A stretch of 64,000 nucleotides of DNA, taken from the IMG/VR virus record IMGVR_UViG_3300025687_000041. One strand, given 5' to 3'. Origin of the DNA: an uncultured virus (IMG/VR IMGVR_UViG_3300025687_000041). Taxonomy: Duplodnaviria > Heunggongvirae > Uroviricota > Caudoviricetes. The notes beneath the pieces are model-generated. The model was not told the DNA's origin and made no database searches. It worked only from the letters and a program-made list of their open reading frames with translations. The position numbers were made by a program, and so were the translations under genes. Shown here in pieces: positions 1 through 64,000 of this stretch (its first letter is position 1; every line of letters starts with the position of its first letter).

Positions 1-143
1 TTGATGATAGTTGCCGATGTTGATGCACAAGCAGGTGTCTCACCGGTATGCTGGACAGCATACCGCTTTTTTGCGCCCGCGTCAAGCGCCAAGTGATGAT
101 AGTTGCCGAGGTGGAAGCAGATGTGGCAGCGGCAGCGCAACGT

Positions 144-159
144 ATTAACAGGTGTTAAT
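144..159. repeat. Palindromic motif ATTAACA-NN-TGTTAAT, first of 12 copies (others at 732, 934, 1464, 1977, 3113, 3978, 5184, 7099, 7873, 63292, 63901)
   Basis: ATTAACA GG TGTTAAT read directly; other copies have 0-1 arm mismatches and a spacer of 2 (1 at 732, 3 at 63292). Confidence 0.85.
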
Positions 160-240
160 GCACCGCGAAGTGGAGCTTTTTCGTTTTTCGTTATGCTGGG
201 CTCCAGCATAACGAACTTTTTGCAGCCTGTCAAGCACCAA

Positions 241-565
241 CCTTTGTTCCGCTTGTTCCGCAATGTTCCGGTGCTCCGGAACACAGCAAGTCCTTGATTT
301 ATAAGGCTTTTCCGGGCTTTTTATATATATTGTTCCATTGTTCCATATATATAAGAAGGATACGTGGGGCAAAATTTACCCCCAACACGTGTAAACGCGT
401 TTTTTCTATGTTGGTCAGAAAGAGGAGACCTCGGCATGCCCGTAATACCACCGGAACAACGGAACAATCCCCCAACGAACAACCCAACATCTTGATTTCA
501 AACAACTTTCCCGCAAACCTCATTTTCGGAACAATCGCCACAAACCCCCCAAAATCCGGAACAAG
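241..565. promoter_or_regulatory. Candidate replication origin: TGTTCC/GGAACA iterons around an AT-rich core
   Basis: TGTTCC at 245, 254, 264, 331, 339; GGAACA at 278, 453, 461, 528, 558; (TA)n tracts at about 321-353; non-coding context. Confidence 0.5.
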
Positions 566-654
566 CCCGCTGCCCAACACAGAAACGCGTTGTTTTCACG
601 TGTTCGCCGCCCATCACAACCCTGCCAGCCTCGAAACGAGAGTGTCCAAAATGC

Positions 655-683
655 TTGACATGTGCCCCTACTTATGCTATAAT
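655..683 (+). promoter_or_regulatory. Consensus sigma70 early promoter
   Basis: TTGACA-17-TATAAT with extended -10 TG. Confidence 0.9.
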
Positions 684-763
684 TGTTATTACAGTAGTAG
701 AAGTAACCAATTTTCTTTGTTCCACAATCTTATTAACAGTGTTAACAAATAGGAGTTCGCACC

Positions 764-973
764 ATGAACACAGACTGCCTGATCTGTGGCTCAGCCATTG
801 AGCCCAAGGAAAGGCTTGCCATAAGTTCTTTGTGCAAGCCATGCGGAGAGCGTGACGCGATCCAAGCCCGAACCCGCTGGTGCGTTGCACCCATGCACAA
901 GAGCAACTATGTGCTAATAACTGACCGGGATTTATTAACTGGTGTTAATAATAAGGGAGGACTGGTGAAATGA
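764..973 (+). CDS. Small hypothetical protein with two CxxC pairs
   Basis: AGGAG RBS; CLIC and CKPC motifs; first gene after the promoter. Confidence 0.7.
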   Translation: MNTDCLICGSAIEPKERLAISSLCKPCGERDAIQARTRWCVAPMHKSNYVLITDRDLLTGVNNKGGLVK

Positions 974-1245
974 AGATGAGTATGGCTGAGGATGTTAAAT
1001 GGTATTGCAGGTATATTGCAAAAGACGGATTTGACCTATCCCGTGCCGTGCTATGGCAGCACAAGCGGGTCAATGCGCGGGCGTTTCCACTAAACCCCGG
1101 AATTTTAATTGCCGAACGACGCGACGAGCGTTCCGGGTTTCAAACCGATGCGTTGTATCTATACCCCGACCGTTCCATGCTGATTATGTCTCGCACTGTC
1201 CATAAAACCAATTTAGCCGCAACTAAGGGAGGAATAATCCGATGA
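970..1245 (+). CDS. Hypothetical protein
   Basis: GGAGG RBS; ATGA overlap with the upstream gene. Confidence 0.65.
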   Translation: MKMSMAEDVKWYCRYIAKDGFDLSRAVLWQHKRVNARAFPLNPGILIAERRDERSGFQTDALYLYPDRSMLIMSRTVHKTNLAATKGGIIR

Positions 1246-1451
1246 AAACCCTGCTGCTAGGCGAGATGATCACCAACTCGGACAACCCCAATGCCGTTTT
1301 GGTTCAGCGCTTGGAATCGGTGCTGCATTTCAAAAACACCGATGTTGCGATGACGGCAGGAGAAGCGTACTTAATGGACGGGGGCGATGGATGGTGCATC
1401 GTCGAGAATTGCGACGAGGTTAATTTTTTAATCGGAAAAAAGTCGCGTTAA
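1242..1451 (+). CDS. Hypothetical protein
   Basis: GGAGG RBS; ATGA overlap. Confidence 0.65.
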   Translation: MKTLLLGEMITNSDNPNAVLVQRLESVLHFKNTDVAMTAGEAYLMDGGDGWCIVENCDEVNFLIGKKSR

Positions 1452-1490
1452 CACACGGGTTCAATTAACACGTGATAATAAGTTTCGTGA

Positions 1491-1606
1491 AAGGCGCGCA
1501 GACATAAGCCTTGTAGATGTGGTCTGCGGTCCGGTGCCGTTTAGGTGGATTCATGGCACCCCCTAACCCCGTGCCGGTGAGCACGGTACTAATCTACAGA
1601 CTCACC
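1491..1606 (+). ncRNA. Candidate multi-pseudoknot structured RNA (intergenic)
   Basis: Six complementary segment pairs within 116 nt (see findings). Confidence 0.45.
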
Positions 1607-1637
1607 ACAACTAACCAACTGACTTTAGGAGATACGA

Positions 1638-1793
1638 ATGAAAACCAAACCAATCCCGGCACCCGTTGTGCCGATGAAAACACCCCGGTTCACCGACGGG
1701 AAATTCCAAACCCATCCGTATGTGCCAGCGTGTGCGACGGACATTGCCAAAACCTTTGAGCGTGTGTACGCGCAGATTCGGAGGAAGAAATGA
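1638..1793 (+). CDS. 51-aa hypothetical protein (MKTKPIPAP...), below the ORF-track cutoff
   Basis: AGGAG RBS; ATG 1638 to TGA 1793; ATGA overlap with the next gene. Confidence 0.6.
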   Translation: MKTKPIPAPVVPMKTPRFTDGKFQTHPYVPACATDIAKTFERVYAQIRRKK

Positions 1794-1981
1794 TCGACCG
1801 GCTAACGGGCAAGCCCGTGCAGGTAGGGTCTGTGCTGGTGCGACGCTACCGAGGGCATCCGACACGGTACGAGATTACCGCTATGACCGAGGCAGTGGTG
1901 CAGGTGCGCAAGCTGGGAGCGCAGGATCAGTGGGTCTACATGAGCGTGGAGCCACAAGTTCTTCAACTACAAACAAATTAA
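1790..1981 (+). CDS. Hypothetical protein
   Basis: GGAGG RBS; translational coupling to the upstream gene. Confidence 0.6.
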   Translation: MIDRLTGKPVQVGSVLVRRYRGHPTRYEITAMTEAVVQVRKLGAQDQWVYMSVEPQVLQLQTN

Positions 1982-1995
1982 CAGGAGTTAATAAA

Positions 1996-2799
1996 ATGCC
2001 TTTCACGTACGAATACTTTAAGGACAGGTACCTCAACACCAAGCCTATCCGTGGCAGAAGCGCAGACATTCGCCCCATCGGGATGCGGCATCGGGACTGG
2101 GAGCGGTTGGAGATGGACGGCGACGTGGTTGCGTGTGTTCTGTACAACACCCAAGTGGTGCGCTACTACCCCGACGGCAGGGTTGGGATCAGGTGCGACA
2201 CTTGGCACACGACATCAACCGCGCGGTTCGTCCATGAGTGGTCGCCGTTCAGTTGCAATAAGACTTATAACCGGCTGTGGGTTTACGCAAGTGGGATCGC
2301 CTACCCTGTGCCGCACAAGGACGAGATTGTTTTCGAGACGGTTGAGGACAAGTGGGTGCCGACCAAGCCTGTGGTGATGCACCAGCGGGTAGTTGACCGT
2401 GACGCGATGAAACGAGCGCGGGAGCCGTACAAAGAGTTCCTCCAGTGGGGTGTGGCGTTCCTCAAAATGTCAGATGGCTGGCTGATGGGGACAACTTCGC
2501 GGGAGCTTGGGATCTGCACCACGCGCCCTGATGTGAATGTGTTGTCGTTGGCAGCTAACCCGGATACGTACGCCCATGCGCTGTTCAATATGTTCTGGTC
2601 TGAGTGGTCTGGGTACGATAGGCGTCGGTACAACTTTGTGAATAGCTCGGGCGAAACCGAAACGATGTACGACGTGCGAGTTATGCCCACGAAGTTTAAG
2701 GATCGGCTATATGGGCTGATTACAAAGCGTGCTGGAGGCAGCGTGTTTGCGCTCAGGGAGGTTAAGCCGGGGCCAAAGCCCATTACTGATGTTGTCTAA
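1996..2799 (+). CDS. Hypothetical protein (start re-called at ATG 1996, MPFTYEYF)
   Basis: AGGAG RBS inside the palindrome at 1977-1992; the upstream extension overlaps two other genes. Confidence 0.75.
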   Translation: MPFTYEYFKDRYLNTKPIRGRSADIRPIGMRHRDWERLEMDGDVVACVLYNTQVVRYYPDGRVGIRCDTWHTTSTARFVHEWSPFSCNKTYNRLWVYASGIAYPVPHKDEIVFETVEDKWVPTKPVVMHQRVVDRDAMKRAREPYKEFLQWGVAFLKMSDGWLMGTTSRELGICTTRPDVNVLSLAANPDTYAHALFNMFWSEWSGYDRRRYNFVNSSGETETMYDVRVMPTKFKDRLYGLITKRAGGSVFALREVKPGPKPITDVV

Positions 2800-2804
2800 A
2801 ACAC

Positions 2805-2833
2805 TTGACATCAAAGTCTAGGTATGTTATAAT
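2805..2833 (+). promoter_or_regulatory. Consensus sigma70 promoter
   Basis: TTGACA-17-TATAAT with extended -10 TG. Confidence 0.9.
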
Positions 2834-2879
2834 GTTTATAACAGTGGTTATGGTGACTACTGTTTTCTAGGAGAGTGAC

Positions 2880-3971
2880 ATGGCTGTTATCAATTTCGGA
2901 CACTCGGTGTCCCTGACTCAGTTCGCGGATGCCATCGCTACAGTTGGCGACAAAGTAACCATCATCGGGCAAGGCGAGCCGGGTATCGGCAAGAGTTCCA
3001 TGCTCAAAGTGTTGGCCGCTCGGTTCCCGGAGTACGAGATTGCGTACATCGACTGCACCCTGCTGGACTTGGGTGACTTTGCGTTACCGTACACCGAGAC
3101 AATCCAAAACGAATTAACAGGTGTTAATAAGAAGGTGACGAGGTTCGCGCCCAATGCTCGGTTCAAGTTTCATACCGGCAAACCCGTGATCATTATGCTC
3201 GACGAGATCGGCAAAGCGATGAAAGCAGTTAAGAATGTGCTGCTCACGCTCATGCTGGAGGGGCGCATCGGGGATGACTATCTACCCGAGGGCTCTAAGG
3301 TGTTCGGCGCCACTAACCTGATGACTGACGGGGTGGGGGATATGCTTGAGGCTCACGCTCGCAACCGCGTGGCGCTGGTGACTGTGCGCAAGCCTGATGC
3401 TGACGAGTGGATCGAGTGGGCGATTCAGAACGACATTGACCCGACCATCATTGCTTGGACAAAGCAGTTTCCACATGCGCTGGCAAGCTACACCGACGCA
3501 TCGCAGTCCGACAATCCGTACATCTTCAACCCGACGCGTGCAGGCAGTGGAGCGGTTGTCACACCAAGATCTTTAGAGAAAGCGAGCCACATCGCCAAGC
3601 AGCGTGAAGTGTTGGGTGATGCGCTGACCATCTCTCTGCTGACGGGGACTATCGGTGAGTCTGCGGCACGTGACATGCAAGCGTTCTTTACGGTGGTGGA
3701 CAAGCTGCCTACGTGGGATGCCATCACTAACAACCCGAGTGGGGCTAAGTTGCCTGACGATACGGTGGCGCGGTGCATCCTTGTGTTCTCGGCTATTACT
3801 CGCGTGACTAAGGATACGCTGGCTAAGTGGATGGTGTACGTACAACGTATGGACATGGAGTGGCAAGCCCTGTTCGCTACGAGCGTGATGAAGTCTAGGG
3901 ACAAGCAGTCGTTCTGCGTGATGAACAAGGATTTCAAGGACTGGGCGCTGAAGAATCAGTGGTTGTTCTGA
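2880..3971 (+). CDS. AAA+ ATPase (MoxR/dynein-related type)
   Basis: Walker A GEPGIGKS, Walker B IIMLDE, sensor ATN, TPRS motif. Confidence 0.85.
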   Translation: MAVINFGHSVSLTQFADAIATVGDKVTIIGQGEPGIGKSSMLKVLAARFPEYEIAYIDCTLLDLGDFALPYTETIQNELTGVNKKVTRFAPNARFKFHTGKPVIIMLDEIGKAMKAVKNVLLTLMLEGRIGDDYLPEGSKVFGATNLMTDGVGDMLEAHARNRVALVTVRKPDADEWIEWAIQNDIDPTIIAWTKQFPHALASYTDASQSDNPYIFNPTRAGSGAVVTPRSLEKASHIAKQREVLGDALTISLLTGTIGESAARDMQAFFTVVDKLPTWDAITNNPSGAKLPDDTVARCILVFSAITRVTKDTLAKWMVYVQRMDMEWQALFATSVMKSRDKQSFCVMNKDFKDWALKNQWLF

Positions 3972-3995
3972 AAACAAATTAACAGGAGTTAATAA

Positions 3996-5183
3996 ATGAC
4001 TACCAAACTAACCGTTGAGCAGCGCATCCAACGTGCGCATGTGTGGCTGATGAAGCATCCGAAGTATTGCCTGTACTCGGGCATCTTCATGCTGGGCAAA
4101 GTGTCGGTCGAGGATGATCTACCAACCGCAGCGACCAATGGGCGGGATGTGCTCTATGGCAGGGAGTTCTCATCGAAGCTACCCGACGAGCAGTTACGTG
4201 CCGTGATCCTGCACGAGAATCTGCATAAAGCGTTCCGGCATCTGACCACGTGGAAACATCTGTACAAGGAGCATGCGCAGCTTGCGAACATTGCATGTGA
4301 CTATGTGATCAACCTGCTGATCGAGAACGACGGTGTGGTGCTGCCTGACTGCGCACTACTTGACCCGAAGTACCGAGGGTGGGATGCACAGCGCGTCTAT
4401 AAAGATCTTAAGCAGCAAGCTGAGGAGGGCTCCGTACGCATCAAGACCAAAGGAGATCCGGTAGGCAAGGACGTGCCTGTGGATGAGGCCGACAGTATGG
4501 ACGCCCATGACTGGGAAGCGGCCGAGGAGATGAGTACCGAGGAGAAAGAAGTTTTGGCGAAGGACATAGACCAAGCCTTACGCCAAGGTGCGATCCTCGC
4601 TGGCAAGTTGGGTGGCAATGTTCCACGTGAAATCACCGATGCGCTGGAGTCCAAGGTGGACTGGCGCGAAGCGTTGCGCGAGTTCGTGACTAGCTTTTGT
4701 CAGGATAAGGACGAGTCCACGTGGCGCAGACCATCTCGGCGGTGGATAGGCGAAGATGTTTACATGCCATCTCTAATCGGTGAGTCTGTTGGACGCATCG
4801 TGGTTGCCATCGACACATCAGGCTCTATCGGGCCGCAGGAGATCGGGCAGTTCTTAGGCGAGATCCGCAAGATCTGTGAGACGGTTACACCCGAGGGGAT
4901 TGACCTGTTGTATTGGGACACACGGGTAGCGCAGCACGAGAAGTATGAGCGTGATCAGCTAGAGGACTTGTTGTCCAGCACCAAGCCACGGGGCGGTGGC
5001 GGGACTGCGCCTAGTTGCATCACTAAGTATATCGCCAAGCATAAACTCAAGCCCGAGTGTGCGGTTGTGCTAAGTGATGGGTACGTGGGTAGTGACTGGG
5101 GTGGCACATGGCCGTGCCCTGTGCTGTGGGGTATCACGTCGGACCAAGTAAGCGAGACCGGTAAGACGGTCCGCGTCCAATAA
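3996..5183 (+). CDS. DUF2201-type metallopeptidase plus vWA-like domain protein
   Basis: HENLH (HExxH), NIACDYVIN, MIDAS DTSGS, GGGGT, SDGY. Confidence 0.85.
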   Translation: MTTKLTVEQRIQRAHVWLMKHPKYCLYSGIFMLGKVSVEDDLPTAATNGRDVLYGREFSSKLPDEQLRAVILHENLHKAFRHLTTWKHLYKEHAQLANIACDYVINLLIENDGVVLPDCALLDPKYRGWDAQRVYKDLKQQAEEGSVRIKTKGDPVGKDVPVDEADSMDAHDWEAAEEMSTEEKEVLAKDIDQALRQGAILAGKLGGNVPREITDALESKVDWREALREFVTSFCQDKDESTWRRPSRRWIGEDVYMPSLIGESVGRIVVAIDTSGSIGPQEIGQFLGEIRKICETVTPEGIDLLYWDTRVAQHEKYERDQLEDLLSSTKPRGGGGTAPSCITKYIAKHKLKPECAVVLSDGYVGSDWGGTWPCPVLWGITSDQVSETGKTVRVQ

Positions 5184-5217
5184 GTTAACACCTGTTAATA
5201 AATTAAGGAGAGTGCAA

Positions 5218-6090
5218 ATGAGTATTCAGAACGCATCAATGTTGGTTGACCTGAACATCTCGGCATGGACTGGTCGCAAGATGGACAAGAAAGTCTCGGA
5301 CGAGATCGACGTTGCCAAAAACACCAAGGGGCGAGCGGGGAACTATCACAAGGCGCTGCTCGGTAACACTGGCAAGCTGGCCGAGTTGCAGAAACTTGTC
5401 GGTGCGATTCGCGTGTGGCACTACGAGCAGACACTGCCGTGGTCGGATGCGGGTTCGCGGCTGCTACCCATGAAGAACTTCTTTGACTACAAGGCAATGC
5501 TGGCCGACTACGAGATTCAGTTCAAGGAAGCGGTCGATGAGTTCTTGACCGAGTACCCGACGCTGGTGAGTGCGGCTGCGTTCCAGCTAGGCGATCTGTT
5601 CGATGCAGACGAGTATCCCGACGCGCACAAGCTGGAGGATAAGTTCAAGTTCCGGTATGTGTTCCTGCCCGTGCCGGAGATCGGGGACTTCAGGATTGAC
5701 GTGAACGAGGAGCATCTCGGGGAGTTGAAATCCCAGTACGAATCGTTTTATCAGAACAAGTTGTCAGAAGCTATGCAAGATGCATGGAGCCGGCTCCATG
5801 AATGTCTGACTCGGATGAGTGAGAAGCTGGCCGACTCGGAATCACCGCGCACCAGCAAAGACGGAGAGGTCATCAAGACTCAGATCTTCCGCGACACGCT
5901 GGTCACTAATGCGGTGGAGTTGTGCGGGCTGCTGACTAAGCTGAACGTGACGGGCGATACCAAACTGGAGACTGCCCGTAAACAGCTTGAGACAGCAATC
6001 GTTGGAGTATCAGCTAAGGATCTCAGAGAGAACGATACAACACGTTTAGATGTGAAGTCCAAGGTCGATCAGATTCTTTCTATGTTTTAA
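5218..6090 (+). CDS. Conserved phage protein (DUF3150-like)
   Basis: Helical protein with ISAWTGRK and TLPWSD motifs, directly after the AAA/vWA pair; family name from memory. Confidence 0.55.
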   Translation: MSIQNASMLVDLNISAWTGRKMDKKVSDEIDVAKNTKGRAGNYHKALLGNTGKLAELQKLVGAIRVWHYEQTLPWSDAGSRLLPMKNFFDYKAMLADYEIQFKEAVDEFLTEYPTLVSAAAFQLGDLFDADEYPDAHKLEDKFKFRYVFLPVPEIGDFRIDVNEEHLGELKSQYESFYQNKLSEAMQDAWSRLHECLTRMSEKLADSESPRTSKDGEVIKTQIFRDTLVTNAVELCGLLTKLNVTGDTKLETARKQLETAIVGVSAKDLRENDTTRLDVKSKVDQILSMF

Positions 6091-6100
6091 GGAGAGTGCC

Positions 6101-6886
6101 ATGTTGCTAATCGAAAATACCGATCAGCTTAGCCCCGTTGTAACTTCGCTGCTAAAGGACTTACGACGAACCCATGTGAGCAGGTTCCCCGTCCGGATAG
6201 AGGTGTTGAACCCATCATCTGTCCGGTTCCACGACACTAGATTTCCGTCGGGTACTTTGCTTGCCTCTTTGTACCGGGATAAGGATGCGTGGGTAGTTCA
6301 GTCTAGGCTAATCAACCAATCACGGTTCAATGGGGCGCGTAAGCATCAAAAGCGAACTGGAGATGTGAAAAAGGTGCTCAGGTATCTGCGCGACTTCGCC
6401 ATATCGTTCACACCAGAAGAGGTTGCCAACAGGACATTTCACACGTACGACAATGAGGTTGATGCGTGGAAGTATTCTCTGCGTACGGCGTTCATCGAGG
6501 CGTTTTCGACTACACAATCTGATCTTATAGTCGAGGTCGAACGCATGGTGGCTTCCGGTTACGTACCACGCACGCCATCATTTATTAGGATGTACGACAA
6601 GGGTATCGCTGCCGCCAAGGAGTGGGACCGCATGAAATCGCGTCAGATTATGAAGGTGAGCATAACGATAAACGCGGATGATACGGTCGATATGTTTTCC
6701 TATGACAAGTTAGGGTATGGGGGAATCAACAGAGGGCTTACGGTGCTCCCATCGCTACTAGCCGCTCCGGCCTGTGTACAAGAAGCGGTAGCCATGCTGC
6801 GCCTAGTCGATGAGGGGAAGCTAGTCCCCGAGGTTGGCATGCGCACACGCCCTAACACTTTCTGGGTTGAGGTACTCGCAGAATAA
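6101..6886 (+). CDS. Hypothetical protein
   Basis: 261-aa ORF with AAGGAG RBS. Confidence 0.75.
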   Translation: MLLIENTDQLSPVVTSLLKDLRRTHVSRFPVRIEVLNPSSVRFHDTRFPSGTLLASLYRDKDAWVVQSRLINQSRFNGARKHQKRTGDVKKVLRYLRDFAISFTPEEVANRTFHTYDNEVDAWKYSLRTAFIEAFSTTQSDLIVEVERMVASGYVPRTPSFIRMYDKGIAAAKEWDRMKSRQIMKVSITINADDTVDMFSYDKLGYGGINRGLTVLPSLLAAPACVQEAVAMLRLVDEGKLVPEVGMRTRPNTFWVEVLAE

Positions 6887-6901
6887 GAACCGTTGTGGTG
6901 C

Positions 6902-6930
6902 TTGACATAGTTCAACTGGAGCTATATATT
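6902..6930 (+). promoter_or_regulatory. sigma70 promoter
   Basis: TTGACA-17-TATATT in an intergenic gap. Confidence 0.7.
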
Positions 6931-6955
6931 ACGTACACAACAAAGGTTCTTATAG

Positions 6956-7219
6956 ATGCGCTACATAGTCCGCGTTACATTCGACAGCAACCAAGTGCAT
7001 TCCATTCGGGCCATAGACAATCGAGACATCGAGTTCATAGACATCCCAAACTTGGCGGTAGCGCCGAAGTTCGTGTCAGAGCGGTTTGCGCTGCTCAGAT
7101 TAACAAATGTTAATAAATCTAGGAGAGGAGAACGTATAGGACGCAAGCTAGAAGAAGATGTAATCGTGATCTACATATCGTATGACGAGTATCAACAAAT
7201 CAAGGAAGAGTGCAAATGA
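6956..7219 (+). CDS. Hypothetical protein
   Basis: Follows the promoter; ATGA overlap with the next gene. Confidence 0.65.
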   Translation: MRYIVRVTFDSNQVHSIRAIDNRDIEFIDIPNLAVAPKFVSERFALLRLTNVNKSRRGERIGRKLEEDVIVIYISYDEYQQIKEECK

Positions 7220-7593
7220 AAAAGATCTCAGTTCGCAAACAAGTTATCGCAACCCTCGCCGCATCCAAAGCGCCTATGACTCCGAAAGAAATCATAGCCA
7301 AAATCAAACGGCCATCGGCTCAGGTGTACACGGCGATATCGAAACTGTTTAGTGCTGGTACCGTAGACAAGATAGGTACGGGGTACATCCTGCTGCCAGA
7401 GGACGCCGCGCCGCCCGCACCCAAACCCGCTACAGTCGCGCCCCCAGCCCCGTCACGCCGAGAGTTGGACACGGCCAAAGAAGAGATCGCCGGGTTGCAA
7501 CATCAGTTGCGCAAAATGTCAACCCAATACTACGACGCGATGGCGGTCGTCAGGTATCTTGAAGCCAAGCTCATCTCGACTGCTGTAGAGTGA
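7216..7593 (+). CDS. Putative winged-HTH protein with Pro-rich linker and coiled coil
   Basis: MTPKEIIAKIKRPSAQVYTAISKL pattern. Confidence 0.55.
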   Translation: MKKISVRKQVIATLAASKAPMTPKEIIAKIKRPSAQVYTAISKLFSAGTVDKIGTGYILLPEDAAPPAPKPATVAPPAPSRRELDTAKEEIAGLQHQLRKMSTQYYDAMAVVRYLEAKLISTAVE

Positions 7594-7600
7594 GCAAGAA

Positions 7601-7936
7601 ATGTCCACGCCTGAGAAAAAGGTGAAGGACAAAGTGAAGAAGCTGTTGGCTGCGCATGGGGCTTACCACTTCATGCCAGCCACGCACGGCTACGGTGCTT
7701 CCGGGGTTCCCGATATTGTGGCTTGCCTACGTGGACGGTTCCTCGGCATCGAGTGCAAAGCCAACGGCAATCAGCCTACGGATCTTCAGCTAAAGAACTT
7801 GCGGGAACTATCATCTGCGGGCGGGGTTGCCATCCTAGTCGACGAAACTGGCTTGGAATCTTTTGCTGATTTATTAACACGTGTTAATGAGTTACCAGAT
7901 TCCGCTAGTTTTAATTTTTTACGGAGTGCAAAGTGA
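7601..7936 (+). CDS. VRR-NUC domain nuclease (Holliday-junction-resolvase-like)
   Basis: PE...GVPD...IECK...Q motifs. Confidence 0.85.
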   Translation: MSTPEKKVKDKVKKLLAAHGAYHFMPATHGYGASGVPDIVACLRGRFLGIECKANGNQPTDLQLKNLRELSSAGGVAILVDETGLESFADLLTRVNELPDSASFNFLRSAK

Positions 7937-8040
7937 GATACACGACGTTCAGACAAAAACAAGACATGTTGGTCGGTGTAGGCATGGCTATCGCCGCCCT
8001 CTCCCTGCTGCTTCTGATCCTTTTTGGGGTCGTACAATGA
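7933..8040 (+). CDS. 35-aa single-TM membrane peptide
   Basis: GTGA and ATGA overlaps at both ends; hydrophobic stretch LVGVGMAIAALSLLLLILFGVV. Confidence 0.5.
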   Translation: MRYTTFRQKQDMLVGVGMAIAALSLLLLILFGVVQ

Positions 8041-8279
8041 CAACAACCAAAAAACAAACGACGGCCAACGATCTACAGGTTGGCGGTGCGCACTACAAAG
8101 GCAGGGCAATCCAGCCTTGGGACTACATTGCCGGGAACGAGATCCCGTATCTAGCCGGGAACGCCATCAAGTACCTGTCGCGGTATCGAGACAAGAACGG
8201 TGCTGAGGACATTCGCAAGGCGATCCACTACTGCCAAAAAATATTAGAAGTTGAGTACGGTGATGCCAAGGGTCTATAA
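8037..8279 (+). CDS. DUF3310 (SaV-like) protein
   Basis: QVGGAHY...GNAIKYLSR..K...EDIRKAIHY. Confidence 0.85.
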   Translation: MTTTKKQTTANDLQVGGAHYKGRAIQPWDYIAGNEIPYLAGNAIKYLSRYRDKNGAEDIRKAIHYCQKILEVEYGDAKGL

Positions 8280-8682
8280 GTCCGTAGTGCGTGATGCGGT
8301 CGATGCGCTACTTGCTGACGGAGAACCCCGTACCATTGCACAGATTACCGACGAGCTTGGCCTGAAGCAGCACTCGGTCAGTAGCGCGGTCATCCATGCG
8401 AGAAAGAAGTACGGCTCCGGCACTGGTGGCTTTGTGATCGTCAACTACTCACTACAACGTGGCAACGGTGGTAGGGAAGCACCCATGTACCTGCGTGGGT
8501 TCGACGGGTTGTTCGACGCGCCGCGCCCTGCGTTTGGTATCAAGACAATCCGAGCCGCAAAGTTGCGCTACGCCAAGAAGATGCGCGTGGTCATCAACGG
8601 CAAGACGACGAAGAGCCGGGGTAAAACTCAGAATCATTGGTTACAGATCCTCGGTATGCGCCAACACAACTACAAGTTTTAG
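8263..8682 (+). CDS. Putative HTH DNA-binding protein
   Basis: TIAQITDELGLKQHSVSSAV. Confidence 0.55.
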   Translation: MPRVYKSVVRDAVDALLADGEPRTIAQITDELGLKQHSVSSAVIHARKKYGSGTGGFVIVNYSLQRGNGGREAPMYLRGFDGLFDAPRPAFGIKTIRAAKLRYAKKMRVVINGKTTKSRGKTQNHWLQILGMRQHNYKF

Positions 8683-8693
8683 GAGGAGAACAC

Positions 8694-8996
8694 ATGAGCA
8701 TTTATGCAATGGAGAAAGCGTTAAAAGCACTAGAACAAATTTACGGAGGGTGCGGTTATATCATCGAAGATAAACTTCATGAAGACGCAATGGATTTGGC
8801 GGGTTTTGTCAGAAAAGATTGCATTGAACCAATCAAAGTTCTGAGCCAAGCCATTCAACAACAGATAGACGGAGAGTGGGTTGGGCTGACGGATGAGGAA
8901 GTCTACGAGGAGTGTTCACAACTTGGGTTTGCACAACTTTCGCCATTAGCTATTGCCCAAGCCATCGAAGCCAAACTAAGGAAGAAGAACACATGA
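8694..8996 (+). CDS. Hypothetical protein
   Basis: AGGAGG RBS; WVGLTDEE...AIEAKL C-terminus typical of phage accessory proteins. Confidence 0.65.
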   Translation: MSIYAMEKALKALEQIYGGCGYIIEDKLHEDAMDLAGFVRKDCIEPIKVLSQAIQQQIDGEWVGLTDEEVYEECSQLGFAQLSPLAIAQAIEAKLRKKNT

Positions 8997-9697
8997 GCGA
9001 AGATACCGTCAGCGAGTATCGGGTTAAGGTAATTGTTCGCAATAACCTGATTCTTAATTTGATTGAAGAAACGGGTTACACATCTATACCCAAATTCGCC
9101 AAGGATCACGGCATCCACTACAACGACTTGAATATGTTCATATCCCTCAAAAAAGCGCCCATCACTTCAGAAGGTGAATTTTGCGTAGCTGCTAAAAAGC
9201 TAATGGAAATATTTGGTGCGGCACCCAATGACTTGTGGACTGATGAGCAACTTACAATGAAGCTGCATAAGAACTACTCCGAACGGGGAATGGACCGTGA
9301 CGACCTTGATCAGCTTGCGCAAAATCTTCCCACAATAACAGGACAAATAACATACGACTCCCCGGAGGAGGCGTTGTATAAAAAAGAAACTGTTAAGGTT
9401 ACATCTGACATGCTTGAAAGTTTAACCCCAAGAGAAAGAAAAGCCATCATATTGCGATGGGGTGTTGACGGCACTGGAGAACGCACGCTTGAGCAGGTAG
9501 CAAATATTCTTGATGTAACGCGAGAGCGTGTCAGACAAATCGAAGCCAAAGCATTCCGTAAACTACGAAGAAGGAAAGAACTAGATGAAAAACCTAAAGC
9601 ACCCGAGCGGATTGACTTTAGCCGAGTGGCGCTGGCCGTTCAAAACACCGGAGCAGCGCAAGAAGATCGTTGCGTGGTTCAAAAAACAAGAACGTGA
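8993..9697 (+). CDS. Protein with sigma70 region-4 domain
   Basis: LTPRERKAIILRWG...TLEQVANILDVTRERVRQIEAKAFRKLR; no region 2 recognised. Confidence 0.8.
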   Translation: MSEDTVSEYRVKVIVRNNLILNLIEETGYTSIPKFAKDHGIHYNDLNMFISLKKAPITSEGEFCVAAKKLMEIFGAAPNDLWTDEQLTMKLHKNYSERGMDRDDLDQLAQNLPTITGQITYDSPEEALYKKETVKVTSDMLESLTPRERKAIILRWGVDGTGERTLEQVANILDVTRERVRQIEAKAFRKLRRRKELDEKPKAPERIDFSRVALAVQNTGAAQEDRCVVQKTRT

Positions 9698-10557
9698 AAA
9701 GAAGTTAAACCAACCCGAGGCATTGGTGTGATGTTCCAATTTAATCTTGAACACCTCTTGGTGCTCACCGCTGTGGCTTTTGCTGCCGGTTTCCTTATCG
9801 GCTTTGTCCTATCTGAACATTGGTGTCAATGACTCCCGAAAAGCAACTGCGCATCATCCGCATGGTCAAACAAATCGTAACTTCAGAACTTAGGCGGCGC
9901 ACCAAAGTGCAACGACACTCAATGGACAAGCGAACCGCAGCGCAACACTACGAACAAGACTTGATGAACTTAAAGGAACTTCTTAATGAAAAAGAAAGAT
10001 AGGGACTTCAGCTTGCTGTGCCTGAACATTCAGGGGCTGGCGCGGATGCTGTACTCAGAACTGAACAGTAAACGCGGGGTGTCGTCCGACAAAGCGCGGG
10101 ATTTAGCCAAGCAAATTTTGACGGAAGCCGCGCATCTTCACGCATTGGTGGACGGTGAATAAATGCAAACCCATTTGCAAGCGGCTGAAAAAACCGCAAA
10201 CGGAACCAAGTACCGGATCGCTTTCTGCGGCATCACCGATATGCTCAGCCCAAACGGGGTGCTGATTGTTGACCCGAAAGAATCCAAAACCACACGATTC
10301 ATGTGCGAAAAATGCGTCAAGGTGATGAACAAGAAGCAGTAACGGGACGAGCCAAGCCGAGTGCGGCAAAGCTCCGACTGATCGGGCGTCGGATACAAGG
10401 CAGGTATTCGGTTAGCGTAAAAGACATCGCCCGAACCATGAGGATGAGTGAGAGCAACGCAGAGCGATACATGTGCTTGCTTGAAGATGCTGGAGTTGTT
10501 GAATTTTGGTACCAAGGCCGGGATCGGCGGTACTATTACCGAATAAGGAGAGACTGA
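9585..10557 (+). CDS. Run of small, closely packed or overlapping hypothetical ORFs (9585-9731, 9731-9832 TM peptide, 9829-10002, 9986-10162, 10163-10342, about 10312-10557 HTH-like)
   Basis: Translated by hand; abutting or overlapping start/stop codons. Confidence 0.5.
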
Positions 10558-10859
10558 TGAATCTCGATAACTTTTCTCAAATCACTAAGGTGCTGCGCAC
10601 AGAGTACGGGTTGGATAGCACCGACGCGCTGATCATTAACGAGTTGATGCGGATGCGAGGGCATGGCGACGTGCCTACGATGACCCTGATAAAAAATTTC
10701 AGTGAAGCATCACAAGCTACTACGCATACGCGAGTAAAGAAGTTAATTAAAGCTGGTTGGATTTCTCGGATTGGCGACGAGGAGAACCTACGCGTACGCA
10801 AATTGGTCCCCACGGAAAAAGCTCTAAACATGGTCCGGCATCTAGGCTCGGTACTATGA
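10557..10859 (+). CDS. MarR-like winged-helix protein
   Basis: SQATTHTRVKKLIKAGWISRIGDEENLRVRKLVPTEKA. Confidence 0.7.
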   Translation: MNLDNFSQITKVLRTEYGLDSTDALIINELMRMRGHGDVPTMTLIKNFSEASQATTHTRVKKLIKAGWISRIGDEENLRVRKLVPTEKALNMVRHLGSVL

Positions 10860-12679
10860 TCATTACCGTCGATTTTGAGACGTACTACGACAAGGCGTAC
10901 TCCCTGTCCAAGATGACGACAGAGGAGTACGTACGTGCCGATGAGTTTGAGGTTATCGGGGTCGCGGTAAAGGTTGATGACGGGGAGACCGCGTGGTTCT
11001 CGGGGAGTATGGACGAGACGCGCAAGTTTTTGCGAGGGTTCGATTGGGCTAACTCGCTGGTGCTGGCGCACAACACGATGTTTGATGGGGCAATCCTGTC
11101 ATGGCGATTCGGCATTACCGCAAAAGGATGGCTCGACACACTATGTATGGCACGTGCGATCCACGGGGTCGATGCGGGAGGTAGTCTCAAAGCACTGGCA
11201 GAACGGTATAACCTTGGGGAGAAAGGCACCGAGGTACTCGATGCGCTGGGCAAGCGTCGAGCCGACTTCTCTCAAGAAGAATTGGAGAATTACGGAAGAT
11301 ACTGCCGTAACGATGTGGCGTTGACTTACGATCTGTTCCAAGTTTTATTGGGGCCGTTCCCCAAGAAGGAGCTTAAAGTCATCGACACTACTCTAAAGAT
11401 GTTCATCGACCCCGAGCTTGAACTAGATACGGCGTTGCTGGAGCAGCATTTGGCTGACGTGAAGGCCAAGAAGGAGCGGTTACTAGAGGCTGCGAACGCA
11501 GATAAAAAGACGTTGATGTCCAACGATCAGTTCGCTGATTTACTGAAACATCTTAAAGTAATCCCTCCACGCAAGATCTCCGCCCGTACTGGAAAAGAAA
11601 CTTGGGCGTTTGCGAAAACCGACGAGGAGTTCAAAGCGTTAGCCGAGCATGACGACCCAAGAGTTCAGGCGCTGGTGTCAGCGAGGCTGGGCACTAAAAC
11701 AACTTTGGAAGAAACCCGCACCCAACGGTTTATTGATATAAGCAAGCGGGGCAAGCTACCTGTACCCATCAAGTATTACGCCGCGCACACTGGACGGTGG
11801 GGTGGTGACGACAAGATCAACTTGCAAAACTTGCCAAGCCGGGGGCAGAACGCCGGTAAGCTGAAAGCCGCTATCAAACCCCCGGAGGGGTACGTGATAA
11901 TCGACTGCGACTCAAGCCAGATCGAAGCGCGGACGGTGGCGTGGCTGGCAGGGCAGACTGCTTTGGTGCGTGCGTTCGACAGGGGAGAGGACGTATACAA
12001 GATCATGGCTGCTGCTATCTACAACAAAGCAGAAGACGAAATCTCCAAAGATGAGCGATTTGTAGGCAAGACCACAATCCTCGGTGCCGGATACGGCATG
12101 GGCGCAGTCAAGTTCCAAGCGCAGCTAAAGACGTTTGGTACTGATATAGAACTTGATGAAGCTAAGCGCATTATCGAGGTGTACCGCACTACGTATGCCA
12201 AGATCCCGAAACTGTGGAGCCAAGGGCAGCGGTGTATCGAGGCTATTATTACCGGCAACGCCTCTAGCTTTGGCGATGTAGACGCAGTGCAGTTTGATCC
12301 AAGGGAATACGGATTTAAGCTCCCCAGCGGGTTATGGCAACGATACGAGGGGCTGACCAAAGTAACGGACGCTGAGGGTAAGGAGCAGTACGAGTACAAG
12401 ACCCGTAAGGGACCGACCAAGATCTACGGCGGTAAGCTGGTAGAGAACATCTGTCAAGCAGTTGCCCGGTGTGTGATTGCCGAACAGATGCTCAAAATCA
12501 GCAATAAGTACCGCGTGGTATTGACGGTTCACGACGCAGTTGCTTGTATCGCGCCTGTAGAAGAAGCCGCAGTGGCGCAAGCCTACGTGGAAGAATGTAT
12601 GCGATGGCGTCCAGACTGGGCGCAAACACTACCGTTAAACTGCGAGTCAGGAGTAGGGAGTAATTATGGCGAATGTTAA
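10856..12679 (+). CDS. polA: DNA polymerase family A with 3'-5' exonuclease
   Basis: Exo DFET and AHNTMFD; HTGRW; motif A DSSQIEAR; motif B RFVGKTTILGAGYG; motif C TVHD. Confidence 0.95.
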   Translation: MIITVDFETYYDKAYSLSKMTTEEYVRADEFEVIGVAVKVDDGETAWFSGSMDETRKFLRGFDWANSLVLAHNTMFDGAILSWRFGITAKGWLDTLCMARAIHGVDAGGSLKALAERYNLGEKGTEVLDALGKRRADFSQEELENYGRYCRNDVALTYDLFQVLLGPFPKKELKVIDTTLKMFIDPELELDTALLEQHLADVKAKKERLLEAANADKKTLMSNDQFADLLKHLKVIPPRKISARTGKETWAFAKTDEEFKALAEHDDPRVQALVSARLGTKTTLEETRTQRFIDISKRGKLPVPIKYYAAHTGRWGGDDKINLQNLPSRGQNAGKLKAAIKPPEGYVIIDCDSSQIEARTVAWLAGQTALVRAFDRGEDVYKIMAAAIYNKAEDEISKDERFVGKTTILGAGYGMGAVKFQAQLKTFGTDIELDEAKRIIEVYRTTYAKIPKLWSQGQRCIEAIITGNASSFGDVDAVQFDPREYGFKLPSGLWQRYEGLTKVTDAEGKEQYEYKTRKGPTKIYGGKLVENICQAVARCVIAEQMLKISNKYRVVLTVHDAVACIAPVEEAAVAQAYVEECMRWRPDWAQTLPLNCESGVGSNYGEC

Positions 12680-13337
12680 ATGGTCGTACTCGGCGCTTGA
12701 TTCGTTTAAGCTGTGCCCGCACAAGTATTACCGGATTAAGGTAAAGAAAGATGTTGTGGAGCCGTATCAGGAACACCTGCATTTCGGCACGAAGGTACAC
12801 AGTGCAGCCGAACACTTCATCAAAGATGGCACTCCGATCCCCGTGCAGTACCAAGAAATGCTGGCCCCGCTCACTAAGCTACGGGACATGGACGGCGAGA
12901 AGCTGTGCGAGTACAGGATGGGGATGACACGGGATCTGCAACCGTGTAAGTTCTCCGATAAAAATGTTTGGTGGCGTGGAATTGCCGACTTGATTGTGCT
13001 GCGTGGCGATAGCGCCTACATCGTTGACTACAAAACAAGCAAGTCCGCTAAATACGCCGACACCAAGCAGTTGGAGATCCTGTCGCTGGCAACCTTCAAA
13101 CACTTCCCACAAGTCAAACGGATCAAGGCGGGGCTGTTGTTTGTGGTTGCCAACGAATTCATTAAGGCCGAATACAATAAAAGCAGTGCCGGGGCGCAGT
13201 GGCTGAAGTGGATTGAGGACGTAAGCCGACTGGAAAAGGCGATGGAGCTAAACGTGTGGAACCCGCGCCCCAACTTCACCTGCGCCCAGTATTGCGCGGT
13301 GAAGGACTGTGTGCATAATGGCAAAGTTACTTATTAG
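12666..13337 (+). CDS. PD-(D/E)XK exonuclease, Cas4/RecB-like
   Basis: CP...GIAD...VDYKT...QL and C-terminal CxxxC-x4-C. Confidence 0.85.
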   Translation: MANVKWSYSALDSFKLCPHKYYRIKVKKDVVEPYQEHLHFGTKVHSAAEHFIKDGTPIPVQYQEMLAPLTKLRDMDGEKLCEYRMGMTRDLQPCKFSDKNVWWRGIADLIVLRGDSAYIVDYKTSKSAKYADTKQLEILSLATFKHFPQVKRIKAGLLFVVANEFIKAEYNKSSAGAQWLKWIEDVSRLEKAMELNVWNPRPNFTCAQYCAVKDCVHNGKVTY

Positions 13338-13346
13338 AGGTGTGCG

Positions 13347-13640
13347 ATGCCGTACAAGAACAAAGCTGACCGGAACTACGACCATGAGTATGAGTCGTAT
13401 CAAGGCTCCGAGCAACAAAAGAAGAACCGTGCCCAGCGTAACGCGGCCCGACGCAAACTGCTACGCGAAGGCAAAGTACGTAAGGGCGATGGCATGGACG
13501 TAGCCCATACGAAGGCTATCGACAAGGGGGGTTCCACGAAGGACGGAGTTCGTGTAGAATCCAAAGCGAAGAACAGATCGTTTCGCAGGGACAGCAAGGG
13601 CAACCTCACGTCCGAACGTAGCAAGCGCGAAGCAAAGTAG
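13347..13640 (+). CDS. Small basic HNH-like protein
   Basis: GDGMDVAH...GG...NRS pattern. Confidence 0.55.
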   Translation: MPYKNKADRNYDHEYESYQGSEQQKKNRAQRNAARRKLLREGKVRKGDGMDVAHTKAIDKGGSTKDGVRVESKAKNRSFRRDSKGNLTSERSKREAK

Positions 13641-13716
13641 TACGCAGTACAACTAGAGCAGTTTCTGGGCTGAGAGTGGAAATACCACTTTCGGCCTGTC
13701 GGCGTATGGGGAAAGA

Positions 13717-15264
13717 GTGCAAATCATAGACGATAAAGCGTTGCTGCTAAGGGTCAGAGAACCCAACCGCATAACAACCGTCATCCCGAAGTCCAAGGTG
13801 CTGGATTCAGGCGAAGTGCTGGTCAAGTGGGGGCTGGAAGAAGCGCAGGTGCTAAAGAATCTGCGCATCAAGAATGTACCCTCCCCGATTAGCGCCAAGT
13901 ACGCATGGCCGGGGTTGTATAAACCGTTTGACCATCAGAAGAAAACCGCATCGTTCCTGACCTTGCATCGACGGGCGTTTTGTTTTAACGAACAGGGCAC
14001 CGGCAAGACTTCAAGCGTTATCTGGGCTGCGGACTACCTACTGAATGAAGGGCACATTAAGCGGGTGCTTGTGCTTTGTCCGTTGTCGATCATGCAGTCA
14101 GCATGGGGAGCGGACCTATTTAAGTTCGCTATGCACCGGACAGTAGCTATAGCCCATAGCTATTCCAAAGAGCGGCGCGTCGAGGCGATTAAAAGCGATG
14201 CAGAGTTCGTTATCATTAACTACGACGGGGTGGAGATTATCCGAGACGAGATCGAGGCTGCGGCTTTTGATCTGATCGTGGTCGATGAAGCAAACTCCTA
14301 CAAAAACGTCAGCACAAAACGATGGAAGGCGCTGGCCAGTTTAATTAGAGCCGACACTTGGGTTTGGATGTTGACCGGTACCCCGGCCTCGCAGTCACCG
14401 ACGGACGCTTACGGACTTGCCAAGCTCATCGTGCCGAGCAGAGTGCCCAAGTTTTTCGGCGCGTTCCGTGACATGGTGATGCTCAAGATCACACAGTTCA
14501 AGTGGGTGCCCAAGCGCAACTCAGAAGAAACAGTACACGATGCGCTGCAACCAGCAATACGTTTTACGAAGGAAGAGTGCCTCGACCTTCCGGACATGAC
14601 CTACGTGAACCGGGACGTACCACTGACTGCACAACAAAAGAAATTCTACGAAGCCATCCGTAAGAACATGATGACGGTAGCAGCGGGTGAAGAGATCACC
14701 ACGGTCAACGCAGCCGCGAATCTGAACAAGCTCTTGCAGTTGTCAGGTGGCGCAGTCTACTCCGATACTGGGGAGGTAGTTGCGTTCGATGCGAAGAACC
14801 GCATGGAAGCACTGATCGAGGTGATCGACGAGGCGAGTCATAAGGTGATCGTGTTCGTGCCGTTCAAACACGCGATTGAGATCATCTCGGACGAACTTAA
14901 GAAGCGTAAGATTGCAGCCGAGGTCATCCACGGTGGAGTCAGCGCCGTTAAGCGCACCGAGATTTTTGCGCGGTTCCAGACGGAACCCGACCCTCAAGTG
15001 CTTGTGATCCAACCACAAGCCGCCGCACATGGTGTGACGCTACACGCCGCGAATGTCGTAGTATGGTGGGGGCCGATCACCTCCATCGAAACATACTTGC
15101 AAGCCAATGCACGAGTGCATCGCGCTGGGCAACGCAACCCCTGTACGGTGGTGCATCTACGAGGAAGCCCTGTCGAGCATCGTGTCTACAAGATGCTGTC
15201 AGAAAAAGTGGACATCCACACGAGGGTCATAGACCTTTATAAAAATGTGATCGAAGATACTTGA
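13717..15264 (+). CDS. SNF2-family (SF2) helicase
   Basis: QGTGKT, VVDE, LTGTP, HGVTL, QANARVHRAGQ. Confidence 0.9.
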   Translation: MQIIDDKALLLRVREPNRITTVIPKSKVLDSGEVLVKWGLEEAQVLKNLRIKNVPSPISAKYAWPGLYKPFDHQKKTASFLTLHRRAFCFNEQGTGKTSSVIWAADYLLNEGHIKRVLVLCPLSIMQSAWGADLFKFAMHRTVAIAHSYSKERRVEAIKSDAEFVIINYDGVEIIRDEIEAAAFDLIVVDEANSYKNVSTKRWKALASLIRADTWVWMLTGTPASQSPTDAYGLAKLIVPSRVPKFFGAFRDMVMLKITQFKWVPKRNSEETVHDALQPAIRFTKEECLDLPDMTYVNRDVPLTAQQKKFYEAIRKNMMTVAAGEEITTVNAAANLNKLLQLSGGAVYSDTGEVVAFDAKNRMEALIEVIDEASHKVIVFVPFKHAIEIISDELKKRKIAAEVIHGGVSAVKRTEIFARFQTEPDPQVLVIQPQAAAHGVTLHAANVVVWWGPITSIETYLQANARVHRAGQRNPCTVVHLRGSPVEHRVYKMLSEKVDIHTRVIDLYKNVIEDT

Positions 15265-15288
15265 CAATGTAAACCACACCCTTATAAT
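15261..15288 (+). promoter_or_regulatory. sigma70 promoter
   Basis: TTGACA-16-TATAAT. Confidence 0.75.
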
Positions 15289-15320
15289 AGGGGTTCCTTT
15301 TACAAGCGAAGGAGAGTGCA

Positions 15321-15713
15321 GTGATCGAAGAAACAGAGGCGTGTACCGCCGACAAACTCACAAAAGTCTACGTCAAGATTCGTGAGCGACGTAGGGAACT
15401 TGCTAAGCAGGACAAGGAACTGGAAGAGCAATTAGACATAATTGCCAAACAGTTATTGGAGATCTGCAAAGAGCAGGGTGCCTCTACGATACGCACCGAA
15501 TACGGAACCGTCTCAAGAAGAACGTCCAAGCGGTTTTGGCCTACCGACTGGGATGCTTTCTATAAATTCGTCAAAGACCAAGACGCCATGCAGTTGCTGT
15601 ACCAACGCATCAACACGGCGAACATGGAGCAGTTTCTCGAAGAGAACCCCGATCTACATCCTCCGGGGCTAAACGCGGATGTGTCTCAAACAGTTGTGAT
15701 TGTCAAACGCTAA
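15321..15713 (+). CDS. Conserved phage protein (coiled coil, T..GT, DW..FY, PPG)
   Basis: GTG start with AAGGAG RBS; lies in the replication module. Confidence 0.75.
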   Translation: MIEETEACTADKLTKVYVKIRERRRELAKQDKELEEQLDIIAKQLLEICKEQGASTIRTEYGTVSRRTSKRFWPTDWDAFYKFVKDQDAMQLLYQRINTANMEQFLEENPDLHPPGLNADVSQTVVIVKR

Positions 15714-15723
15714 GGAGAGTGCA

Positions 15724-15948
15724 ATGGAAAACCAACACCGAGAAATTAAGGGGTGCCGTGAACTCAATGAGCACGAGATCGCTTGCATAAACGGCGTGAA
15801 GGAACTGGCCGCAAAAGCCGGGGAACTCATCGTATCGCTAGACCAGATGGGCGAAACGGACAAACGTTGGGTCGCCATCGCCAAAACTGACCTACAAAAA
15901 GGTTTTATGTCCCTCACCCGCGCAATCGCACAACCCACTACTTTCTAA
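15724..15948 (+). CDS. acb2: Anti-CBASS Acb2-like cyclic-nucleotide sponge
   Basis: MENQHREIKGCREL...N.VK...RWVAIAKTDLQKGFM.LTRAIAQPTTF matches the Acb2 sequence pattern as I recall it. Confidence 0.85.
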   Translation: MENQHREIKGCRELNEHEIACINGVKELAAKAGELIVSLDQMGETDKRWVAIAKTDLQKGFMSLTRAIAQPTTF

Positions 15949-15958
15949 GGAGCAACAA

Positions 15959-16843
15959 ATGAGCAACGAACTCGCAGTGCTGGACCAAGGGCTTCCTTCC
16001 TACCTAAAGGAACTTCAACTGGATGACGCTACCAAAGCCCTGATGGGCGGCTCAAGCGGCGGTGAGTCCAAGAGGATTTCCATCAAGGGCGGTGTGTGGC
16101 GCATGATGGTCAACGGCAAAGAAGTCGCCAAGAACGAAGATCGCGCTATGAATGTGGTGATCGCAGCCGCAGCCGAGAAGGTATCGCGCACGTTCTACGC
16201 TAAGCAGTATTCCGAAGGCGGTGAAGTTACTGCTCCCGACTGCTGGTCGGCCAATGGGGATACACCCAGTGACAAGGCTAAGAACCCACAAGCTAAGCGG
16301 TGTTTCGATTGCCCGCAGAACGCTAAAGGTTCCGGTCAGGGCGAGAGCCGTGCATGCCGCTTCAGTCAAAGGCTGGCAGTCGTATTAGCCAACGACATTG
16401 GTGGCGACGTGTTTCAGCTTACCCTTCCGGGGGCATCAATTTTCGGTAGCGGCGAAGCTGGTAAATGGCCGTTGCAGATGTACGCAAAGATGATTGGCAG
16501 CAAAGGCGTGCCGGTCACGGCGGTAGTGACTGAGATGCGGTTCGACACCAGCAGCGCGACGCCCAAGCTTACGTTCAAACCGGTTCGTGTGCTGGAGCCA
16601 CACGAGCATGAGACAGTCATCCAGCAAGGGGCGTCCCCCGCAGCGAAACGCGCTATCACTATGACGGTCGCAGAAGCGGACGGAGTAAAAGCTGCCCCGA
16701 GGCTGGAGGCTAAACCGTCAGCGCAGGTAGCGGAAGAGGTCGAAGCTGTAGAAGAGCCGGTAAAACGAGCCGCAAAGAAAGATGAAGCACCGGCAGAAAA
16801 GAAAGACCTGAGCAAGATCCTTGACGAGTGGGATGATCAGTAA
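15959..16843 (+). CDS. Putative single-stranded DNA-binding protein
   Basis: RISIKG, PDCWS, CxxCP..C motifs; acidic C-terminal tail ending DEWDDQ; position in the replication module. Confidence 0.6.
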   Translation: MSNELAVLDQGLPSYLKELQLDDATKALMGGSSGGESKRISIKGGVWRMMVNGKEVAKNEDRAMNVVIAAAAEKVSRTFYAKQYSEGGEVTAPDCWSANGDTPSDKAKNPQAKRCFDCPQNAKGSGQGESRACRFSQRLAVVLANDIGGDVFQLTLPGASIFGSGEAGKWPLQMYAKMIGSKGVPVTAVVTEMRFDTSSATPKLTFKPVRVLEPHEHETVIQQGASPAAKRAITMTVAEADGVKAAPRLEAKPSAQVAEEVEAVEEPVKRAAKKDEAPAEKKDLSKILDEWDDQ

Positions 16844-17073
16844 TGCCTACTGGCTATTCACTGACAACCATCAAGACGATTGACGATGCAGATCAGAAGC
16901 TACTGGGAGTGCGCCTCGCGCAGCTATGTGTGCGGCTCGACATCCCCGTAAAAGACATAGCCAAGTATTTCGGTGTTAGTCGCGTGACCGTATACAACTG
17001 GTTTAGCGGCGTGTCTGTTGTTTCCGATAAGCACCAAGATCGTATGAGTGAGCTAATAAAGAAGTTAGCTTGA
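16843..17073 (+). CDS. Cro/XRE-like HTH protein
   Basis: VKDIAKYFGVSRVTVYNWFSG. Confidence 0.8.
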   Translation: MPTGYSLTTIKTIDDADQKLLGVRLAQLCVRLDIPVKDIAKYFGVSRVTVYNWFSGVSVVSDKHQDRMSELIKKLA

Positions 17074-17162
17074 AGGTTTGAGGGGGCTAGGTTCGCTACC
17101 GAAAAGGGTGTCGCCGTCACGCCCCTGCCCAACCTCTCTTTGACGGCGCGTTAAGGACGGCC

Positions 17163-20015
17163 ATGCTTTCACGCAAGGAGTTTTTACAATTAATACTCCC
17201 GCCTCTGGACGAAGGGGAGTGCTACTTTAGCTGGGGTCTAAAGATAGTCAACAACCGGGAAGTAGTTAAGCAGCGCCCCGCGATTGACCTTGATGATCTC
17301 GATGCGAAGTCCACAGCCCTTGGGGATGAAGGCTTTAACGTATTTTTTGCGGTGGCGAAGTTTGCTGCTGCCAAAAATGGGCGGTTTGCTGCAAATGCGG
17401 TATCTCTGAAGAGCTTTTTTATTGACCTCGATTGTGGTCCCGGTAAGCCATACGACACGTTGGAAGATGGGCTAGTCGCACTCAAAGCATTTTGTAGGAC
17501 GCACAAACTTCCACGCCCGACATTGATTCGATCCGGGCGGGGTGCGCATGTCTACTGGGTGCTTGAAGAAGCCATGCCACGCACCGAGTGGAAGCCGTTA
17601 GCTGAGCAGCTAAAGAAGCTGTGTACCGCAGACAAGTTTGATATTGATTACGCAGTTCCCGCCGATGCTGCACGGGTGCTGCGAGTACCGCTCACGCTGC
17701 ACGTAAAAGATCCGACTAATCCGATCCCGGTAGATTTTCTGTATGTAGCGCCGCCCGTAGCCAATGAAGTTATGGCGGAACTCCTCAAGCCAGATGAGGA
17801 CGTACTAGAGGCACTGACAAAGACGTTTCAGAAACGCCCGCTGGACCCGGTAACACTCGCCCTGATGGGGTCAAGCCAGTCTCGGTTCAAGACCATATTG
17901 ATTAAATCGGTAGAAGGCACCGGCTGCGCACAGATAGCGAACATCTACGAGAACCAATCCACGATTGACGAGCCACTATGGCGGGCGGGACTGTCGATTG
18001 CGCAGCAATGTGTGGACAGAGATAAAGCAATCCACGCGATCAGTAAGGGGTACCCGGAGTACAACGCCGAGGATACCGAGAGGAAAGCCAACGAGACAAA
18101 GGGTCCATACACCTGTGAGACGTTCAAACGCTTAAACCCGAGCCTGTGCGAAGGCTGCACACTCAAGATCACGTCCCCCATACAACTTGGGAAAGAGATC
18201 GTAGAGGCAACCGAAGAGGACAGCAAGGTCGTCGGGGTCGAAGCTGCTACACAGGAAGTAAAAGAATATGTAGTCCCGAAGTATCCGTTCCCATTCTTCA
18301 GGGGCAAGAGCGGGGGTGTGTTCATTCGCAGCAAAGATGCGGACGGAAACGACAAAGACGAAGTTGTTTATCCATACGACTTTTACGTCGTCAAACGAAT
18401 GCTGGACCCGGACGCCGGGGAGACTTTGCTTTTGCGGCTGCACTTACCCAAGGACGGGGTGAGGGAGTTCATCATGCCGCTGGCATCGGTACTGGCAAAA
18501 GACAAGTTTAGGGAAGCAATCGCATCCAAAGGCGTCGCCGTTTTAAGCAAGCAGCAGGACATTCTTATGTGGTACGTGACTAAGTGGGTAGAGGAGCTAC
18601 AAATGAATTCTCAAGCAGAAAAAGCGCACAAGCAGTTCGGGTGGGTTGATGATAATTCAGCCATCATTCTTGGAGACCGGGAGATTCGGGCGACTGAAAT
18701 CGTCTACAGTCCCCCCTCCACACCGACACTACCGCTGGTGCCGTTGTTCACCGCCAAAGGTGATTTCCACGTGTGGAAAGACATCATCAACGCATACAAC
18801 AGACCCGGAATGGAGGGCCGCGCATTCGCATTCTTCATGGGCTTTGGGGCTATGCTGATGAAGTTCACGCCGCTCGATGGCTTCTTGCTCAACTTGATGA
18901 GCCGCGAGTCAGGGTCAGGCAAGACTACGGTTCTGCATGCGATCAACAGTATCTACGGCAGACCCAAAGAACTCCTGCTGTACCCAAAAGATACATACAA
19001 CTCCCGCATGCAACGCTTTGGGACCATGCGTAATTTCGCCGTGACTCTGGACGAAATCACCAATATGCCGCCGGATCAAATGTCCCAACAGATTTATGAC
19101 GTGACATCCAGCCGAGGTAAGAACCGGATGAGGCAGCATGAAAACGCTGAGCGCCTGAACCACACAAGCTTTGCTACCTGTGTAATTTCTTCAAGCAATA
19201 GGTCAGTCCCCGACGCGTTACTCTCTATAAAGAGCTTTCCAGATGGGGAGTTGAACCGTGTTCTTGAGATCCCCATAAAGCCGGAAGAGGGGGCAGATAC
19301 AAGCTGGTCGCGGAACCACTTCGCGCAACTGCTGACCAACTACGGGCATGCCGCCGAGCCGTTCGCTCAAACTATTGTTTCTCAGCTACCGTCAGTACAG
19401 GACATGATGCGGGGTATTCACGAGAAAGTCGATGCCGCCGCAACGGTGCGCAACACAGAACGGTACTGGTCAACAGCGGTGATGCTTGCTGTAACTGGAG
19501 GGTCTATCGCTAAGAAGCTGGGGCTGCACGATATTGAGATAAAGCCGGTGTTCGACTTTGGGATCAATCTCATACAGACCACACGTGCAAAAAATCGGGA
19601 GCACATGTTCGACGCTGATGAGTACCTCGGCGGGTTCCTGCAACGTCACTTCCACGAGATTTTAGTAATCAACGGCAAGAGTGATAAGCACACCGGCCTT
19701 GAGCACGGCCCGATCCGCGAACCCCGTGGGGCTTTGACCGCACGATACGAACCAGATACCAAGATGCTGTACGTAATGACCAAGGCGTACCGGGATGATT
19801 GCGCCAAGAACTTTATGAACTTTGATGAATCACTGGCCCCATATCACAAGACTAAGGCGCTGGTGGAGATCAAGAAAAAACGCATGACCGCTGGCACTGT
19901 CGCCAACACCCAAGCTGCGGTGAACTGCCTGTGCTTCGATACCTCCAGATTGGAGTTCTTTGACGATACGGTGCTACTCAAAGATGAAGATACTGGGCCT
20001 ACCACTACTGATTGA
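17163..20015 (+). CDS. Primase-helicase (AEP-type primase plus DUF927-like P-loop domain)
   Basis: DLD, SGRGAHVYW, RVLRVP; Cys cluster; GSGKTT and TLDE. Confidence 0.85.
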   Translation: MLSRKEFLQLILPPLDEGECYFSWGLKIVNNREVVKQRPAIDLDDLDAKSTALGDEGFNVFFAVAKFAAAKNGRFAANAVSLKSFFIDLDCGPGKPYDTLEDGLVALKAFCRTHKLPRPTLIRSGRGAHVYWVLEEAMPRTEWKPLAEQLKKLCTADKFDIDYAVPADAARVLRVPLTLHVKDPTNPIPVDFLYVAPPVANEVMAELLKPDEDVLEALTKTFQKRPLDPVTLALMGSSQSRFKTILIKSVEGTGCAQIANIYENQSTIDEPLWRAGLSIAQQCVDRDKAIHAISKGYPEYNAEDTERKANETKGPYTCETFKRLNPSLCEGCTLKITSPIQLGKEIVEATEEDSKVVGVEAATQEVKEYVVPKYPFPFFRGKSGGVFIRSKDADGNDKDEVVYPYDFYVVKRMLDPDAGETLLLRLHLPKDGVREFIMPLASVLAKDKFREAIASKGVAVLSKQQDILMWYVTKWVEELQMNSQAEKAHKQFGWVDDNSAIILGDREIRATEIVYSPPSTPTLPLVPLFTAKGDFHVWKDIINAYNRPGMEGRAFAFFMGFGAMLMKFTPLDGFLLNLMSRESGSGKTTVLHAINSIYGRPKELLLYPKDTYNSRMQRFGTMRNFAVTLDEITNMPPDQMSQQIYDVTSSRGKNRMRQHENAERLNHTSFATCVISSSNRSVPDALLSIKSFPDGELNRVLEIPIKPEEGADTSWSRNHFAQLLTNYGHAAEPFAQTIVSQLPSVQDMMRGIHEKVDAAATVRNTERYWSTAVMLAVTGGSIAKKLGLHDIEIKPVFDFGINLIQTTRAKNREHMFDADEYLGGFLQRHFHEILVINGKSDKHTGLEHGPIREPRGALTARYEPDTKMLYVMTKAYRDDCAKNFMNFDESLAPYHKTKALVEIKKKRMTAGTVANTQAAVNCLCFDTSRLEFFDDTVLLKDEDTGPTTTD

Positions 20016-20178
20016 TTGGGCTAAATTCCAACCAGACACGTCGTTCTTCGTGCCTTGTATCGACCGCAAACTCACGCAGCGGTTTGTAGAATCAGAAGCA
20101 CGCCGTATGAAGGTGGGTATCTTGTGTAAACACGTTATTGAGAACGGGAAATATGGATTGCGGGTCTGGAGGGTGTAG
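19984..20178 (+). CDS. Small conserved hypothetical protein
   Basis: SFFVP...GLRVWRV; last + strand gene of the arm. Confidence 0.65.
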   Translation: MKILGLPLLIDWAKFQPDTSFFVPCIDRKLTQRFVESEARRMKVGILCKHVIENGKYGLRVWRV

Positions 20179-20186
20179 CCTATAAT
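20158..20186 (+). promoter_or_regulatory. Promoter of the candidate sRNA
   Basis: TTGCGG-17-TATAAT with no downstream ORF. Confidence 0.6.
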
Positions 20187-20188
20187 CG

Positions 20189-20250
20189 CACTGCACTCTC
20201 CTTCTCCTCCTAGAGAAGATGTTACCCCGGCGCAATGCCGGGGTTTTTTT
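20189..20250 (+). ncRNA. Candidate trans-acting anti-RBS small RNA (about 60 nt)
   Basis: Promoter upstream; 5' CACTGCACTCTCCTTC complementary to early-gene RBSs; hairpin CTTCTC/GAGAAG; intrinsic terminator. Confidence 0.65.
20224..20250 (+). terminator. Rho-independent terminator
   Basis: ACCCCGGC-GCAAT-GCCGGGGT followed by a T run. Confidence 0.9.
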
Positions 20251-23200
20251 CACTCCTCTTCCAGCAGGTCGGTGATTTCGGGCATCAGCCGCTTATTAAA
20301 ACGCACCCCGTTGATCATGCTCTTCTCGGCAGCTTCCCTTGCCTTTATGGACCGCCGCAGGGTATCGGAACTGATCCGCGCTTTCGGGTCGATGCGCCTG
20401 TCGTTGAACCGAGCGATCTCTTCCCGGACTTCTTCCATCAAGTCGTAATCGTCGGTAGTGCGGGCTATCTCGTTCTTATCCAGCAACCGCTTGCGCTGCG
20501 CCAAGATCTCTCGCTCATACCCCTTCCGCATAGATACATCTTCGTAGGCAAGAGACAGGTCTGCGGGAGTAAACCCAAGCATCTGCATGACTCCGTTGTA
20601 CACGGAAACATCATCGACAATCGGGTCGCCTTTGAGGGTAAGTGCGCCCTCGGACATATACCGCGCACCCTTCAGCGCATTCCGTAAGAAGCTGGGAAGT
20701 ACGGCCTCGATCCCCCGCTGCACGTTGCCTTCCCGCATAAGCTTTGCCCCGTTCTCAACGCCCACTGCGTAAGACCCAAGAGGGCCAGCCAACTGCCTAA
20801 GCGCAGTCATCACGTAGCCATCCTCAGCAACGCCACGGGGGTCATCACGGAAGAGTAGATCGTTTGCCACACCGATACGGTTAGAGACTTCCAAATTCAG
20901 AAAGTAGTTGGGCAACCCTTTGTAGAACAACTCATTTGTCCATTGGCGCATCAGCACATCAAAATCAAACGGCTCGTCATCATCTCCGAGCAGGGCGTTA
21001 ATCATGTTCGCCAAAACCGAAGCGGCCCCCATAAAGGGCATCCCGTTGGCCCCCGCAAGAGCCATCGCCATTCCGTAGGTGCCGACTAGTTGCCTAAAGG
21101 CTTCTTTGCGAACTTCAGGGGACTCACCCTTAACGCTCTGATGGAAGGCCCGTGCGATCAACGCAGCTTGGTTCCACGCAAACGACTTGAACGTAAGCAT
21201 CACGCGACCAAGCGGGTGCTGCATGTATGTCGAGGCGCTGGCAGACAAGCCTGACGTGTTCATATCTTTCACGGCGCTCAGCGCATACCTGATGGCATCC
21301 GCCTCGTTCATAGCCGGGATCTTCAGCGCGGGATTGCCCTTCAGCGCCAACTCATACGCCGCGATTGCGGTAGCCCCCCGGTTCATCACCTCAGAAATAT
21401 GGAACGGCTTAGAGATGAGGTCCATTACCCTAGCTTTGAACCCCAGATAATCTGCGGTGGTTTGCCTACGCCCCTCAAGCACCTCACGCGCCATCGTATG
21501 TTCCAACTGCGCATGGTCATTTAATACATCAAACAGCCTTGCGTACTTACCCGGAACCTTCTTTTTGAGCGCATACATACTCGCAATTTTTGTCGCGCCC
21601 GTCAGTGCAAACGTAGCTTTATCAAACCCAAACCGTCCCCCCAGCATAGGCCATGCGAACAGAGGCAACGTAGATAAGTTCACCAGTGCCGAGGACACGT
21701 TACCCGCGATGAACGTGAAATAACTAAGGCTCGTGGCTGCGGACGTTAGCTTGTTATACGTTGGGTTATTGATAAAGTTTTGCCGGTTACGAATATTCTG
21801 CGCAGCGGCATATACACTCGGGTCATTTACCGCTTCAGCTTCCCCGTCAATAGCGTCGAACGCTTGATTGATAGGACCAGCGTACTTGGTATTAGCCAAT
21901 TTACGGGACCATTTAACCATGGTCTCCGCATACCCCCGTGCAACATCCCGCTCCATACCCCGAACATTGTCGGCTTTCATAAAGTTCTTGGAGATGGATG
22001 CAGCGGGGAACAGCGCCAGATACGCCTGATAGACGTTATCTTTAATCTCTTGACTAGCGCCTTGCTTGTTTAGGTCCGCCATCACCCCCACGATGAAACT
22101 GGTCGGTGGCAACGTACCCTGTTGGAAGCTTTGGTTCTCAATGTTCTGGTACATCCGGTATTGGACGCCCTTGGGCGCAAGTTCTTGCCGGATAAAGCGG
22201 TCACGCTCACGGATTGATTGGAAAGCGGAAGCCGCACGTTCCCCGTCTATGTCGTACTCAACCCAGAAGTCGCCCCTACGCAGAAATGGAATGTAGGCAA
22301 TCTGCCGCTTCTTGGCTTGGAATTGCAGCTTAAGTTTGGCAGCGACTGAGGAATCGACAAGTCCCGGAATACCTTTGTCGGGATCGCCCACCAGCATGGC
22401 TTCGTAGTCGTCAATCGCCTTAGTGTAAGCGTCCCGAATCATGTCGTAGGTCTTACGCACATCTGCGGGTAAGGAGTTGTAGATGTTGCGCAGCCGTCGA
22501 TATTCCTGCTGTTGTTTGGCGCTCAGCCCAGTCTGTTTTAGGAAGTCTGGATCTTTGGGGTCCGCCATTTCCAAGCGAGCATCGTAGGCCATGTCTTCCA
22601 TGACCTTAAACTGAGCCGGGAATTTCTTCTGCGTTTCCGCAAAGAACTTGTAGTTCTTATTGATTTCCGCAATCGCCTTCTCCTGCATTCCGTTACGCAA
22701 CTCGATGTTGTCGGTCAGAGTCTGGATAGAAGGCAGTTCTTTCCCATAAATGGTGTTAAGGTTGTCCAGCCGCAAAAGGCTGAGCGCCATGGATTTCAAA
22801 TCCGACGGGGCGTTCGACAGAGAGTTTTTGGTGCTTTCTACGGTGCGTCCAGCTAACGATGGCATCGCACGACCAATATCCCCCACGACATTAAACGCTT
22901 CGCGCATGAGATTTGGTGTGCCAAGGAACATCATGTCGCTCACAGACGGTTCCACATCAGCAGAAATGTCCAGTGCGTCGTTGATGAGCTTCATGCCCCG
23001 GTCATAGGCACTTGTACCTTTGGTAAATCCAAAGAAGTTTGCCAGTGCTTGCACAATCCGTTTGAACAGACTGCCGCTCTTAGGAGCCTTGATCTCTTTG
23101 AGCAGTGCTTGGAATTCTGGGTTACTAAACAACTCAGACGTGAATTCCTGAATGTCTTGGGCACCATAGGCAGTACCCATCTGACCTCGTATTCCATCAA

Positions 23201-26200
23201 ACAGTTCGGTCAGTTGCTTGGTGATCGGCAGACTTGGGTTGCGCAACACATGGGAAATAGCAGCGTGCATCAACTCGTGCAGCACCGTGTGTTCGTTCAA
23301 TCCGTTATCGGGGTCCAGCGCGATTGTGTTGGTGCGGGGGTCAAATGAACCAGCTTTGTTGGAGGCGTAACGAATGTCCGGATTGTTAGGGTCGTAAGTT
23401 CCTACATTGCCAATGGCGGATTTAATTTGTGTGGGCTCAAAAGCGGCGTAGGTGTTGTAACCACCCTCTTTAACTTTAATGCCGTCATATCCTGCCTCCT
23501 GCGCCGCTTCAACAAATTGCGGGGTATTTACTACGTTGTAGGCTTTTGCATCTCTCCCAAGGTACAGAAATTCGACATCAACACCAAGCCGTCTAGCCAA
23601 AGCATACGCAAACATTGCGTCATCGTTCATGTCAAAATTTGTAATTGTCAATGGGTTTTTTATTGACAAGTACACAGGATACATCGTGCCTTCTGCACCA
23701 GTGTAACCGCGAGCGGTATATGCCTCTTCAGCAAACCAATTTGGTAAGCCAGCAAACTGGCGAATAGCTTCGCCTTTTCTATCGCCATGCTCCTCAAATG
23801 CTTTTGTACCGTGATACACCACCAGCGGATTGCCATTTTCATCGACAACCTTGCTATCCCCAAACCAACGTTGAAACTCAGGAGTGCGCAAGGCCATCGG
23901 GCCTTCAGGATTCCTAACGACAATCTTCGTCTTAAGGTTCAACCGTTTGATTTTGGCGAGCATCCCCCGGACTATGGGGTTCGTGGTCCGCGCTTGGAGA
24001 TGGTCGATCAGCCCACGCAAGTCACCACTGATGGCAAGATCTTTACCAACAGAATCCAAGTCAGGGCCACGGTGGACGGGTAACGACAACTTCTTAGGAG
24101 CGACCCAATTCAATCCCACAGACAAAGATTTTGGCGGCTCCGCTTTCTTTGGTGCTCTAGGGGCTTTAGCCCCTGCGGGGGCAAGTGTAACCAACTGCGC
24201 GGCCATACCCCCCAACCCACCGATAGGCGTTTCCGCCTCTTCAACTGCGGGTGCTTCAGCGGCGGGGGCTTCAGTTTTGGCTTTCTTTTTTGGCTTAGCA
24301 GCCGGTTTTTGCTGGGTCAGGTCGCTATAGACCGTGAGCAGTTCGGTAAGCGCGTTATCGTTCTTTAGCCCCAAGATTTCTGCAATAGCTGCAACAAACT
24401 TATCCCACACCGTAGTGTTCTCATACGGAATTCGGGACAACATGTATTGGAACTCGGGGTTCGCCATCCCTTCGGAGATAAACTCCTGCACGCTAGTAAC
24501 GCCATAGGGCAGCGGCCTACCATATTGAAAGTACGCATCTGTACCTTTTATAGATTCCAGATGTGATTTGACATGCTCGTACAACTTATTAAGCCGCTGT
24601 ACCGCAGGGCGTTGCGCTGGGGTCGGATTAGCGACCGCCTGAAGAACTTGTGCATGAACGATTTCATGCGCCAACACTGTTTCGTCCCTAGCGAAAAACT
24701 CATCAGTGACAGAAATTTTATCCGCTTTTGGGTCGTATGCCCCTTGGGCACCTATACGACGCGCTGAAGCTGTAGATGTAAGGCGTAAGTCATCTTCACC
24801 AATATCTTGGGTAACACGCTCAAAGGCGTCCAGCAAAGCTTGGAAGTCTTCTTTAGTCGTAAGCTTAGCCTGCTCTTCGGACAATCCAAGCGGCGCAAAC
24901 ATGCTGTTATTGAACTTTGCCACATACCCTAGGCTTATGCGGCCACGCTCCTTACCCTTCTCAAACGCCGGAACCCGTGCATCCCGAATCTCAAACGGAA
25001 GCTGTGACCCTTCGGGTAACTGGTCAACTACTGGAGCCAACTCACGCAGTGCTTCAAGCAACCCCAAGTGCATCTTCGCACCGTCAATGGATCGCTGATT
25101 TGCAAAGGTATCTTCAACTTCATACTGCTCATATGCGGTTTTGTCGATACCAATACGGGTTTTAAGCCCCCTTGCGCGTCGGGCAATCTCAGCAACAAGT
25201 TTGTTCTTGCTCTTTTCTAGCGCGTCCAACACTCCAGAGAAGTTTTCCGCGAGTACCGCACGTTGCGCCGGGAGATTTGCTCGCCCACGAAGTTTTGTAT
25301 CTTGGGGCACTACACTGCCTAACGCCCGCGCGAATTCAGCGCGTTGTTTATGGCTGGTTAGTGCAGAACGGACGCGTTCTTCTCCAGTAGCAGGCTGTCC
25401 AGTAACATCTCCAGTCTCGCCCAGTCCGAGTCCGATAGACTCTCCAACTGCGGGGGCACCTCCACCTCCGACATCTCCTGCGCCTTCGCTAACACTTGGA
25501 ACGCCAGCCCCAACTGCTCCAACGTCAGGTCTTGTAGTAGGTTCACTTGGCACCTCCGCTTCGGCAATTTGAAACTCTGGACGGTTGAGGAACGCTTCGA
25601 TCTTCTCTGCGGCACCGACAGCAGGCTTGCCCGACGCATAAGCCTCCAGTATCTGTCTGACCTCGGCTACGTCTGCGGGGTTGGAAAGATCTTTGCCCGC
25701 TACGGCTTTGAGCATTTTGGCCGTAGGGCCGACACCAAGCTGTTTACCAAATGCTTTGGTGTCACTGATGATAGTACCTTCCACTCCCGGAATAGGGGCG
25801 GGTGCGGGTGCGGGTGCGGTTGTGGGTGCGGGGGGCATACCGCCAAATAAATCCCCCTGACCGGTTTCGGCAATCCGTGCTTGCACGTCGGCTTCGCGTT
25901 GCCGCGTTGCAGCAATTTCTTCTTCTGAGAAGCCGGGAAGAGTCAACTGTTGTGCGGCAAGCAGTTTCTTAAGCTTTAGCTGGTCAGCTTTCTGTGCTTC
26001 CTTTTGTGCAGCAGCTTCGCGCTGGGCACGTTGGCGCTCGATAATTGCGGTACGCTTTTCGTCCGCTGTAGCCGCCTTTTCCGCAGCCTTGGTTAGCTTG
26101 CCCTCGGCATCAAAGAACTCGCGTTGTACGCCTGCGGCTTTCTGCTTCCCCTGCTTTTTAGCTTCCGCACTGACTTGAGCGGGGGTAAATAAGGATGTGT

Positions 26201-27413
26201 AGGGACCAACCTCCATTCCGGGAAGTTGTCCTTGTGCTTCACCACTTTCGATGGCGGCAATTTCGGCTTCTGCTTGTGCAACTTCTGCACGTAGTCGGGC
26301 AGCTTCTTGGCGTTGTCCTCGTCGTTCAAGTGCATCCGCTAACTGTTGTTTACGCTTAGCACCTTCCCGCATCCGCTCCACACCACTACCAGCAGCGCTA
26401 AATGCGCCACCAGCAATCGCGCCACGGACACTGGACTCCATGATGCGGTCCCACTCTTTGCTCTCAAAGATTTGTGGGTTGTTGGCTACGAACTTTTCAG
26501 CCGCGATACTGATCGCTTCCTGAGCGCCCTCGGTTAGTCCCTCACTGGGGACACCTTTGAGTATGCCTGCGGTAACACTACGCAGCAGCCCCTTGTCCAT
26601 TCCGGACTTCTCAAGAACCTTCTCAACGATACCGACCTTCATAGGACCGGTAAGCTGCCTAGCCAATGTCGCGGGTAGCACTGAATCCAGAGCAGCAGAA
26701 CCCGCTCCAAACAACATCGCTACGCCGGGTTCTAATTGGCCTGTTTCCTCAAAGACGTTTTGGAAAACCTCCGGAGCGTTTTGCGCGTAAGCTCCAAGGA
26801 AGGTTCCGACGTTTGTACCCATTCCCGCTCTAGCTGCCACCTGTGGTGCAGCACGTTTCATACCCTCAGCAACGAATGCTGTAGCCGCCTCACCAACAAG
26901 CCCACGTTCTGCCGCCTGTGTAGCAAGAGCTTTGCCAGCAGTAGTTAACGCAGCACGACCAGCTAAAACGCCACCCCCGACACCGGGAATTAAGGACGTT
27001 GCGATATTGGGTATCTGCTCGCCAATGACTTCAGCGCCAAACTTCAGCGCATCTCCAAAGCCTTCAACATCTTTATACGAACGGAATACCGGAGGGGCTT
27101 CCAGTTCACGCGCTTGGCGTTTTTGCGCGGCTTCCGCTAATTGTTCCTTGGCATAGTCCTCAAACCCAAGCGCAGACCCTGCCATTGCAGGAATAATGTC
27201 CGTAACAAGAGAGCCAAACTCCCCCGCGCCACGACCTACGCCTTGTGTGAAGGTCTTAAAGATACCGGGACCGTACTCTTTTCGTAGCGCTTTAAGTTCT
27301 TTTGCTTCTTGATCTTGTGTTTGACGGATATATGTGGCGAGTTCAGTAGCCGCTGCGGTATCCCCCGCCGCGTCTGCATTTTTAAGTGCTTCATAAACGC
27401 GACTTAAATCCAT
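20250..27413 (-). CDS. Large polyvalent internal virion/ejection protein with two zincin-like domains and an ADP-ribosyltransferase-like domain
   Basis: 2387 aa; HEIVH and HELMH; FQRWFGDSKVVD..G.PLVVYHGT...YLSIKNP...GYDG...QIKS; last gene of the structural arm. Confidence 0.75.
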   Translation of the reverse strand: MDLSRVYEALKNADAAGDTAAATELATYIRQTQDQEAKELKALRKEYGPGIFKTFTQGVGRGAGEFGSLVTDIIPAMAGSALGFEDYAKEQLAEAAQKRQARELEAPPVFRSYKDVEGFGDALKFGAEVIGEQIPNIATSLIPGVGGGVLAGRAALTTAGKALATQAAERGLVGEAATAFVAEGMKRAAPQVAARAGMGTNVGTFLGAYAQNAPEVFQNVFEETGQLEPGVAMLFGAGSAALDSVLPATLARQLTGPMKVGIVEKVLEKSGMDKGLLRSVTAGILKGVPSEGLTEGAQEAISIAAEKFVANNPQIFESKEWDRIMESSVRGAIAGGAFSAAGSGVERMREGAKRKQQLADALERRGQRQEAARLRAEVAQAEAEIAAIESGEAQGQLPGMEVGPYTSLFTPAQVSAEAKKQGKQKAAGVQREFFDAEGKLTKAAEKAATADEKRTAIIERQRAQREAAAQKEAQKADQLKLKKLLAAQQLTLPGFSEEEIAATRQREADVQARIAETGQGDLFGGMPPAPTTAPAPAPAPIPGVEGTIISDTKAFGKQLGVGPTAKMLKAVAGKDLSNPADVAEVRQILEAYASGKPAVGAAEKIEAFLNRPEFQIAEAEVPSEPTTRPDVGAVGAGVPSVSEGAGDVGGGGAPAVGESIGLGLGETGDVTGQPATGEERVRSALTSHKQRAEFARALGSVVPQDTKLRGRANLPAQRAVLAENFSGVLDALEKSKNKLVAEIARRARGLKTRIGIDKTAYEQYEVEDTFANQRSIDGAKMHLGLLEALRELAPVVDQLPEGSQLPFEIRDARVPAFEKGKERGRISLGYVAKFNNSMFAPLGLSEEQAKLTTKEDFQALLDAFERVTQDIGEDDLRLTSTASARRIGAQGAYDPKADKISVTDEFFARDETVLAHEIVHAQVLQAVANPTPAQRPAVQRLNKLYEHVKSHLESIKGTDAYFQYGRPLPYGVTSVQEFISEGMANPEFQYMLSRIPYENTTVWDKFVAAIAEILGLKNDNALTELLTVYSDLTQQKPAAKPKKKAKTEAPAAEAPAVEEAETPIGGLGGMAAQLVTLAPAGAKAPRAPKKAEPPKSLSVGLNWVAPKKLSLPVHRGPDLDSVGKDLAISGDLRGLIDHLQARTTNPIVRGMLAKIKRLNLKTKIVVRNPEGPMALRTPEFQRWFGDSKVVDENGNPLVVYHGTKAFEEHGDRKGEAIRQFAGLPNWFAEEAYTARGYTGAEGTMYPVYLSIKNPLTITNFDMNDDAMFAYALARRLGVDVEFLYLGRDAKAYNVVNTPQFVEAAQEAGYDGIKVKEGGYNTYAAFEPTQIKSAIGNVGTYDPNNPDIRYASNKAGSFDPRTNTIALDPDNGLNEHTVLHELMHAAISHVLRNPSLPITKQLTELFDGIRGQMGTAYGAQDIQEFTSELFSNPEFQALLKEIKAPKSGSLFKRIVQALANFFGFTKGTSAYDRGMKLINDALDISADVEPSVSDMMFLGTPNLMREAFNVVGDIGRAMPSLAGRTVESTKNSLSNAPSDLKSMALSLLRLDNLNTIYGKELPSIQTLTDNIELRNGMQEKAIAEINKNYKFFAETQKKFPAQFKVMEDMAYDARLEMADPKDPDFLKQTGLSAKQQQEYRRLRNIYNSLPADVRKTYDMIRDAYTKAIDDYEAMLVGDPDKGIPGLVDSSVAAKLKLQFQAKKRQIAYIPFLRRGDFWVEYDIDGERAASAFQSIRERDRFIRQELAPKGVQYRMYQNIENQSFQQGTLPPTSFIVGVMADLNKQGASQEIKDNVYQAYLALFPAASISKNFMKADNVRGMERDVARGYAETMVKWSRKLANTKYAGPINQAFDAIDGEAEAVNDPSVYAAAQNIRNRQNFINNPTYNKLTSAATSLSYFTFIAGNVSSALVNLSTLPLFAWPMLGGRFGFDKATFALTGATKIASMYALKKKVPGKYARLFDVLNDHAQLEHTMAREVLEGRRQTTADYLGFKARVMDLISKPFHISEVMNRGATAIAAYELALKGNPALKIPAMNEADAIRYALSAVKDMNTSGLSASASTYMQHPLGRVMLTFKSFAWNQAALIARAFHQSVKGESPEVRKEAFRQLVGTYGMAMALAGANGMPFMGAASVLANMINALLGDDDEPFDFDVLMRQWTNELFYKGLPNYFLNLEVSNRIGVANDLLFRDDPRGVAEDGYVMTALRQLAGPLGSYAVGVENGAKLMREGNVQRGIEAVLPSFLRNALKGARYMSEGALTLKGDPIVDDVSVYNGVMQMLGFTPADLSLAYEDVSMRKGYEREILAQRKRLLDKNEIARTTDDYDLMEEVREEIARFNDRRIDPKARISSDTLRRSIKAREAAEKSMINGVRFNKRLMPEITDLLEEE

Positions 27414-27422
27414 AGCAGTTCC

Positions 27423-29183
27423 TTAACGGGGGGCGTACTTATTCACAAGTGAATTTACTTCAGATGGCATATTGGAAGCAGAGGGACTGCCGCGTTGCAG
27501 TAGATCATTCATATATCGGTCAATTTCTGCTCTACGCGCTTTAGCATATTCCTCCTCAAATTTAGCGTTTGCATTGGGTGGAGGTACTTTTGCAAGATTT
27601 AATTTTTTAGCAACAGCAGCGCGTAAAGATCCTTTATCGTCGTCAACCGCTTTAGTTGCATCCGCTCGGAATTTCAGAAGTTGCGCCTCAGTAAGTCCGG
27701 CAGCATTACGTGCGCGGGCCTGTGCCGCCGCTAGGCTGTACCCACCCGTAATATGAGCAATATTCTCGTGAGCCGCCGCGTTGTACTGCGTCTTCCACAT
27801 ATCCGCTGCCCGATCAGCATCTTTAACACCCGCGTTAATAAGTGCTTGGGTACCAAAGTCATCACGTTTTTGGGCTGCATCCGAGGCCCGCATCAGCAAC
27901 TCATCGCGCCGTTTAAGATCATTATTTTGCTCAGCACGACGAGCCTGTTCAATAAGCGCAAATTCTTTAGTGCGTTCTTTTTCGGCTTTCTTAAGATCTT
28001 TGTAAGCCCGTTGATAATCTTCCGCGCCGACCATAGCCCCGGCACCGATATTCTGAAGCGCATGCCGCGAAGTGCCTGACATCATTGCGAGACCGGCCTT
28101 AAACAACGCCATGTACTTAGCTTGCTCTTTATCGGCACCGGCTTGGAGAGCTTCATTTTTTAGCGAAGCCTCGTACCCTTCAAAGGCTTTTCCTTGCAGG
28201 CGGTCTTTGCTAAGAGCATCCATAAGCCGCTGCTCACGTTCCTGAGAGCGCGCAAAATACCCTCCAACACCTTCTTCGCCAACTCCCTGCAACGCGTTTT
28301 GTGTAATCTCGGTAGCCGAAGGACCGGACGGCATTTTTGGGAAATTAGCTGCGCGTAATCCAGTCCCAAGCCCCATAATTCCTGACCCATCCCCCGTTTT
28401 ACTACCTGCTGGGCTACTAGCGGTAGGTGTAGCGGGAGAAGAGATAGACGGTAGCCCACGCGTCCCTGCTGTTTCCGGGTATATATCTCGGACATATGGC
28501 GGTGGCTCTACATAACCCGTAACCGCGCCGCTATATTCGTCCGCACCTCGACGCATTACGTACCTCTGCGCCGGGTCTGGCTCTGATCCAAGCTTTGTTT
28601 CCCTGTAGAACTCACCTGCGGCAGCGCGAAGCCCTGCGCCTTGTTCCGACCGACGCGCTCGTTCTACATCGCGCATCTCAGCCGGTGTAGGCGTACTAGG
28701 TAGTGTTGGTGTCGCCGACGGTGCGGTAGGCATGTTTAGTTCGGCAAGGCGTCTTTCTATCTGCCGCATTTCATAAAGATCGCCCTCCTGCACCGCTCGG
28801 TTTCTTTTTTCATATAGCCTACCGATTTCCTGTTGGTCTGGCCTGTAGGGGATCAACCCCTGATTCTGATACCGTTCAACGTCCCCACCGTCAGCGAACG
28901 CGACGATGCCGCCCCCTGCCATATCCTGAGTGGGGGCTTGGGCCAGATTAGTTGGTAGCGTATCAATACCCTGCGCTCGACTTAAAACTTGTTCCGCAAT
29001 GGGCGGTTGTTGAGAAGGCTGCTGCATCGCTTGCATGTTGCGCATGCGCTCCTCCATGTTCATCTTTTCTTCGATGAGCGGGATCGCAATGTACGCTGGA
29101 AGCGTTTTGTTTTGCAGGGACTGCTTTAGCTGATCTACGGACATTCTTTCAGCCGTAGCGATACGTCCAATTCCGCTAATCAT
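27423..29183 (-). CDS. Internal virion (ejection) protein
   Basis: Helical; MAGGGIVAFADGG motif; position before the giant protein. Confidence 0.6.
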   Translation of the reverse strand: MISGIGRIATAERMSVDQLKQSLQNKTLPAYIAIPLIEEKMNMEERMRNMQAMQQPSQQPPIAEQVLSRAQGIDTLPTNLAQAPTQDMAGGGIVAFADGGDVERYQNQGLIPYRPDQQEIGRLYEKRNRAVQEGDLYEMRQIERRLAELNMPTAPSATPTLPSTPTPAEMRDVERARRSEQGAGLRAAAGEFYRETKLGSEPDPAQRYVMRRGADEYSGAVTGYVEPPPYVRDIYPETAGTRGLPSISSPATPTASSPAGSKTGDGSGIMGLGTGLRAANFPKMPSGPSATEITQNALQGVGEEGVGGYFARSQEREQRLMDALSKDRLQGKAFEGYEASLKNEALQAGADKEQAKYMALFKAGLAMMSGTSRHALQNIGAGAMVGAEDYQRAYKDLKKAEKERTKEFALIEQARRAEQNNDLKRRDELLMRASDAAQKRDDFGTQALINAGVKDADRAADMWKTQYNAAAHENIAHITGGYSLAAAQARARNAAGLTEAQLLKFRADATKAVDDDKGSLRAAVAKKLNLAKVPPPNANAKFEEEYAKARRAEIDRYMNDLLQRGSPSASNMPSEVNSLVNKYAPR

Positions 29184-31159
29184 GCTGCCTTCCTTTTCTT
29201 CATAGCCCGACGAAGTGCAAGTTCATCAATCCCCGGACCTTCTTCCCGAATGGGACCACCAGCTTTTCTACCGACGCCTGCCATATTTGCCATCCCAGCC
29301 AAGCCCACTCCTGCGGTACCAAGGCCAGCAAGTTGGCTAGCCATAGAAGGCGCTGCTTGATATTGAGATGTCGTTTGCCCCGGTACCGCATAGCCACGCA
29401 GCAGGGCGTTGTACTGAGCAAGGGTGTTGTAAGGAGCTTCTTGCGCTTGCGCGTAGTTGGAGATGGCCTGATTGATAATAGCCTGCTCTTGCGCTTGTTG
29501 CTGCTGACCAATCTGATTTTGCAACCCAAGAATGCCCGTCTGTGCAGCAAGTTGTTGAGTGCCAAGTGACCCAAGCGTACCTGCTGCTTGATTTGCCAGC
29601 CCGTACCCGGCTTGCGCACCGCTGACCCCTTGCAGGCCAGTTTGAGCGCCTTGCATTCCTTGAGCTGTGCCTTGCAACCCGACACCCGCCCCTTGAAGTC
29701 CAAGCTGGCCCGCATTGATAGCTTGCCCAACTCCTTGCAAACCAACTCCAGCCCCCTGCATAGCCGCTTGCGCACCCTGTATACCTTGAGCAGTACCGGC
29801 CAGTTGACGGTCCACTCCTTGCAGTCCCAACCCTGCGCCTTGGATGCCAGTTCCGTACAACTGATTGGCGGCTTGAAGTCCTGCAAGCCCCGCTTGGGAA
29901 CCCTGCATACCAAGACCATACATGGAGCCTGCCTGCCCGACACCCTGAAGTGCTGCTTGCTGACCAGCTAGTGCCTGACCAATTCCAGACAATCCAAGTT
30001 GACCGCCTTGAAGTGCGGTGCCAAGCCCCGACTGTGCGCCGCCCAATCCCTGAAGCCCGAGGTTGGAGCCATACTGCATACTCTGAATGGCTTTGTCGTA
30101 CGCTGATTGCGTACCCTGCGCTTGGATACCCTGAATCTGCGATTGGAGTGCCCGATTAGCTTCAGCGTTCTCGATAGCTTGTCTTGCACCACCGAAAGCA
30201 CCGGCACGGGCAGCTTGGGAGCCACGTGCTTGCGCCGCAATATCTGCTTGACGCTGCGCCGCCTGAATCTGAAGATCAGTTACGGCTTGTTGGTACGGCG
30301 ACATATATGCTTGTACTGCGGATGGGCTTGTTGCCATCTGCGCATACTGTTGCCCCGCGAGTGCTTGCTGTCGCGCCAAGTCTTGAGACTGGGCAGTAAT
30401 GCCGCGACCTGTTTGTTGGGCATCAAGACCCATACGCCCGATCTGGGAAGACAGATCACCGTACCCCAGAGCGGTATTTGCCAGATTGGCAGCTTGAGCG
30501 CCATAACCAGCACCCATCCCGCCATACATCTGAGCTTGAGGAGCAAGAGCCGCTGCTTCTGCCCCGTATCCAGCACCCATGCCGCCGTAGTATTGACCGC
30601 CTTGGATGCCTAGTTGCTGACCCAAAAGACCAGACTGTTGGCCTTGCATGCCAGCTTGTGCGCCCATAGCGCCGTAACCATAGGCGGCGTTTTCTGCTTG
30701 CGCTGCTTGCCTTGCTGCGTTTTGCGCGGCGGCTAGCCCTAGTTGCTGACCCAACTGCCCGGACTGGAACCCGGCATTGCCATAGCCCATCGCCTGCTGC
30801 GCAGACTGCATACCGCCCATACCGGCCATACCGGCCAGACCTGTGGCTTGCCCGTACTGCCCCGGCACTTGAAGGTTGGCAGCGTTAAATTGAACTTGTT
30901 GTTGCAGGGGGCTGAACCCAGCTACATATGCGCGGGGGTCTGCACTATAAGGAGTAAACGGACGAGTACCGGTAATGTCATAGATTGGTTGACCGCTCTC
31001 ATCTAAGACTTTTTCCCCGGTCTTAGGGTCTATCCGTGGCTGCGTTGAAAATAGCTGTTGAGTCGCACCACCAAGAAGTGTCTCGACCTGTGGGCGCAGC
31101 CAATCCGGAATATTGGATTGGGTTACAGTTGTGGAAGTTGGACCGCCGCCACCGCTCAT
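29180..31159 (-). CDS. Gly/Gln/Ala-rich DNA pilot/ejection protein
   Basis: MSGGGG..T start, YMSPYQQAV, GAFGGARQA, long 7-residue G/Q/A repeats. Confidence 0.65.
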   Translation of the reverse strand: MSGGGGPTSTTVTQSNIPDWLRPQVETLLGGATQQLFSTQPRIDPKTGEKVLDESGQPIYDITGTRPFTPYSADPRAYVAGFSPLQQQVQFNAANLQVPGQYGQATGLAGMAGMGGMQSAQQAMGYGNAGFQSGQLGQQLGLAAAQNAARQAAQAENAAYGYGAMGAQAGMQGQQSGLLGQQLGIQGGQYYGGMGAGYGAEAAALAPQAQMYGGMGAGYGAQAANLANTALGYGDLSSQIGRMGLDAQQTGRGITAQSQDLARQQALAGQQYAQMATSPSAVQAYMSPYQQAVTDLQIQAAQRQADIAAQARGSQAARAGAFGGARQAIENAEANRALQSQIQGIQAQGTQSAYDKAIQSMQYGSNLGLQGLGGAQSGLGTALQGGQLGLSGIGQALAGQQAALQGVGQAGSMYGLGMQGSQAGLAGLQAANQLYGTGIQGAGLGLQGVDRQLAGTAQGIQGAQAAMQGAGVGLQGVGQAINAGQLGLQGAGVGLQGTAQGMQGAQTGLQGVSGAQAGYGLANQAAGTLGSLGTQQLAAQTGILGLQNQIGQQQQAQEQAIINQAISNYAQAQEAPYNTLAQYNALLRGYAVPGQTTSQYQAAPSMASQLAGLGTAGVGLAGMANMAGVGRKAGGPIREEGPGIDELALRRAMKKRKAA

Positions 31160-31575
31160 ATTGTCACCTCAACTAATGTAGTGCGCGGTTCAAAGTTGTA
31201 CCGCTTCCACAGACGCACGATTGCTTCACGCCCGTAGCCTTGAATCTTTGTTGCGCCACGCTGCTTCAAGATAGCTTTAAGCTGCTCAAACGTATCGTCG
31301 TTGGAAATTAACTTGCCACCAATAGATGTAATAAACGCTACGCGACTCATGGGGTAATTTATGAATGACACGGTACCCGCACCATGAATCCGATTTTCTT
31401 CATCCATTGCCACGATTAGCAACCACTGCCCCGCCGTTAGAAAAGCCTGCACGTGATGGACGTTGTAGTCGGCTACCCCTTCGTCTTTACTCAGCGCAGA
31501 CTGAATAAATTCCTCAACAAACGGCCAAACTTGTTGGACGTGGATTGTGTCAACGTGGGCTACCCGTAAGTTCAT
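31156..31575 (-). CDS. GNAT-fold-like virion assembly protein
   Basis: Size, position before the ejection genes, IGG...GR...RLW pattern. Confidence 0.5.
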   Translation of the reverse strand: MNLRVAHVDTIHVQQVWPFVEEFIQSALSKDEGVADYNVHHVQAFLTAGQWLLIVAMDEENRIHGAGTVSFINYPMSRVAFITSIGGKLISNDDTFEQLKAILKQRGATKIQGYGREAIVRLWKRYNFEPRTTLVEVTI

Positions 31576-32657
31576 TTCTTGAACAAATCCGTAATGCCGC
31601 CGGACGCTCTACGCATCACATTAGGAGTGCCACGCATACCGGCTGACCTTGACACAATAGCAGAGGAAGGTCCGTAGTTTGGCTGCGCTGGCGCACCGAA
31701 TCCCATAGTGTTTGCGCCCCCAAAACTGGATTGCCCATAGCTAAACGGGTTAGACATTCCCATGCCACCATAACCACCCATACCGCCGTAGCCACCCATA
31801 CCACCATAGCCACCCATACCACCATAGCCACCCATACCACCGTAACTAGGCTGGCTGTAACTAAACGGGTTCGACATCCCCATACCGCCATAACCACCGT
31901 AGCCACCCATACCACCGTAGCCGCCGTAGCCACCGTAGCCACCCATACCGCCGTAGCTAGGCTGGTTGTAACTAAACGGGTTTTGAGCGGTATACGGATT
32001 GAACGGGGTAGTCATGCCAAACATAGGCATAGAGGGCGCATAGTTTGAAAACCCTCCGGCAGTTTGCACGTCATAGGGGCTCATGCCAACACTGCGCATA
32101 GCCCCCAGTATAGTGTTCATGTCCGCATTGGGGTTGGCGCTTAACGTAGAACGAATTGACGACGTTATGTTGTCTTGGCTACCACCGTTTGCCATTTGCC
32201 AACGCTGCGCGTCCGACATAATTGGCTGCGTACCATACGTACTTACATTAAAAGCCGTGTATGGATTTGCGTAGTTTGTGTACTGCGGCTGATAAACGGG
32301 TTGGTAGAACTGCGCCGACCCAGCTACTGGACGCCCCGTGGGAGACCGCATGCCAGCTTGCTGCGCAAGATAGGACCAGTTTGCGTCTGACTGGGGGCCG
32401 GTTACCTTCTCTACACCGGCTCTAATATCCGCGTGTGTGTAGCCTTGCCCAAGTAATTGATTGTAGTAGTCCGCTCTTGACTCTATTGTTTCTCCTGCCG
32501 CAGCGGGATCAAAAACAAATGGGTTCCTTGGGGCGGTCGGTTCTGGCGAAACCCATTGCCCCGGAGGCGCTTTCGTAGGCGTTTCGGCAGCGGGAGGGGA
32601 GCCATAAATAGGTCCATTATCGTCATACCCAACTACCACTTGTCCACTATCGGCCAT
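31572..32657 (-). CDS. Low-complexity G/Y/M-rich protein
   Basis: GGYGGM repeats; in-operon overlap with the downstream gene. Confidence 0.7.
   Translation of the reverse strand: MADSGQVVVGYDDNGPIYGSPPAAETPTKAPPGQWVSPEPTAPRNPFVFDPAAAGETIESRADYYNQLLGQGYTHADIRAGVEKVTGPQSDANWSYLAQQAGMRSPTGRPVAGSAQFYQPVYQPQYTNYANPYTAFNVSTYGTQPIMSDAQRWQMANGGSQDNITSSIRSTLSANPNADMNTILGAMRSVGMSPYDVQTAGGFSNYAPSMPMFGMTTPFNPYTAQNPFSYNQPSYGGMGGYGGYGGYGGMGGYGGYGGMGMSNPFSYSQPSYGGMGGYGGMGGYGGMGGYGGMGGYGGMGMSNPFSYGQSSFGGANTMGFGAPAQPNYGPSSAIVSRSAGMRGTPNVMRRASGGITDLFKK
31735..31985 (-). repeat. Coding tandem repeats (GGY/GGM units and NPFSYxQxSxGG x3)
   Basis: 18-bp units such as ccaccatagccacccata repeated. Confidence 0.85.
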
Positions 32658-32666
32658 GATCTTTCC

Positions 32667-33707
32667 TTACGCGGGCATGTACTTGCGAGCGTTAATTTCA
32701 CGCCCTTGGGTTTTCTTGCCGGTACGCGCCTTGCGCACTTTGTCCATCATTGCATAGAGTTGCCGAGCGCCAGCATCGGTTGACCCGTTACCGAGTCCAG
32801 AAACAACATCAGCCGGGACCACAAACTCACCGTCGGCCAGCCGTGCGGGACGCTTACCGGCAATTACACCGGGGATACTGTCGCTCATCCCATCACCCGG
32901 CCCACGCAGCATGCGGCCACCATCAGAGTACGTACCTAAATCGGCAATGCCTCCCCGCGCATACATCGGCGAGTCACCAACTACCCTGTCGTACCCACCA
33001 GTAGCGAGGTTCGCAATGCCACCACCAGCCGCAGCGAACGCCGGGCGATACCGCTCCGGAGAGTACCGGAACCGCTTCAAAACACTTTCGTAATCACTGC
33101 CGGGGATGCCCATATCCGGACGCGCCCCGGTAGCACCGGCCAGCGCAGAGGCTCCAGCAAGGAACTTATGATTTTTGATGGACTGCCACGGGTCTTGGGC
33201 AAACCTCGCCATACCTTCTGTGAAGGTGCCACCGGGAGACGCCGGGATTACCGATTGTTGAACCGCTGTACCTACTGGAGTAACCGCCGACGGTGCCAAT
33301 GCACTAGTAGGAATAGCGCCCTGCGCTGCGCCTTGTAAGCTGGTCAGCCCTTGAGAACCGAATCCAGCCATCTGGTCAGCCAACATAGCTGCTTGAGATC
33401 CCGCACCAGTAGCTGCACCTTGAACACCCAACTGAGTTCCAACCTGTGCAGCCGTGGGGTTTGCCCCCAAGGTACTACCAGCCAGAGTCCCCGCTTCAGC
33501 ACCGGGTAGTGCGCCACTAATCCCCCCGCCGATCCCGCCAGTAAGGCCACCAAGCAGCGCACCTTTGAGCGGATCGCCACCAGTTATTGCAGCGGAGCCA
33601 CCGCCCATAGCCGCACCGAGAAGCATAGCTTCACCAACACCGCCACCGACTGGGTACACGCGCCGACCGTCAGGTTGGTAGCCGTTGAATTTATTACGTA
33701 TGAGCAT
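32667..33707 (-). CDS. Internal virion protein
   Basis: Gly-rich hydrophobic N-terminus; GPGDGMSDSIP...ARLADGEFVVPADVVS C-terminal domain. Confidence 0.6.
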   Translation of the reverse strand: MLIRNKFNGYQPDGRRVYPVGGGVGEAMLLGAAMGGGSAAITGGDPLKGALLGGLTGGIGGGISGALPGAEAGTLAGSTLGANPTAAQVGTQLGVQGAATGAGSQAAMLADQMAGFGSQGLTSLQGAAQGAIPTSALAPSAVTPVGTAVQQSVIPASPGGTFTEGMARFAQDPWQSIKNHKFLAGASALAGATGARPDMGIPGSDYESVLKRFRYSPERYRPAFAAAGGGIANLATGGYDRVVGDSPMYARGGIADLGTYSDGGRMLRGPGDGMSDSIPGVIAGKRPARLADGEFVVPADVVSGLGNGSTDAGARQLYAMMDKVRKARTGKKTQGREINARKYMPA

Positions 33708-33771
33708 GGGTCGCCCCTTACAAATTTGGCTTAATTTTAATCAGTTAGGTCAACAAATACCAGAAAATACT

Positions 33772-34911
33772 TCATTGCTGCCCCTGCGTTACGTCCAATG
33801 ACACCGCTGGAGACCCCGGTGCAAACGCTGTCGCTGGAACCGCATTCAAAGTTACTGAGGTGTCCGTGGACGCAAACACCAATTCAAAATACTCGTTAGC
33901 ATCTAACGACAAGGTTTCAAACAGTGCTACCGGGCTGTACGCCCCAGAACCCGACAGACTGATAATCCTTGATGATCTGACTACATCAGTCCCATTTTTA
34001 CGCACCCAACTGTAGATGTCTTTTGCGGAGGCGTTGCTGCTGGAGTATTGGAACGTCGCCCCAATGTTGTACAGCCCTGACTGCGGCACAACAATCCGTG
34101 ACGGATAGGTTCCGTCGATCACCACCCCGTTACTGATCCGGGTTTCATTTAGCGATATAGGGTAAGCAGTATTTGCAGCGGCTGGGGAATAGTCGTTGGT
34201 CAACGAAAATGCACCGTAATACTGCTGTTGTGTAATTGTCGGGCGGACAAAAATAATCCCATCTGTTGTGCCAACTGCGGTTACCGCAGCGATGGGAATG
34301 ACATTATTTGGCGCGGTTGGTTTAACATTGGTTAGCCCCCCTGCAACTGTTGGAGATGCGTAAAGAACATCACCAACACTAAAGGCGCTGGTGTTTATGT
34401 CCCGAACGAACCCCCAGACCGTCGCATAACCCTTTGCTTGATCCGGCAAATCATGGGTCATAATGCCCAAGATATACAAGGTAGGCTGTGATCCATCTGC
34501 CAGATACGGGGATACGAGAAGAGATTGTGGTGCGGTTCCCGCAAAACCAACTACCGTACCGTTGGGGATTGTCGAGCCTGTTTGGTTTCTTACTCGGGCG
34601 TACATCTCCTGCCCGGTTTGCATTACAACGTCATAATCCAGATCAACTTCCAGAGTGCTGTCTGTTGAATTCCAGTTTATTCTGCCGGTTTGATGCGGAA
34701 CATTGGGTTCTGTTGTATTGAAGTCGATGTAATCAATTACACCGCCTTTGGCGAGCTTTGCAAAAAAATTATCTACACGGTTGAAGTAAAGCCGCAGGAT
34801 GTTATTTAGTGCCTCATGGTATCTCGGATCGTACTGCGCAGGAGCCAACGGAAGGTTGGGTGGCACCACCCGATCAAGAATAAACTCCGTCGTGACTGGT
34901 AATGTACTCAT
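33772..34911 (-). CDS. Tail-associated structural protein
   Basis: PNLPLAP..Y...LRLYFN N-terminus; beta-rich C-terminus. Confidence 0.6.
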   Translation of the reverse strand: MSTLPVTTEFILDRVVPPNLPLAPAQYDPRYHEALNNILRLYFNRVDNFFAKLAKGGVIDYIDFNTTEPNVPHQTGRINWNSTDSTLEVDLDYDVVMQTGQEMYARVRNQTGSTIPNGTVVGFAGTAPQSLLVSPYLADGSQPTLYILGIMTHDLPDQAKGYATVWGFVRDINTSAFSVGDVLYASPTVAGGLTNVKPTAPNNVIPIAAVTAVGTTDGIIFVRPTITQQQYYGAFSLTNDYSPAAANTAYPISLNETRISNGVVIDGTYPSRIVVPQSGLYNIGATFQYSSSNASAKDIYSWVRKNGTDVVRSSRIISLSGSGAYSPVALFETLSLDANEYFELVFASTDTSVTLNAVPATAFAPGSPAVSLDVTQGQQ

Positions 34912-37031
34912 CTGCGTCCGTCCGGTTTAATGTCAAACCGTGGTGCCCCAAGCTGCCATGTAGTCCCAAGGTTCGTGGATTCAATCTTAAAGATCATCTG
35001 CCGCCCACGCGCCCGTGTATAGATTTGCCCAGTAAATTCTTCTGTGATGTTGTAAGACGTACCCCGTAGAACTTGTTTGGACGCAGGATTGCCGACCCCT
35101 GATCCAGAGTTTTGCATGGGGTATAGAGTCATTGTGACCGTGGGAGTTGGTACACCAGAACCGCTTACTCCAGCAACTTGAGAAGACCCATCAAACGTCA
35201 AATCTGGGATCACCCGCCACACATAGCCAAAGTTATGACCGTCCCCAATGTCGAATTCCGACGAAGAAATATTGGCAACAATTGGCACTGGAGAGCCGGT
35301 TTCTACGTCATCAACCCCATCTTCGTGCTGCACTAACTTACCACTATAAGTCGCTGCAATTGGGTGAGGTAGTAATCCGGAGTCCAGCCATGCGGTTCGG
35401 CCCATCGTGCCGTAATACCAGACGTTTTCCAGATAATTGAATACAACGTAGCGATCAATTACGTTACTGTTAGCCGAACAATAGAACCACCAAACTTCAT
35501 TAAACCCTTCGTTGGTACTAGCATATACCTGTTGGGGCTGTAGCTTGTTAAAGTCGTTGAAAATATATCGGCGCAGATCGCAATTAAGCGTTTGTACCCG
35601 ACCATCGTACACGTAGAACTTATCAACACCCATCCAATACGTGCGTCCCGAGGCGATAGTCGAAGCATTTGGGCCAACTATTGAGACATTATCTGCCAGC
35701 AGTTGCAACGACCAGACAAATGGGGTGCCCACATACTGCAAGGAATATAAAGACGAGTCGGTAAAAACGACAAATTCCTGTCGCATCTGCATTACGCAGG
35801 AGATGTATGACCCATGAGACAGCCGGATGCTACCAGCCTGATTTGTCGCGGAAGGAGTCCATGTATAAGGATCTTCCTGCCCAGACCACCGGATCAGCAT
35901 CGGATCAAGGTACGTCTGTCCGTAATCATTGGTGCCGAACACCAGCACGAACCTCGATACATCCGATACCTCAATCCAATTTTGGAAGAGCGGTGCGTCG
36001 GAGTCCCCGGCATCCGCAAGGTCGATGCCCTTAGCGGAAATGTATTGCAGCCCGGACTGTGTGCCAGAGGTTGTAATCGGTGAACCTTGGATTGTGGTGG
36101 ATACATTGAATGTGCCCCCCGTGGAATTCACCACAAAGTACACCTGCCCAACGTCCAGTCCAGTCGGAAGCGCCCCGGTGCTGGTAAATGTAATCGTCGT
36201 TCCGTCCGGAAACGAGAACCCAGCAGGTAGCGTAATAACGCCGGGAGCGCCGATACTGATTGTGATTTGAATTGGGGAGTAACCGACATTGGCACTCCAG
36301 TAGTACACGCCCTGACCCCGAGGCCCGTAGATCAAATCTTCACCAAAGTTACGCTGATTCCAAAGCTGTAGCGCGGTAGACGTTTCTTGTCCAACACCCC
36401 AAGGACCAGCGCCCCAAGGACCGGCACCCCACCCGACTAATGGTACTTGATAGCTTGGGCCAGTATTAACTTCGTATTGCGCAACTACCGACCCACCCCC
36501 CGGAGATCCCGCAGCATCGGTAGCGTTGGCCGTTGCACTAACAGTGATCGTGTAGCTATTGTCATCAAGAAACGTAATCTGGAATGTGCCTGTCAGCACC
36601 CCGGCAGTGATATTCCCGCCCAATCCAGTGATACCGGCACCACTGTAGGTAACGTAGTCACCATCTGCACACCCGTGGTCAACTTCGCTAATCGTTATTA
36701 CGTTTGACCCGTCTGTGGCTGTGAAAGGATCAACAAGCGTAACCGTCTTGCGAATCGGAGTTACGTCGTAATAATCGTTGCCTTTGAGGATGTAGAACTT
36801 CAGGTTTGTGCCAACCCCGACAAGATTCTCAGCCCGAAGCGTTACCCAGTTCCAAAGTGACCTGCACACCCCCGTAAACGTATTGGAGGAAAACTGCACC
36901 CAGCCGCCAATTTTCTCGGGGTTGCCCTGCCGGAATCGAATCTTGTCGCACTCATACCAGCCACCTTCCGTGGTATAGCGCGTGTTCTCGCGGTTGACGC
37001 CGGGTTTAAATAGCAGCTTGGATAATGGCAT
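34908..37031 (-). CDS. Tail nozzle/stabilisation protein (tail tubular B or P22 gp10-like)
   Basis: 707 aa, beta-propeller-like, IRWS..E motif, ends DGRR. Confidence 0.65.
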   Translation of the reverse strand: MPLSKLLFKPGVNRENTRYTTEGGWYECDKIRFRQGNPEKIGGWVQFSSNTFTGVCRSLWNWVTLRAENLVGVGTNLKFYILKGNDYYDVTPIRKTVTLVDPFTATDGSNVITISEVDHGCADGDYVTYSGAGITGLGGNITAGVLTGTFQITFLDDNSYTITVSATANATDAAGSPGGGSVVAQYEVNTGPSYQVPLVGWGAGPWGAGPWGVGQETSTALQLWNQRNFGEDLIYGPRGQGVYYWSANVGYSPIQITISIGAPGVITLPAGFSFPDGTTITFTSTGALPTGLDVGQVYFVVNSTGGTFNVSTTIQGSPITTSGTQSGLQYISAKGIDLADAGDSDAPLFQNWIEVSDVSRFVLVFGTNDYGQTYLDPMLIRWSGQEDPYTWTPSATNQAGSIRLSHGSYISCVMQMRQEFVVFTDSSLYSLQYVGTPFVWSLQLLADNVSIVGPNASTIASGRTYWMGVDKFYVYDGRVQTLNCDLRRYIFNDFNKLQPQQVYASTNEGFNEVWWFYCSANSNVIDRYVVFNYLENVWYYGTMGRTAWLDSGLLPHPIAATYSGKLVQHEDGVDDVETGSPVPIVANISSSEFDIGDGHNFGYVWRVIPDLTFDGSSQVAGVSGSGVPTPTVTMTLYPMQNSGSGVGNPASKQVLRGTSYNITEEFTGQIYTRARGRQMIFKIESTNLGTTWQLGAPRFDIKPDGRR

Positions 37032-37033
37032 CT

Positions 37034-37477
37034 CTACCTCAACAATGCGGATTCAGCCGTTCGCCTACGCACCAGACCCGGTAGAACTTTTCCGCCACCC
37101 CGCACCCAGAGCATCAACTGCTCCTGAGCGCCCTCCCAGTCTTGGGCGTTTATCTTGCGTTTTAAGGTGCTGGTTTGCAGCCGCCCTACACCCAAATTGT
37201 ACGCAAAATCAACTATGGCGTTAAGCTTTCTTTCGTCTGCCGCAAGCCCCGGACAATTTCTCAAAACCCCCGGCAGATATGTCGTTTCCAGTTCATGCAT
37301 CAGCAGCTTCTCGGCCTCCGCCTCATCAATCGGCGCGTCTTGGAGCGTGACCTTCCTGCCGTCTGCGTAATACGTTGACCCGTAGCCAATCGTTGGGATT
37401 CCGGCTGGGCACAAATATGGCTTCGCCCGGAACCCCTCAAACTGCTTACACAACTCGGCTGCGATTTGTAACATCAC
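37034..37477 (-). CDS. Endolysin, GH24 lysozyme
   Basis: FEG...YLCPAGIPTIGYGST; FAYNLG; LPGLVRRR..E. Confidence 0.95.
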   Translation of the reverse strand: MMLQIAAELCKQFEGFRAKPYLCPAGIPTIGYGSTYYADGRKVTLQDAPIDEAEAEKLLMHELETTYLPGVLRNCPGLAADERKLNAIVDFAYNLGVGRLQTSTLKRKINAQDWEGAQEQLMLWVRGGGKVLPGLVRRRTAESALLR

Positions 37478-37971
37478 GCCAACCCGCGACGGGCCAAAGT
37501 GCGGTCGAGAATCCAGAAATTGATGACGCCAGAGAGCAGCGCCATATCGTCAACTGCCCACGCTTCTTTCATCACTTGGAGCATTGGTTGACCAGATTGC
37601 CATGCAATGATTAGCGCAGCGGTCTTTGCAGCGCCGTAGAGCAGCAGCAGGTAGTAGGTCATCAATGGGCGCACCGACGCGCTCAGGGACGCAGCCCAGC
37701 CCCCAGCGGATTTGACCATTTGCGTTTGCTGATCAATTGCCGACTTGAATGCCGTCATAACCCCGACATCGACCGCCATGTCCCGTTGAGCGCCGATCTC
37801 TTGCATGCGGATTTGCCCACGCACTTTCTCAAGATCGCATTGCTTATCGAACATGGATAGCTCGTGCTGGCGTTCGTTCTTCTTGTCCATAAACTTCAGG
37901 ACTTCCGGCACGATACGGAAGATACCGCCTAGCAGCGATCCAAAAATACCCCCACCGAGTAGCTCAAGCAT
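37474..37971 (-). CDS. Putative holin
   Basis: Hydrophobic segments, SVRP motif, adjacent to the endolysin. Confidence 0.6.
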   Translation of the reverse strand: MLELLGGGIFGSLLGGIFRIVPEVLKFMDKKNERQHELSMFDKQCDLEKVRGQIRMQEIGAQRDMAVDVGVMTAFKSAIDQQTQMVKSAGGWAASLSASVRPLMTYYLLLLYGAAKTAALIIAWQSGQPMLQVMKEAWAVDDMALLSGVINFWILDRTLARRGLA

Positions 37972-37973
37972 GG

Positions 37974-38441
37974 TTACTCCTCGATATTGAACGTCAGGTT
38001 TGCGTGATTTGGGTAGTTGACCATGACTTCACCCTCGGGACATTTGTACTTGATATGCGCCAACAGAGTCGCTGGCCCCGGTGCAACCTTATGCTGGTGA
38101 TCCTCGTCAATTTGGAACTTGTAGCCGAATTTATCGACCGTTGGTGATGCAGGACCGCTGAATGCGGCAATACTCGGTTTGGCAGGATGCACCACGAAAT
38201 CCGAATCGCGCACCTCTAACTTAAACCCCGTCACCTCGCAATCATCACGCAGCTTTTGACGGGCAACCACCACCTTAAATTCCCCTGCCGCAGTTGCGCT
38301 GGAGATTCTGAAATGCTCCGGTGCCCACATGAGGATGTCTTTTTTGAGCCAGCCAACCTTATCTGCAAGCCCGTACCCACCACCCAGCATGGCAATCGTC
38401 GCGCTGACCGCGCCAATCGTTTTGGTGATATCGAGTTGCAT
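37974..38441 (-). CDS. Hypothetical protein with N-terminal hydrophobic anchor
   Basis: Located in the lysis region; TM-like N-terminus. Confidence 0.6.
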   Translation of the reverse strand: MQLDITKTIGAVSATIAMLGGGYGLADKVGWLKKDILMWAPEHFRISSATAAGEFKVVVARQKLRDDCEVTGFKLEVRDSDFVVHPAKPSIAAFSGPASPTVDKFGYKFQIDEDHQHKVAPGPATLLAHIKYKCPEGEVMVNYPNHANLTFNIEE

Positions 38442-38444
38442 GAT

Positions 38445-38729
38445 TCACTTTGCACCGATACCCAACTTGGCTGAAATACCGACGATTACCAATCCACAGA
38501 TAACCACCAGCAAACCCCACACGCCTTTCTTGGCGATCTCTAGCTTTAACTCGACCCAGAATCTTTCCTGAGCATTTGCAGCGCGAATCATAGACTCGTG
38601 GTAGCGACGATGACCGTCAAAATCGACGGAGCCGTCAGGATTCTTCGCAAACGCCCCCACCATGCCGTGCAGGGTCTTAAGAATCTCGTCCAGTTTGTTG
38701 TCCAGATCGTCGTTCGTCGAGGGCATCAC
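38445..38729 (-). CDS. Small membrane protein
   Basis: C-terminal TM segment GVWGLLVVICGLVIVGI. Confidence 0.6.
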   Translation of the reverse strand: MMPSTNDDLDNKLDEILKTLHGMVGAFAKNPDGSVDFDGHRRYHESMIRAANAQERFWVELKLEIAKKGVWGLLVVICGLVIVGISAKLGIGAK

Positions 38730-39106
38730 TCATCCTTTGGCTCTACTGTTCCGTATTTAGACATAAGTTGCCACTGCGACTCCAATGAAAGATTGGGGTT
38801 AGATACATCATCTACGCCATCCCCGTCCCTGACTGCATGGATACAGCACAATACAGTATTGTCCTCTAACGAAGTGAACTGATGCTCAACGCCCTTTGAC
38901 ACAACGATGAGGTACGGTGCAGAAAAGACCTGTTCGCCCCCGCCATTTTTGTCGTGTTTCATCCGCACCGATCCAGCGGCAAGTAGCGATATGTGGTCAA
39001 ACTTGTGAGAGTGACCGTCGTACTCAGTCCCAGCTTTCTTAAAGCGCATCATGCGAACAAAAACATTGTCCGCAATCTGGATGTCATGCGTAATACCCTC
39101 AGACAC
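38726..39106 (-). CDS. Cupin-domain protein
   Basis: GHSHKFDH...G.EHQF...CIH metal-binding pattern; start uncertain (39106 or 39133). Confidence 0.7.
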   Translation of the reverse strand: MSEGITHDIQIADNVFVRMMRFKKAGTEYDGHSHKFDHISLLAAGSVRMKHDKNGGGEQVFSAPYLIVVSKGVEHQFTSLEDNTVLCCIHAVRDGDGVDDVSNPNLSLESQWQLMSKYGTVEPKDE

Positions 39107-39599
39107 GCGCCACCCCAATAGCCGACTCCACACCTAATTCAGCAGGGCTTTTCGGCCACACAATGTCATAAGGGAACCCGGCCTGACTTGGAACATCCCT
39201 TAGTGCCTGCCGGTATGCGGCCCATTCAGAGGCGCTAGAAACTGGCGCGTCGTTCAACTGCGTCCAATCGCAATCTGCTAGTTTTTGATTTCTTAATGCG
39301 CGTGCGCTTTTTTCGGTTCCAACTAGCTCATTTTGAATTTCTTCTGCGGACTTATGCACTACAACCCAACGAAGAATCCATTTCCCGTTTTCGTATACAG
39401 GAGCGTCTTCTTCTGAAAGATACTGCGTCCTTGGGTCAAAAACAGGGGCTTCGTTTCGCTCTACTCGATAAACCCCAAAATGCGTTAAATCCTCATCAGA
39501 AATGTTTGATGGGAACGATACATTAGGAAAGTCTTGTCTAAGCTGAGACTTGAAATACGGGAATGCTTCTATTGCCCCGTCTTTTGCTTTAACAAACAT
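39099..39599 (-). CDS. Tail fibre assembly chaperone
   Basis: RNQKLADCDWTQL.D...WAAYRQALRDVP.Q.GFP...WP. Confidence 0.85.
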   Translation of the reverse strand: MFVKAKDGAIEAFPYFKSQLRQDFPNVSFPSNISDEDLTHFGVYRVERNEAPVFDPRTQYLSEEDAPVYENGKWILRWVVVHKSAEEIQNELVGTEKSARALRNQKLADCDWTQLNDAPVSSASEWAAYRQALRDVPSQAGFPYDIVWPKSPAELGVESAIGVARV

Positions 39600-39608
39600 A
39601 TTATCTCC

Positions 39609-40967
39609 TTACACATTCACAACATTTTGAGTTGTTGGGTCTTGATTTAGAAAACTAGAAGTGGTTGGTGATGTTGCCGCCCCAGACCTAATATAAGAAA
39701 AAGGAGCGTCATTATTCTTTGTGGCCGTATCTGTAGACATAGTTACGCCACTAAGAACCCTTTGCCAACTCAATCCTGTAGCAACGGTTGTATATGAAGT
39801 TGGAACTTGCGATGCGTCTTTATCTAATTGGGCAACAATTATTGTTTTGTTATTAGAACTGCATCTTGCACTAAAAATAATATTGCCGTCTTCGTCATTT
39901 TTTGGAGTAACTTCAGCGTTCCAAAAATCTCCGGTAATTGTCCAGTATATTGTTGACAAATCTGGGCTCAACGCCAAAACAAAGTGCGCCCCAGAAGACC
40001 AGTAAATCCTGTCGTTTACTGAATCATAAGATATCCGAACAGTATATTGACTGTAATAACTCGGTGCCAAACCGGGATTTGGTGCATTTGTCGGGCAAAG
40101 TCTACCGGTAATTGTAGAGTGGACATTGAGCGTAGACGCCGTAAATGCCCATATGCCTTTCCATGTAGAAACATATAAAATATCGCCAGTTGGCCTATAA
40201 GCAACACAAGTGTTACCGTCAGTTGTTAGGGTAGTGTTTGTTAAATTCATCCTAACAAATGATTGGATTACATCTGTACTGTTGTATGTAACTTTATATA
40301 CATTTGGCCTGTCATAAGACTCATCGTTGCTGCCGTAAATAACTTGAGTAGAATTGTATACAATAGCGGAGGTTATAGAATCTGCGCCACCATCTCCGGC
40401 CAACAAAAATTTATTTGTATAAGAAGAATTTGTATTATAAGAAGACGCAATTACTCCAGACGGTTTATCGTAATTTACGAATTTACCAAATACAATCGGG
40501 TTCCCATTTGGCGACCAAACGGTCCCGTTAAGGTCTGGGCTATAAAAATAACCAAAACCAGCAACGTATTGAGTGTACGTTGTAACAGAAGTAGAGCTAT
40601 TTCTTTTGAAAAAGTAATTTGAGTTTTGACCAGATTGGAGCCATGGAATTCCGTAATTTGCGTTTCCAGAACTGTCAATACCACGATTAAAAGATATTGG
40701 ATTGGTTGTATAATTGGCAGTTGAATATATTCTTCTTGAATATTTGTAGTCCCCCGTTGTTAAATCAACGGTAAACATACCATATCCATTTTGACTGGTT
40801 ATGTTATAAACTAAATAAACCTGCGCGTAATCATCTAAAGGTTCATACACGCAGCCGCGTCTATTGATTGAATTGGTACTCCCAGCCCAAGTATAGATGC
40901 CAGCAAAATACTTTGTACCGCCAGCAGCGCCAGCAGCACCAAGCTGGAGAATTTTCGCGTTAGGCAT
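39609..40967 (-). CDS. Putative receptor-binding protein (beta-rich, AT-rich gene)
   Basis: Start re-called at MPNAKIL (TAATG overlap); Y/N/S/T-rich; followed by a chaperone. Confidence 0.6.
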   Translation of the reverse strand: MPNAKILQLGAAGAAGGTKYFAGIYTWAGSTNSINRRGCVYEPLDDYAQVYLVYNITSQNGYGMFTVDLTTGDYKYSRRIYSTANYTTNPISFNRGIDSSGNANYGIPWLQSGQNSNYFFKRNSSTSVTTYTQYVAGFGYFYSPDLNGTVWSPNGNPIVFGKFVNYDKPSGVIASSYNTNSSYTNKFLLAGDGGADSITSAIVYNSTQVIYGSNDESYDRPNVYKVTYNSTDVIQSFVRMNLTNTTLTTDGNTCVAYRPTGDILYVSTWKGIWAFTASTLNVHSTITGRLCPTNAPNPGLAPSYYSQYTVRISYDSVNDRIYWSSGAHFVLALSPDLSTIYWTITGDFWNAEVTPKNDEDGNIIFSARCSSNNKTIIVAQLDKDASQVPTSYTTVATGLSWQRVLSGVTMSTDTATKNNDAPFSYIRSGAATSPTTSSFLNQDPTTQNVVNV

Positions 40968-41452
40968 TAGACCCCGCTCCCAACGTAGGCACCGTATAAA
41001 GTTGCACCGATTTTCCAAAAGACGATTACATCTTTTGCGGTTAGTGTTGGCGCTGCGCTTCCACCAGCGGCGATCCAAGTCATGGTCGGCCAAGTAACCG
41101 CGTAGCTTGCCCCATTTGTCAACGTGAGTGAAATAGACTGACCAGCAGACAGGCTGTCAGTGAACGTAGGATTGCCCGTCAAAACACAGGTCTGAATGCT
41201 TCCGTTGGTCGGATTGAGTGCCAAAGAGCCAGAAGTGCCGAGGGCATACACCTCTTCGGTATAGCCGTCGTTGAGGATGGCTGCGGTTAGAGTAGAGCCA
41301 GACGGGAGCGTCAAAGGGTTTGCAAACGTGATGCCCGAGTTGGTCACCGTAAGCTGCGTGACCCCAGCGCCTTGCAACGCAAGCTGGCCTGAAGCATCCC
41401 CGGTAACAATTGCACCGCCTGTAACGGTGTCCGCGTTGATCGTCGTGGTCAT
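40967..41452 (-). CDS. Tail fibre adaptor subunit
   Basis: Resembles 45144-45596 (W...PTLTA..DV..F). Confidence 0.6.
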   Translation of the reverse strand: MTTTINADTVTGGAIVTGDASGQLALQGAGVTQLTVTNSGITFANPLTLPSGSTLTAAILNDGYTEEVYALGTSGSLALNPTNGSIQTCVLTGNPTFTDSLSAGQSISLTLTNGASYAVTWPTMTWIAAGGSAAPTLTAKDVIVFWKIGATLYGAYVGSGV

Positions 41453-41455
41453 TGG

Positions 41456-41695
41456 TTACTCCAATGCTTGAATTTTTGCTGTCAGGGCTGCGAGTTCAGC
41501 CATGAGTTGTTCTTTGGTTGGTGCGGGTGCTGGCTCGGGTTCCGGTGCGGGAGCAGGCTTAGTAAACGCCCCGTTGTTGTAGCCCCATCCCGGTCCTGCC
41601 TGTGGGCATTCGACCCAACCCTTCTCGGCAGCGAGTGCGGCATCCGCCACAACCACGTTGACCACCACACCGTTTTCAATGATTGCGTATCTCAT
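41456..41695 (-). CDS. Small fibre-associated protein
   Basis: MRYAIIENGVVVNVVV...GW.Y..G.F..P pattern; follows the Gly-rich fibre gene. Confidence 0.65.
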   Translation of the reverse strand: MRYAIIENGVVVNVVVADAALAAEKGWVECPQAGPGWGYNNGAFTKPAPAPEPEPAPAPTKEQLMAELAALTAKIQALE

Positions 41696-41703
41696 CTCGC
41701 ACC

Positions 41704-42708
41704 TCACCAGCTATAAACGCGGCACAGGCCATTACCACCAGCACCACCAGCACCGGAGTTAAAGCCATTGGTCGATCCACCGCCGCCACCGCCTCCAGCG
41801 GCAATACCTCCAGCACCGCCCGCCCCAGCGTTAGCGGTATTGCCCCAACCACCGCCACCGCCGCCAAGAAAGCGGCTCCCACCAGCAGGCCCGACTCCTC
41901 CTTGGGTAGTTGCCCCAGCGGCCCCGCCCCCACTAAACCCGGTTTGCGACCCACCCTCAGTCGCCGCATAACCAGTATTGTCGCTTTGGATATGACCTCC
42001 CCCGCCACCGCCTCCACCACCAAATGCAGAGCATCCACCACCACCGATTGCATTCTGGTTGTTACTTAATCCACGCGATCCACCACCCCCGCCAAAACCA
42101 GATGACCCACCAAAGACACTATTGGCGGTTCCGCTTGCGTCGTACCCCCAATTGCCTACGGCCCCCCCAAAACCGGCGGCTCGTGCGTTAGTGTTTCCAC
42201 CAATAAAGGGCGAACCGGCTGTCGCTGCTGAAACAGCGGCAGACAGCACCCCTCCACCTCCCCCGCCGATTGCCTCAGAGGTTCTTCCCGGTTCGCCAAC
42301 ACCACCCCCATAAGAAACTAAATGGGAGCCGAATGACGTTGACCCACCGCCAGTTCCAAGATTTCCATCAGTATCATTAACCGTCTGGGCGGCTCCCCCC
42401 GTACCACCGGCTCCAATTGTGACCGATACAGTTGAACCCAAATCGGACGCCGGGAATAAGCTATAGCGATACGCCCCGCCGCCGCCTCCCGGTCCACCAC
42501 CCCTATTTGTACCTGCCGCCCCGCGCCTTCCAGCATTACCCCCGCCCCCAGCACCCCAGCACTCAACCATCACAAAGGTTGCGCCAGAGGGTTTGGTCCA
42601 AGTACCCGAAGCGGTAAATTCTTGGAAGTCTGGGCCGGTCGCCGCAGTTGCTTGCGTTGTTGCGTCTGGGAATGTCGCCCCGCTGGAGCCACTAATCGTC
42701 ATTGTCAT
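41704..42708 (-). CDS. Glycine-rich tail fibre protein
   Basis: [10 protein letters not shown]...WGAGGGG; poly-Gly runs; GG.G..G...V ending. Confidence 0.75.
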
Positions 42709-42711
42709 TTC

Positions 42712-43215
42712 TTACTCCGGTTGGGTGGGCCAAGTCACATTCCAAGGGAATCCTGCCTGTGCAGGAACGTCCCTAAGAGCTTGACGGTATGTTGCCCACA
42801 CGCTGCTGATATTTTCTGCGATGTCCTTGCCCTGCGTCCAGTCTGATGCGGCGAGTTTTGCATCCCGATCAGCACGAACACTCTTGGCTTGCTCTGCGTC
42901 TTTCTGAGCTTTGTACGCGGCTTCCTGCTGCGCCGCAGTCATTGCTGGCTCAGTGTCCGTTGCAGGGCGGTCTGTGAAAATTGGCCCAAGCACATACTTG
43001 GTGTACCACTTGCCATTGATCTCTTCGACCCCGGCAGATTGGCTGTACTGATACTGATCCCCGCCAGTGGCTTGCGGACCCTCAAAGATCACATCAATCC
43101 CTAGAGCTTCACAAATTGACTCATCCCAAACACGAGGCAGCGATGTGTTGGGGTGCATCTTGCGGATCTCACCTTGAGATTTGATGTCTCCGCTTGATCG
43201 GATGCGATAGTTCAT
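42712..43215 (-). CDS. Tail fibre assembly chaperone
   Basis: RDAKLAASDWTQ..D...WATYRQALRDVP.QAGFPW...WP. Confidence 0.85.
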   Translation of the reverse strand: MNYRIRSSGDIKSQGEIRKMHPNTSLPRVWDESICEALGIDVIFEGPQATGGDQYQYSQSAGVEEINGKWYTKYVLGPIFTDRPATDTEPAMTAAQQEAAYKAQKDAEQAKSVRADRDAKLAASDWTQGKDIAENISSVWATYRQALRDVPAQAGFPWNVTWPTQPE

Positions 43216-43224
43216 TTTTTAACC

Positions 43225-45144
43225 TCAAGCTATTGCCAAGAAGATGAATGTCCCGCCGTTAGCATTGATCGCTGCCGGGGCGGTGCTGCTGATTTCAAAG
43301 CCAGCAGAGTAGGTGTCAACGTAGTCGGTGCTGGTCACTTCGGCCGCTGTGCTATTAAGCAGCAGGTACGGGTCGTTGCCAGCCACGATGCCACGGGCGC
43401 TGTCCCACACATACCAGTCACCAGTGCTGTCGGTGCGTTTGATCAAAACGAACCTTGCGCCACCTGTGAAGCCACAATTGATCTGTTGGGTTGCTGCTGT
43501 GCCTGTGTAAGAGCCAACCTTGCTCACGCCGGGGCAGGTGGCGAAGAGGTATGCAACAAAAGTTGATCCTGAATTATTTACATCGCTTTGCGTCCCTAAT
43601 GTAAAAACAGACGCTGTTGGAGATGTATTATTCCAAAAACTTGTTGCTGTTCCTGCCGCCATTGTATTTTCTAATCGCATATATTTTGTTGCGCCAGTAG
43701 GAGCCGTATAAACAGCCCAAACACTACCAGCTTGGCTCCTGCTCTTCACAATCATTAACTCAGGCACTACTGCCAAGTTATGCGCCACGGTTGTTCCGGC
43801 AACAGAATTTCCCGTATAGCAAACCTCATCAAAGAAGCCGGGGGCGCGGCGGAAGTTCCAGAAAATTGATACTGAATTTGACCAGCTTGTATCTACTTGA
43901 AACCCGGTATTTCCCCACATCCTTGTGGCGGTAGAAACCGTTGCTTCCGCACTAGTTGATTGGGTTTGCAAAGATTTGGCGCCTTCTGTTGTAGAAGAAG
44001 AAACTCCACGCAAGCGATCATATACATAATGACCACTTACGCCACCGCGCCAAGTTGGAATTTGAAGATCAACAGGAAAACCTGTTGTCACGGGAGTTCC
44101 TACACTTACAGCGCCAATAGTATTTGGACTAAACACCTCCGTCCCACTCTCCGGAGTCTTCATCGGGCCACGGCGAATGGCGATGTAGATGTAGGTGGCG
44201 TTCCAAGCAATGTTGTATGGATTGAATCCAGTGGCTGTTGGTTGAATCCAATCCACCGTTGATTCAGCGTCACTTAAGTTTGCAAACAAAATTGCATCAC
44301 CGTTCGTGGTGTTAACGGTCATGCCACGCATGTTGTCAAACATCAGCCAACTTCCAGTACCGTCTGAACGCTTGTACATGACGTACTGAGGCTCATATCC
44401 AAGGCTCACCGTAGCGTTACCGGAGCCATCAGTCGTAAACGACCCACACGAAATCACATTGTCCGTACCCGTCAGGCCAAAGCCGCCTGCGTTGTGGGCG
44501 AAGATGTAGGCGACGTAATTTTCACCGTTAATATTCAAAGAACTTGTTACGCTAATGTATGTCTCAGTTGCCCCAGCAACATCCGTGCTGGTTGACGCAG
44601 CATTAGTAGAGTTAAGAAGGATTCCGTATCCACTGGACAGACTGCGATGCCATGAATGCCAGTTAGAAGCTACGTTTGTTATTTTTGTTGTGTAGAAACC
44701 CGGTGTTGACCCCAAGTTATGCGGGATGTTTCTTGCACCTGAACCATTACCGCTCCACGTCACCACATCAAAGAACTTCTCTGCCTTGCGGAATGTCCAT
44801 GAGGCGAAAGTACTGTTGTTAGCGTTTGTGTCAGCACTAAAACCTAAAGAAAAGCCGTTGTTATTAAATGATGTAAGCGTAAATGAGCTAAATTCATTTG
44901 CGTTAGTGGTGTTGCTATTAAGTCTGTTCCCCACGCCCCGTGCGGTGTCAAATAAAAGATGGTTTTGGACCGTTGGTCTTCTCTTTGTCCAAACCAACCC
45001 ACCCTCACCAGCCAGATCAATCCCGTTGGTGATCGTCTGCGTGGAGCCATTGCCGGTGTAGAGCCAAGTGCTGAATACGTCCTCGATGTACGTTGCCCCA
45101 CCCAACGCACCGGCTGCTGCTTGAACTACATCACGGACTGACAT
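43225..45144 (-). CDS. Tail fibre/receptor-binding protein with internal domain repeats
   Basis: Repeated YTGNG...K.R...W..D..RG...L.N.T.AE units; start re-called at MSVRDVV (TAATG overlap). Confidence 0.7.
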   Translation of the reverse strand: MSVRDVVQAAAGALGGATYIEDVFSTWLYTGNGSTQTITNGIDLAGEGGLVWTKRRPTVQNHLLFDTARGVGNRLNSNTTNANEFSSFTLTSFNNNGFSLGFSADTNANNSTFASWTFRKAEKFFDVVTWSGNGSGARNIPHNLGSTPGFYTTKITNVASNWHSWHRSLSSGYGILLNSTNAASTSTDVAGATETYISVTSSLNINGENYVAYIFAHNAGGFGLTGTDNVISCGSFTTDGSGNATVSLGYEPQYVMYKRSDGTGSWLMFDNMRGMTVNTTNGDAILFANLSDAESTVDWIQPTATGFNPYNIAWNATYIYIAIRRGPMKTPESGTEVFSPNTIGAVSVGTPVTTGFPVDLQIPTWRGGVSGHYVYDRLRGVSSSTTEGAKSLQTQSTSAEATVSTATRMWGNTGFQVDTSWSNSVSIFWNFRRAPGFFDEVCYTGNSVAGTTVAHNLAVVPELMIVKSRSQAGSVWAVYTAPTGATKYMRLENTMAAGTATSFWNNTSPTASVFTLGTQSDVNNSGSTFVAYLFATCPGVSKVGSYTGTAATQQINCGFTGGARFVLIKRTDSTGDWYVWDSARGIVAGNDPYLLLNSTAAEVTSTDYVDTYSAGFEISSTAPAAINANGGTFIFLAIA

Positions 45145-45596
45145 TACGCCATCCCCTGTCCAAGCACGAACGCATTCCAAGTCGTGCCGCCATCATAAGT
45201 AAAGAACGCCAGCACATCCCTGCCTGAAGCTGTCAGAGTCGGAGGTGTAGCAGCATTCCACGTTACGCCTGAGAACCAATTCACCGTCGCTGATCCACCG
45301 TTGGTTAGGTCAAGCACAAACGCACTAACCGCTCCGCTGGATGCCACATTGCTGACTGTGAAGGTTGTCGTACCTGAGATGGTCTTGGTGAAGTAATTGC
45401 CTAGCGCCAGATCAATGGCTGAAGCGGCGATTGCCACCTTCTTCTCAATAACACCCGCCGCATAGGTTGCGGTTTGATCTGCCCCCAGAGTCAGCGCCGT
45501 CGTTGCACCGTTAGTCTGAAACACCAAATTGCCAGCAGTATTTCCTGTGCTGACAAGCGCGGTTCCGGTTGTGGTCCCTGCTGCGATTGAACTCAT
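45144..45596 (-). CDS. Tail fibre adaptor subunit
   Basis: IDL..GNYF...W...PTLTASGRDVL.F.T.DGGTTW. Confidence 0.65.
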   Translation of the reverse strand: MSSIAAGTTTGTALVSTGNTAGNLVFQTNGATTALTLGADQTATYAAGVIEKKVAIAASAIDLALGNYFTKTISGTTTFTVSNVASSGAVSAFVLDLTNGGSATVNWFSGVTWNAATPPTLTASGRDVLAFFTYDGGTTWNAFVLGQGMA

Positions 45597-45605
45597 GTTT
45601 GCCCC

Positions 45606-46442
45606 TTAAATCACAACCCAGCGTTGGCCGGAAGATACTGTAACAGTCACCCCATTAGCGATGGTCATGGGGCCAACCGAAAAACCGTTTGTGCCTGAAG
45701 CTACGGTGTAGCTTGAAGATACAGTCGTGTAATTAATAGAAATAGATCCGCCACCACCGGGAATAAGCAGCGTAGCCCAGCTTGCGTTTGTACCGTCAGT
45801 GGTTAACCATTTACCAGCGTTTCCAGATTGACTGGGAAGACCAGAAGCCGGAGTTGCCCATGTAGGCACCCCGCCTGCTACCGTAAGAACCTGCCCAGTG
45901 GAACCAATATTTCGTTTTGTTAGCGCGGTTGCGCCAGAAGCATAAACAATGTCGCCTGTGGTGTAACTGGAAAAATTAGTTCCTCCATTAGCTACTGGAA
46001 GTACCCCGGTTACATCAGTTGTCAGGTCAACCTTCCCGCCCGCAATTTCAACAAAATCAGAGCCGTTCCATGCGACAAGCGCTTTACGCCCCGCCAAAAT
46101 AGTTACCCCGGCTGTCGGGCCAGCCCCACGGATTACGATTGACTGTGACCCCCCAGTAGCATTAATAACTACGTAGGCTTTTGATTGCGCAGGCGCTGTA
46201 ATGTACCGGGTCACTGAACCCGTGGCTGTCCAACGGATGACCGCGTTGCGTGCCTGATTCGCCGCCCCATTAGTGGTGCTTAGCGTAACGTCTGCGTCAC
46301 TGGACAGAACGGTGGTACCCGCAACCGCCGAATCCAGAAGTTGCGTAATTGAGTCATTGACTACGACTCCCCATGTTCCAGACAAATCCCCCGTTGTGGG
46401 GAGCGCCAAACCAAGGAGGGGAGAGAAATTAGTTACCGCCAT
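45606..46442 (-). CDS. Proximal tail fibre protein
   Basis: L.LP.TG..SGTWG N-terminus; LPVANGGT; GQVLT; shares its C-terminus with the 46453-46914 gene. Confidence 0.7.
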   Translation of the reverse strand: MAVTNFSPLLGLALPTTGDLSGTWGVVVNDSITQLLDSAVAGTTVLSSDADVTLSTTNGAANQARNAVIRWTATGSVTRYITAPAQSKAYVVINATGGSQSIVIRGAGPTAGVTILAGRKALVAWNGSDFVEIAGGKVDLTTDVTGVLPVANGGTNFSSYTTGDIVYASGATALTKRNIGSTGQVLTVAGGVPTWATPASGLPSQSGNAGKWLTTDGTNASWATLLIPGGGGSISINYTTVSSSYTVASGTNGFSVGPMTIANGVTVTVSSGQRWVVI

Positions 46443-46452
46443 GTTCTATCCT

Positions 46453-46914
46453 TTACACAACCAGCCAGCGTTGCCCGCTTGGAACTGTAAATGACGACCC
46501 AGAGGCTATAGTTATTGGCCCTACACTAAAGCCATTCTTCCCTGTCGTCATTGTATATGTACCCGTGAACAACGTGTAGTTTTCTACAACAGCTCCAGCA
46601 GCCGCAAAAGACGCATACTCCGCAGGGTAAGATACAAATACGTCTTTATCGCCCGATCCAAAATTGACCAAGCTGCCAGAATTGCTGGAGGCTAAAACCG
46701 TATCTCTTGAAAGCGTGGTCCCCGACGCGGTATAAGTACCAATCCCGACTTCCCAATCCGCGCCAGTCTGCTCAGCTATGGTGTAATAAGTGGTATTGCC
46801 GTCACCAACAGCAGAAAATGACTGATAGCCCGTTGCTGCGCCGAGCAGCGTAACGGTCCCCGTACCAGCCGTTGTGGTCGTTTCCTTTACGCGATCCGCT
46901 ACAACAAGTGCCAT
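46453..46914 (-). CDS. Tail structural protein
   Basis: ADRVKETTTT.GTG..L...WEVG.GT motifs. Confidence 0.65.
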   Translation of the reverse strand: MALVVADRVKETTTTAGTGTVTLLGAATGYQSFSAVGDGNTTYYTIAEQTGADWEVGIGTYTASGTTLSRDTVLASSNSGSLVNFGSGDKDVFVSYPAEYASFAAAGAVVENYTLFTGTYTMTTGKNGFSVGPITIASGSSFTVPSGQRWLVV

Positions 46915-46923
46915 GTTTCTTCC

Positions 46924-47916
46924 TTACACAGTCATTTCTACGTCAATCCAATCTGGAGTTTGTGAATTATCCACATTCTGCCAGTCTGGAGTTTGGCTGT
47001 CATCAATTACCGTCCAGTAAAAGCGATTAAACGTACCCGCCTGACCTTGAGCAGAAACGCCGCTAAGCGCCACGGTTCTTGAGGAACCGACTGACCCAAC
47101 ATAGCCGTAAGCAACGACGCTATCTTCTACCGGACCAACAACAGGAGTTGCAATCCCTGTCGCACCTGTAGCCGAAACTCCAGTTAACGCAACAACCCGC
47201 TCAGAGCCAAGATTGCCAGTCTCACCGCCTGCGGAAACTCCAACCCCAATCGGCGCTGCCAGTACGGTCCCTGTCTCACCAGAGGCCGTTACCCCAGTCA
47301 AAAACGCCGCATACGCAAACTCAACTGTTCCAACCGCACCCGATGCCGAGACCCCGGTTAGCGCAACCTGTCGATCCGTTGATACCGATCCTACAGAGCC
47401 GTAGGCAATTACACCGTCTTCAGTCGGGCTGTTAGTCTCAGTAACGTCCCCAACAGTACCGCTTGCTGATACTCCGGTTAGGGCGACAGTACGTTCACCC
47501 ATACCCACAGACCCAACAGAGCCTATGGCTTGGACCCCGGTGGCTTCGCCAATCTTATTAAAGACAACGCTGCCAACCGCACCCGTAGTGCTAACCCCAG
47601 AAATCGCCGTCGCCGCAGTCGCAGTCGCGGTACCAACAACTCCTGACGCTACAACCCCTGTGAGTGCCGCAGTCTGTGCGGTATTAACAGAACCAGTCTG
47701 GCCGCTAGCTACGGCCCCCGTAAGCGTGGCGGATTGTGCTACAACAACAGAACCAATTGCCCCCGAAGCCTGAACACCGGTAACCGCAATTTGCGGATTA
47801 GCAGCAACAGTCCCAACCGCACCAGATGCGGAAACACCAGAAAGCGCGACAACAATCGTCTGCCCCGCAAGCGAGGAGAATGGCGCTCCTGAGAATGGGG
47901 CGATTCCAAATGTCAT
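46924..47916 (-). CDS. Repetitive V/G/S/A/T-rich structural protein
   Basis: FG..PFS.APFS start; ~20-aa LTGVSA.G.VG.V repeats. Confidence 0.7.
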   Translation of the reverse strand: MTFGIAPFSGAPFSSLAGQTIVVALSGVSASGAVGTVAANPQIAVTGVQASGAIGSVVVAQSATLTGAVASGQTGSVNTAQTAALTGVVASGVVGTATATAATAISGVSTTGAVGSVVFNKIGEATGVQAIGSVGSVGMGERTVALTGVSASGTVGDVTETNSPTEDGVIAYGSVGSVSTDRQVALTGVSASGAVGTVEFAYAAFLTGVTASGETGTVLAAPIGVGVSAGGETGNLGSERVVALTGVSATGATGIATPVVGPVEDSVVAYGYVGSVGSSRTVALSGVSAQGQAGTFNRFYWTVIDDSQTPDWQNVDNSQTPDWIDVEMTV

Positions 47917-47946
47917 GGCTACACGGCGGTTATACCGCCGCCCTTA

Positions 47947-48405
47947 TCAGGTTGTAGCCAAGCGCAACAGAGCGTTCGACGTATCGTTAGTCGGCATCGT
48001 CAGGGTAAACGTACCCGCTGTCACGGTCTGCGAACCAAACGTATGCACGCTGACTGACTTATCTGACTTCGACGAGTTATAAATCAACACAGCATCAAAC
48101 GGTGTAGTCAACGTGACATTGGTGTACGTGATTGATGCTGACGGGGTCCAATACGCCACACCAGCGGTTGCCGAAGTGTTGGTCGATGCCGGAGATGTCC
48201 CGTTAGTCACCGTTACACCACCAGCAGAATAGTTGGTGCCAGAAACCTCACCAGTACTGGAGTATGCAGTAGTGGATGCGTTATACGTCGCAGTTGTTTC
48301 GTACAGGGCTGCTTTGAACGTATCCCCAGTACCTGTTGTGAAGTCGTGCGTAGCCGTCATGAGTTGTTCCATGAACGAGGTGCACATTGCTTGAGTATTC
48401 GCCAT
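47947..48405 (-). CDS. Virion structural protein (paralog of 48620-49066)
   Basis: SF...H.F....FK.ALY...EV.G..Y.AGG...LIYNS. Confidence 0.7.
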   Translation of the reverse strand: MANTQAMCTSFMEQLMTATHDFTTGTGDTFKAALYETTATYNASTTAYSSTGEVSGTNYSAGGVTVTNGTSPASTNTSATAGVAYWTPSASITYTNVTLTTPFDAVLIYNSSKSDKSVSVHTFGSQTVTAGTFTLTMPTNDTSNALLRLATT

Positions 48406-48415
48406 GTTTGGCTCC

Positions 48416-48610
48416 TTAAACGATAGATGCTGCTTCCGCAGACAATGTTACGGATTTCTTCAATGTAACGTGAACTGAGCGATGGACTAGCTCCCCATTA
48501 AGCCAATACTCCACCCAAGCCGCAGTTTCATTAGCATTATCAACGGACCCTTCACGTTTCTCAAGCAACGCTTCGTCCATTTCGCCTTTGGTTGTTGTAA
48601 CTAATGCCAT
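48416..48610 (-). CDS. Small hypothetical protein
   Basis: In-operon ORF with RBS. Confidence 0.65.
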   Translation of the reverse strand: MALVTTTKGEMDEALLEKREGSVDNANETAAWVEYWLNGELVHRSVHVTLKKSVTLSAEAASIV

Positions 48611-48619
48611 TGCAACCCC

Positions 48620-49066
48620 TTACGAAATTCTTACCACAGCGTCATTAGCTGTAGCCGTCGGGAACGTAACAGTAAATGTCTGCCCGCTAACCGTTTTATC
48701 TGAGCCAAAATTTAAAACAGCTACCGATTTGTTTCCCTTGGTGCTGTTATAAATGAGCGCCCCACGTGCCGTAAATGTCGCTCCAGCCCAAACCGCAGAG
48801 GCAAATGACACGTATGCTGTAGGCACTTGCTGTGAATTATCGCCCGAGGTTGGGGTCTGGCTAATTGTCAGCGTGACGCCGCCAGCGGTGTATCCTGCCC
48901 CGGTAACTTCGTTTGAAGTTGTGTACGCCGTAGTGCTTGGACCAATCGAAGAGTCCCCTGTATAAAGGGCAATCTTAAAAGTATCCGCAGAAGTCGGGCC
49001 AAAATTATGCACAGCTTGGAGGATCTCAACCTTAAAGCTCGTGGTAACTGTTTGTTGGAGCGCCAT
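48620..49066 (-). CDS. Virion structural protein (paralog of 47947-48405)
   Basis: Same motifs as its paralog. Confidence 0.7.
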   Translation of the reverse strand: MALQQTVTTSFKVEILQAVHNFGPTSADTFKIALYTGDSSIGPSTTAYTTSNEVTGAGYTAGGVTLTISQTPTSGDNSQQVPTAYVSFASAVWAGATFTARGALIYNSTKGNKSVAVLNFGSDKTVSGQTFTVTFPTATANDAVVRIS

Positions 49067-49762
49067 TTAAACCACCGCCTGCCTATACTGTCCAGAACGG
49101 TAAGCGTCTTGACGCTCCATGCCATCCCCAAGTCGTTTAGCTAATGCCAGCGCCTCTTTATACTTACCGTCGTACAAAGCCAGCATATCTGGCTCACCCT
49201 TCATAAAGGTGTAAGCCTCAACAAGCGACCCGTACAACAGAACCGTATCGAAGTTATCACCCAGCCACGTTGTGTTTGCCGTGGTAATCGACTCTGGGTA
49301 ATAATAGAAATGAAGCTCTACGGTGTAGTCCGTATTCGGCGTTGGCCCAAGCAAAAACGTCAACTCGTTAGTGATAGCAGCACCAGAAATTGCAGGACCG
49401 AACAATCCGTAGTATCGAGGAATCCCGGTGTCTGTTGGACTTGGATACGCCGCACGGATGAAGTTCACATCCTTGTTTAGCAGGTACTCATAATTACCGC
49501 TACCATCAATAACAGCCAGTGAATACACAGCCAAAAAATCATCAGGGGCTTTTAAATACTTATTCCCTGACTGCACATTCCCGGTCATGTTTTTGCGAAT
49601 TGATGGGAATTGGATCGAGTTATAGATCCGCTGTTCAGCCTGTTGAATAAACCGATTGATCTGCTCAGCCGTAGTCTCGGTTGAGCCGTCAGAAAGCGTA
49701 ACGTCCGGAAAGACGTTTTCCGTATACGACTGAATTGAGGCTAAAAGTTCCTGATATGTAAT
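49067..49762 (-). CDS. Head-tail adaptor-like protein, apparently starting at a non-canonical ATT codon
   Basis: Frame is open from ATT 49762 (ITYQELLASIQSYTEN...FIQQAEQRI), 58 codons upstream of the ORF-track ATG. Confidence 0.65.
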   Translation of the reverse strand: MTYQELLASIQSYTENVFPDVTLSDGSTETTAEQINRFIQQAEQRIYNSIQFPSIRKNMTGNVQSGNKYLKAPDDFLAVYSLAVIDGSGNYEYLLNKDVNFIRAAYPSPTDTGIPRYYGLFGPAISGAAITNELTFLLGPTPNTDYTVELHFYYYPESITTANTTWLGDNFDTVLLYGSLVEAYTFMKGEPDMLALYDGKYKEALALAKRLGDGMERQDAYRSGQYRQAVV

Positions 49763-50590
49763 TTACGCCACCTTTTCCAGAGTGTATTTACCAGCCACTC
49801 TGCCCTTCTTCCTGACAGCGTTTGATACAGACGTTTTTAGCACGCCAAGAAATTCTGCCGCAGCTTTTTGCGACAAAAAAGAACACTGCAACTCACGGCA
49901 GTATACGGGTTTCCATTTAGCCCGCGCAATAGCTTCTTTTGTACTATCTGTGTGCCTTCTACCGATTGACGCCGCACGGTACCTTGCAAGAATGTTTGGG
50001 TCACTCAACGCTTTTTTTAGTCCATTGATTCGTCGTTGCCGTACCTCCGGGTTCTTCCAACTACTGCGCAAGGTGGCGGATCTGTCTTTAGCAACGGGCT
50101 GCGTTTTTACATGTGCTGCCCAACGAGCCGCATTACCTATAGGGGCAATACGCTTACCCCGTTCACGCGCCGCCAAAGAACTAGAAGCTTCTTTTATTTT
50201 TTCTAGCTGTTGCTGACGCCATTCAGGGTTCGCCCATTGCTGCTTTAATCGGTCAGAACGATTTTTACGTACTTCTGCGGACGGAACTACCCCACGATGC
50301 CCCGCACCGCCTTTGGCGATATTGTATGCAGGTTCAAGCTCCGCGATAATTTGCATCTCAGCATTGTTTAACGTATCCGCGTCAAAAGCCGTAAAAACTT
50401 CCGCAAACAAAAACGTTTCAACACCATGCGTGGCTATTGCCTGCGCCAAACGGTACTTCTTTGCCACCTTGGAACGAGCGGTGTTCACATGGCATTTCCA
50501 CCTACACAGCGCAAGTTGGCGTGTTTGTCCAACGTACTGTTCTCCTGTAACAGTATTCGTGACAACGTAGATAGAACCGTACCGCTTCAT
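49763..50590 (-). mobile_element. Free-standing GIY-YIG homing endonuclease gene with NUMOD-type repeats
   Basis: GSIYVVTN...YVGQT...R...H...E...YN; GRRHTDSTKEAI; C-terminal HTH. Confidence 0.85.
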
Positions 50591-50594
50591 AGCA

Positions 50595-50858
50595 TCAAGC
50601 CATCGGGCCACGGGCCATTGTGCCTTTAGTTGCCGCACCGGTACCGCGAATCTTGATGCCGGAAGTCTTTTCAGCCGGGGCTGCTCGACGCGAGATATTA
50701 CCCACCGACATATTGACGTTATTGGCTTCGCTTGAATCAGGAAGCGAACCGGGGTTGGCTTGAACGCGAGTGGCGCTACCTGTCATGGTGTGTGGCGAAG
50801 CGTAGACGCTGGCAGAACCAACTTCTTTCCCGCCCATTTTCATGCTGTACTTTGCCAT
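50595..50858 (-). CDS. Small basic virion-region protein
   Basis: Ends GIKIRGTGAATKG..ARGPMA. Confidence 0.7.
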   Translation of the reverse strand: MAKYSMKMGGKEVGSASVYASPHTMTGSATRVQANPGSLPDSSEANNVNMSVGNISRRAAPAEKTSGIKIRGTGAATKGTMARGPMA

Positions 50859-50859
50859 A

Positions 50860-51048
50860 TCAGCCTCGCTTTTGTGCGGCAACTTTAGCCAGATTGCGGC
50901 CCATCTTCTTCATGTCCGCATTGGTCTTGCCGACAGTATGCTTCTTCGGGCCTTTCTCAATGCCCATTGTCGGACCGCTGTTGCCAAGATTTTTGCCTTC
51001 AGTTTTGCCCTTTTTGGCAATGCCATCGGCAGAACGTGTGTAAGCCAT
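50860..51048 (-). CDS. Small basic protein with DGIAKKGKT motif at the N-terminus
   Basis: MAYTRSADGIAKKGKTEG. Confidence 0.7.
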   Translation of the reverse strand: MAYTRSADGIAKKGKTEGKNLGNSGPTMGIEKGPKKHTVGKTNADMKKMGRNLAKVAAQKRG

Positions 51049-51049
51049 T

Positions 51050-51484
51050 TTATGCTCCTATTTCAACCGTAACTGTACCAACTTGGGCCTGCAAAACCAA
51101 GTAGTTCGGCGTCAATGCAGTATCAAAACCGCTGGCTCCCCCAACAGGATTCCAGCCCCATTGAAAGACCCTGCTACCCCCATCCGGAACCCCAGTCTGA
51201 TCCTCGGACGGCCCCGTCGTGTTCTCTATCTGAAGCCCATTTAGACCGGACTGGTAGTAGCTAATGTCTGGCCTTGGCTCCCTGACCGCTTGCGGGTCGT
51301 ATACGGGATACATCCCCAACTGCAACTGTGGATGGTCCGGATCCCAGCATTCCGGGCAAACTTTGATACTGACTTGTTTAGTCTTAATGACCAGCTTACG
51401 CAGTTGGGTCAGTTTATAACGCTGTCCGCAGCGGTCACATTCCGCGATTGAGTTCTTGCCAGATGCGTATTTTGGACCAGCCAT
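51050..51484 (-). CDS. Zinc-ribbon protein
   Basis: CDRC...CPEC..DHPQ...PRP. Confidence 0.7.
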   Translation of the reverse strand: MAGPKYASGKNSIAECDRCGQRYKLTQLRKLVIKTKQVSIKVCPECWDPDHPQLQLGMYPVYDPQAVREPRPDISYYQSGLNGLQIENTTGPSEDQTGVPDGGSRVFQWGWNPVGGASGFDTALTPNYLVLQAQVGTVTVEIGA

Positions 51485-51487
51485 TTG

Positions 51488-52204
51488 TTACCTCAAAATT
51501 GTAATTCGAGGAACAAACCGATCCGCCGCTTTCTCACGGTCCTCATCTGCCGCAAGCTGCCACTGCTGTTCGTAGTCTGCTTTAAGCATCCCGATACGGT
51601 TTGGGTCTACTTCTGGAAGCTTTACAGACAAATAATAGGCCAGCCCAGCAACCATACAGTTAAGAAACCGGAACGGAATATCAGCCGTGGTAACACCAGA
51701 CCCAGCATCTTGAATCCTCCGTAGCCGCCAGTACACAAACGTGTACAGATTTGATTGATCCGGGGCGGGCCACACGTTGATCTGCGGGTAGGCAACCCCA
51801 CTAACCGGCTCGACGGCGCCTGACTGACGGTTGATCCACACCTGAATCGGTCGGCCTTGGGCGTTCTTATTAGGGATCGTGGAGTACGTAGACTCCGAAA
51901 TGCGATTGATGTTGATATCCTGCTGGTTTAGCCCAGTCCCAGTCCGGGTAATCTGGTCTAGCAAATCAATCGTATCGACCGGCAGATCATAAGTGATCGT
52001 ACCCTGCACCAGCGGAATAGAGCCTTGCTCAATAGTCCACAGGTTGATCCCACGGTTCGCCCACTCAATCGTCAAAAGATTCAACGACCGACGCGCAGTA
52101 CGCATGTCGTAACCGGTACGCAACTCCTTGCCGCAACGCTCAAATGCCTCTTCTACGAGGTCATTTACGTCCAGATTAAATGCTGCGGTACCGGTGGTAG
52201 TCAT
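51488..52204 (-). CDS. Head-tail connector (tail tubular A or P22 gp4-like)
   Basis: EEAFERCG...ARRSLNLL..EWANRG.NLW; WP.PD; GLAYYL. Confidence 0.65.
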   Translation of the reverse strand: MTTTGTAAFNLDVNDLVEEAFERCGKELRTGYDMRTARRSLNLLTIEWANRGINLWTIEQGSIPLVQGTITYDLPVDTIDLLDQITRTGTGLNQQDININRISESTYSTIPNKNAQGRPIQVWINRQSGAVEPVSGVAYPQINVWPAPDQSNLYTFVYWRLRRIQDAGSGVTTADIPFRFLNCMVAGLAYYLSVKLPEVDPNRIGMLKADYEQQWQLAADEDREKAADRFVPRITILR

Positions 52205-52206
52205 CT

Positions 52207-52641
52207 TTAAATCATCCTTCCTCGGGTTTTGCCTCGCTTGGCAATCCCGTCTGCTCGACTGGACGCTGATTTAACAACACCGCCCTTCTTCTTTGGGGTC
52301 GGCCTTCTTAAGTCAGACCCGGTAGCGAAAGGGCTTTTGCCTTCTGACCGTCGCTTCTCGGCCCAGTCTTTTGCCTTTTTTTCTATTGAATCCAGAACCT
52401 CTTCGTCGTCTCTGAGTTTCGTAAGGCTGTCCAACTCTCTCTTATCTAGCGTCGGAACAACCAAGGGGTAATCATATTCTCCATCTTCAGAGGTTCTAGA
52501 GTACTCTGTCATCATGCCTTGTCTTGACGGCAATTCCCCAAAATACCCCTTACCTTTCGCTTCTACGCCGGAATGACGCAGCCCGTATGGGGTAATCGTC
52601 CCATACTTAGCTGCGCTATTTTTAAATCCAGCAGGCATCAC
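52207..52641 (-). CDS. Small protein: globular domain plus C-terminal basic tag
   Basis: Ends KKGGVV..ASSRADGIAKRGKTRGRMI. Confidence 0.7.
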   Translation of the reverse strand: MMPAGFKNSAAKYGTITPYGLRHSGVEAKGKGYFGELPSRQGMMTEYSRTSEDGEYDYPLVVPTLDKRELDSLTKLRDDEEVLDSIEKKAKDWAEKRRSEGKSPFATGSDLRRPTPKKKGGVVKSASSRADGIAKRGKTRGRMI

Positions 52642-52890
52642 TCACCTTTTGGCGGTTTTAGCCGATTGAACAAAAGCTTTAGCCGTTGGAGCGCCTTTTG
52701 ACCCCGGCTTACGCATTTGTTCGCCAGACCCCGCAGCGATTCTTTTACGCTTGCGATTGATATTTTCATACAGACCCACCTTCCCGCCAGCGGCGTATTG
52801 CGTGAAGTCGGTGTCATCTCGACGGGCCTTTTTGACCCCTTTGGGCATTTTTGACGGCGCTATTGCCCCCATGCCGCGAGATGCCCTCAT
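52642..52890 (-). CDS. Small basic protein
   Basis: MRASRGMG; YAAGG; GLYENI..KR.R...M.KPG.KGAP. Confidence 0.7.
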   Translation of the reverse strand: MRASRGMGAIAPSKMPKGVKKARRDDTDFTQYAAGGKVGLYENINRKRKRIAAGSGEQMRKPGSKGAPTAKAFVQSAKTAKR

Positions 52891-53150
52891 ACCATCTTAC
52901 CCCGCGTTTTCCCACGTTTGGCAATGCCATCACCTCGCTTAGATGCCGAGGATGCTTTAACTTTGCCGCCCTTTTTCATTGGCATACCACCAGCCATCTT
53001 GCGTTTCTTTTCTTCTTCATCGTCATACATATTTCGCGCGATTGCCGCTGGAATCATGCCACCAAAACCTTGACGCATAAGATCGCCAAGAGCACCTTCA
53101 CCGGTCATCATACCGGCAAGAGGTGAAACATCCCCAAGTTTCAGCCCCAT
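52887..53150 (-). CDS. Small protein with C-terminal basic tag
   Basis: Ends MKKGGKV..SSASKRGDGIAKRGKTRGKMV. Confidence 0.7.
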   Translation of the reverse strand: MGLKLGDVSPLAGMMTGEGALGDLMRQGFGGMIPAAIARNMYDDEEEKKRKMAGGMPMKKGGKVKASSASKRGDGIAKRGKTRGKMV

Positions 53151-53152
53151 TT

Positions 53153-53383
53153 TTACACCATCTTTCCCCGCGTCTTACCGCGAATAGCGCAGCCGTCAGC
53201 GGCACGGACGTAGCCGCCTTTTCTCATCCCACCTAGCTTGGGGGGTTTGCTTGCCGCTTGTTGCTGCTTTTTTGCCATTCGATCCTCGTTGGCTTCATTG
53301 AGCATCCGCATCTCTGCGGGGGTCAATTCCTGAAGCTTTGGATCGGCAGTCGTATCGGCTGCGGTAACTTTCTTGGTAGCCAT
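53153..53383 (-). CDS. Small protein with C-terminal basic tag
   Basis: Ends MRKGGYVRAADGCAIRGKTRGKMV. Confidence 0.7.
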   Translation of the reverse strand: MATKKVTAADTTADPKLQELTPAEMRMLNEANEDRMAKKQQQAASKPPKLGGMRKGGYVRAADGCAIRGKTRGKMV

Positions 53384-53384
53384 C

Positions 53385-53813
53385 TCAGCACTTCCCGCCG
53401 TGACGCATGGCGATCATGGTGCCTTTGGTTTTGCCTTTCTTGGCAATTCCGTCAGCCGCTTTGTGACCAGCAGCAAGGCCACCGCCCTTCAGTCCGGCGT
53501 GAGCTTTGCTCGCGGGCATCGCTGCATGAGCCTTTAGGGACGTAGCAATACCGCCCTTCTTCATGCCTTTGGCTTCCGCCATCTCATGCTTAATCATGGA
53601 TTTCGGAGCGCCCTTCTTCTTCATAAAGCCGATTTCTTTCTGCATCATTGCTTTAGATTCTTTCATCTCGCCACCTTCTGCAAATTTGCGGCCCTTATCG
53701 GCCTTGATGAACTCTTGCCCCACGGAGCGGGATACACCCGCTTTTTTGGCGAACGCAGGGTTATTTGCCACTGCCGCCATGAAGTTATGCTGCTTTTTGC
53801 TGGTACTTGGCAT
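53385..53813 (-). CDS. Small basic protein with several xxGG motifs and the tag
   Basis: FAEGG, MKKGG, AADGIAKKGKTKG. Confidence 0.7.
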   Translation of the reverse strand: MPSTSKKQHNFMAAVANNPAFAKKAGVSRSVGQEFIKADKGRKFAEGGEMKESKAMMQKEIGFMKKKGAPKSMIKHEMAEAKGMKKGGIATSLKAHAAMPASKAHAGLKGGGLAAGHKAADGIAKKGKTKGTMIAMRHGGKC

Positions 53814-53814
53814 T

Positions 53815-54069
53815 TCAGCAGTTCCACGCCCTGAGACTTTTATTGATCCGGCTATTTGGATCGTTTGCAGTCTTGGTCGAAGTTAACTTCTTCTTCATCC
53901 CCTTCATCCGCGCACAAAAGGAGTCTCGGCGCGACCCTCCTTCTGGCTGCGGCGGCTTTAAGCCCGGTTTGCCGGGGTTGGCTCGGTTGTAAGAGGCGCG
54001 GCCCTTGGCGTTCAAGCCGCCACTTTCCGCTTTCCCTTCCTTCCTCTGCCATGCCGGGGACTTAGCCAT
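53815..54069 (-). CDS. Small basic conserved phage protein
   Basis: AWQRKEGK..GGLN.KGR...RRDSFCARM.G...W.C. Confidence 0.75.
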   Translation of the reverse strand: MAKSPAWQRKEGKAESGGLNAKGRASYNRANPGKPGLKPPQPEGGSRRDSFCARMKGMKKKLTSTKTANDPNSRINKSLRAWNC

Positions 54070-54346
54070 AAAACACCGTCGCGTAAACACCGGATGTTGT
54101 GGTGGCGTAAATGCCAGATTCACAACGAATTCCCTCACCCGGAACTACAATGTTGATTGCTCCTGCATCAACAGCCCCGTTAAAGGTAAACATTGTTGTT
54201 CCACCTGCGCCGTTTTTTAACGTCAGCGTGGCAGGTCCAGCGGGATACGTAACAACAATACCCTTGATACGCGCCGGTCCTGCAAACACCGCACCATCCG
54301 TTACGCTCGCAGAAATGGTCGTCGCCTTAACGTCGGTTTGCATCAT
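54062..54346 (-). CDS. Small virion-region protein
   Basis: beta-rich; PGEGI motif; ends FYG. Confidence 0.65.
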   Translation of the reverse strand: MMQTDVKATTISASVTDGAVFAGPARIKGIVVTYPAGPATLTLKNGAGGTTMFTFNGAVDAGAINIVVPGEGIRCESGIYATTTSGVYATVFYG

Positions 54347-54361
54347 GGTAGATGCTCCCTA

Positions 54362-54631
54362 TTAGGCCGGAGTAATCGTCGTAGAACCGTCGCTTGCATC
54401 AATCCAAGTGCTACCAGCCGTAGCGCCTTGCGCCACATAAAACGTCTTGGTAGTGGTGTTATACAGCGTGGTGCCAAGAGCCTTACCAGACGTATTTACC
54501 GCGTCGGCAATATCGCCAAGAAGCGCGGAAGTCGATGTGGTAGAGGTAACAGTACCGGTGATATTGCCAGTAACAGCGCCAGAAAAGCCGTTTTGCGAAA
54601 CAACCGGGCCGGAAAACGTCGTCGTAGACAT
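54362..54631 (-). CDS. Small virion-region protein
   Basis: TTFSGPV N-terminus; GAGGA RBS. Confidence 0.7.
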   Translation of the reverse strand: MSTTTFSGPVVSQNGFSGAVTGNITGTVTSTTSTSALLGDIADAVNTSGKALGTTLYNTTTKTFYVAQGATAGSTWIDASDGSTTITPA

Positions 54632-54713
54632 AGATTCCTCACATGCGAGTTGCGGGGGTGTTCTGTCTGCATGTCGTCAGCCGGGACTGTCAGAACACCG
54701 GATAACCCCGGAA
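54632..54713 (-). ncRNA. Structured RNA element downstream of the capsid gene (possibly Mu-gpT-DE-like)
   Basis: 9-bp stem GGTGTTCTG/CAGAACACC, inner hairpin, ACATGC/GCATGT pseudoknot beside the RBS. Confidence 0.5.
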
Positions 54714-54720
54714 TAATGAT

Positions 54721-54749
54721 GTTGTATCACTCAATAATGCAGATGTCAA
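54721..54749 (-). promoter_or_regulatory. sigma70-like promoter
   Basis: TTGACA-17-TACAAC with extended TG. Confidence 0.55.
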
Positions 54750-54750
54750 T

Positions 54751-54777
54751 AAAAAACAAAGGGGGCCGAAGCCCCCT
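54751..54777 (-). terminator. Rho-independent terminator after the capsid gene
   Basis: AGGGGGC-TTCG-GCCCCCT followed by TTGTTTTTT. Confidence 0.85.
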
Positions 54778-54801
54778 CTGCAAACCCTTAACTACTGGGT
54801 T

Positions 54802-55707
54802 TTAGCCTTCCGAACCATACATCCCGAGCGGGTCCGACCAGCCGAAGCTGTAACGCTCGCGGGACTTATAGCGAACGTTGCCAGTATCGAAGTCACCGTC
54901 CATGGAATTCTGGAGCGGGACACGAACAAAATGCTTCATGCCGTTAGGAACGTCGGTCGTCAGGAACCACGCATTAGTGTCGGTCAAGAAGTGGTTAACG
55001 GTGTATCCCTCGGGGATCGAGCCGTTGTTCTTGAGCGCATTAATGTCGTTGTCCGCCGTCGAAACACGCAGTTCGGTTTCGAGCAGACGGGTTGCAACGA
55101 ACTGGAGTGCCGGGGGCACAACCAGTTTGCGCGGCTTGGCGGCGATCAGCAGGCCACGTTCGTCGGTCCACGCGGCGATCTGGATGACGGCATTCTCAAG
55201 AGAAGTCTCATTCAGGTCGGTCGGGGTTGACGGGATGTTGCTGTTGGTACCACCAGACACCAGCGGGTGCGCGTTGGAGAACAGAGCCTGACCGTCGCCA
55301 CCTGCGTAGCTACCAGAAAAGCCGTTGTTCAGAACCGCCGCAGCTTTCACCTGTTTGGTGTATGCCATGGCACGAGCCAGCGCCTTGGTATAACGAGCCG
55401 AGAGGCTGTCATACAGGTTGTCCTCGATGGCCTCTTCGGTCAGCGAGAAACCCAGAGCGATGGTTTCGTGGTTATAGCGAGCAGTCCAAGCTTCCTGCGC
55501 ATTGTCATAAGCAATTGCAGAGCCTTCGTTCTTCACCGGAGCGGCGGAGAAGCCAGACAGCTTGGTTTCCTCTTCAAACGAACGCTCGGAGGTCTCGGTT
55601 TCGTAGATCTCCTTGTGTTCTTCGCCATAGCGTGCGTACTCCAGACCAAACAGGGCGTTAAGACCCGGCAGGAGTTCTTTGAGTAGTTGTGCGCGTGAAA
55701 TAGCCAT
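54802..55707 (-). CDS. Major capsid protein (Mu gpT-like, HK97 fold)
   Basis: MAISRAQLLKELLPGLNALFG; EG..I.YD; P.KLVVPP.L; GDFDTGN.RYK.RERYSFG; followed by a terminator. Confidence 0.9.
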   Translation of the reverse strand: MAISRAQLLKELLPGLNALFGLEYARYGEEHKEIYETETSERSFEEETKLSGFSAAPVKNEGSAIAYDNAQEAWTARYNHETIALGFSLTEEAIEDNLYDSLSARYTKALARAMAYTKQVKAAAVLNNGFSGSYAGGDGQALFSNAHPLVSGGTNSNIPSTPTDLNETSLENAVIQIAAWTDERGLLIAAKPRKLVVPPALQFVATRLLETELRVSTADNDINALKNNGSIPEGYTVNHFLTDTNAWFLTTDVPNGMKHFVRVPLQNSMDGDFDTGNVRYKSRERYSFGWSDPLGMYGSEG

Positions 55708-55717
55708 TTTTTACTCC

Positions 55718-56296
55718 TTACACGCCAGTGGTGTTGTTATACGTATGCGTGTTGATCTTGACGATCATTTCAACATACGCATCCGAACCGGTGGCGGTCT
55801 CAGGCACAACATCAACAATACGAATCGGCAACGTGTTAGTCGTAGCCGTAGTATCGTCAATAGCTTGCTTAGAATCACCAGTATTGGCATTGCCAGCATT
55901 CAGAACCACCGAGGTGTTCTGACCAACTGCCGTGCGGCCCAGAGTAGCAATTGTGGTGCCCGAGGACACAACAGCCACTTGGAACAGAGCAGTGGGGTCA
56001 TCCACCACGTAGGCCACCACGTTCGTGACGCCAGACGACGGAGCGTACTGAGCCTGAACGGTTTGACCCGACGAGTTGGTGTACTGAACGCCAACGCAAA
56101 CACCAAGGGCTTGCGGGGCAGCGGTACCGTCAGCGACAACTTTGCATTTGCCAGAAGACAGCAGTTCAACTAGATCACCATCGTACACAGCACCGGAATC
56201 AACCGGCACCAGACGAGTTGACCCTGCATACGGGTTGCCACCAATACGATTGATGGGTTTGAATCCGTATGGGGCCGAAACAGTGGGGTAAGCCAT
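55718..56296 (-). CDS. Capsid decoration/cement protein
   Basis: Upstream of MCP; APYGFKP, GV..G..Y, VVDDP motifs. Confidence 0.6.
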   Translation of the reverse strand: MAYPTVSAPYGFKPINRIGGNPYAGSTRLVPVDSGAVYDGDLVELLSSGKCKVVADGTAAPQALGVCVGVQYTNSSGQTVQAQYAPSSGVTNVVAYVVDDPTALFQVAVVSSGTTIATLGRTAVGQNTSVVLNAGNANTGDSKQAIDDTTATTNTLPIRIVDVVPETATGSDAYVEMIVKINTHTYNNTTGV

Positions 56297-56313
56297 GTTT
56301 TAACTCCAAATAT

Positions 56314-56763
56314 TTAAGATCCAGATCCAAAGCTATGCGTGGATTTACGCTCTTTAAACAGCGGCATCCTCGGGTCGCTCTGGCGCATTAAATTGTTGTC
56401 CACAGCTTCCGTCTGAGCTTGGGTCTGGTTCCGGTAATATTCAGAACGCTGACCGACAAACTCTTCCGGAGTCTTGCAAAGCAACAACCCGCCAATCTCA
56501 ATGTTGTCTTTATAACGACTACTGGGATCAACTAGCAGTTTAAATTTAGGCTGCTCCTCAATACGAACCGGCTCCCAACCCTCACGGATTTTGCTCGAAA
56601 GGTTACGTGGGTCCAGTTGATTGAGCATCGACACGCGAATCCAACGATAAGCAAACCCAGCCTGCTTGTCCGGCTCAGGGAGTAACTCGGCGGGTGCCCA
56701 CTGCTTAGGACGCTCGCTCGTTGCTCGGGTTTCTAGTTCACGTTGCAATCTGTTCTCAGCCAT
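56314..56763 (-). CDS. Conserved head-module protein
   Basis: YRWIR...REGWEPV...GGLLLCK. Confidence 0.7.
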   Translation of the reverse strand: MAENRLQRELETRATSERPKQWAPAELLPEPDKQAGFAYRWIRVSMLNQLDPRNLSSKIREGWEPVRIEEQPKFKLLVDPSSRYKDNIEIGGLLLCKTPEEFVGQRSEYYRNQTQAQTEAVDNNLMRQSDPRMPLFKERKSTHSFGSGS

Positions 56764-57718
56764 TTTGGGCCTCCAATTTCTTAAGTTCAATAGCGTACTG
56801 TTCAGGGGTTAATCCCAACTTCTTTGCTAACGCAATCTGGCTGGTTCTCAGTCTAATCTTATTAGACGCCGTACTGCGTATCGCTGGGGCTACCACTGTT
56901 CCCGCTCTTGTCCGGGGAGCTTCAGTTTTCGCCGTTGACTCCGGCTCCTCGGTATGAAAATACTCGGGGAACCGTTTGCGAATTGTTTTGTCCAAAATCG
57001 CATAATACTCGTCGGATCCAATTGCAACCTCCCCGCCTTTCCTAAGCTTCTCATGGACGCCTAGAGCGGCTGCGGTCATCTCATCGTCAGGGCCGTACCA
57101 CGGATTGCGCTCTTGCCACGCAAGTAGCCGGGAATCGTGCTGCTGAGGCTTCGGTTGCTCATAGACCGGATTTGGTTGTTGTACAGGATAATCTTCTTCC
57201 TGTAAAGGGGGCATTTTAAAATTTTGTGCCTGCATTAGCCTGAAATTAGCTACCTGCATGGCTTGCTGGGCTTCTACCAACTTATCAGAATCCCCATTAT
57301 CGTAGGCATCTTTATAAGCGCGTTTGGCCTGTTCCATCTCTAACGCGGCAGCGTTTTGCAAAACCGCAGCGTATTCCTTGCCACCAGTATCCAATACGGA
57401 CTTAATACGCTTGTTCTCTTCCAAGAGCTTTTGGGCAATCCGAATCGCCTCTTGCTGCTCCCGAAACGCCTCTTCCTTGGCTCGACGCTCATCGTGCCAA
57501 ACTTTGCGCATCTGTTTTAGACGGGCCTTTACCTCGCCGTCATACTTCTCAAGATCGTCCTTCTCCAACTCCTCGACCAGAGGCTTGGGCATCGGGTCAC
57601 GGCCACGGTCTTCTGGCGGCGTATCGTCCTCAATTTCAATTGAAATTTCGTTGGATGTATCTTCTACAGCTTCAGATTCATCCGGAAATTTAAACTCCTG
57701 CTGTTCCATTTCAGGCAT
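56756..57718 (-). CDS. Putative scaffolding protein
   Basis: Acidic coiled coil, W...NPW, AKKLGLTPEQYA; lies between portal and capsid. Confidence 0.7.
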   Translation of the reverse strand: MPEMEQQEFKFPDESEAVEDTSNEISIEIEDDTPPEDRGRDPMPKPLVEELEKDDLEKYDGEVKARLKQMRKVWHDERRAKEEAFREQQEAIRIAQKLLEENKRIKSVLDTGGKEYAAVLQNAAALEMEQAKRAYKDAYDNGDSDKLVEAQQAMQVANFRLMQAQNFKMPPLQEEDYPVQQPNPVYEQPKPQQHDSRLLAWQERNPWYGPDDEMTAAALGVHEKLRKGGEVAIGSDEYYAILDKTIRKRFPEYFHTEEPESTAKTEAPRTRAGTVVAPAIRSTASNKIRLRTSQIALAKKLGLTPEQYAIELKKLEAQNG

Positions 57719-57730
57719 CTTGTCCTCCTG

Positions 57731-58147
57731 TTATTTACGTTTAATTCCACGCGGGTCGTCAACAACACCCTCCACGGAGTCATCATTAATAAGGCGAAAC
57801 TCTCGACCATGAATCAGCAGTCGGGTACCTGCATTTGGACGAACCAGAACAAAATCTCCCTGCTTACACCAAGGGCCAGACGGAAACCGGCTTACGTCCT
57901 TGTAACAGTCAGGGCCAAGATCAACGACAAACAGCACGGTAGTAAGCAACTCATCAAATTGGACGGTTGTATCCGCCTTTAGGATGCCGTTGTCGTACTC
58001 CTTTTCCACCTCCGGAATGGCGCACAAGATTCTGTAGCCAGACGGTCGTGGAAGCTGCTTCGCTTTTTCGGCGCTTGTAGCCTCAAGATTAAATGTGCCT
58101 ATCACTTGGGGCTTATCGGGGTTTGAGCCGATAAGGATTTCAGTCAT
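57731..58147 (-). CDS. groES: GroES-like co-chaperonin
   Basis: P.GYRIL...GI...GP..Y...GD.V....AG...G.EFRLINDD.V.GVV. Confidence 0.8.
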   Translation of the reverse strand: MTEILIGSNPDKPQVIGTFNLEATSAEKAKQLPRPSGYRILCAIPEVEKEYDNGILKADTTVQFDELLTTVLFVVDLGPDCYKDVSRFPSGPWCKQGDFVLVRPNAGTRLLIHGREFRLINDDSVEGVVDDPRGIKRK

Positions 58148-58328
58148 CGGATTCCTCCAAAGTTTGTTTCAGGTCTAGTACATTGCCTCTTGCGGTTAGC
58201 AGACCCCGAATCTCACCGCAAATTTTTTTGTATTCCTCAAAGTTCTCGACGCGCCCCTCGGCCAAATACTCCTTGAGGCTCTCAACTTTCTCGTCAAGCT
58301 GTTTTATCAAGACTTCTAACGCGGTCAT
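58140..58328 (-). CDS. Small conserved protein
   Basis: EEY...CG.I.GL motif; lies between portal and GroES. Confidence 0.65.
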   Translation of the reverse strand: MTALEVLIKQLDEKVESLKEYLAEGRVENFEEYKKICGEIRGLLTARGNVLDLKQTLEESDD

Positions 58329-60889
58329 TGTTTGGCTCTTCCTTTATTGATCTCCCGTGCATTAGCCTGTGCTGACAACTGTTTCAGCACATCCACGCTT
58401 GCTTGGGCCATCAATTTCTCGCGGTCATCACGCATTTTTGCCGCCATCGTCATGTTCTGATTCTTGCGGTTATTCTCGGCCTCCAACATGTCCACAGTGA
58501 CCTTGGCCCGCTCAATTTGCTGCTGTGACGCCAGCCGCTCACGCTCGATCTGCGCTTGGGACGCGATCCGCGCTTGCTCAGTCTGAAGCTGCTGCGCCCG
58601 CAGTTGCGCATCCATCTGGTCTTTCTGCGCCTTGCGCTGCTGCTCCTGAGCCTTAAGCTGCAACTCCTGCATCTGCATCTGAATGATCGGATCTTGTGCC
58701 TGTTGCTGTGCTTGCTGCTGTGCTGCCTGCGCTTGGTTCTGCTGCAACAACCTTTGAGCCGCCTGCGCCAGCATCGGCGTCAACCGCGCTTCGACCTCGG
58801 GGTTCATTGGGGTTTCTTCGCCACTCTCATCATGTTGCGGCGGCAGGTTAAAGCCAAGCTGAAGCTCGATTTGTTTCCTGTACTCAAACCCAAGATGCTC
58901 ATTGATATGAGCCATCATTGCCGCCCCCATCTGCTGCGCCATGGGGTTATCCTGTAGCAAAGACTGAATCTTGGGGTCTTGCATGGCCGACATATGCACC
59001 ATGATGTGCGCTTGGTGATCCTGATACCCAAACGCTTTGACCGGCTTCATCATTAAGACATTCTGGTTCTCAGAAACCGGGTCCATCGGTTTCATGTCGT
59101 CTTCCATCGGCACAAGCTTTTGTGCGTCTTTAATCCCCAACACCTCTAGCATCTGCCTATGCAGCAGCGGCATGTTGTACAGATTCGGGGATGCTTGAGC
59201 TAATTGGAACACTGCCTGATACTGGACGATCTTCTGCGCCATGGTGCTGGCGTTCGGATCAGACACCGGGATTACATCAATATTGTCGTAGTCCGACCGC
59301 TTGGCGCGGCGTGAGCCTTCTTCTGGCTCGTAGCTGTAGTCCTCCGGGGTGTATGCAGCGATGATCCCCTTGAGCAGCCCCAACTCCTGCTTCATGGAAT
59401 AGTGCACCCGCGCCTGAACCGCGCTCATGGTCTTGAGGGTGCGCTCCAGAATTGCCAGCGTGGTGCCAACCGGAGCCTGCGAGGACATGTCGCTAATCTG
59501 CAAATCGGCTGTATTTGCGAACCGCCTGCCTTCTTCAACAATCGTATTGAACAACTGATAAAGAGTTTGGCTAGGTTCTTTATAAGGAAGCGGTAACAAG
59601 TTGTCCCTAATTGCTCCGCTTGGAACGTCTACATCCCTCCACTCCCCCGGAGAAATGGGGGTGTCATCTCCTTTAACGCGAAGCCCACGGGCTTTGAATC
59701 CACCCGGCAAATTGGACAGAGTGCCTGCGTCCACCAACTGACGGATCAGCGATGTGCCGCTCTTGGCAAATGCCCCCACCAAATGGATCAGGCCAAAGTA
59801 ATAGAACCCAAACCCCGGAACATAGCCGTAATGGACAAAGTGCTGGCGCTTTTGATGCGTATCGTCATCCGGCTCCCAGTTACGGCGAATAGACAATACA
59901 AGGCCAGACCCCTTTTCCACCGTCACCACATAGGGAAGCGCAATCCCTGTCTTATGGCCGTCTTTGTCTTTGTGCTCAAACCCCGGAAGGTCAAGCTCAA
60001 CATTCATCTCTAACAGCTTATAGCGGTGGTCAGTCGTTGCCCGGAACCCAAGCTTCTCGGCAATCTTCTTCTCGACTTCATCTAGCATGTTGTCCGGAGG
60101 GCCAAGATCCACATCCCGGTAAAATCCCGCATGCTGCAACCGCATTAGCTCGTTCTCAGTCTTGCGCATCACGTGGGTTACGCGCTCCGCAGACTCCAGA
60201 TCCGACGCCCCATACGGCACCACAATGTCCTCGGCGGGGACGTACATCGCCACTTGCCGCTCCAGATGTGGGTCGTAATAGACCTTTTTGAACGCATTAC
60301 CCGACAGGCCCAGACCCCACAGCATCCGCTCATGCTCAGGGCGATACTCCTTCATTACGTCCAAAAGCTGATAATTCATGTCAGCCTGAACGCGCTGGGC
60401 CGCTTCTTTCTTCTCGGGGGTTTCTTTCCCGATAATTACAGTGCGCACTGGCCCAGCAGCGGGGAATGTCGCCAGCATTGTCTCGGCCTGAAACTTCACC
60501 AACGCCTCAGACAGCAACGGGTGGTACACCCCACACGCACCTTCCCACGGCTCGGTGCGCTCCTCAATCTTCAGACCAAGCAACTCAAGGCCATCTACGT
60601 ATGTCTGAATCCAATCCTTACGGCTGGCGACATCCTCGTCAAAATCCCCAATAAGCTCTGCGGCCATAGACTGAAGCACAGTCTCGTCCAGATGTTCGGC
60701 AAGGTTGGCGTTGAAATCTTCTCCAGAATCATCGTCTGGTTTAATCTCAATCTCCAACCCATCCATGCCAATAGTGACGCTTTCCGGGTCTTCAATCTCG
60801 ATCTCAATAACGGGCACGTCCCCCTGTTCAACCAAATCCTCATCGGTAATTCCAAGAGGGGCTTGATTCAGAGCTTTTTCGATAGCCAT
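58325..60889 (-). CDS. Portal protein (P22-like, long C-terminal helical barrel)
   Basis: About 855 aa directly after TerL; GNAFKKVY; Q-rich C-terminal helix. Confidence 0.85.
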   Translation of the reverse strand: MAIEKALNQAPLGITDEDLVEQGDVPVIEIEIEDPESVTIGMDGLEIEIKPDDDSGEDFNANLAEHLDETVLQSMAAELIGDFDEDVASRKDWIQTYVDGLELLGLKIEERTEPWEGACGVYHPLLSEALVKFQAETMLATFPAAGPVRTVIIGKETPEKKEAAQRVQADMNYQLLDVMKEYRPEHERMLWGLGLSGNAFKKVYYDPHLERQVAMYVPAEDIVVPYGASDLESAERVTHVMRKTENELMRLQHAGFYRDVDLGPPDNMLDEVEKKIAEKLGFRATTDHRYKLLEMNVELDLPGFEHKDKDGHKTGIALPYVVTVEKGSGLVLSIRRNWEPDDDTHQKRQHFVHYGYVPGFGFYYFGLIHLVGAFAKSGTSLIRQLVDAGTLSNLPGGFKARGLRVKGDDTPISPGEWRDVDVPSGAIRDNLLPLPYKEPSQTLYQLFNTIVEEGRRFANTADLQISDMSSQAPVGTTLAILERTLKTMSAVQARVHYSMKQELGLLKGIIAAYTPEDYSYEPEEGSRRAKRSDYDNIDVIPVSDPNASTMAQKIVQYQAVFQLAQASPNLYNMPLLHRQMLEVLGIKDAQKLVPMEDDMKPMDPVSENQNVLMMKPVKAFGYQDHQAHIMVHMSAMQDPKIQSLLQDNPMAQQMGAAMMAHINEHLGFEYRKQIELQLGFNLPPQHDESGEETPMNPEVEARLTPMLAQAAQRLLQQNQAQAAQQQAQQQAQDPIIQMQMQELQLKAQEQQRKAQKDQMDAQLRAQQLQTEQARIASQAQIERERLASQQQIERAKVTVDMLEAENNRKNQNMTMAAKMRDDREKLMAQASVDVLKQLSAQANAREINKGRAKQ

Positions 60890-60898
60890 GTTCAATCC

Positions 60899-62413
60899 TT
60901 AGTAGTACGGCTCCATGCGCCGTTTAAAATATATTTGCTCGTCTTCTTCGTCGAGCAGTGTGCGGATGTACCCGCCCTTTCTAAACCGCATCAGGGCCAG
61001 TGATACTGAGTCCACGTAATCGTCATGCTCACCTGCGGGGAAACTCGCAACCTCGTCAATAACTTCTTCTGCCCATGCCGTATTCGGTGCCCATACCCGT
61101 CCAGAGGCAAACAGGTCAGAGACAGAATTAAGCCTGCTAATCTTATCGTTTCCCCGTACCGGTGTGTACTCCTGCACCGGAATACCCATCGCCCGCAATT
61201 CGTAGATCAGGGGCGCTCCAGAAGCCTTTTTCTCGATAATTACCGCATCTGGAGACCACTCTTTCCACTGCTCAATGGCCTTCTTTTTCAACTCCGGGAA
61301 CTCCATTCGGTCCCGAAGCGCATTAATCAGGATGATATTAGCTTGCTCCACCCCAGAATCATCCGGCTGGTAGAACACACCCCATAAAGTACAGGCCGAA
61401 TAGTCCGCACGGTTGTTCTTCTCGAACGCCGTATCCCATGACATCAGCGTAAATTCGCAAAATGGGGGCGAATCATGCTCCCAAAGCTTCCACCACTCCC
61501 GTTTGACGATGGCAGAACTCTCAGATGTCGGGTTTTGCTGGTACTGAGCCATCCATTTGGAGTTCGGAAGCTCCTCTTTTAGAGCAATAAGCTCCTTTTT
61601 GGACCAAAACTCAGGCCACAGCGGCTCTCCGGACTCAAAAAGCGCCGGAAATTCAATAACTTCCCACTCTTCGCCGCCCCTTTGGGCAGCAGACTTCAAT
61701 ACTTGCCCGGTCAAGTCCTTCTTGGACCAGCGTGTCATCACGATCACGATAGACCCACCCGGCTGGAGACGCTGCCGGGGGCCAGATGTGTACCACTCGT
61801 AGGTCTTATCGTAGATCTCGGGGTTCACCTCAGCCAACGCGGCTTCTTGCTCGGAGTGTGGGTCGTCAATGATGAGCAGATCCGCGCCTTTACCCGTCAC
61901 GGCACCCCCAACACCGATAGCGAAATACTCACCGGAGTAGTTAGTGGCCCAGCGCCCCGCCGCTTTGGAGTCCGCTTGCAGCGCCACCTCGGGAAATAAG
62001 TCCTTATAGCGGTCGGAATCAACCAAATTACGCACCTTACGCCCGAAGCCCACAGCAAGCTCGGCGGTGTGCGAGGTCTGGATGACCTTTTTGCCCGGAT
62101 ACTTCCCAAGAAACCAAGATGGCAGCAAGTAAGAGGCAAACTCCGACTTGGTGTGGCGTGGCGGCATGTTGATAATCAGGCGCTTTGTCTTACCCTCAGC
62201 CACCCGCTCAAACGCTCGGGCCATCTTCTCGTGGTGCTTGCCGTGGATGAAGTTAGGCCAGACGTAGTTCACGTACTGCATGAAGTTTATTTTTGCCACG
62301 TCCTGCGCTTTGACGCGGCGAGCCTCGGCAATAAGCGCCCCTACCTTCTGTTGCACCGCAGCAGGCAGGTTTGGAAGAGCCGCCTGAGCCTTACGTAGAA
62401 GTTCCGCGTCCAT
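60899..62413 (-). CDS. terL: Terminase large subunit
   Basis: IINMPPRHTKSE, LLIIDDP, MTRW, YQQNP, SWDTA, HDDYVD. Confidence 0.95.
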   Translation of the reverse strand: MDAELLRKAQAALPNLPAAVQQKVGALIAEARRVKAQDVAKINFMQYVNYVWPNFIHGKHHEKMARAFERVAEGKTKRLIINMPPRHTKSEFASYLLPSWFLGKYPGKKVIQTSHTAELAVGFGRKVRNLVDSDRYKDLFPEVALQADSKAAGRWATNYSGEYFAIGVGGAVTGKGADLLIIDDPHSEQEAALAEVNPEIYDKTYEWYTSGPRQRLQPGGSIVIVMTRWSKKDLTGQVLKSAAQRGGEEWEVIEFPALFESGEPLWPEFWSKKELIALKEELPNSKWMAQYQQNPTSESSAIVKREWWKLWEHDSPPFCEFTLMSWDTAFEKNNRADYSACTLWGVFYQPDDSGVEQANIILINALRDRMEFPELKKKAIEQWKEWSPDAVIIEKKASGAPLIYELRAMGIPVQEYTPVRGNDKISRLNSVSDLFASGRVWAPNTAWAEEVIDEVASFPAGEHDDYVDSVSLALMRFRKGGYIRTLLDEEDEQIYFKRRMEPYY

Positions 62414-62993
62414 CAGAATCCGCTTCAAATACACCCAACTCGGCGTCTAAATCAATTTCAGCAACGCTTACGGGGGCAGGCTCCTGTGGCGTTACATCCA
62501 CAACGTCCGCACCATATAGCTCAAGCGTCTTGAGTAGATCCGCCTCAATATCATGCACCGTGCGATGGGTAACATTAATATCAATACGCTCAGAGAACAG
62601 CCCGACCCCGGCGATCTTGCCAAGGTTTTCCAACGCTTTCATGCGCTGACGAGGATCGGGATCGACCGATTCGACGATCAGTTTGTTCGTGACGTAATTG
62701 CGCAGCCTACGGGATACATCCAAAACCTCTTGATCCCACTCACTTAGGATCGCTTCAAGGTTGATGATCGCACCGGGGGTTAGCGTTTTAGCAGGGGGTA
62801 GTTTGCCGGAAGTGGCAATCTGATGGGATTGAGCTTTGTCTTCGGGGGTTACTTCTACTTCGGCACCACGCTCAATTAGCTCTTGCACCGTCTCAAATAG
62901 CGCATGGGCTTTCTGACGAAAATCGTCAATCTCCTCCGGTGTCGTATCGAAGGGCAGCGGGATACCCACTTCTGGGGTAACAAGCAAAGGCAT
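62391..62993 (-). CDS. Putative terminase small subunit
   Basis: Directly upstream of TerL; KALE.LGK..GVGLF. Confidence 0.65.
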   Translation of the reverse strand: MPLLVTPEVGIPLPFDTTPEEIDDFRQKAHALFETVQELIERGAEVEVTPEDKAQSHQIATSGKLPPAKTLTPGAIINLEAILSEWDQEVLDVSRRLRNYVTNKLIVESVDPDPRQRMKALENLGKIAGVGLFSERIDINVTHRTVHDIEADLLKTLELYGADVVDVTPQEPAPVSVAEIDLDAELGVFEADSDGRGTST

Positions 62994-63029
62994 GAAGTTC
63001 CGTAGCTGTTTGTGGCTCAGATGTTTTGG

Positions 63030-63058
63030 AATGTAGTAGGTATAAATAATTTTGTCAA
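63030..63058 (-). promoter_or_regulatory. Promoter of the structural arm
   Basis: TTGACA-17-TACATT upstream of TerS. Confidence 0.7.
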
Positions 63059-63247
63059 TATGGGGGGTACGGGGTTGGCATGGTACCTAAATGATGACGG
63101 GGGGTGTTTGCTATAGATGTGCGGAAAGTTATTGGGATTGAAAGTGAAGGGGGTGGGGGGTCTTTTTAAAAGTTGTGATCTAACGTGCAAATTACTAAGG
63201 CAAGGCAAGCGTGGGTCCCATCTAGCCAATCTTGGGGGGTGGGGGTC

Positions 63248-63278
<31 letters not shown>

Positions 63279-63388
63279 CGGAACCGAATTTATTAACATG
63301 CTGATAATACTTTGCATAATCCTAAAAACGTGTATAATTTTAATCGTGGTCAATTGATCACAACAACACAACTTTATAGGTGATTCAC

Positions 63389-63901
63389 ATGCAAAACGAA
63401 CTCTACTCAAACGCAACCCGGTCCACTATTGACGCAATCAAGTCGGACGCAAAAACCGCTAACCAATGGAAAACCGCCGGAGCCAAAGTCGCAGAATGCT
63501 TCGAGACTGAATCGGCATTAACGGAAGCAAAGGCGCAGTTCATTGCCGATGCGATTCTGCCGGCATTGGACAGGAAGCATGCCGCAGCACTCATTAAGGA
63601 ACTACCGCGCAAGGGGTCGAAGGAATATAACGCGCTGGACCAATCCGGGCGCGATACTTGGGAAGCGGCAAACCAGGCAAAGAAGGATGCACGTGCGATT
63701 GCGCACACCTATTTTGCGCGGCTAGTGTCCTATGCTTTCCCGAAGGAAAAAACCGAAGCCGCGCCCCGTGAATTGAAAACCCGCGTGTGCGAGGAACTAA
63801 TTTCTTTGATCAAAGCATGCCAAAAATCCGAAGATGCGTTTGACGGAATCGTGGAATGCATTGCGCACATGGAAAAGGCGCTCGCAATCGCCAGCAAATA
63901 A
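63389..63901 (+). CDS. Hypothetical early protein
   Basis: AGGTG RBS; TATAAT at 63333; flanked by two palindrome copies. Confidence 0.75.
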   Translation: MQNELYSNATRSTIDAIKSDAKTANQWKTAGAKVAECFETESALTEAKAQFIADAILPALDRKHAAALIKELPRKGSKEYNALDQSGRDTWEAANQAKKDARAIAHTYFARLVSYAFPKEKTEAAPRELKTRVCEELISLIKACQKSEDAFDGIVECIAHMEKALAIASK

Positions 63902-63944
63902 TTAACATGTGATAATAAATCAGGGCGAAAGCCCTGAACCTACC

Positions 63945-63970
63945 AGCCCGCCTTGCGCGGGCTTTTTTAT
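63945..63970 (+). terminator. Rho-independent terminator, duplicated at 63977-64000
   Basis: AGCCCGC-CTTGC-GCGGGCT followed by a T run. Confidence 0.8.
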
Positions 63971-64000
63971 TGCCCGCTACCAGCCCGCCTTGCGCGGGCT

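What the first reader, a model, noticed from the sequence alone, without database searches (positions are those of the whole stretch)
20158..20250. Candidate phage small RNA antisense to a shared extended RBS of many early genes
SEEN: after the last replication gene there is a promoter (TTGCGG-17-TATAAT, 20158-20186), about 60 nt with no ORF, a hairpin (CTTCTC/GAGAAG) and an intrinsic terminator. The 5' segment CACTGCACTCTCCTTC (20189-20204) is the perfect 16-nt complement of GAAGGAGAGTGCAGTG at 15308-15323, which covers the SD and GTG start of the 130-aa gene. The same motif sits at other starts: AAGGAGAGTGCA at 5205 and at 15712 (Acb2 homolog), AAGGAGAGTGC at 6089, AAGGAAGAGTGCA at 7202, AGGAGAGTG at 2869 (AAA ATPase), GGAGTGCA at 7923, AGAGTGCA at 13714 (helicase) and AAGGAGAG at 10545. 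A second segment spanning the hairpin loop, TTCTCCTCCTA (20202-20212), is the perfect complement of the RBS at 8680-8690. The shared AGTGCA lies beyond the SD core, so 16S pairing does not explain it. I did not notice the motif at structural-gene starts. KNOWN: bacterial sRNAs repress translation by seed pairing over the SD and start codon. INFERENCE: one trans-acting RNA shuts down an early/anti-defence regulon, either at the early-to-late switch or during a carrier state.
Basis: partly seen in the sequence, partly recalled or inferred. Interest (0 to 1): 0.92.

Follow-up and report, generated by a model that had tools for sequence, protein, structure and literature searches.

The report
Phage small RNA mirroring early-gene starts
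A group of uncultured water phages carries a conserved RNA gene of about 57 bases whose first seven bases mirror a motif between the ribosome-binding site and start codon of many of the phage's own early genes, so one small RNA probably switches those genes off together.

Summary

- **Conservation.** The element lies where the early (+) and late (-) arms converge. It occurs in 52 distinct variants among primase-linked relatives. Each has a -10 box 6-7 nt before an invariant GCACUCU, a hairpin with changing stems, an AU linker and a terminator.
- **Target motif.** The complement AGAGUGC is the second commonest 7-mer in early-gene start regions of six genomes (21 of 213) and is absent from late ones (0 of 147).
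- **Covariation.** sRNA position 8 covaries with one conserved start region, showing all four Watson-Crick pairs plus wobble intermediates.
- **Co-loss.** A nested clade that lost the RNA also lost the motif (0 of 69 start regions). A clade with an altered 5' end has a matching altered target.
- **Coding overlap.** A small ORF overlaps the seed in most relatives, but codon analysis shows the constraint is on nucleotides, not on protein.

Not supported:
- the 16-nt match (lineage-specific, and partly upstream of the likely RNA start);
- the second "loop" seed.

No transcript data could be obtained, so repression and its timing remain inference. The closest analogues are P1/P7 c4 RNA, T4 RegB/RegA and Burkholderia double-hairpin anti-RBS sRNAs. 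It is a member of none of them.

The parts
20158..20163 (+). -35-like hexamer TTGCGG (3 of 6 consensus bases), inside the end of the small ORF (codons G-L-R)
   Evidence: Conserved as TTGCG(G/T) or TTACG(A/G) in relatives, but there it is also constrained by the conserved protein sequence YGLRVW.
20181..20186 (+). -10 hexamer TATAAT
   Evidence: TAnnnT lies at -12..-7 or -13..-8 relative to the conserved G in 49 of 52 variants. Its T and A are invariant in 40 of 40 in-frame variants although the encoded residues vary.
20193..20250 (+). Predicted small RNA, about 57 nt, from G20193 (7 nt after the -10) to the U run
   Evidence: Covariance model R1 scores 56.3 bits here, with one hit per related genome at 30-67 bits. 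All 52 of 52 variants fold as a free 5' end followed by two hairpins, 48-70 nt long. No transcript has been observed.
20193..20199 (+). Invariant seed GCACUCU at the predicted 5' end
   Evidence: Invariant in 21 of 21 first-set variants. Among the 52 CM-aligned variants the exceptions are two with GCAUUCU (C to U opposite G, a wobble) and L118, whose aligned 5' end reads GCACCCU. Loci the model missed carry other 5' ends (L106/L146, L134/L135, L075/L076, L123). It is the reverse complement of AGAGUGC.
20193..20204 (+). Lineage-specific extended seed GCACUCUCCUUC, complementary to GAAGGAGAGUGC
   Evidence: 12 of 12 against 15308-15319, and 11 of 12 against 5206-5216, 6090-6100 and 15713-15723. 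Duplex energies run from -24.4 to -19.7 kcal/mol.
20201..20218 (+). Hairpin 1 (CUUCUC / loop CUCCUA / GAGAAG), CU-rich and anti-SD-like
   Evidence: Stems differ among relatives (UACUUC/GAAGUA, UCCUC/GAGGA, CUACU/AGUAG, CCUCA/UGAGG and others). All 6 of 6 pairs of this helix show compensatory changes.
20224..20250 (+). Intrinsic terminator (8-bp GC stem, loop GCAAU, 7 U). It abuts the stop codon of the convergent 2387-aa gene at 20250-20252.
   Evidence: 6 of 8 pairs show compensatory changes. Stop codon position.
19984..20178 (+). Small conserved ORF (64 aa, ending ...YGLRVWRV*) that carries the -35; last gene of the early arm
   Evidence: In 44 of 50 relatives it reads on through the -10 and the seed with a variable tail.
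15308..15323 (+). Target start region of the 130-aa Gam-like gene (DUF7307): GAAGGAGAGTGCA plus GTG
   Evidence: AGAGTGC is kept in this start region in 22 of 40 relatives examined. The leader keeps cgaaggag but loses the motif in the clade without the RNA.
15712..15726 (+). Target start region of the 74-aa Acb2/Tad1-hairpin-domain gene
   Evidence: Pfam PF24729, E 2.8e-13.
13714..13720 (+). AGAGTGC at the SNF2-helicase start; the GTG inside the motif is the start codon
   Evidence: The base 5' of this motif covaries with sRNA position 8 in relatives, but in this window it is a C/A mismatch.
5205..5220 (+). Target start region of the 290-aa gene (weak DUF3150)
6089..6103 (+). Target start region of the 261-aa gene of unknown function
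7202..7218 (+). Target start region (AAGGAAGAGTGCA) of the 125-aa wHTH-like gene
7923..7934 (+). Weaker motif copy GGAGTGCA before GTG 7932 (DUF3310 protein)
2869..2882 (+). Partial motif AGGAGAGTG before the AAA-ATPase gene
8680..8690 (+). RBS TAGGAGGAGAA, complementary to 20202-20212. The match is real, but its relevance is not supported by relatives.
   Evidence: In the own-versus-other test of the variable part, mean longest match was 7.12 against 6.84, p = 0.10.

Best explanation
20193-20250 is a small-RNA gene of about 57 nt.

Expression (inferred). A sigma-70-type promoter with a weak -35 and a perfect -10 lies in the tail of the last early gene and starts the RNA at G20193. The same terminator also ends the early operon, so the RNA may also arise from the operon's 3' end.

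Anatomy (shown by sequence and comparison). The RNA has a single-stranded 5' seed GCACUCU, a CU-rich hairpin, an AU linker and a terminator with a U tail.

Action (inferred). The seed pairs with AGAGUGC, a motif that a subset of the phage's early genes carry between the Shine-Dalgarno sequence and the start codon, or overlapping a GUG start. In this phage the pairing extends over the SD itself (GAAGGAGAGUGC, 11-12 bp at four genes). Pairing over SD, spacer and start would block 30S binding. It would so repress translation of a set of early genes together: the Gam-like gene, the Acb2/Tad1-like gene, the SNF2 helicase, a wHTH gene and several unknowns. Repression probably builds as the RNA accumulates, and may be followed by mRNA decay. 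Late genes lack the motif and would escape.

Status of each step:
- Shown: the conserved anatomy, the complementarity, the covariation and the co-loss.
- Inferred: transcription from G20193, pairing in vivo, repression rather than activation, timing, and any chaperone.
For: 1. Conserved gene-like unit.
- 52 distinct variants, all at the same place about 180-200 nt after the primase gene. All 52 fold as a free 5' end plus two hairpins, 48-70 nt long. A -10 TAnnnT is found in 49 of 52 at a fixed 6-7 nt before the conserved G.
- On the 52-row alignment 82.4% of cells are paired against 70.5% in shuffles. 12 of 14 pairs have compensatory changes. The covariation score is 0.352 against 0.169, reached by 0 of 500 shuffles, and slid controls score at most 0.160.

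2. The target motif was found independently.
- In an unbiased k-mer census of start regions (-22..+8) of six genomes, AGAGTGC is the second commonest 7-mer. It occurs in 21 of 213 early and 0 of 147 late start regions. GAGTGC occurs in 29 of 213 and 0 of 147.
- In 46 non-redundant loci (374 kb upstream of the RNA) AGAGTGC occurs 76 times on the sense strand. Its reverse complement occurs 6 times, the reversed word 26 times, and the uniform expectation is 22.8. 49 of the 76 lie in a start-region context.
- The motif is used in two registers, either before ATG or containing the GTG start.

3. Covariation with a target.
- sRNA position 8 pairs with the base 5' of AGAGUGC in the helicase-region start site in 14 Watson-Crick plus 2 wobble of 18 loci.
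- Reduced to 13 lineages: 9 plus 2, permutation p = 0.003 (WC) and 0.0008 (WC plus GU).
- All four WC types occur. On the primase tree U:A (L012/L127), U.G (L080) and C:G (L041/L042) are successive neighbours, and C:G arises again in L114.

4. Co-loss and co-change.
- A nested clade (L099, L100, L102, L139) lacks both the RNA and the terminator. It has GAGTGC in 0 of 69 called start regions. Its Gam-like leader keeps cgaaggag but not the spacer motif.
- L106/L146 have the 5' end ACACUCC and a Gam-like start region GGAGUGU, a 7-nt complement.
- L075/L076/L118 have another 5' end and no motif at that leader.

5. The constraint is on nucleotides, not on protein.
- In 40 variants where the small ORF reads through the seed, the codon before His encodes P, S, T, L, A or M, yet its third base (the RNA's G1) is G in 40 of 40. 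CAC occurs in 38 and CAT in 2. TCT occurs in 40 of 40. The -10 T and A are invariant although residues vary. Synonymous sites of the conserved YGLRVWR vary freely.
- 5 variants read the seed in another frame, and in 6 variants, including this window, it is non-coding.

6. Direction of regulation. Motif start regions are as open as other early ones (mean unpaired probability 0.51 against 0.49). There is therefore no sign of a closed structure that pairing would open.
Against: - No transcript was seen. The single RNA run that holds part of the phage has no cover at the locus and is stored as contigs.
- The -35 matches 3 of 6 consensus bases, and the promoter scan did not report this promoter.
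- Whole-distribution duplex energies of the 16-nt 5' end against early and late start regions discriminate poorly. Mann-Whitney p values in the six genomes are 0.14, 0.04, 0.65, 0.013, 0.0004 and 0.18. Shuffled seeds did as well in 29, 0, 52, 3, 7 and 56 of 300 trials. Any CU-rich RNA pairs with an SD.
- The conserved seed is only 7 nt.
- In this window position 8 mismatches the helicase site (C against A).
- In the most divergent clade (L116, L122, L137, L140-L144) the seed is kept but the Gam-like start region lacks the motif, and no position-8 match is seen.
- The covariation rows are related. At the level of 8 distinct states, permutation p is 0.12 (WC) and 0.03 (WC plus GU).
- The loss clade represents one evolutionary event.
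- In most relatives the seed lies inside a translated ORF.
- The A5 alignment was fitted to the model's structure, which favours pairing.
Confidence: 0.68

Rival explanations
1. The RNA is real, but its main targets are host mRNAs. On this reading it is a phage copy of the CU-rich double-hairpin anti-RBS sRNAs of Betaproteobacteria, used to damp host translation, and the match to phage start regions is secondary.
For: - Full-length but sub-threshold matches to Rfam RF02278 (Betaproteobacteria toxic sRNA): 29.7 bits against a gathering score of 50. Also anti-hemB: 27.4 against 49.5. Three of 11 relatives searched at a permissive threshold score about 30 bits.
- Those RNAs are 57-67 nt double hairpins with CU-rich stretches complementary to ribosome-binding sites, and overexpressing one of them attenuates growth (PMC5688073, passages read).
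- The hairpin-1 region is CU-rich in nearly all variants.
Against: - The invariant part is GCACUCU, not the CU-rich stretch.
- Its complement is enriched specifically at phage early starts.
- It is lost together with the RNA.
- The host is unknown, so no host target could be examined.
Confidence: 0.1
2. The RNA pairs with the early start regions but protects or activates them. It might, for example, shield them from a RegB-like nuclease or stabilise the mRNAs, rather than repress them.
For: The same complementarity, covariation and co-loss fit this reading equally well. T4 shows that early start regions can be nuclease targets through an extended GGAG motif (PMC3014915, passages read).
Against: - Pairing covers the SD-to-start spacer and, in this phage, the SD and a GUG start. 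That should exclude the 30S subunit.
- Motif start regions are not more structured than others, 0.51 against 0.49.
- No RegB-like gene was noticed among the proteins scanned (62 protein queries in all, several ORFs scanned in two libraries, and not every ORF).
Confidence: 0.08
3. No regulatory RNA pairing exists. AGAGTGC/GCACTCT would be a double-stranded DNA (or other) site for one phage or host protein, present in either orientation, and the hairpins would be only the early-operon terminator.
For: - A DNA site reads the same in both orientations.
- A protein with shifting specificity could make distant sites change together.
- The promoter is weak by consensus.
Against: - The motif sits in the SD-to-start spacer of mRNAs on the sense strand only: 76 sense against 6 antisense.
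- The locus keeps a -10 at a fixed distance from the motif.
- Wobble intermediates U.G and G.U lie between WC states on the tree. They make sense for RNA pairing, not for a DNA site.
- Position 8 matches one start region, while other start regions in the same genome carry G there.
- The clade without the element has no terminator at all between the arms, so the terminator belongs to the module.
Confidence: 0.07
4. The complementary segment acts only in cis, as the 3' UTR of the early operon mRNA. That mRNA would run from the promoter at 15261-15288 to the terminator at 20244. The 3' UTR would pair with the operon's own 5' start region (15308-15323), giving 5'-3' end pairing for stability or autoregulation.
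For: - A consensus promoter TTGACA-16-TATAAT at 15261-15288 precedes the gene whose start region holds the full 16-nt match, and the next strong terminator is the one at 20224-20250.
- The 4 extra matched bases (20189-20192) would exist only in read-through RNA.
Against: - The 16-nt extension is absent from relatives.
- A conserved -10 sits at a fixed distance before the seed.
- The motif occurs at several genes outside that operon: 5205, 6089, 7202 and 13714.
Confidence: 0.05
5. The segment is a relic or a working minus-strand ribosome-binding site with a mini-ORF, downstream of the late operon.
For: On the minus strand it reads TAGGAGGAGAAGGAGAGTGCA followed by GTG CGA TTA TAG.
Against: - The minus-strand ORF from the motif's GTG is 3 to 77 codons long in 21 variants.
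- The minus-strand SD is missing in several of them, for example the L013 and L038 types.
- The U run of the terminator is on the + strand.
- The + strand small ORF, not the minus frame, shows protein-level conservation.
Confidence: 0.02

Closest known systems
c4 antisense RNA of phages P1 and P7 (with the related P4 CI RNA)
   Same: A phage-encoded small RNA that acts in trans by sequence-specific pairing around a ribosome-binding site of the phage's own mRNA and blocks translation. Seed and target differ between related phages (PMC12197685, passages read).
   Different: - c4 controls one antirepressor operon in temperate phages, through loop sequences.
- Here a 5'-terminal seed matches a motif spread over many early genes of a phage with no integrase among the proteins scanned.
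- There is no Rfam C4 match at the gathering score in the window, nor at E up to 10 at the locus.
T4 RegB endoribonuclease (with S1) and RegA translational repressor
   Same: One phage-encoded factor recognises an extended motif in the start regions of many early, but not late, mRNAs and inactivates them together. The RegB consensus is GG*AGRAYARAA, that is, the SD plus specific 3' bases (PMC3014915, passages read).
   Different: Those factors are proteins. Here the proposed recogniser is an RNA, and recognition would be by base pairing. No RegA or RegB homologue was noticed in the proteins scanned.
Burkholderia 'double-hairpin' / Betaproteobacteria toxic small RNAs (Rfam RF02278) and anti-hemB
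   Same: About 57-67 nt, two hairpins with the second being the terminator, and CU-rich stretches complementary to ribosome-binding sites (PMC5688073, passages read). The phage RNA aligns end to end with the model.
   Different: - The score is 29.7 bits against a gathering score of 50, and about 30 bits in three relatives.
- It is chromosomal and multi-copy in bacteria, but single-copy in the phage.
- The phage RNA's invariant part is the non-CU seed GCACUCU.
Enterobacterial sRNAs with a 5'-terminal seed (RybB, OmrA/B type), and 3'-UTR sRNAs with their own promoter inside the upstream gene (DapZ, MicL type).
   Same: A short conserved seed at the very 5' end, followed by a hairpin, an AU-rich linker and a terminator with a U tail. 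The promoter is embedded in the upstream coding region and the terminator is shared with the mRNA.
   Different: Those are host-encoded and regulate host regulons, and their Hfq dependence has been shown. Here the host, any chaperone and the transcript itself are all unknown.
Phage lambda PreS and other recently described phage sRNAs
   Same: A phage-encoded trans-acting sRNA active in the lytic cycle (bioRxiv 10.1101/2024.10.31.621285; title and start of abstract seen in search listings).
   Different: By its title, that sRNA acts on the host replication machinery. Here the predicted targets are the phage's own early genes.

Membership tests
Rfam C4 antisense RNA family (P1/P7 c4, P4 CI) | Match to the family covariance model at its gathering score | tested here: not met
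   0 Rfam matches at gathering score in the whole window. C4 is not among the 25 matches with E up to 10 at 20120-20300.
Rfam RF02278 Betaproteobacteria toxic small RNA (double-hairpin RNAs) | Match to the covariance model at its gathering score (50 bits) | tested here: not met
   29.7 bits in the window. 30.4, 30.0 and 30.0 bits in 3 of 11 relatives searched at a permissive threshold. None of 17 relatives matched at the gathering score.
Rfam RF02278 Betaproteobacteria toxic small RNA (double-hairpin RNAs) | About 57-67 nt, two hairpins, CU-rich stretches complementary to ribosome-binding sites | tested here: met
   57 nt, two hairpins, CU-rich from the 5' arm to the loop. Family description from PMC5688073.
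Rfam RF02278 Betaproteobacteria toxic small RNA (double-hairpin RNAs) | Encoded in several copies on betaproteobacterial chromosomes | tested here: not met
   One copy per phage genome, always after the primase gene. Bacterial genomes were not searched.
Trans-acting seed-pairing sRNA (functional class) | Own transcription unit giving a discrete short RNA | not testable with these tools
   Only predicted: a -10 in 49 of 52 variants at a fixed distance, and a terminator in 52 of 52. RNA data were uninformative.
Trans-acting seed-pairing sRNA (functional class) | Conserved single-stranded seed complementary to several target start regions, with covariation | tested here: met
Trans-acting seed-pairing sRNA (functional class) | Regulation abolished by seed mutation and restored by a compensatory target mutation | not testable with these tools
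   Needs reporter experiments.
Hfq-dependent sRNA | Rho-independent terminator with a U tail of about 6 or more, preceded by an AU-rich linker | tested here: met
   Seven U in the window. The printed tail ends in 4 or more U in all 52 variants, and the run is interrupted in a few, for example L012 and L042.
Hfq-dependent sRNA | Binding to and dependence on host Hfq | not testable with these tools
   The host is unknown and there are no data.
3'-UTR sRNA with its own promoter inside the upstream gene (DapZ/MicL type) | Promoter inside the upstream coding region and a terminator shared with the mRNA | tested here: inconclusive
   The -35 lies inside the small ORF in the window. The -10 and the seed lie inside it in 44 of 50 relatives. 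The terminator is the only strong one after the early arm. Promoter activity has not been shown.

The most novel reading that the evidence does not exclude
These phages use an RNA-based early shut-off code. A subset of early genes is tagged by a spacer motif (AGAGUGC) between SD and start codon. The tagged genes include replication, recombination (Gam-like) and anti-CBASS (Acb2/Tad1-like) functions. A single 57-nt phage RNA with a 5'-terminal seed reads that tag to silence the whole set at once. It would be an RNA counterpart of T4 RegB/RegA. Tag and reader co-evolve base by base and are discarded together. With the analogous unpublished candidates noted elsewhere in this scan, this would point to a widespread and so far undescribed layer of phage temporal control.
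Probability: 0.5. Interest if true: 0.88.

Novelty: new variant of a known kind. Interest (0 to 1): 0.8.

Why it matters
Temporal control in lytic phages is explained mainly by promoters, sigma or RNA-polymerase switches and a few proteins such as T4 RegA and RegB. Known phage sRNAs mostly come from temperate phages and act on one immunity operon or on host genes.

A small RNA that reads a motif written into the start regions of many of the phage's own early genes would be a new regulatory layer. It is compact and easy to test, with a 7-nt seed and defined targets. It is also reusable as a programmable multi-gene switch.

It would further show that the spacer between SD and start codon, usually treated as neutral, can carry class-specific regulatory information. 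That matters for gene annotation and for reading early and late classes directly from uncultured phage genomes.

One predicted target is an Acb2/Tad1-like sponge, so the timing of counter-defence may be set post-transcriptionally.

Searches of the held literature found no description of such a case (review PMC12197685, passages read).

Tried and rejected
- DNA similarity to GenBank phages found nothing in either near or distant mode. By protein, the nearest named phage is Pseudomonas phage Rollin, with primase at 27.9% identity. Its matching region has no hit to the RNA model.
- No whole genome is held for the window.
- RNAalifold on the plain MAFFT alignment found only 4 terminator pairs, because hairpin 1 shifts register. 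The 52-row alignment was used instead.
- Expression. One metatranscriptome run held about 5% of the sampled words. Laid on 8000-26000 it gave 9 contigs, none over 20158-20250, and as contigs they cannot show RNA ends. This is no evidence either way.
- Energy-based target ranking with the 16-nt 5' end did not separate early from late start regions consistently.
- Second seed. The longest complement between sRNA nt 8-30 and a locus's own start regions is no better than against other loci (7.12 against 6.84, Wilcoxon p = 0.10, 34 loci). For the window itself this test covered only the 10 kb upstream, so it did not include 8680.
- Opening of a closed start region was rejected: accessibility 0.51 against 0.49.
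- A minus-strand gene or relic RBS was rejected.
- Protein-coding conservation of the seed (the tail ...PHS...) was considered seriously and rejected by codon-position analysis.
- Extended 16S pairing (AAGGAG, a bulged A, then GUG) was considered from the sequence alone. It does not explain the conserved C and A, the absence from late genes, or the co-loss with the RNA. The host 16S sequence is unknown.
- Earlier notes of this scan: none for this genome or sequence. A word search returned analogous candidates in other phages. These were used as leads only.
Full report
**Setting.** The window is a phage-like genome with two convergent arms.
- The + strand from 1 to 20178 holds early and replication genes. 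These include an AAA ATPase, a DUF2201 VWA/metallopeptidase protein, a sigma-factor-like protein, a DNA polymerase, an exonuclease, an SNF2 helicase, a Gam-like DUF7307 protein, an Acb2/Tad1-hairpin protein and a 950-aa primase-like protein.
- The - strand from 20250 to about 63000 holds a 2387-aa DarB-like protein, tail and virion proteins, a major head protein, a portal and a large terminase.
- Four consensus or near-consensus sigma-70 promoters lie on the early strand, at 655, 2805, 6902 and 15261.
- Nothing in the GenBank phage collection is similar at DNA level. The nearest named phage by primase is Pseudomonas phage Rollin at 27.9% identity.
- No whole genome is held for the window.

**The observation.**
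- The shared motif is an SD (AAGGAG), a six-base spacer (AGTGCA) and the start codon. At the helicase gene the GTG inside the motif is itself the start codon.
- The stretch 20187-20250 folds into the stated hairpin plus a terminator: -24.0 kcal/mol, z -3.67, with 1 of 200 shuffles as good.
- The terminator's U run touches the stop codon of the convergent 2387-aa gene.

**Relatives.**
- A primase-based scan of viral contigs gave 51 loci at 54-100% identity. A profile-based scan of metagenome contigs confirmed 219 relatives, of which 80 were kept.
- Directly after the primase gene and a small conserved ORF (ending ...YGLRVW...), nearly all loci that reach that far carry the same unit. It consists of a -10-like TAnnnT, then 6-7 bases, then GCACTCT, a hairpin whose stem sequence changes from lineage to lineage, an AU-rich linker, a GC-rich hairpin and a T run.
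- A covariance model built from 21 variants finds exactly one copy per genome at 30-67 bits. It finds no second copy in the window and none in phage Rollin.
- There are 52 distinct variants in all. All 52 fold as a free 5' end plus two hairpins, 48-70 nt long. 49 of 52 have TAnnnT at -12..-7 or -13..-8 relative to the conserved G.
- On the 52-row alignment 82.4% of cells are paired against 70.5% in shuffles. 12 of 14 pairs show compensatory changes. The covariation score is 0.352 against 0.169, reached by 0 of 500 shuffles, and slid controls score at most 0.160. That alignment was fitted to the model, which favours pairing.
- The fixed distance from the -10 puts the likely RNA start at G20193. 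The conserved 7-mer would then be the very 5' end of an RNA of about 57 nt.

**Is the seed conserved only because it is coding?** This was the most serious objection.
- In this window the small ORF (19984-20178) stops before the -10. In 44 of 50 relatives examined it runs on through the -10 and the seed, ending in a variable tail such as ...PHSASP*.
- In the 40 variants that read xxG CAC TCT in frame, the codon before His encodes P, S, T, L, A or M. Its third base, the RNA's first G, is nevertheless G in 40 of 40. His is CAC in 38 and CAT in 2. Ser is TCT in 40 of 40.
- The T and A of the -10 are invariant although the residues they encode vary.
- By contrast, synonymous sites of the strictly conserved YGLRVWR just upstream vary freely.
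- Five further variants read the 7-mer in another frame (GCA CTC T). In six, including the window, it is non-coding.
- The constraint is therefore on the nucleotides.
- The minus-strand reading fails. From the motif's GTG the minus-strand ORF is 3 to 77 codons long in 21 variants, and its SD is often missing.

**The target motif, found independently.** I fetched five related genomes and called genes with a simple ORF-plus-SD rule.
- In a census of all k-mers in start regions (-22..+8), AGAGTGC is the second commonest 7-mer in early start regions. It occurs in 21 of 213, in all six genomes, and in 0 of 147 late start regions. GAGTGC occurs in 29 of 213 and 0 of 147.
- With a slightly different window (-22..+6), GAGTGC is in 25 of 215 early-arm genes and 3 of 247 minus-strand ORFs. 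Of those three, two are doubtful ORFs inside the early arm of one genome, and one starts at the RNA locus itself.
- Over 46 non-redundant loci (374 kb upstream of the RNA), AGAGTGC occurs 76 times on the sense strand. Its reverse complement occurs 6 times, the reversed word 26 times, and the uniform expectation is 22.8. 49 of the 76 lie in an SD-plus-start context.
- The invariant 5' 7-mer of the RNA is the exact reverse complement of this motif.
- The flanks of the motif copies differ within the window, so the copies are not duplicated cassettes.

**Covariation.**
- One start region is conserved in position: upstream of the helicase, or of a 73-codon gene inserted before it in some lineages. 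It carries AGAGTGC in 18 loci that also have the RNA.
- The base just 5' of the motif pairs with RNA position 8 in 14 loci by Watson-Crick and in 2 by wobble.
- All four Watson-Crick types occur. Reduced to 13 lineages the count is 9 plus 2 against 3.8 expected (permutation p = 0.003). Reduced to the 8 distinct states it is not significant for WC alone (p = 0.12).
- On a primase tree the states U:A (L012/L127), U.G (L080) and C:G (L041/L042) are successive neighbours. G:C (L008, L077) lies near G.U (L038). C:G arises again in the distant L114.
- The window itself is an exception, with C opposite A. Its sister lineages have U:A. The U-to-C change in the window's RNA gives instead an uninterrupted 11-12-nt match to the commoner GAAGGAGAGUGC start regions.
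- The two variants with GCAUUCU replace C with U opposite a G, which keeps a wobble pair.

**Co-loss and co-change.**
- Four loci (L099, L100, L102, L139; two close pairs) have neither the RNA nor any terminator between the arms. They form one clade nested among RNA-bearing lineages, next to the L014 group.
- None of their 69 called start regions holds GAGTGC. The Gam-like leader keeps ccttttacaaacgaaggag but continues TAAGC or AGAGC instead of AGTGCA. The helicase-region start site has lost the motif.
- L106/L146 carry a changed 5' end (ACACUCC), and their Gam-like start region reads GGAGUGU, a 7-nt complement.
- L075/L076/L118 have a different 5' part and no motif at that leader.
The opposite is seen. 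The loss clade is, however, a single event.

**Results that do not fit, or do not help.**
- No transcript evidence could be had.
- The -35 is poor, and the promoter scan did not report the promoter.
- Duplex energies of the 16-nt 5' end do not separate early from late start regions reliably, because any CU-rich RNA pairs with an SD.
- The part of the RNA after the seed shows no own-versus-other complementarity (7.12 against 6.84, p = 0.10).
- In the most divergent clade the seed is kept but the Gam-like start region lacks the motif. AGAGTGC is present in that start region in 22 of 40 loci examined.
- The 16-nt duplex is confined to the window's lineage, and 4 of its bases lie upstream of the likely RNA start.

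**Mechanism.**
- The anatomy resembles a classical trans-acting sRNA with a 5'-terminal seed. It also resembles a 3'-UTR sRNA with its own promoter inside the upstream gene, sharing the operon's terminator (comparison recalled, not read here).
- Pairing would cover the spacer and start codon, and in this phage the SD as well. The motif start regions are no more structured than other early ones (0.51 against 0.49 unpaired). Occlusion of the 30S subunit, and hence repression, is therefore the simplest reading. Activation or protection cannot be excluded.
- Predicted targets in the window are the Gam-like gene (15321), the Acb2/Tad1-like gene (15724), the 290-aa and 261-aa genes (5218, 6101), a wHTH gene (7216), the helicase (13717) and, more weakly, the DUF3310 gene (7932) and the AAA ATPase (2880).
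- Timing, any chaperone and effects on the host are unknown.

**Comparison with known systems.**
- No Rfam family matches at its gathering score.
- At a permissive threshold the locus aligns end to end with RF02278 (Betaproteobacteria toxic sRNA) at 29.7 bits against 50, and with anti-hemB at 27.4 against 49.5. Three relatives score about 30 bits. These are the Burkholderia 'double-hairpin' RNAs of 57-67 nt with CU-rich anti-RBS stretches (PMC5688073, passages read).
- So the phage RNA works like them and may share ancestry, but it fails the membership score, and its invariant part is a different, non-CU seed.
- Among phage RNAs the nearest is c4 of P1/P7 (PMC12197685, passages read), which was not matched here.
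- Functionally the nearest are T4 RegB and RegA (PMC3014915, passages read).
- Three full-text searches and that review gave no case of a phage sRNA aimed at a motif shared by many of its own early genes.
- Earlier notes of this scan list analogous, unchecked candidates in other phage groups.

**Verdict.** The core interpretation is supported by four independent comparative lines: a conserved gene-like unit, an independently found complementary motif, covariation, and co-loss. It remains untested at the RNA level. I put 0.68 on the stated mechanism. It is a new variant of a known kind, and of high interest.

Noticed in passing
window 17080-17146 (+), between the 76-aa HTH gene and the primase gene: An int-alpA RNA motif (Rfam RF02996) scores 35.4 bits, just under the gathering score of 35.8, which is why the whole-window scan missed it. 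The same motif is above threshold directly upstream of the primase gene in 5 of 17 relatives scanned (L104, L038, L126, L093, L092).
   Followed up: partly
window 1972-1995 and 3972-3995 (+): A second repeated start-region cassette, AACAAATTAACAGGAGTTAATAA, precedes two genes. Its SD sits in the loop of a TTAAC/GTTAA hairpin. TTAACAG is present in 14 of 213 early and 0 of 147 late start regions of six genomes. The loops of some relatives' sRNAs contain CUCCUGU(U), its complement, but the own-versus-other test was negative.
   Followed up: partly
window 15261-15294 (+): A perfect TTGACA-16-TATAAT promoter overlaps a terminator-like hairpin whose loop is the TATAAT (ACCCT TATAATA GGGGT followed by a T-rich run). 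It lies between the helicase gene and the Gam-like gene. The following leader ccttttacaa(a/g)cgaaggag is conserved across relatives, even in the clade without the sRNA.
   Followed up: no
L014, L008, L038, L041 and others, about 216 nt upstream of the helicase start; compare window 13690-13720: In some lineages a gene of about 73 codons sits between the conserved start region and the helicase. In others, including the window, the helicase starts at the GTG inside the motif. The start region stays in place while the gene behind it changes.
   Followed up: partly
L099, L100, L102, L139 (end of primase plus about 200 nt): In the clade without the sRNA the two convergent arms meet with no intrinsic terminator at all. 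The small ORF's stop and the end of the big convergent gene almost touch.
   Followed up: no
window 20250-27413 (-): A 2387-aa protein. Its C-terminal third matches DarB-like antirestriction PHROGs (E 2e-79), and it has weaker matches to a virion RNA polymerase family.
   Followed up: no
window 2880-5183 (+): A gene pair of an AAA_5/MoxR-like ATPase and a DUF2201 (putative metallopeptidase plus VWA-like) protein in the early arm.
   Followed up: no
window 49763-50611 (-): A homing-endonuclease-like gene inside the structural arm (PHROG 314, E 3.9e-16).
   Followed up: no
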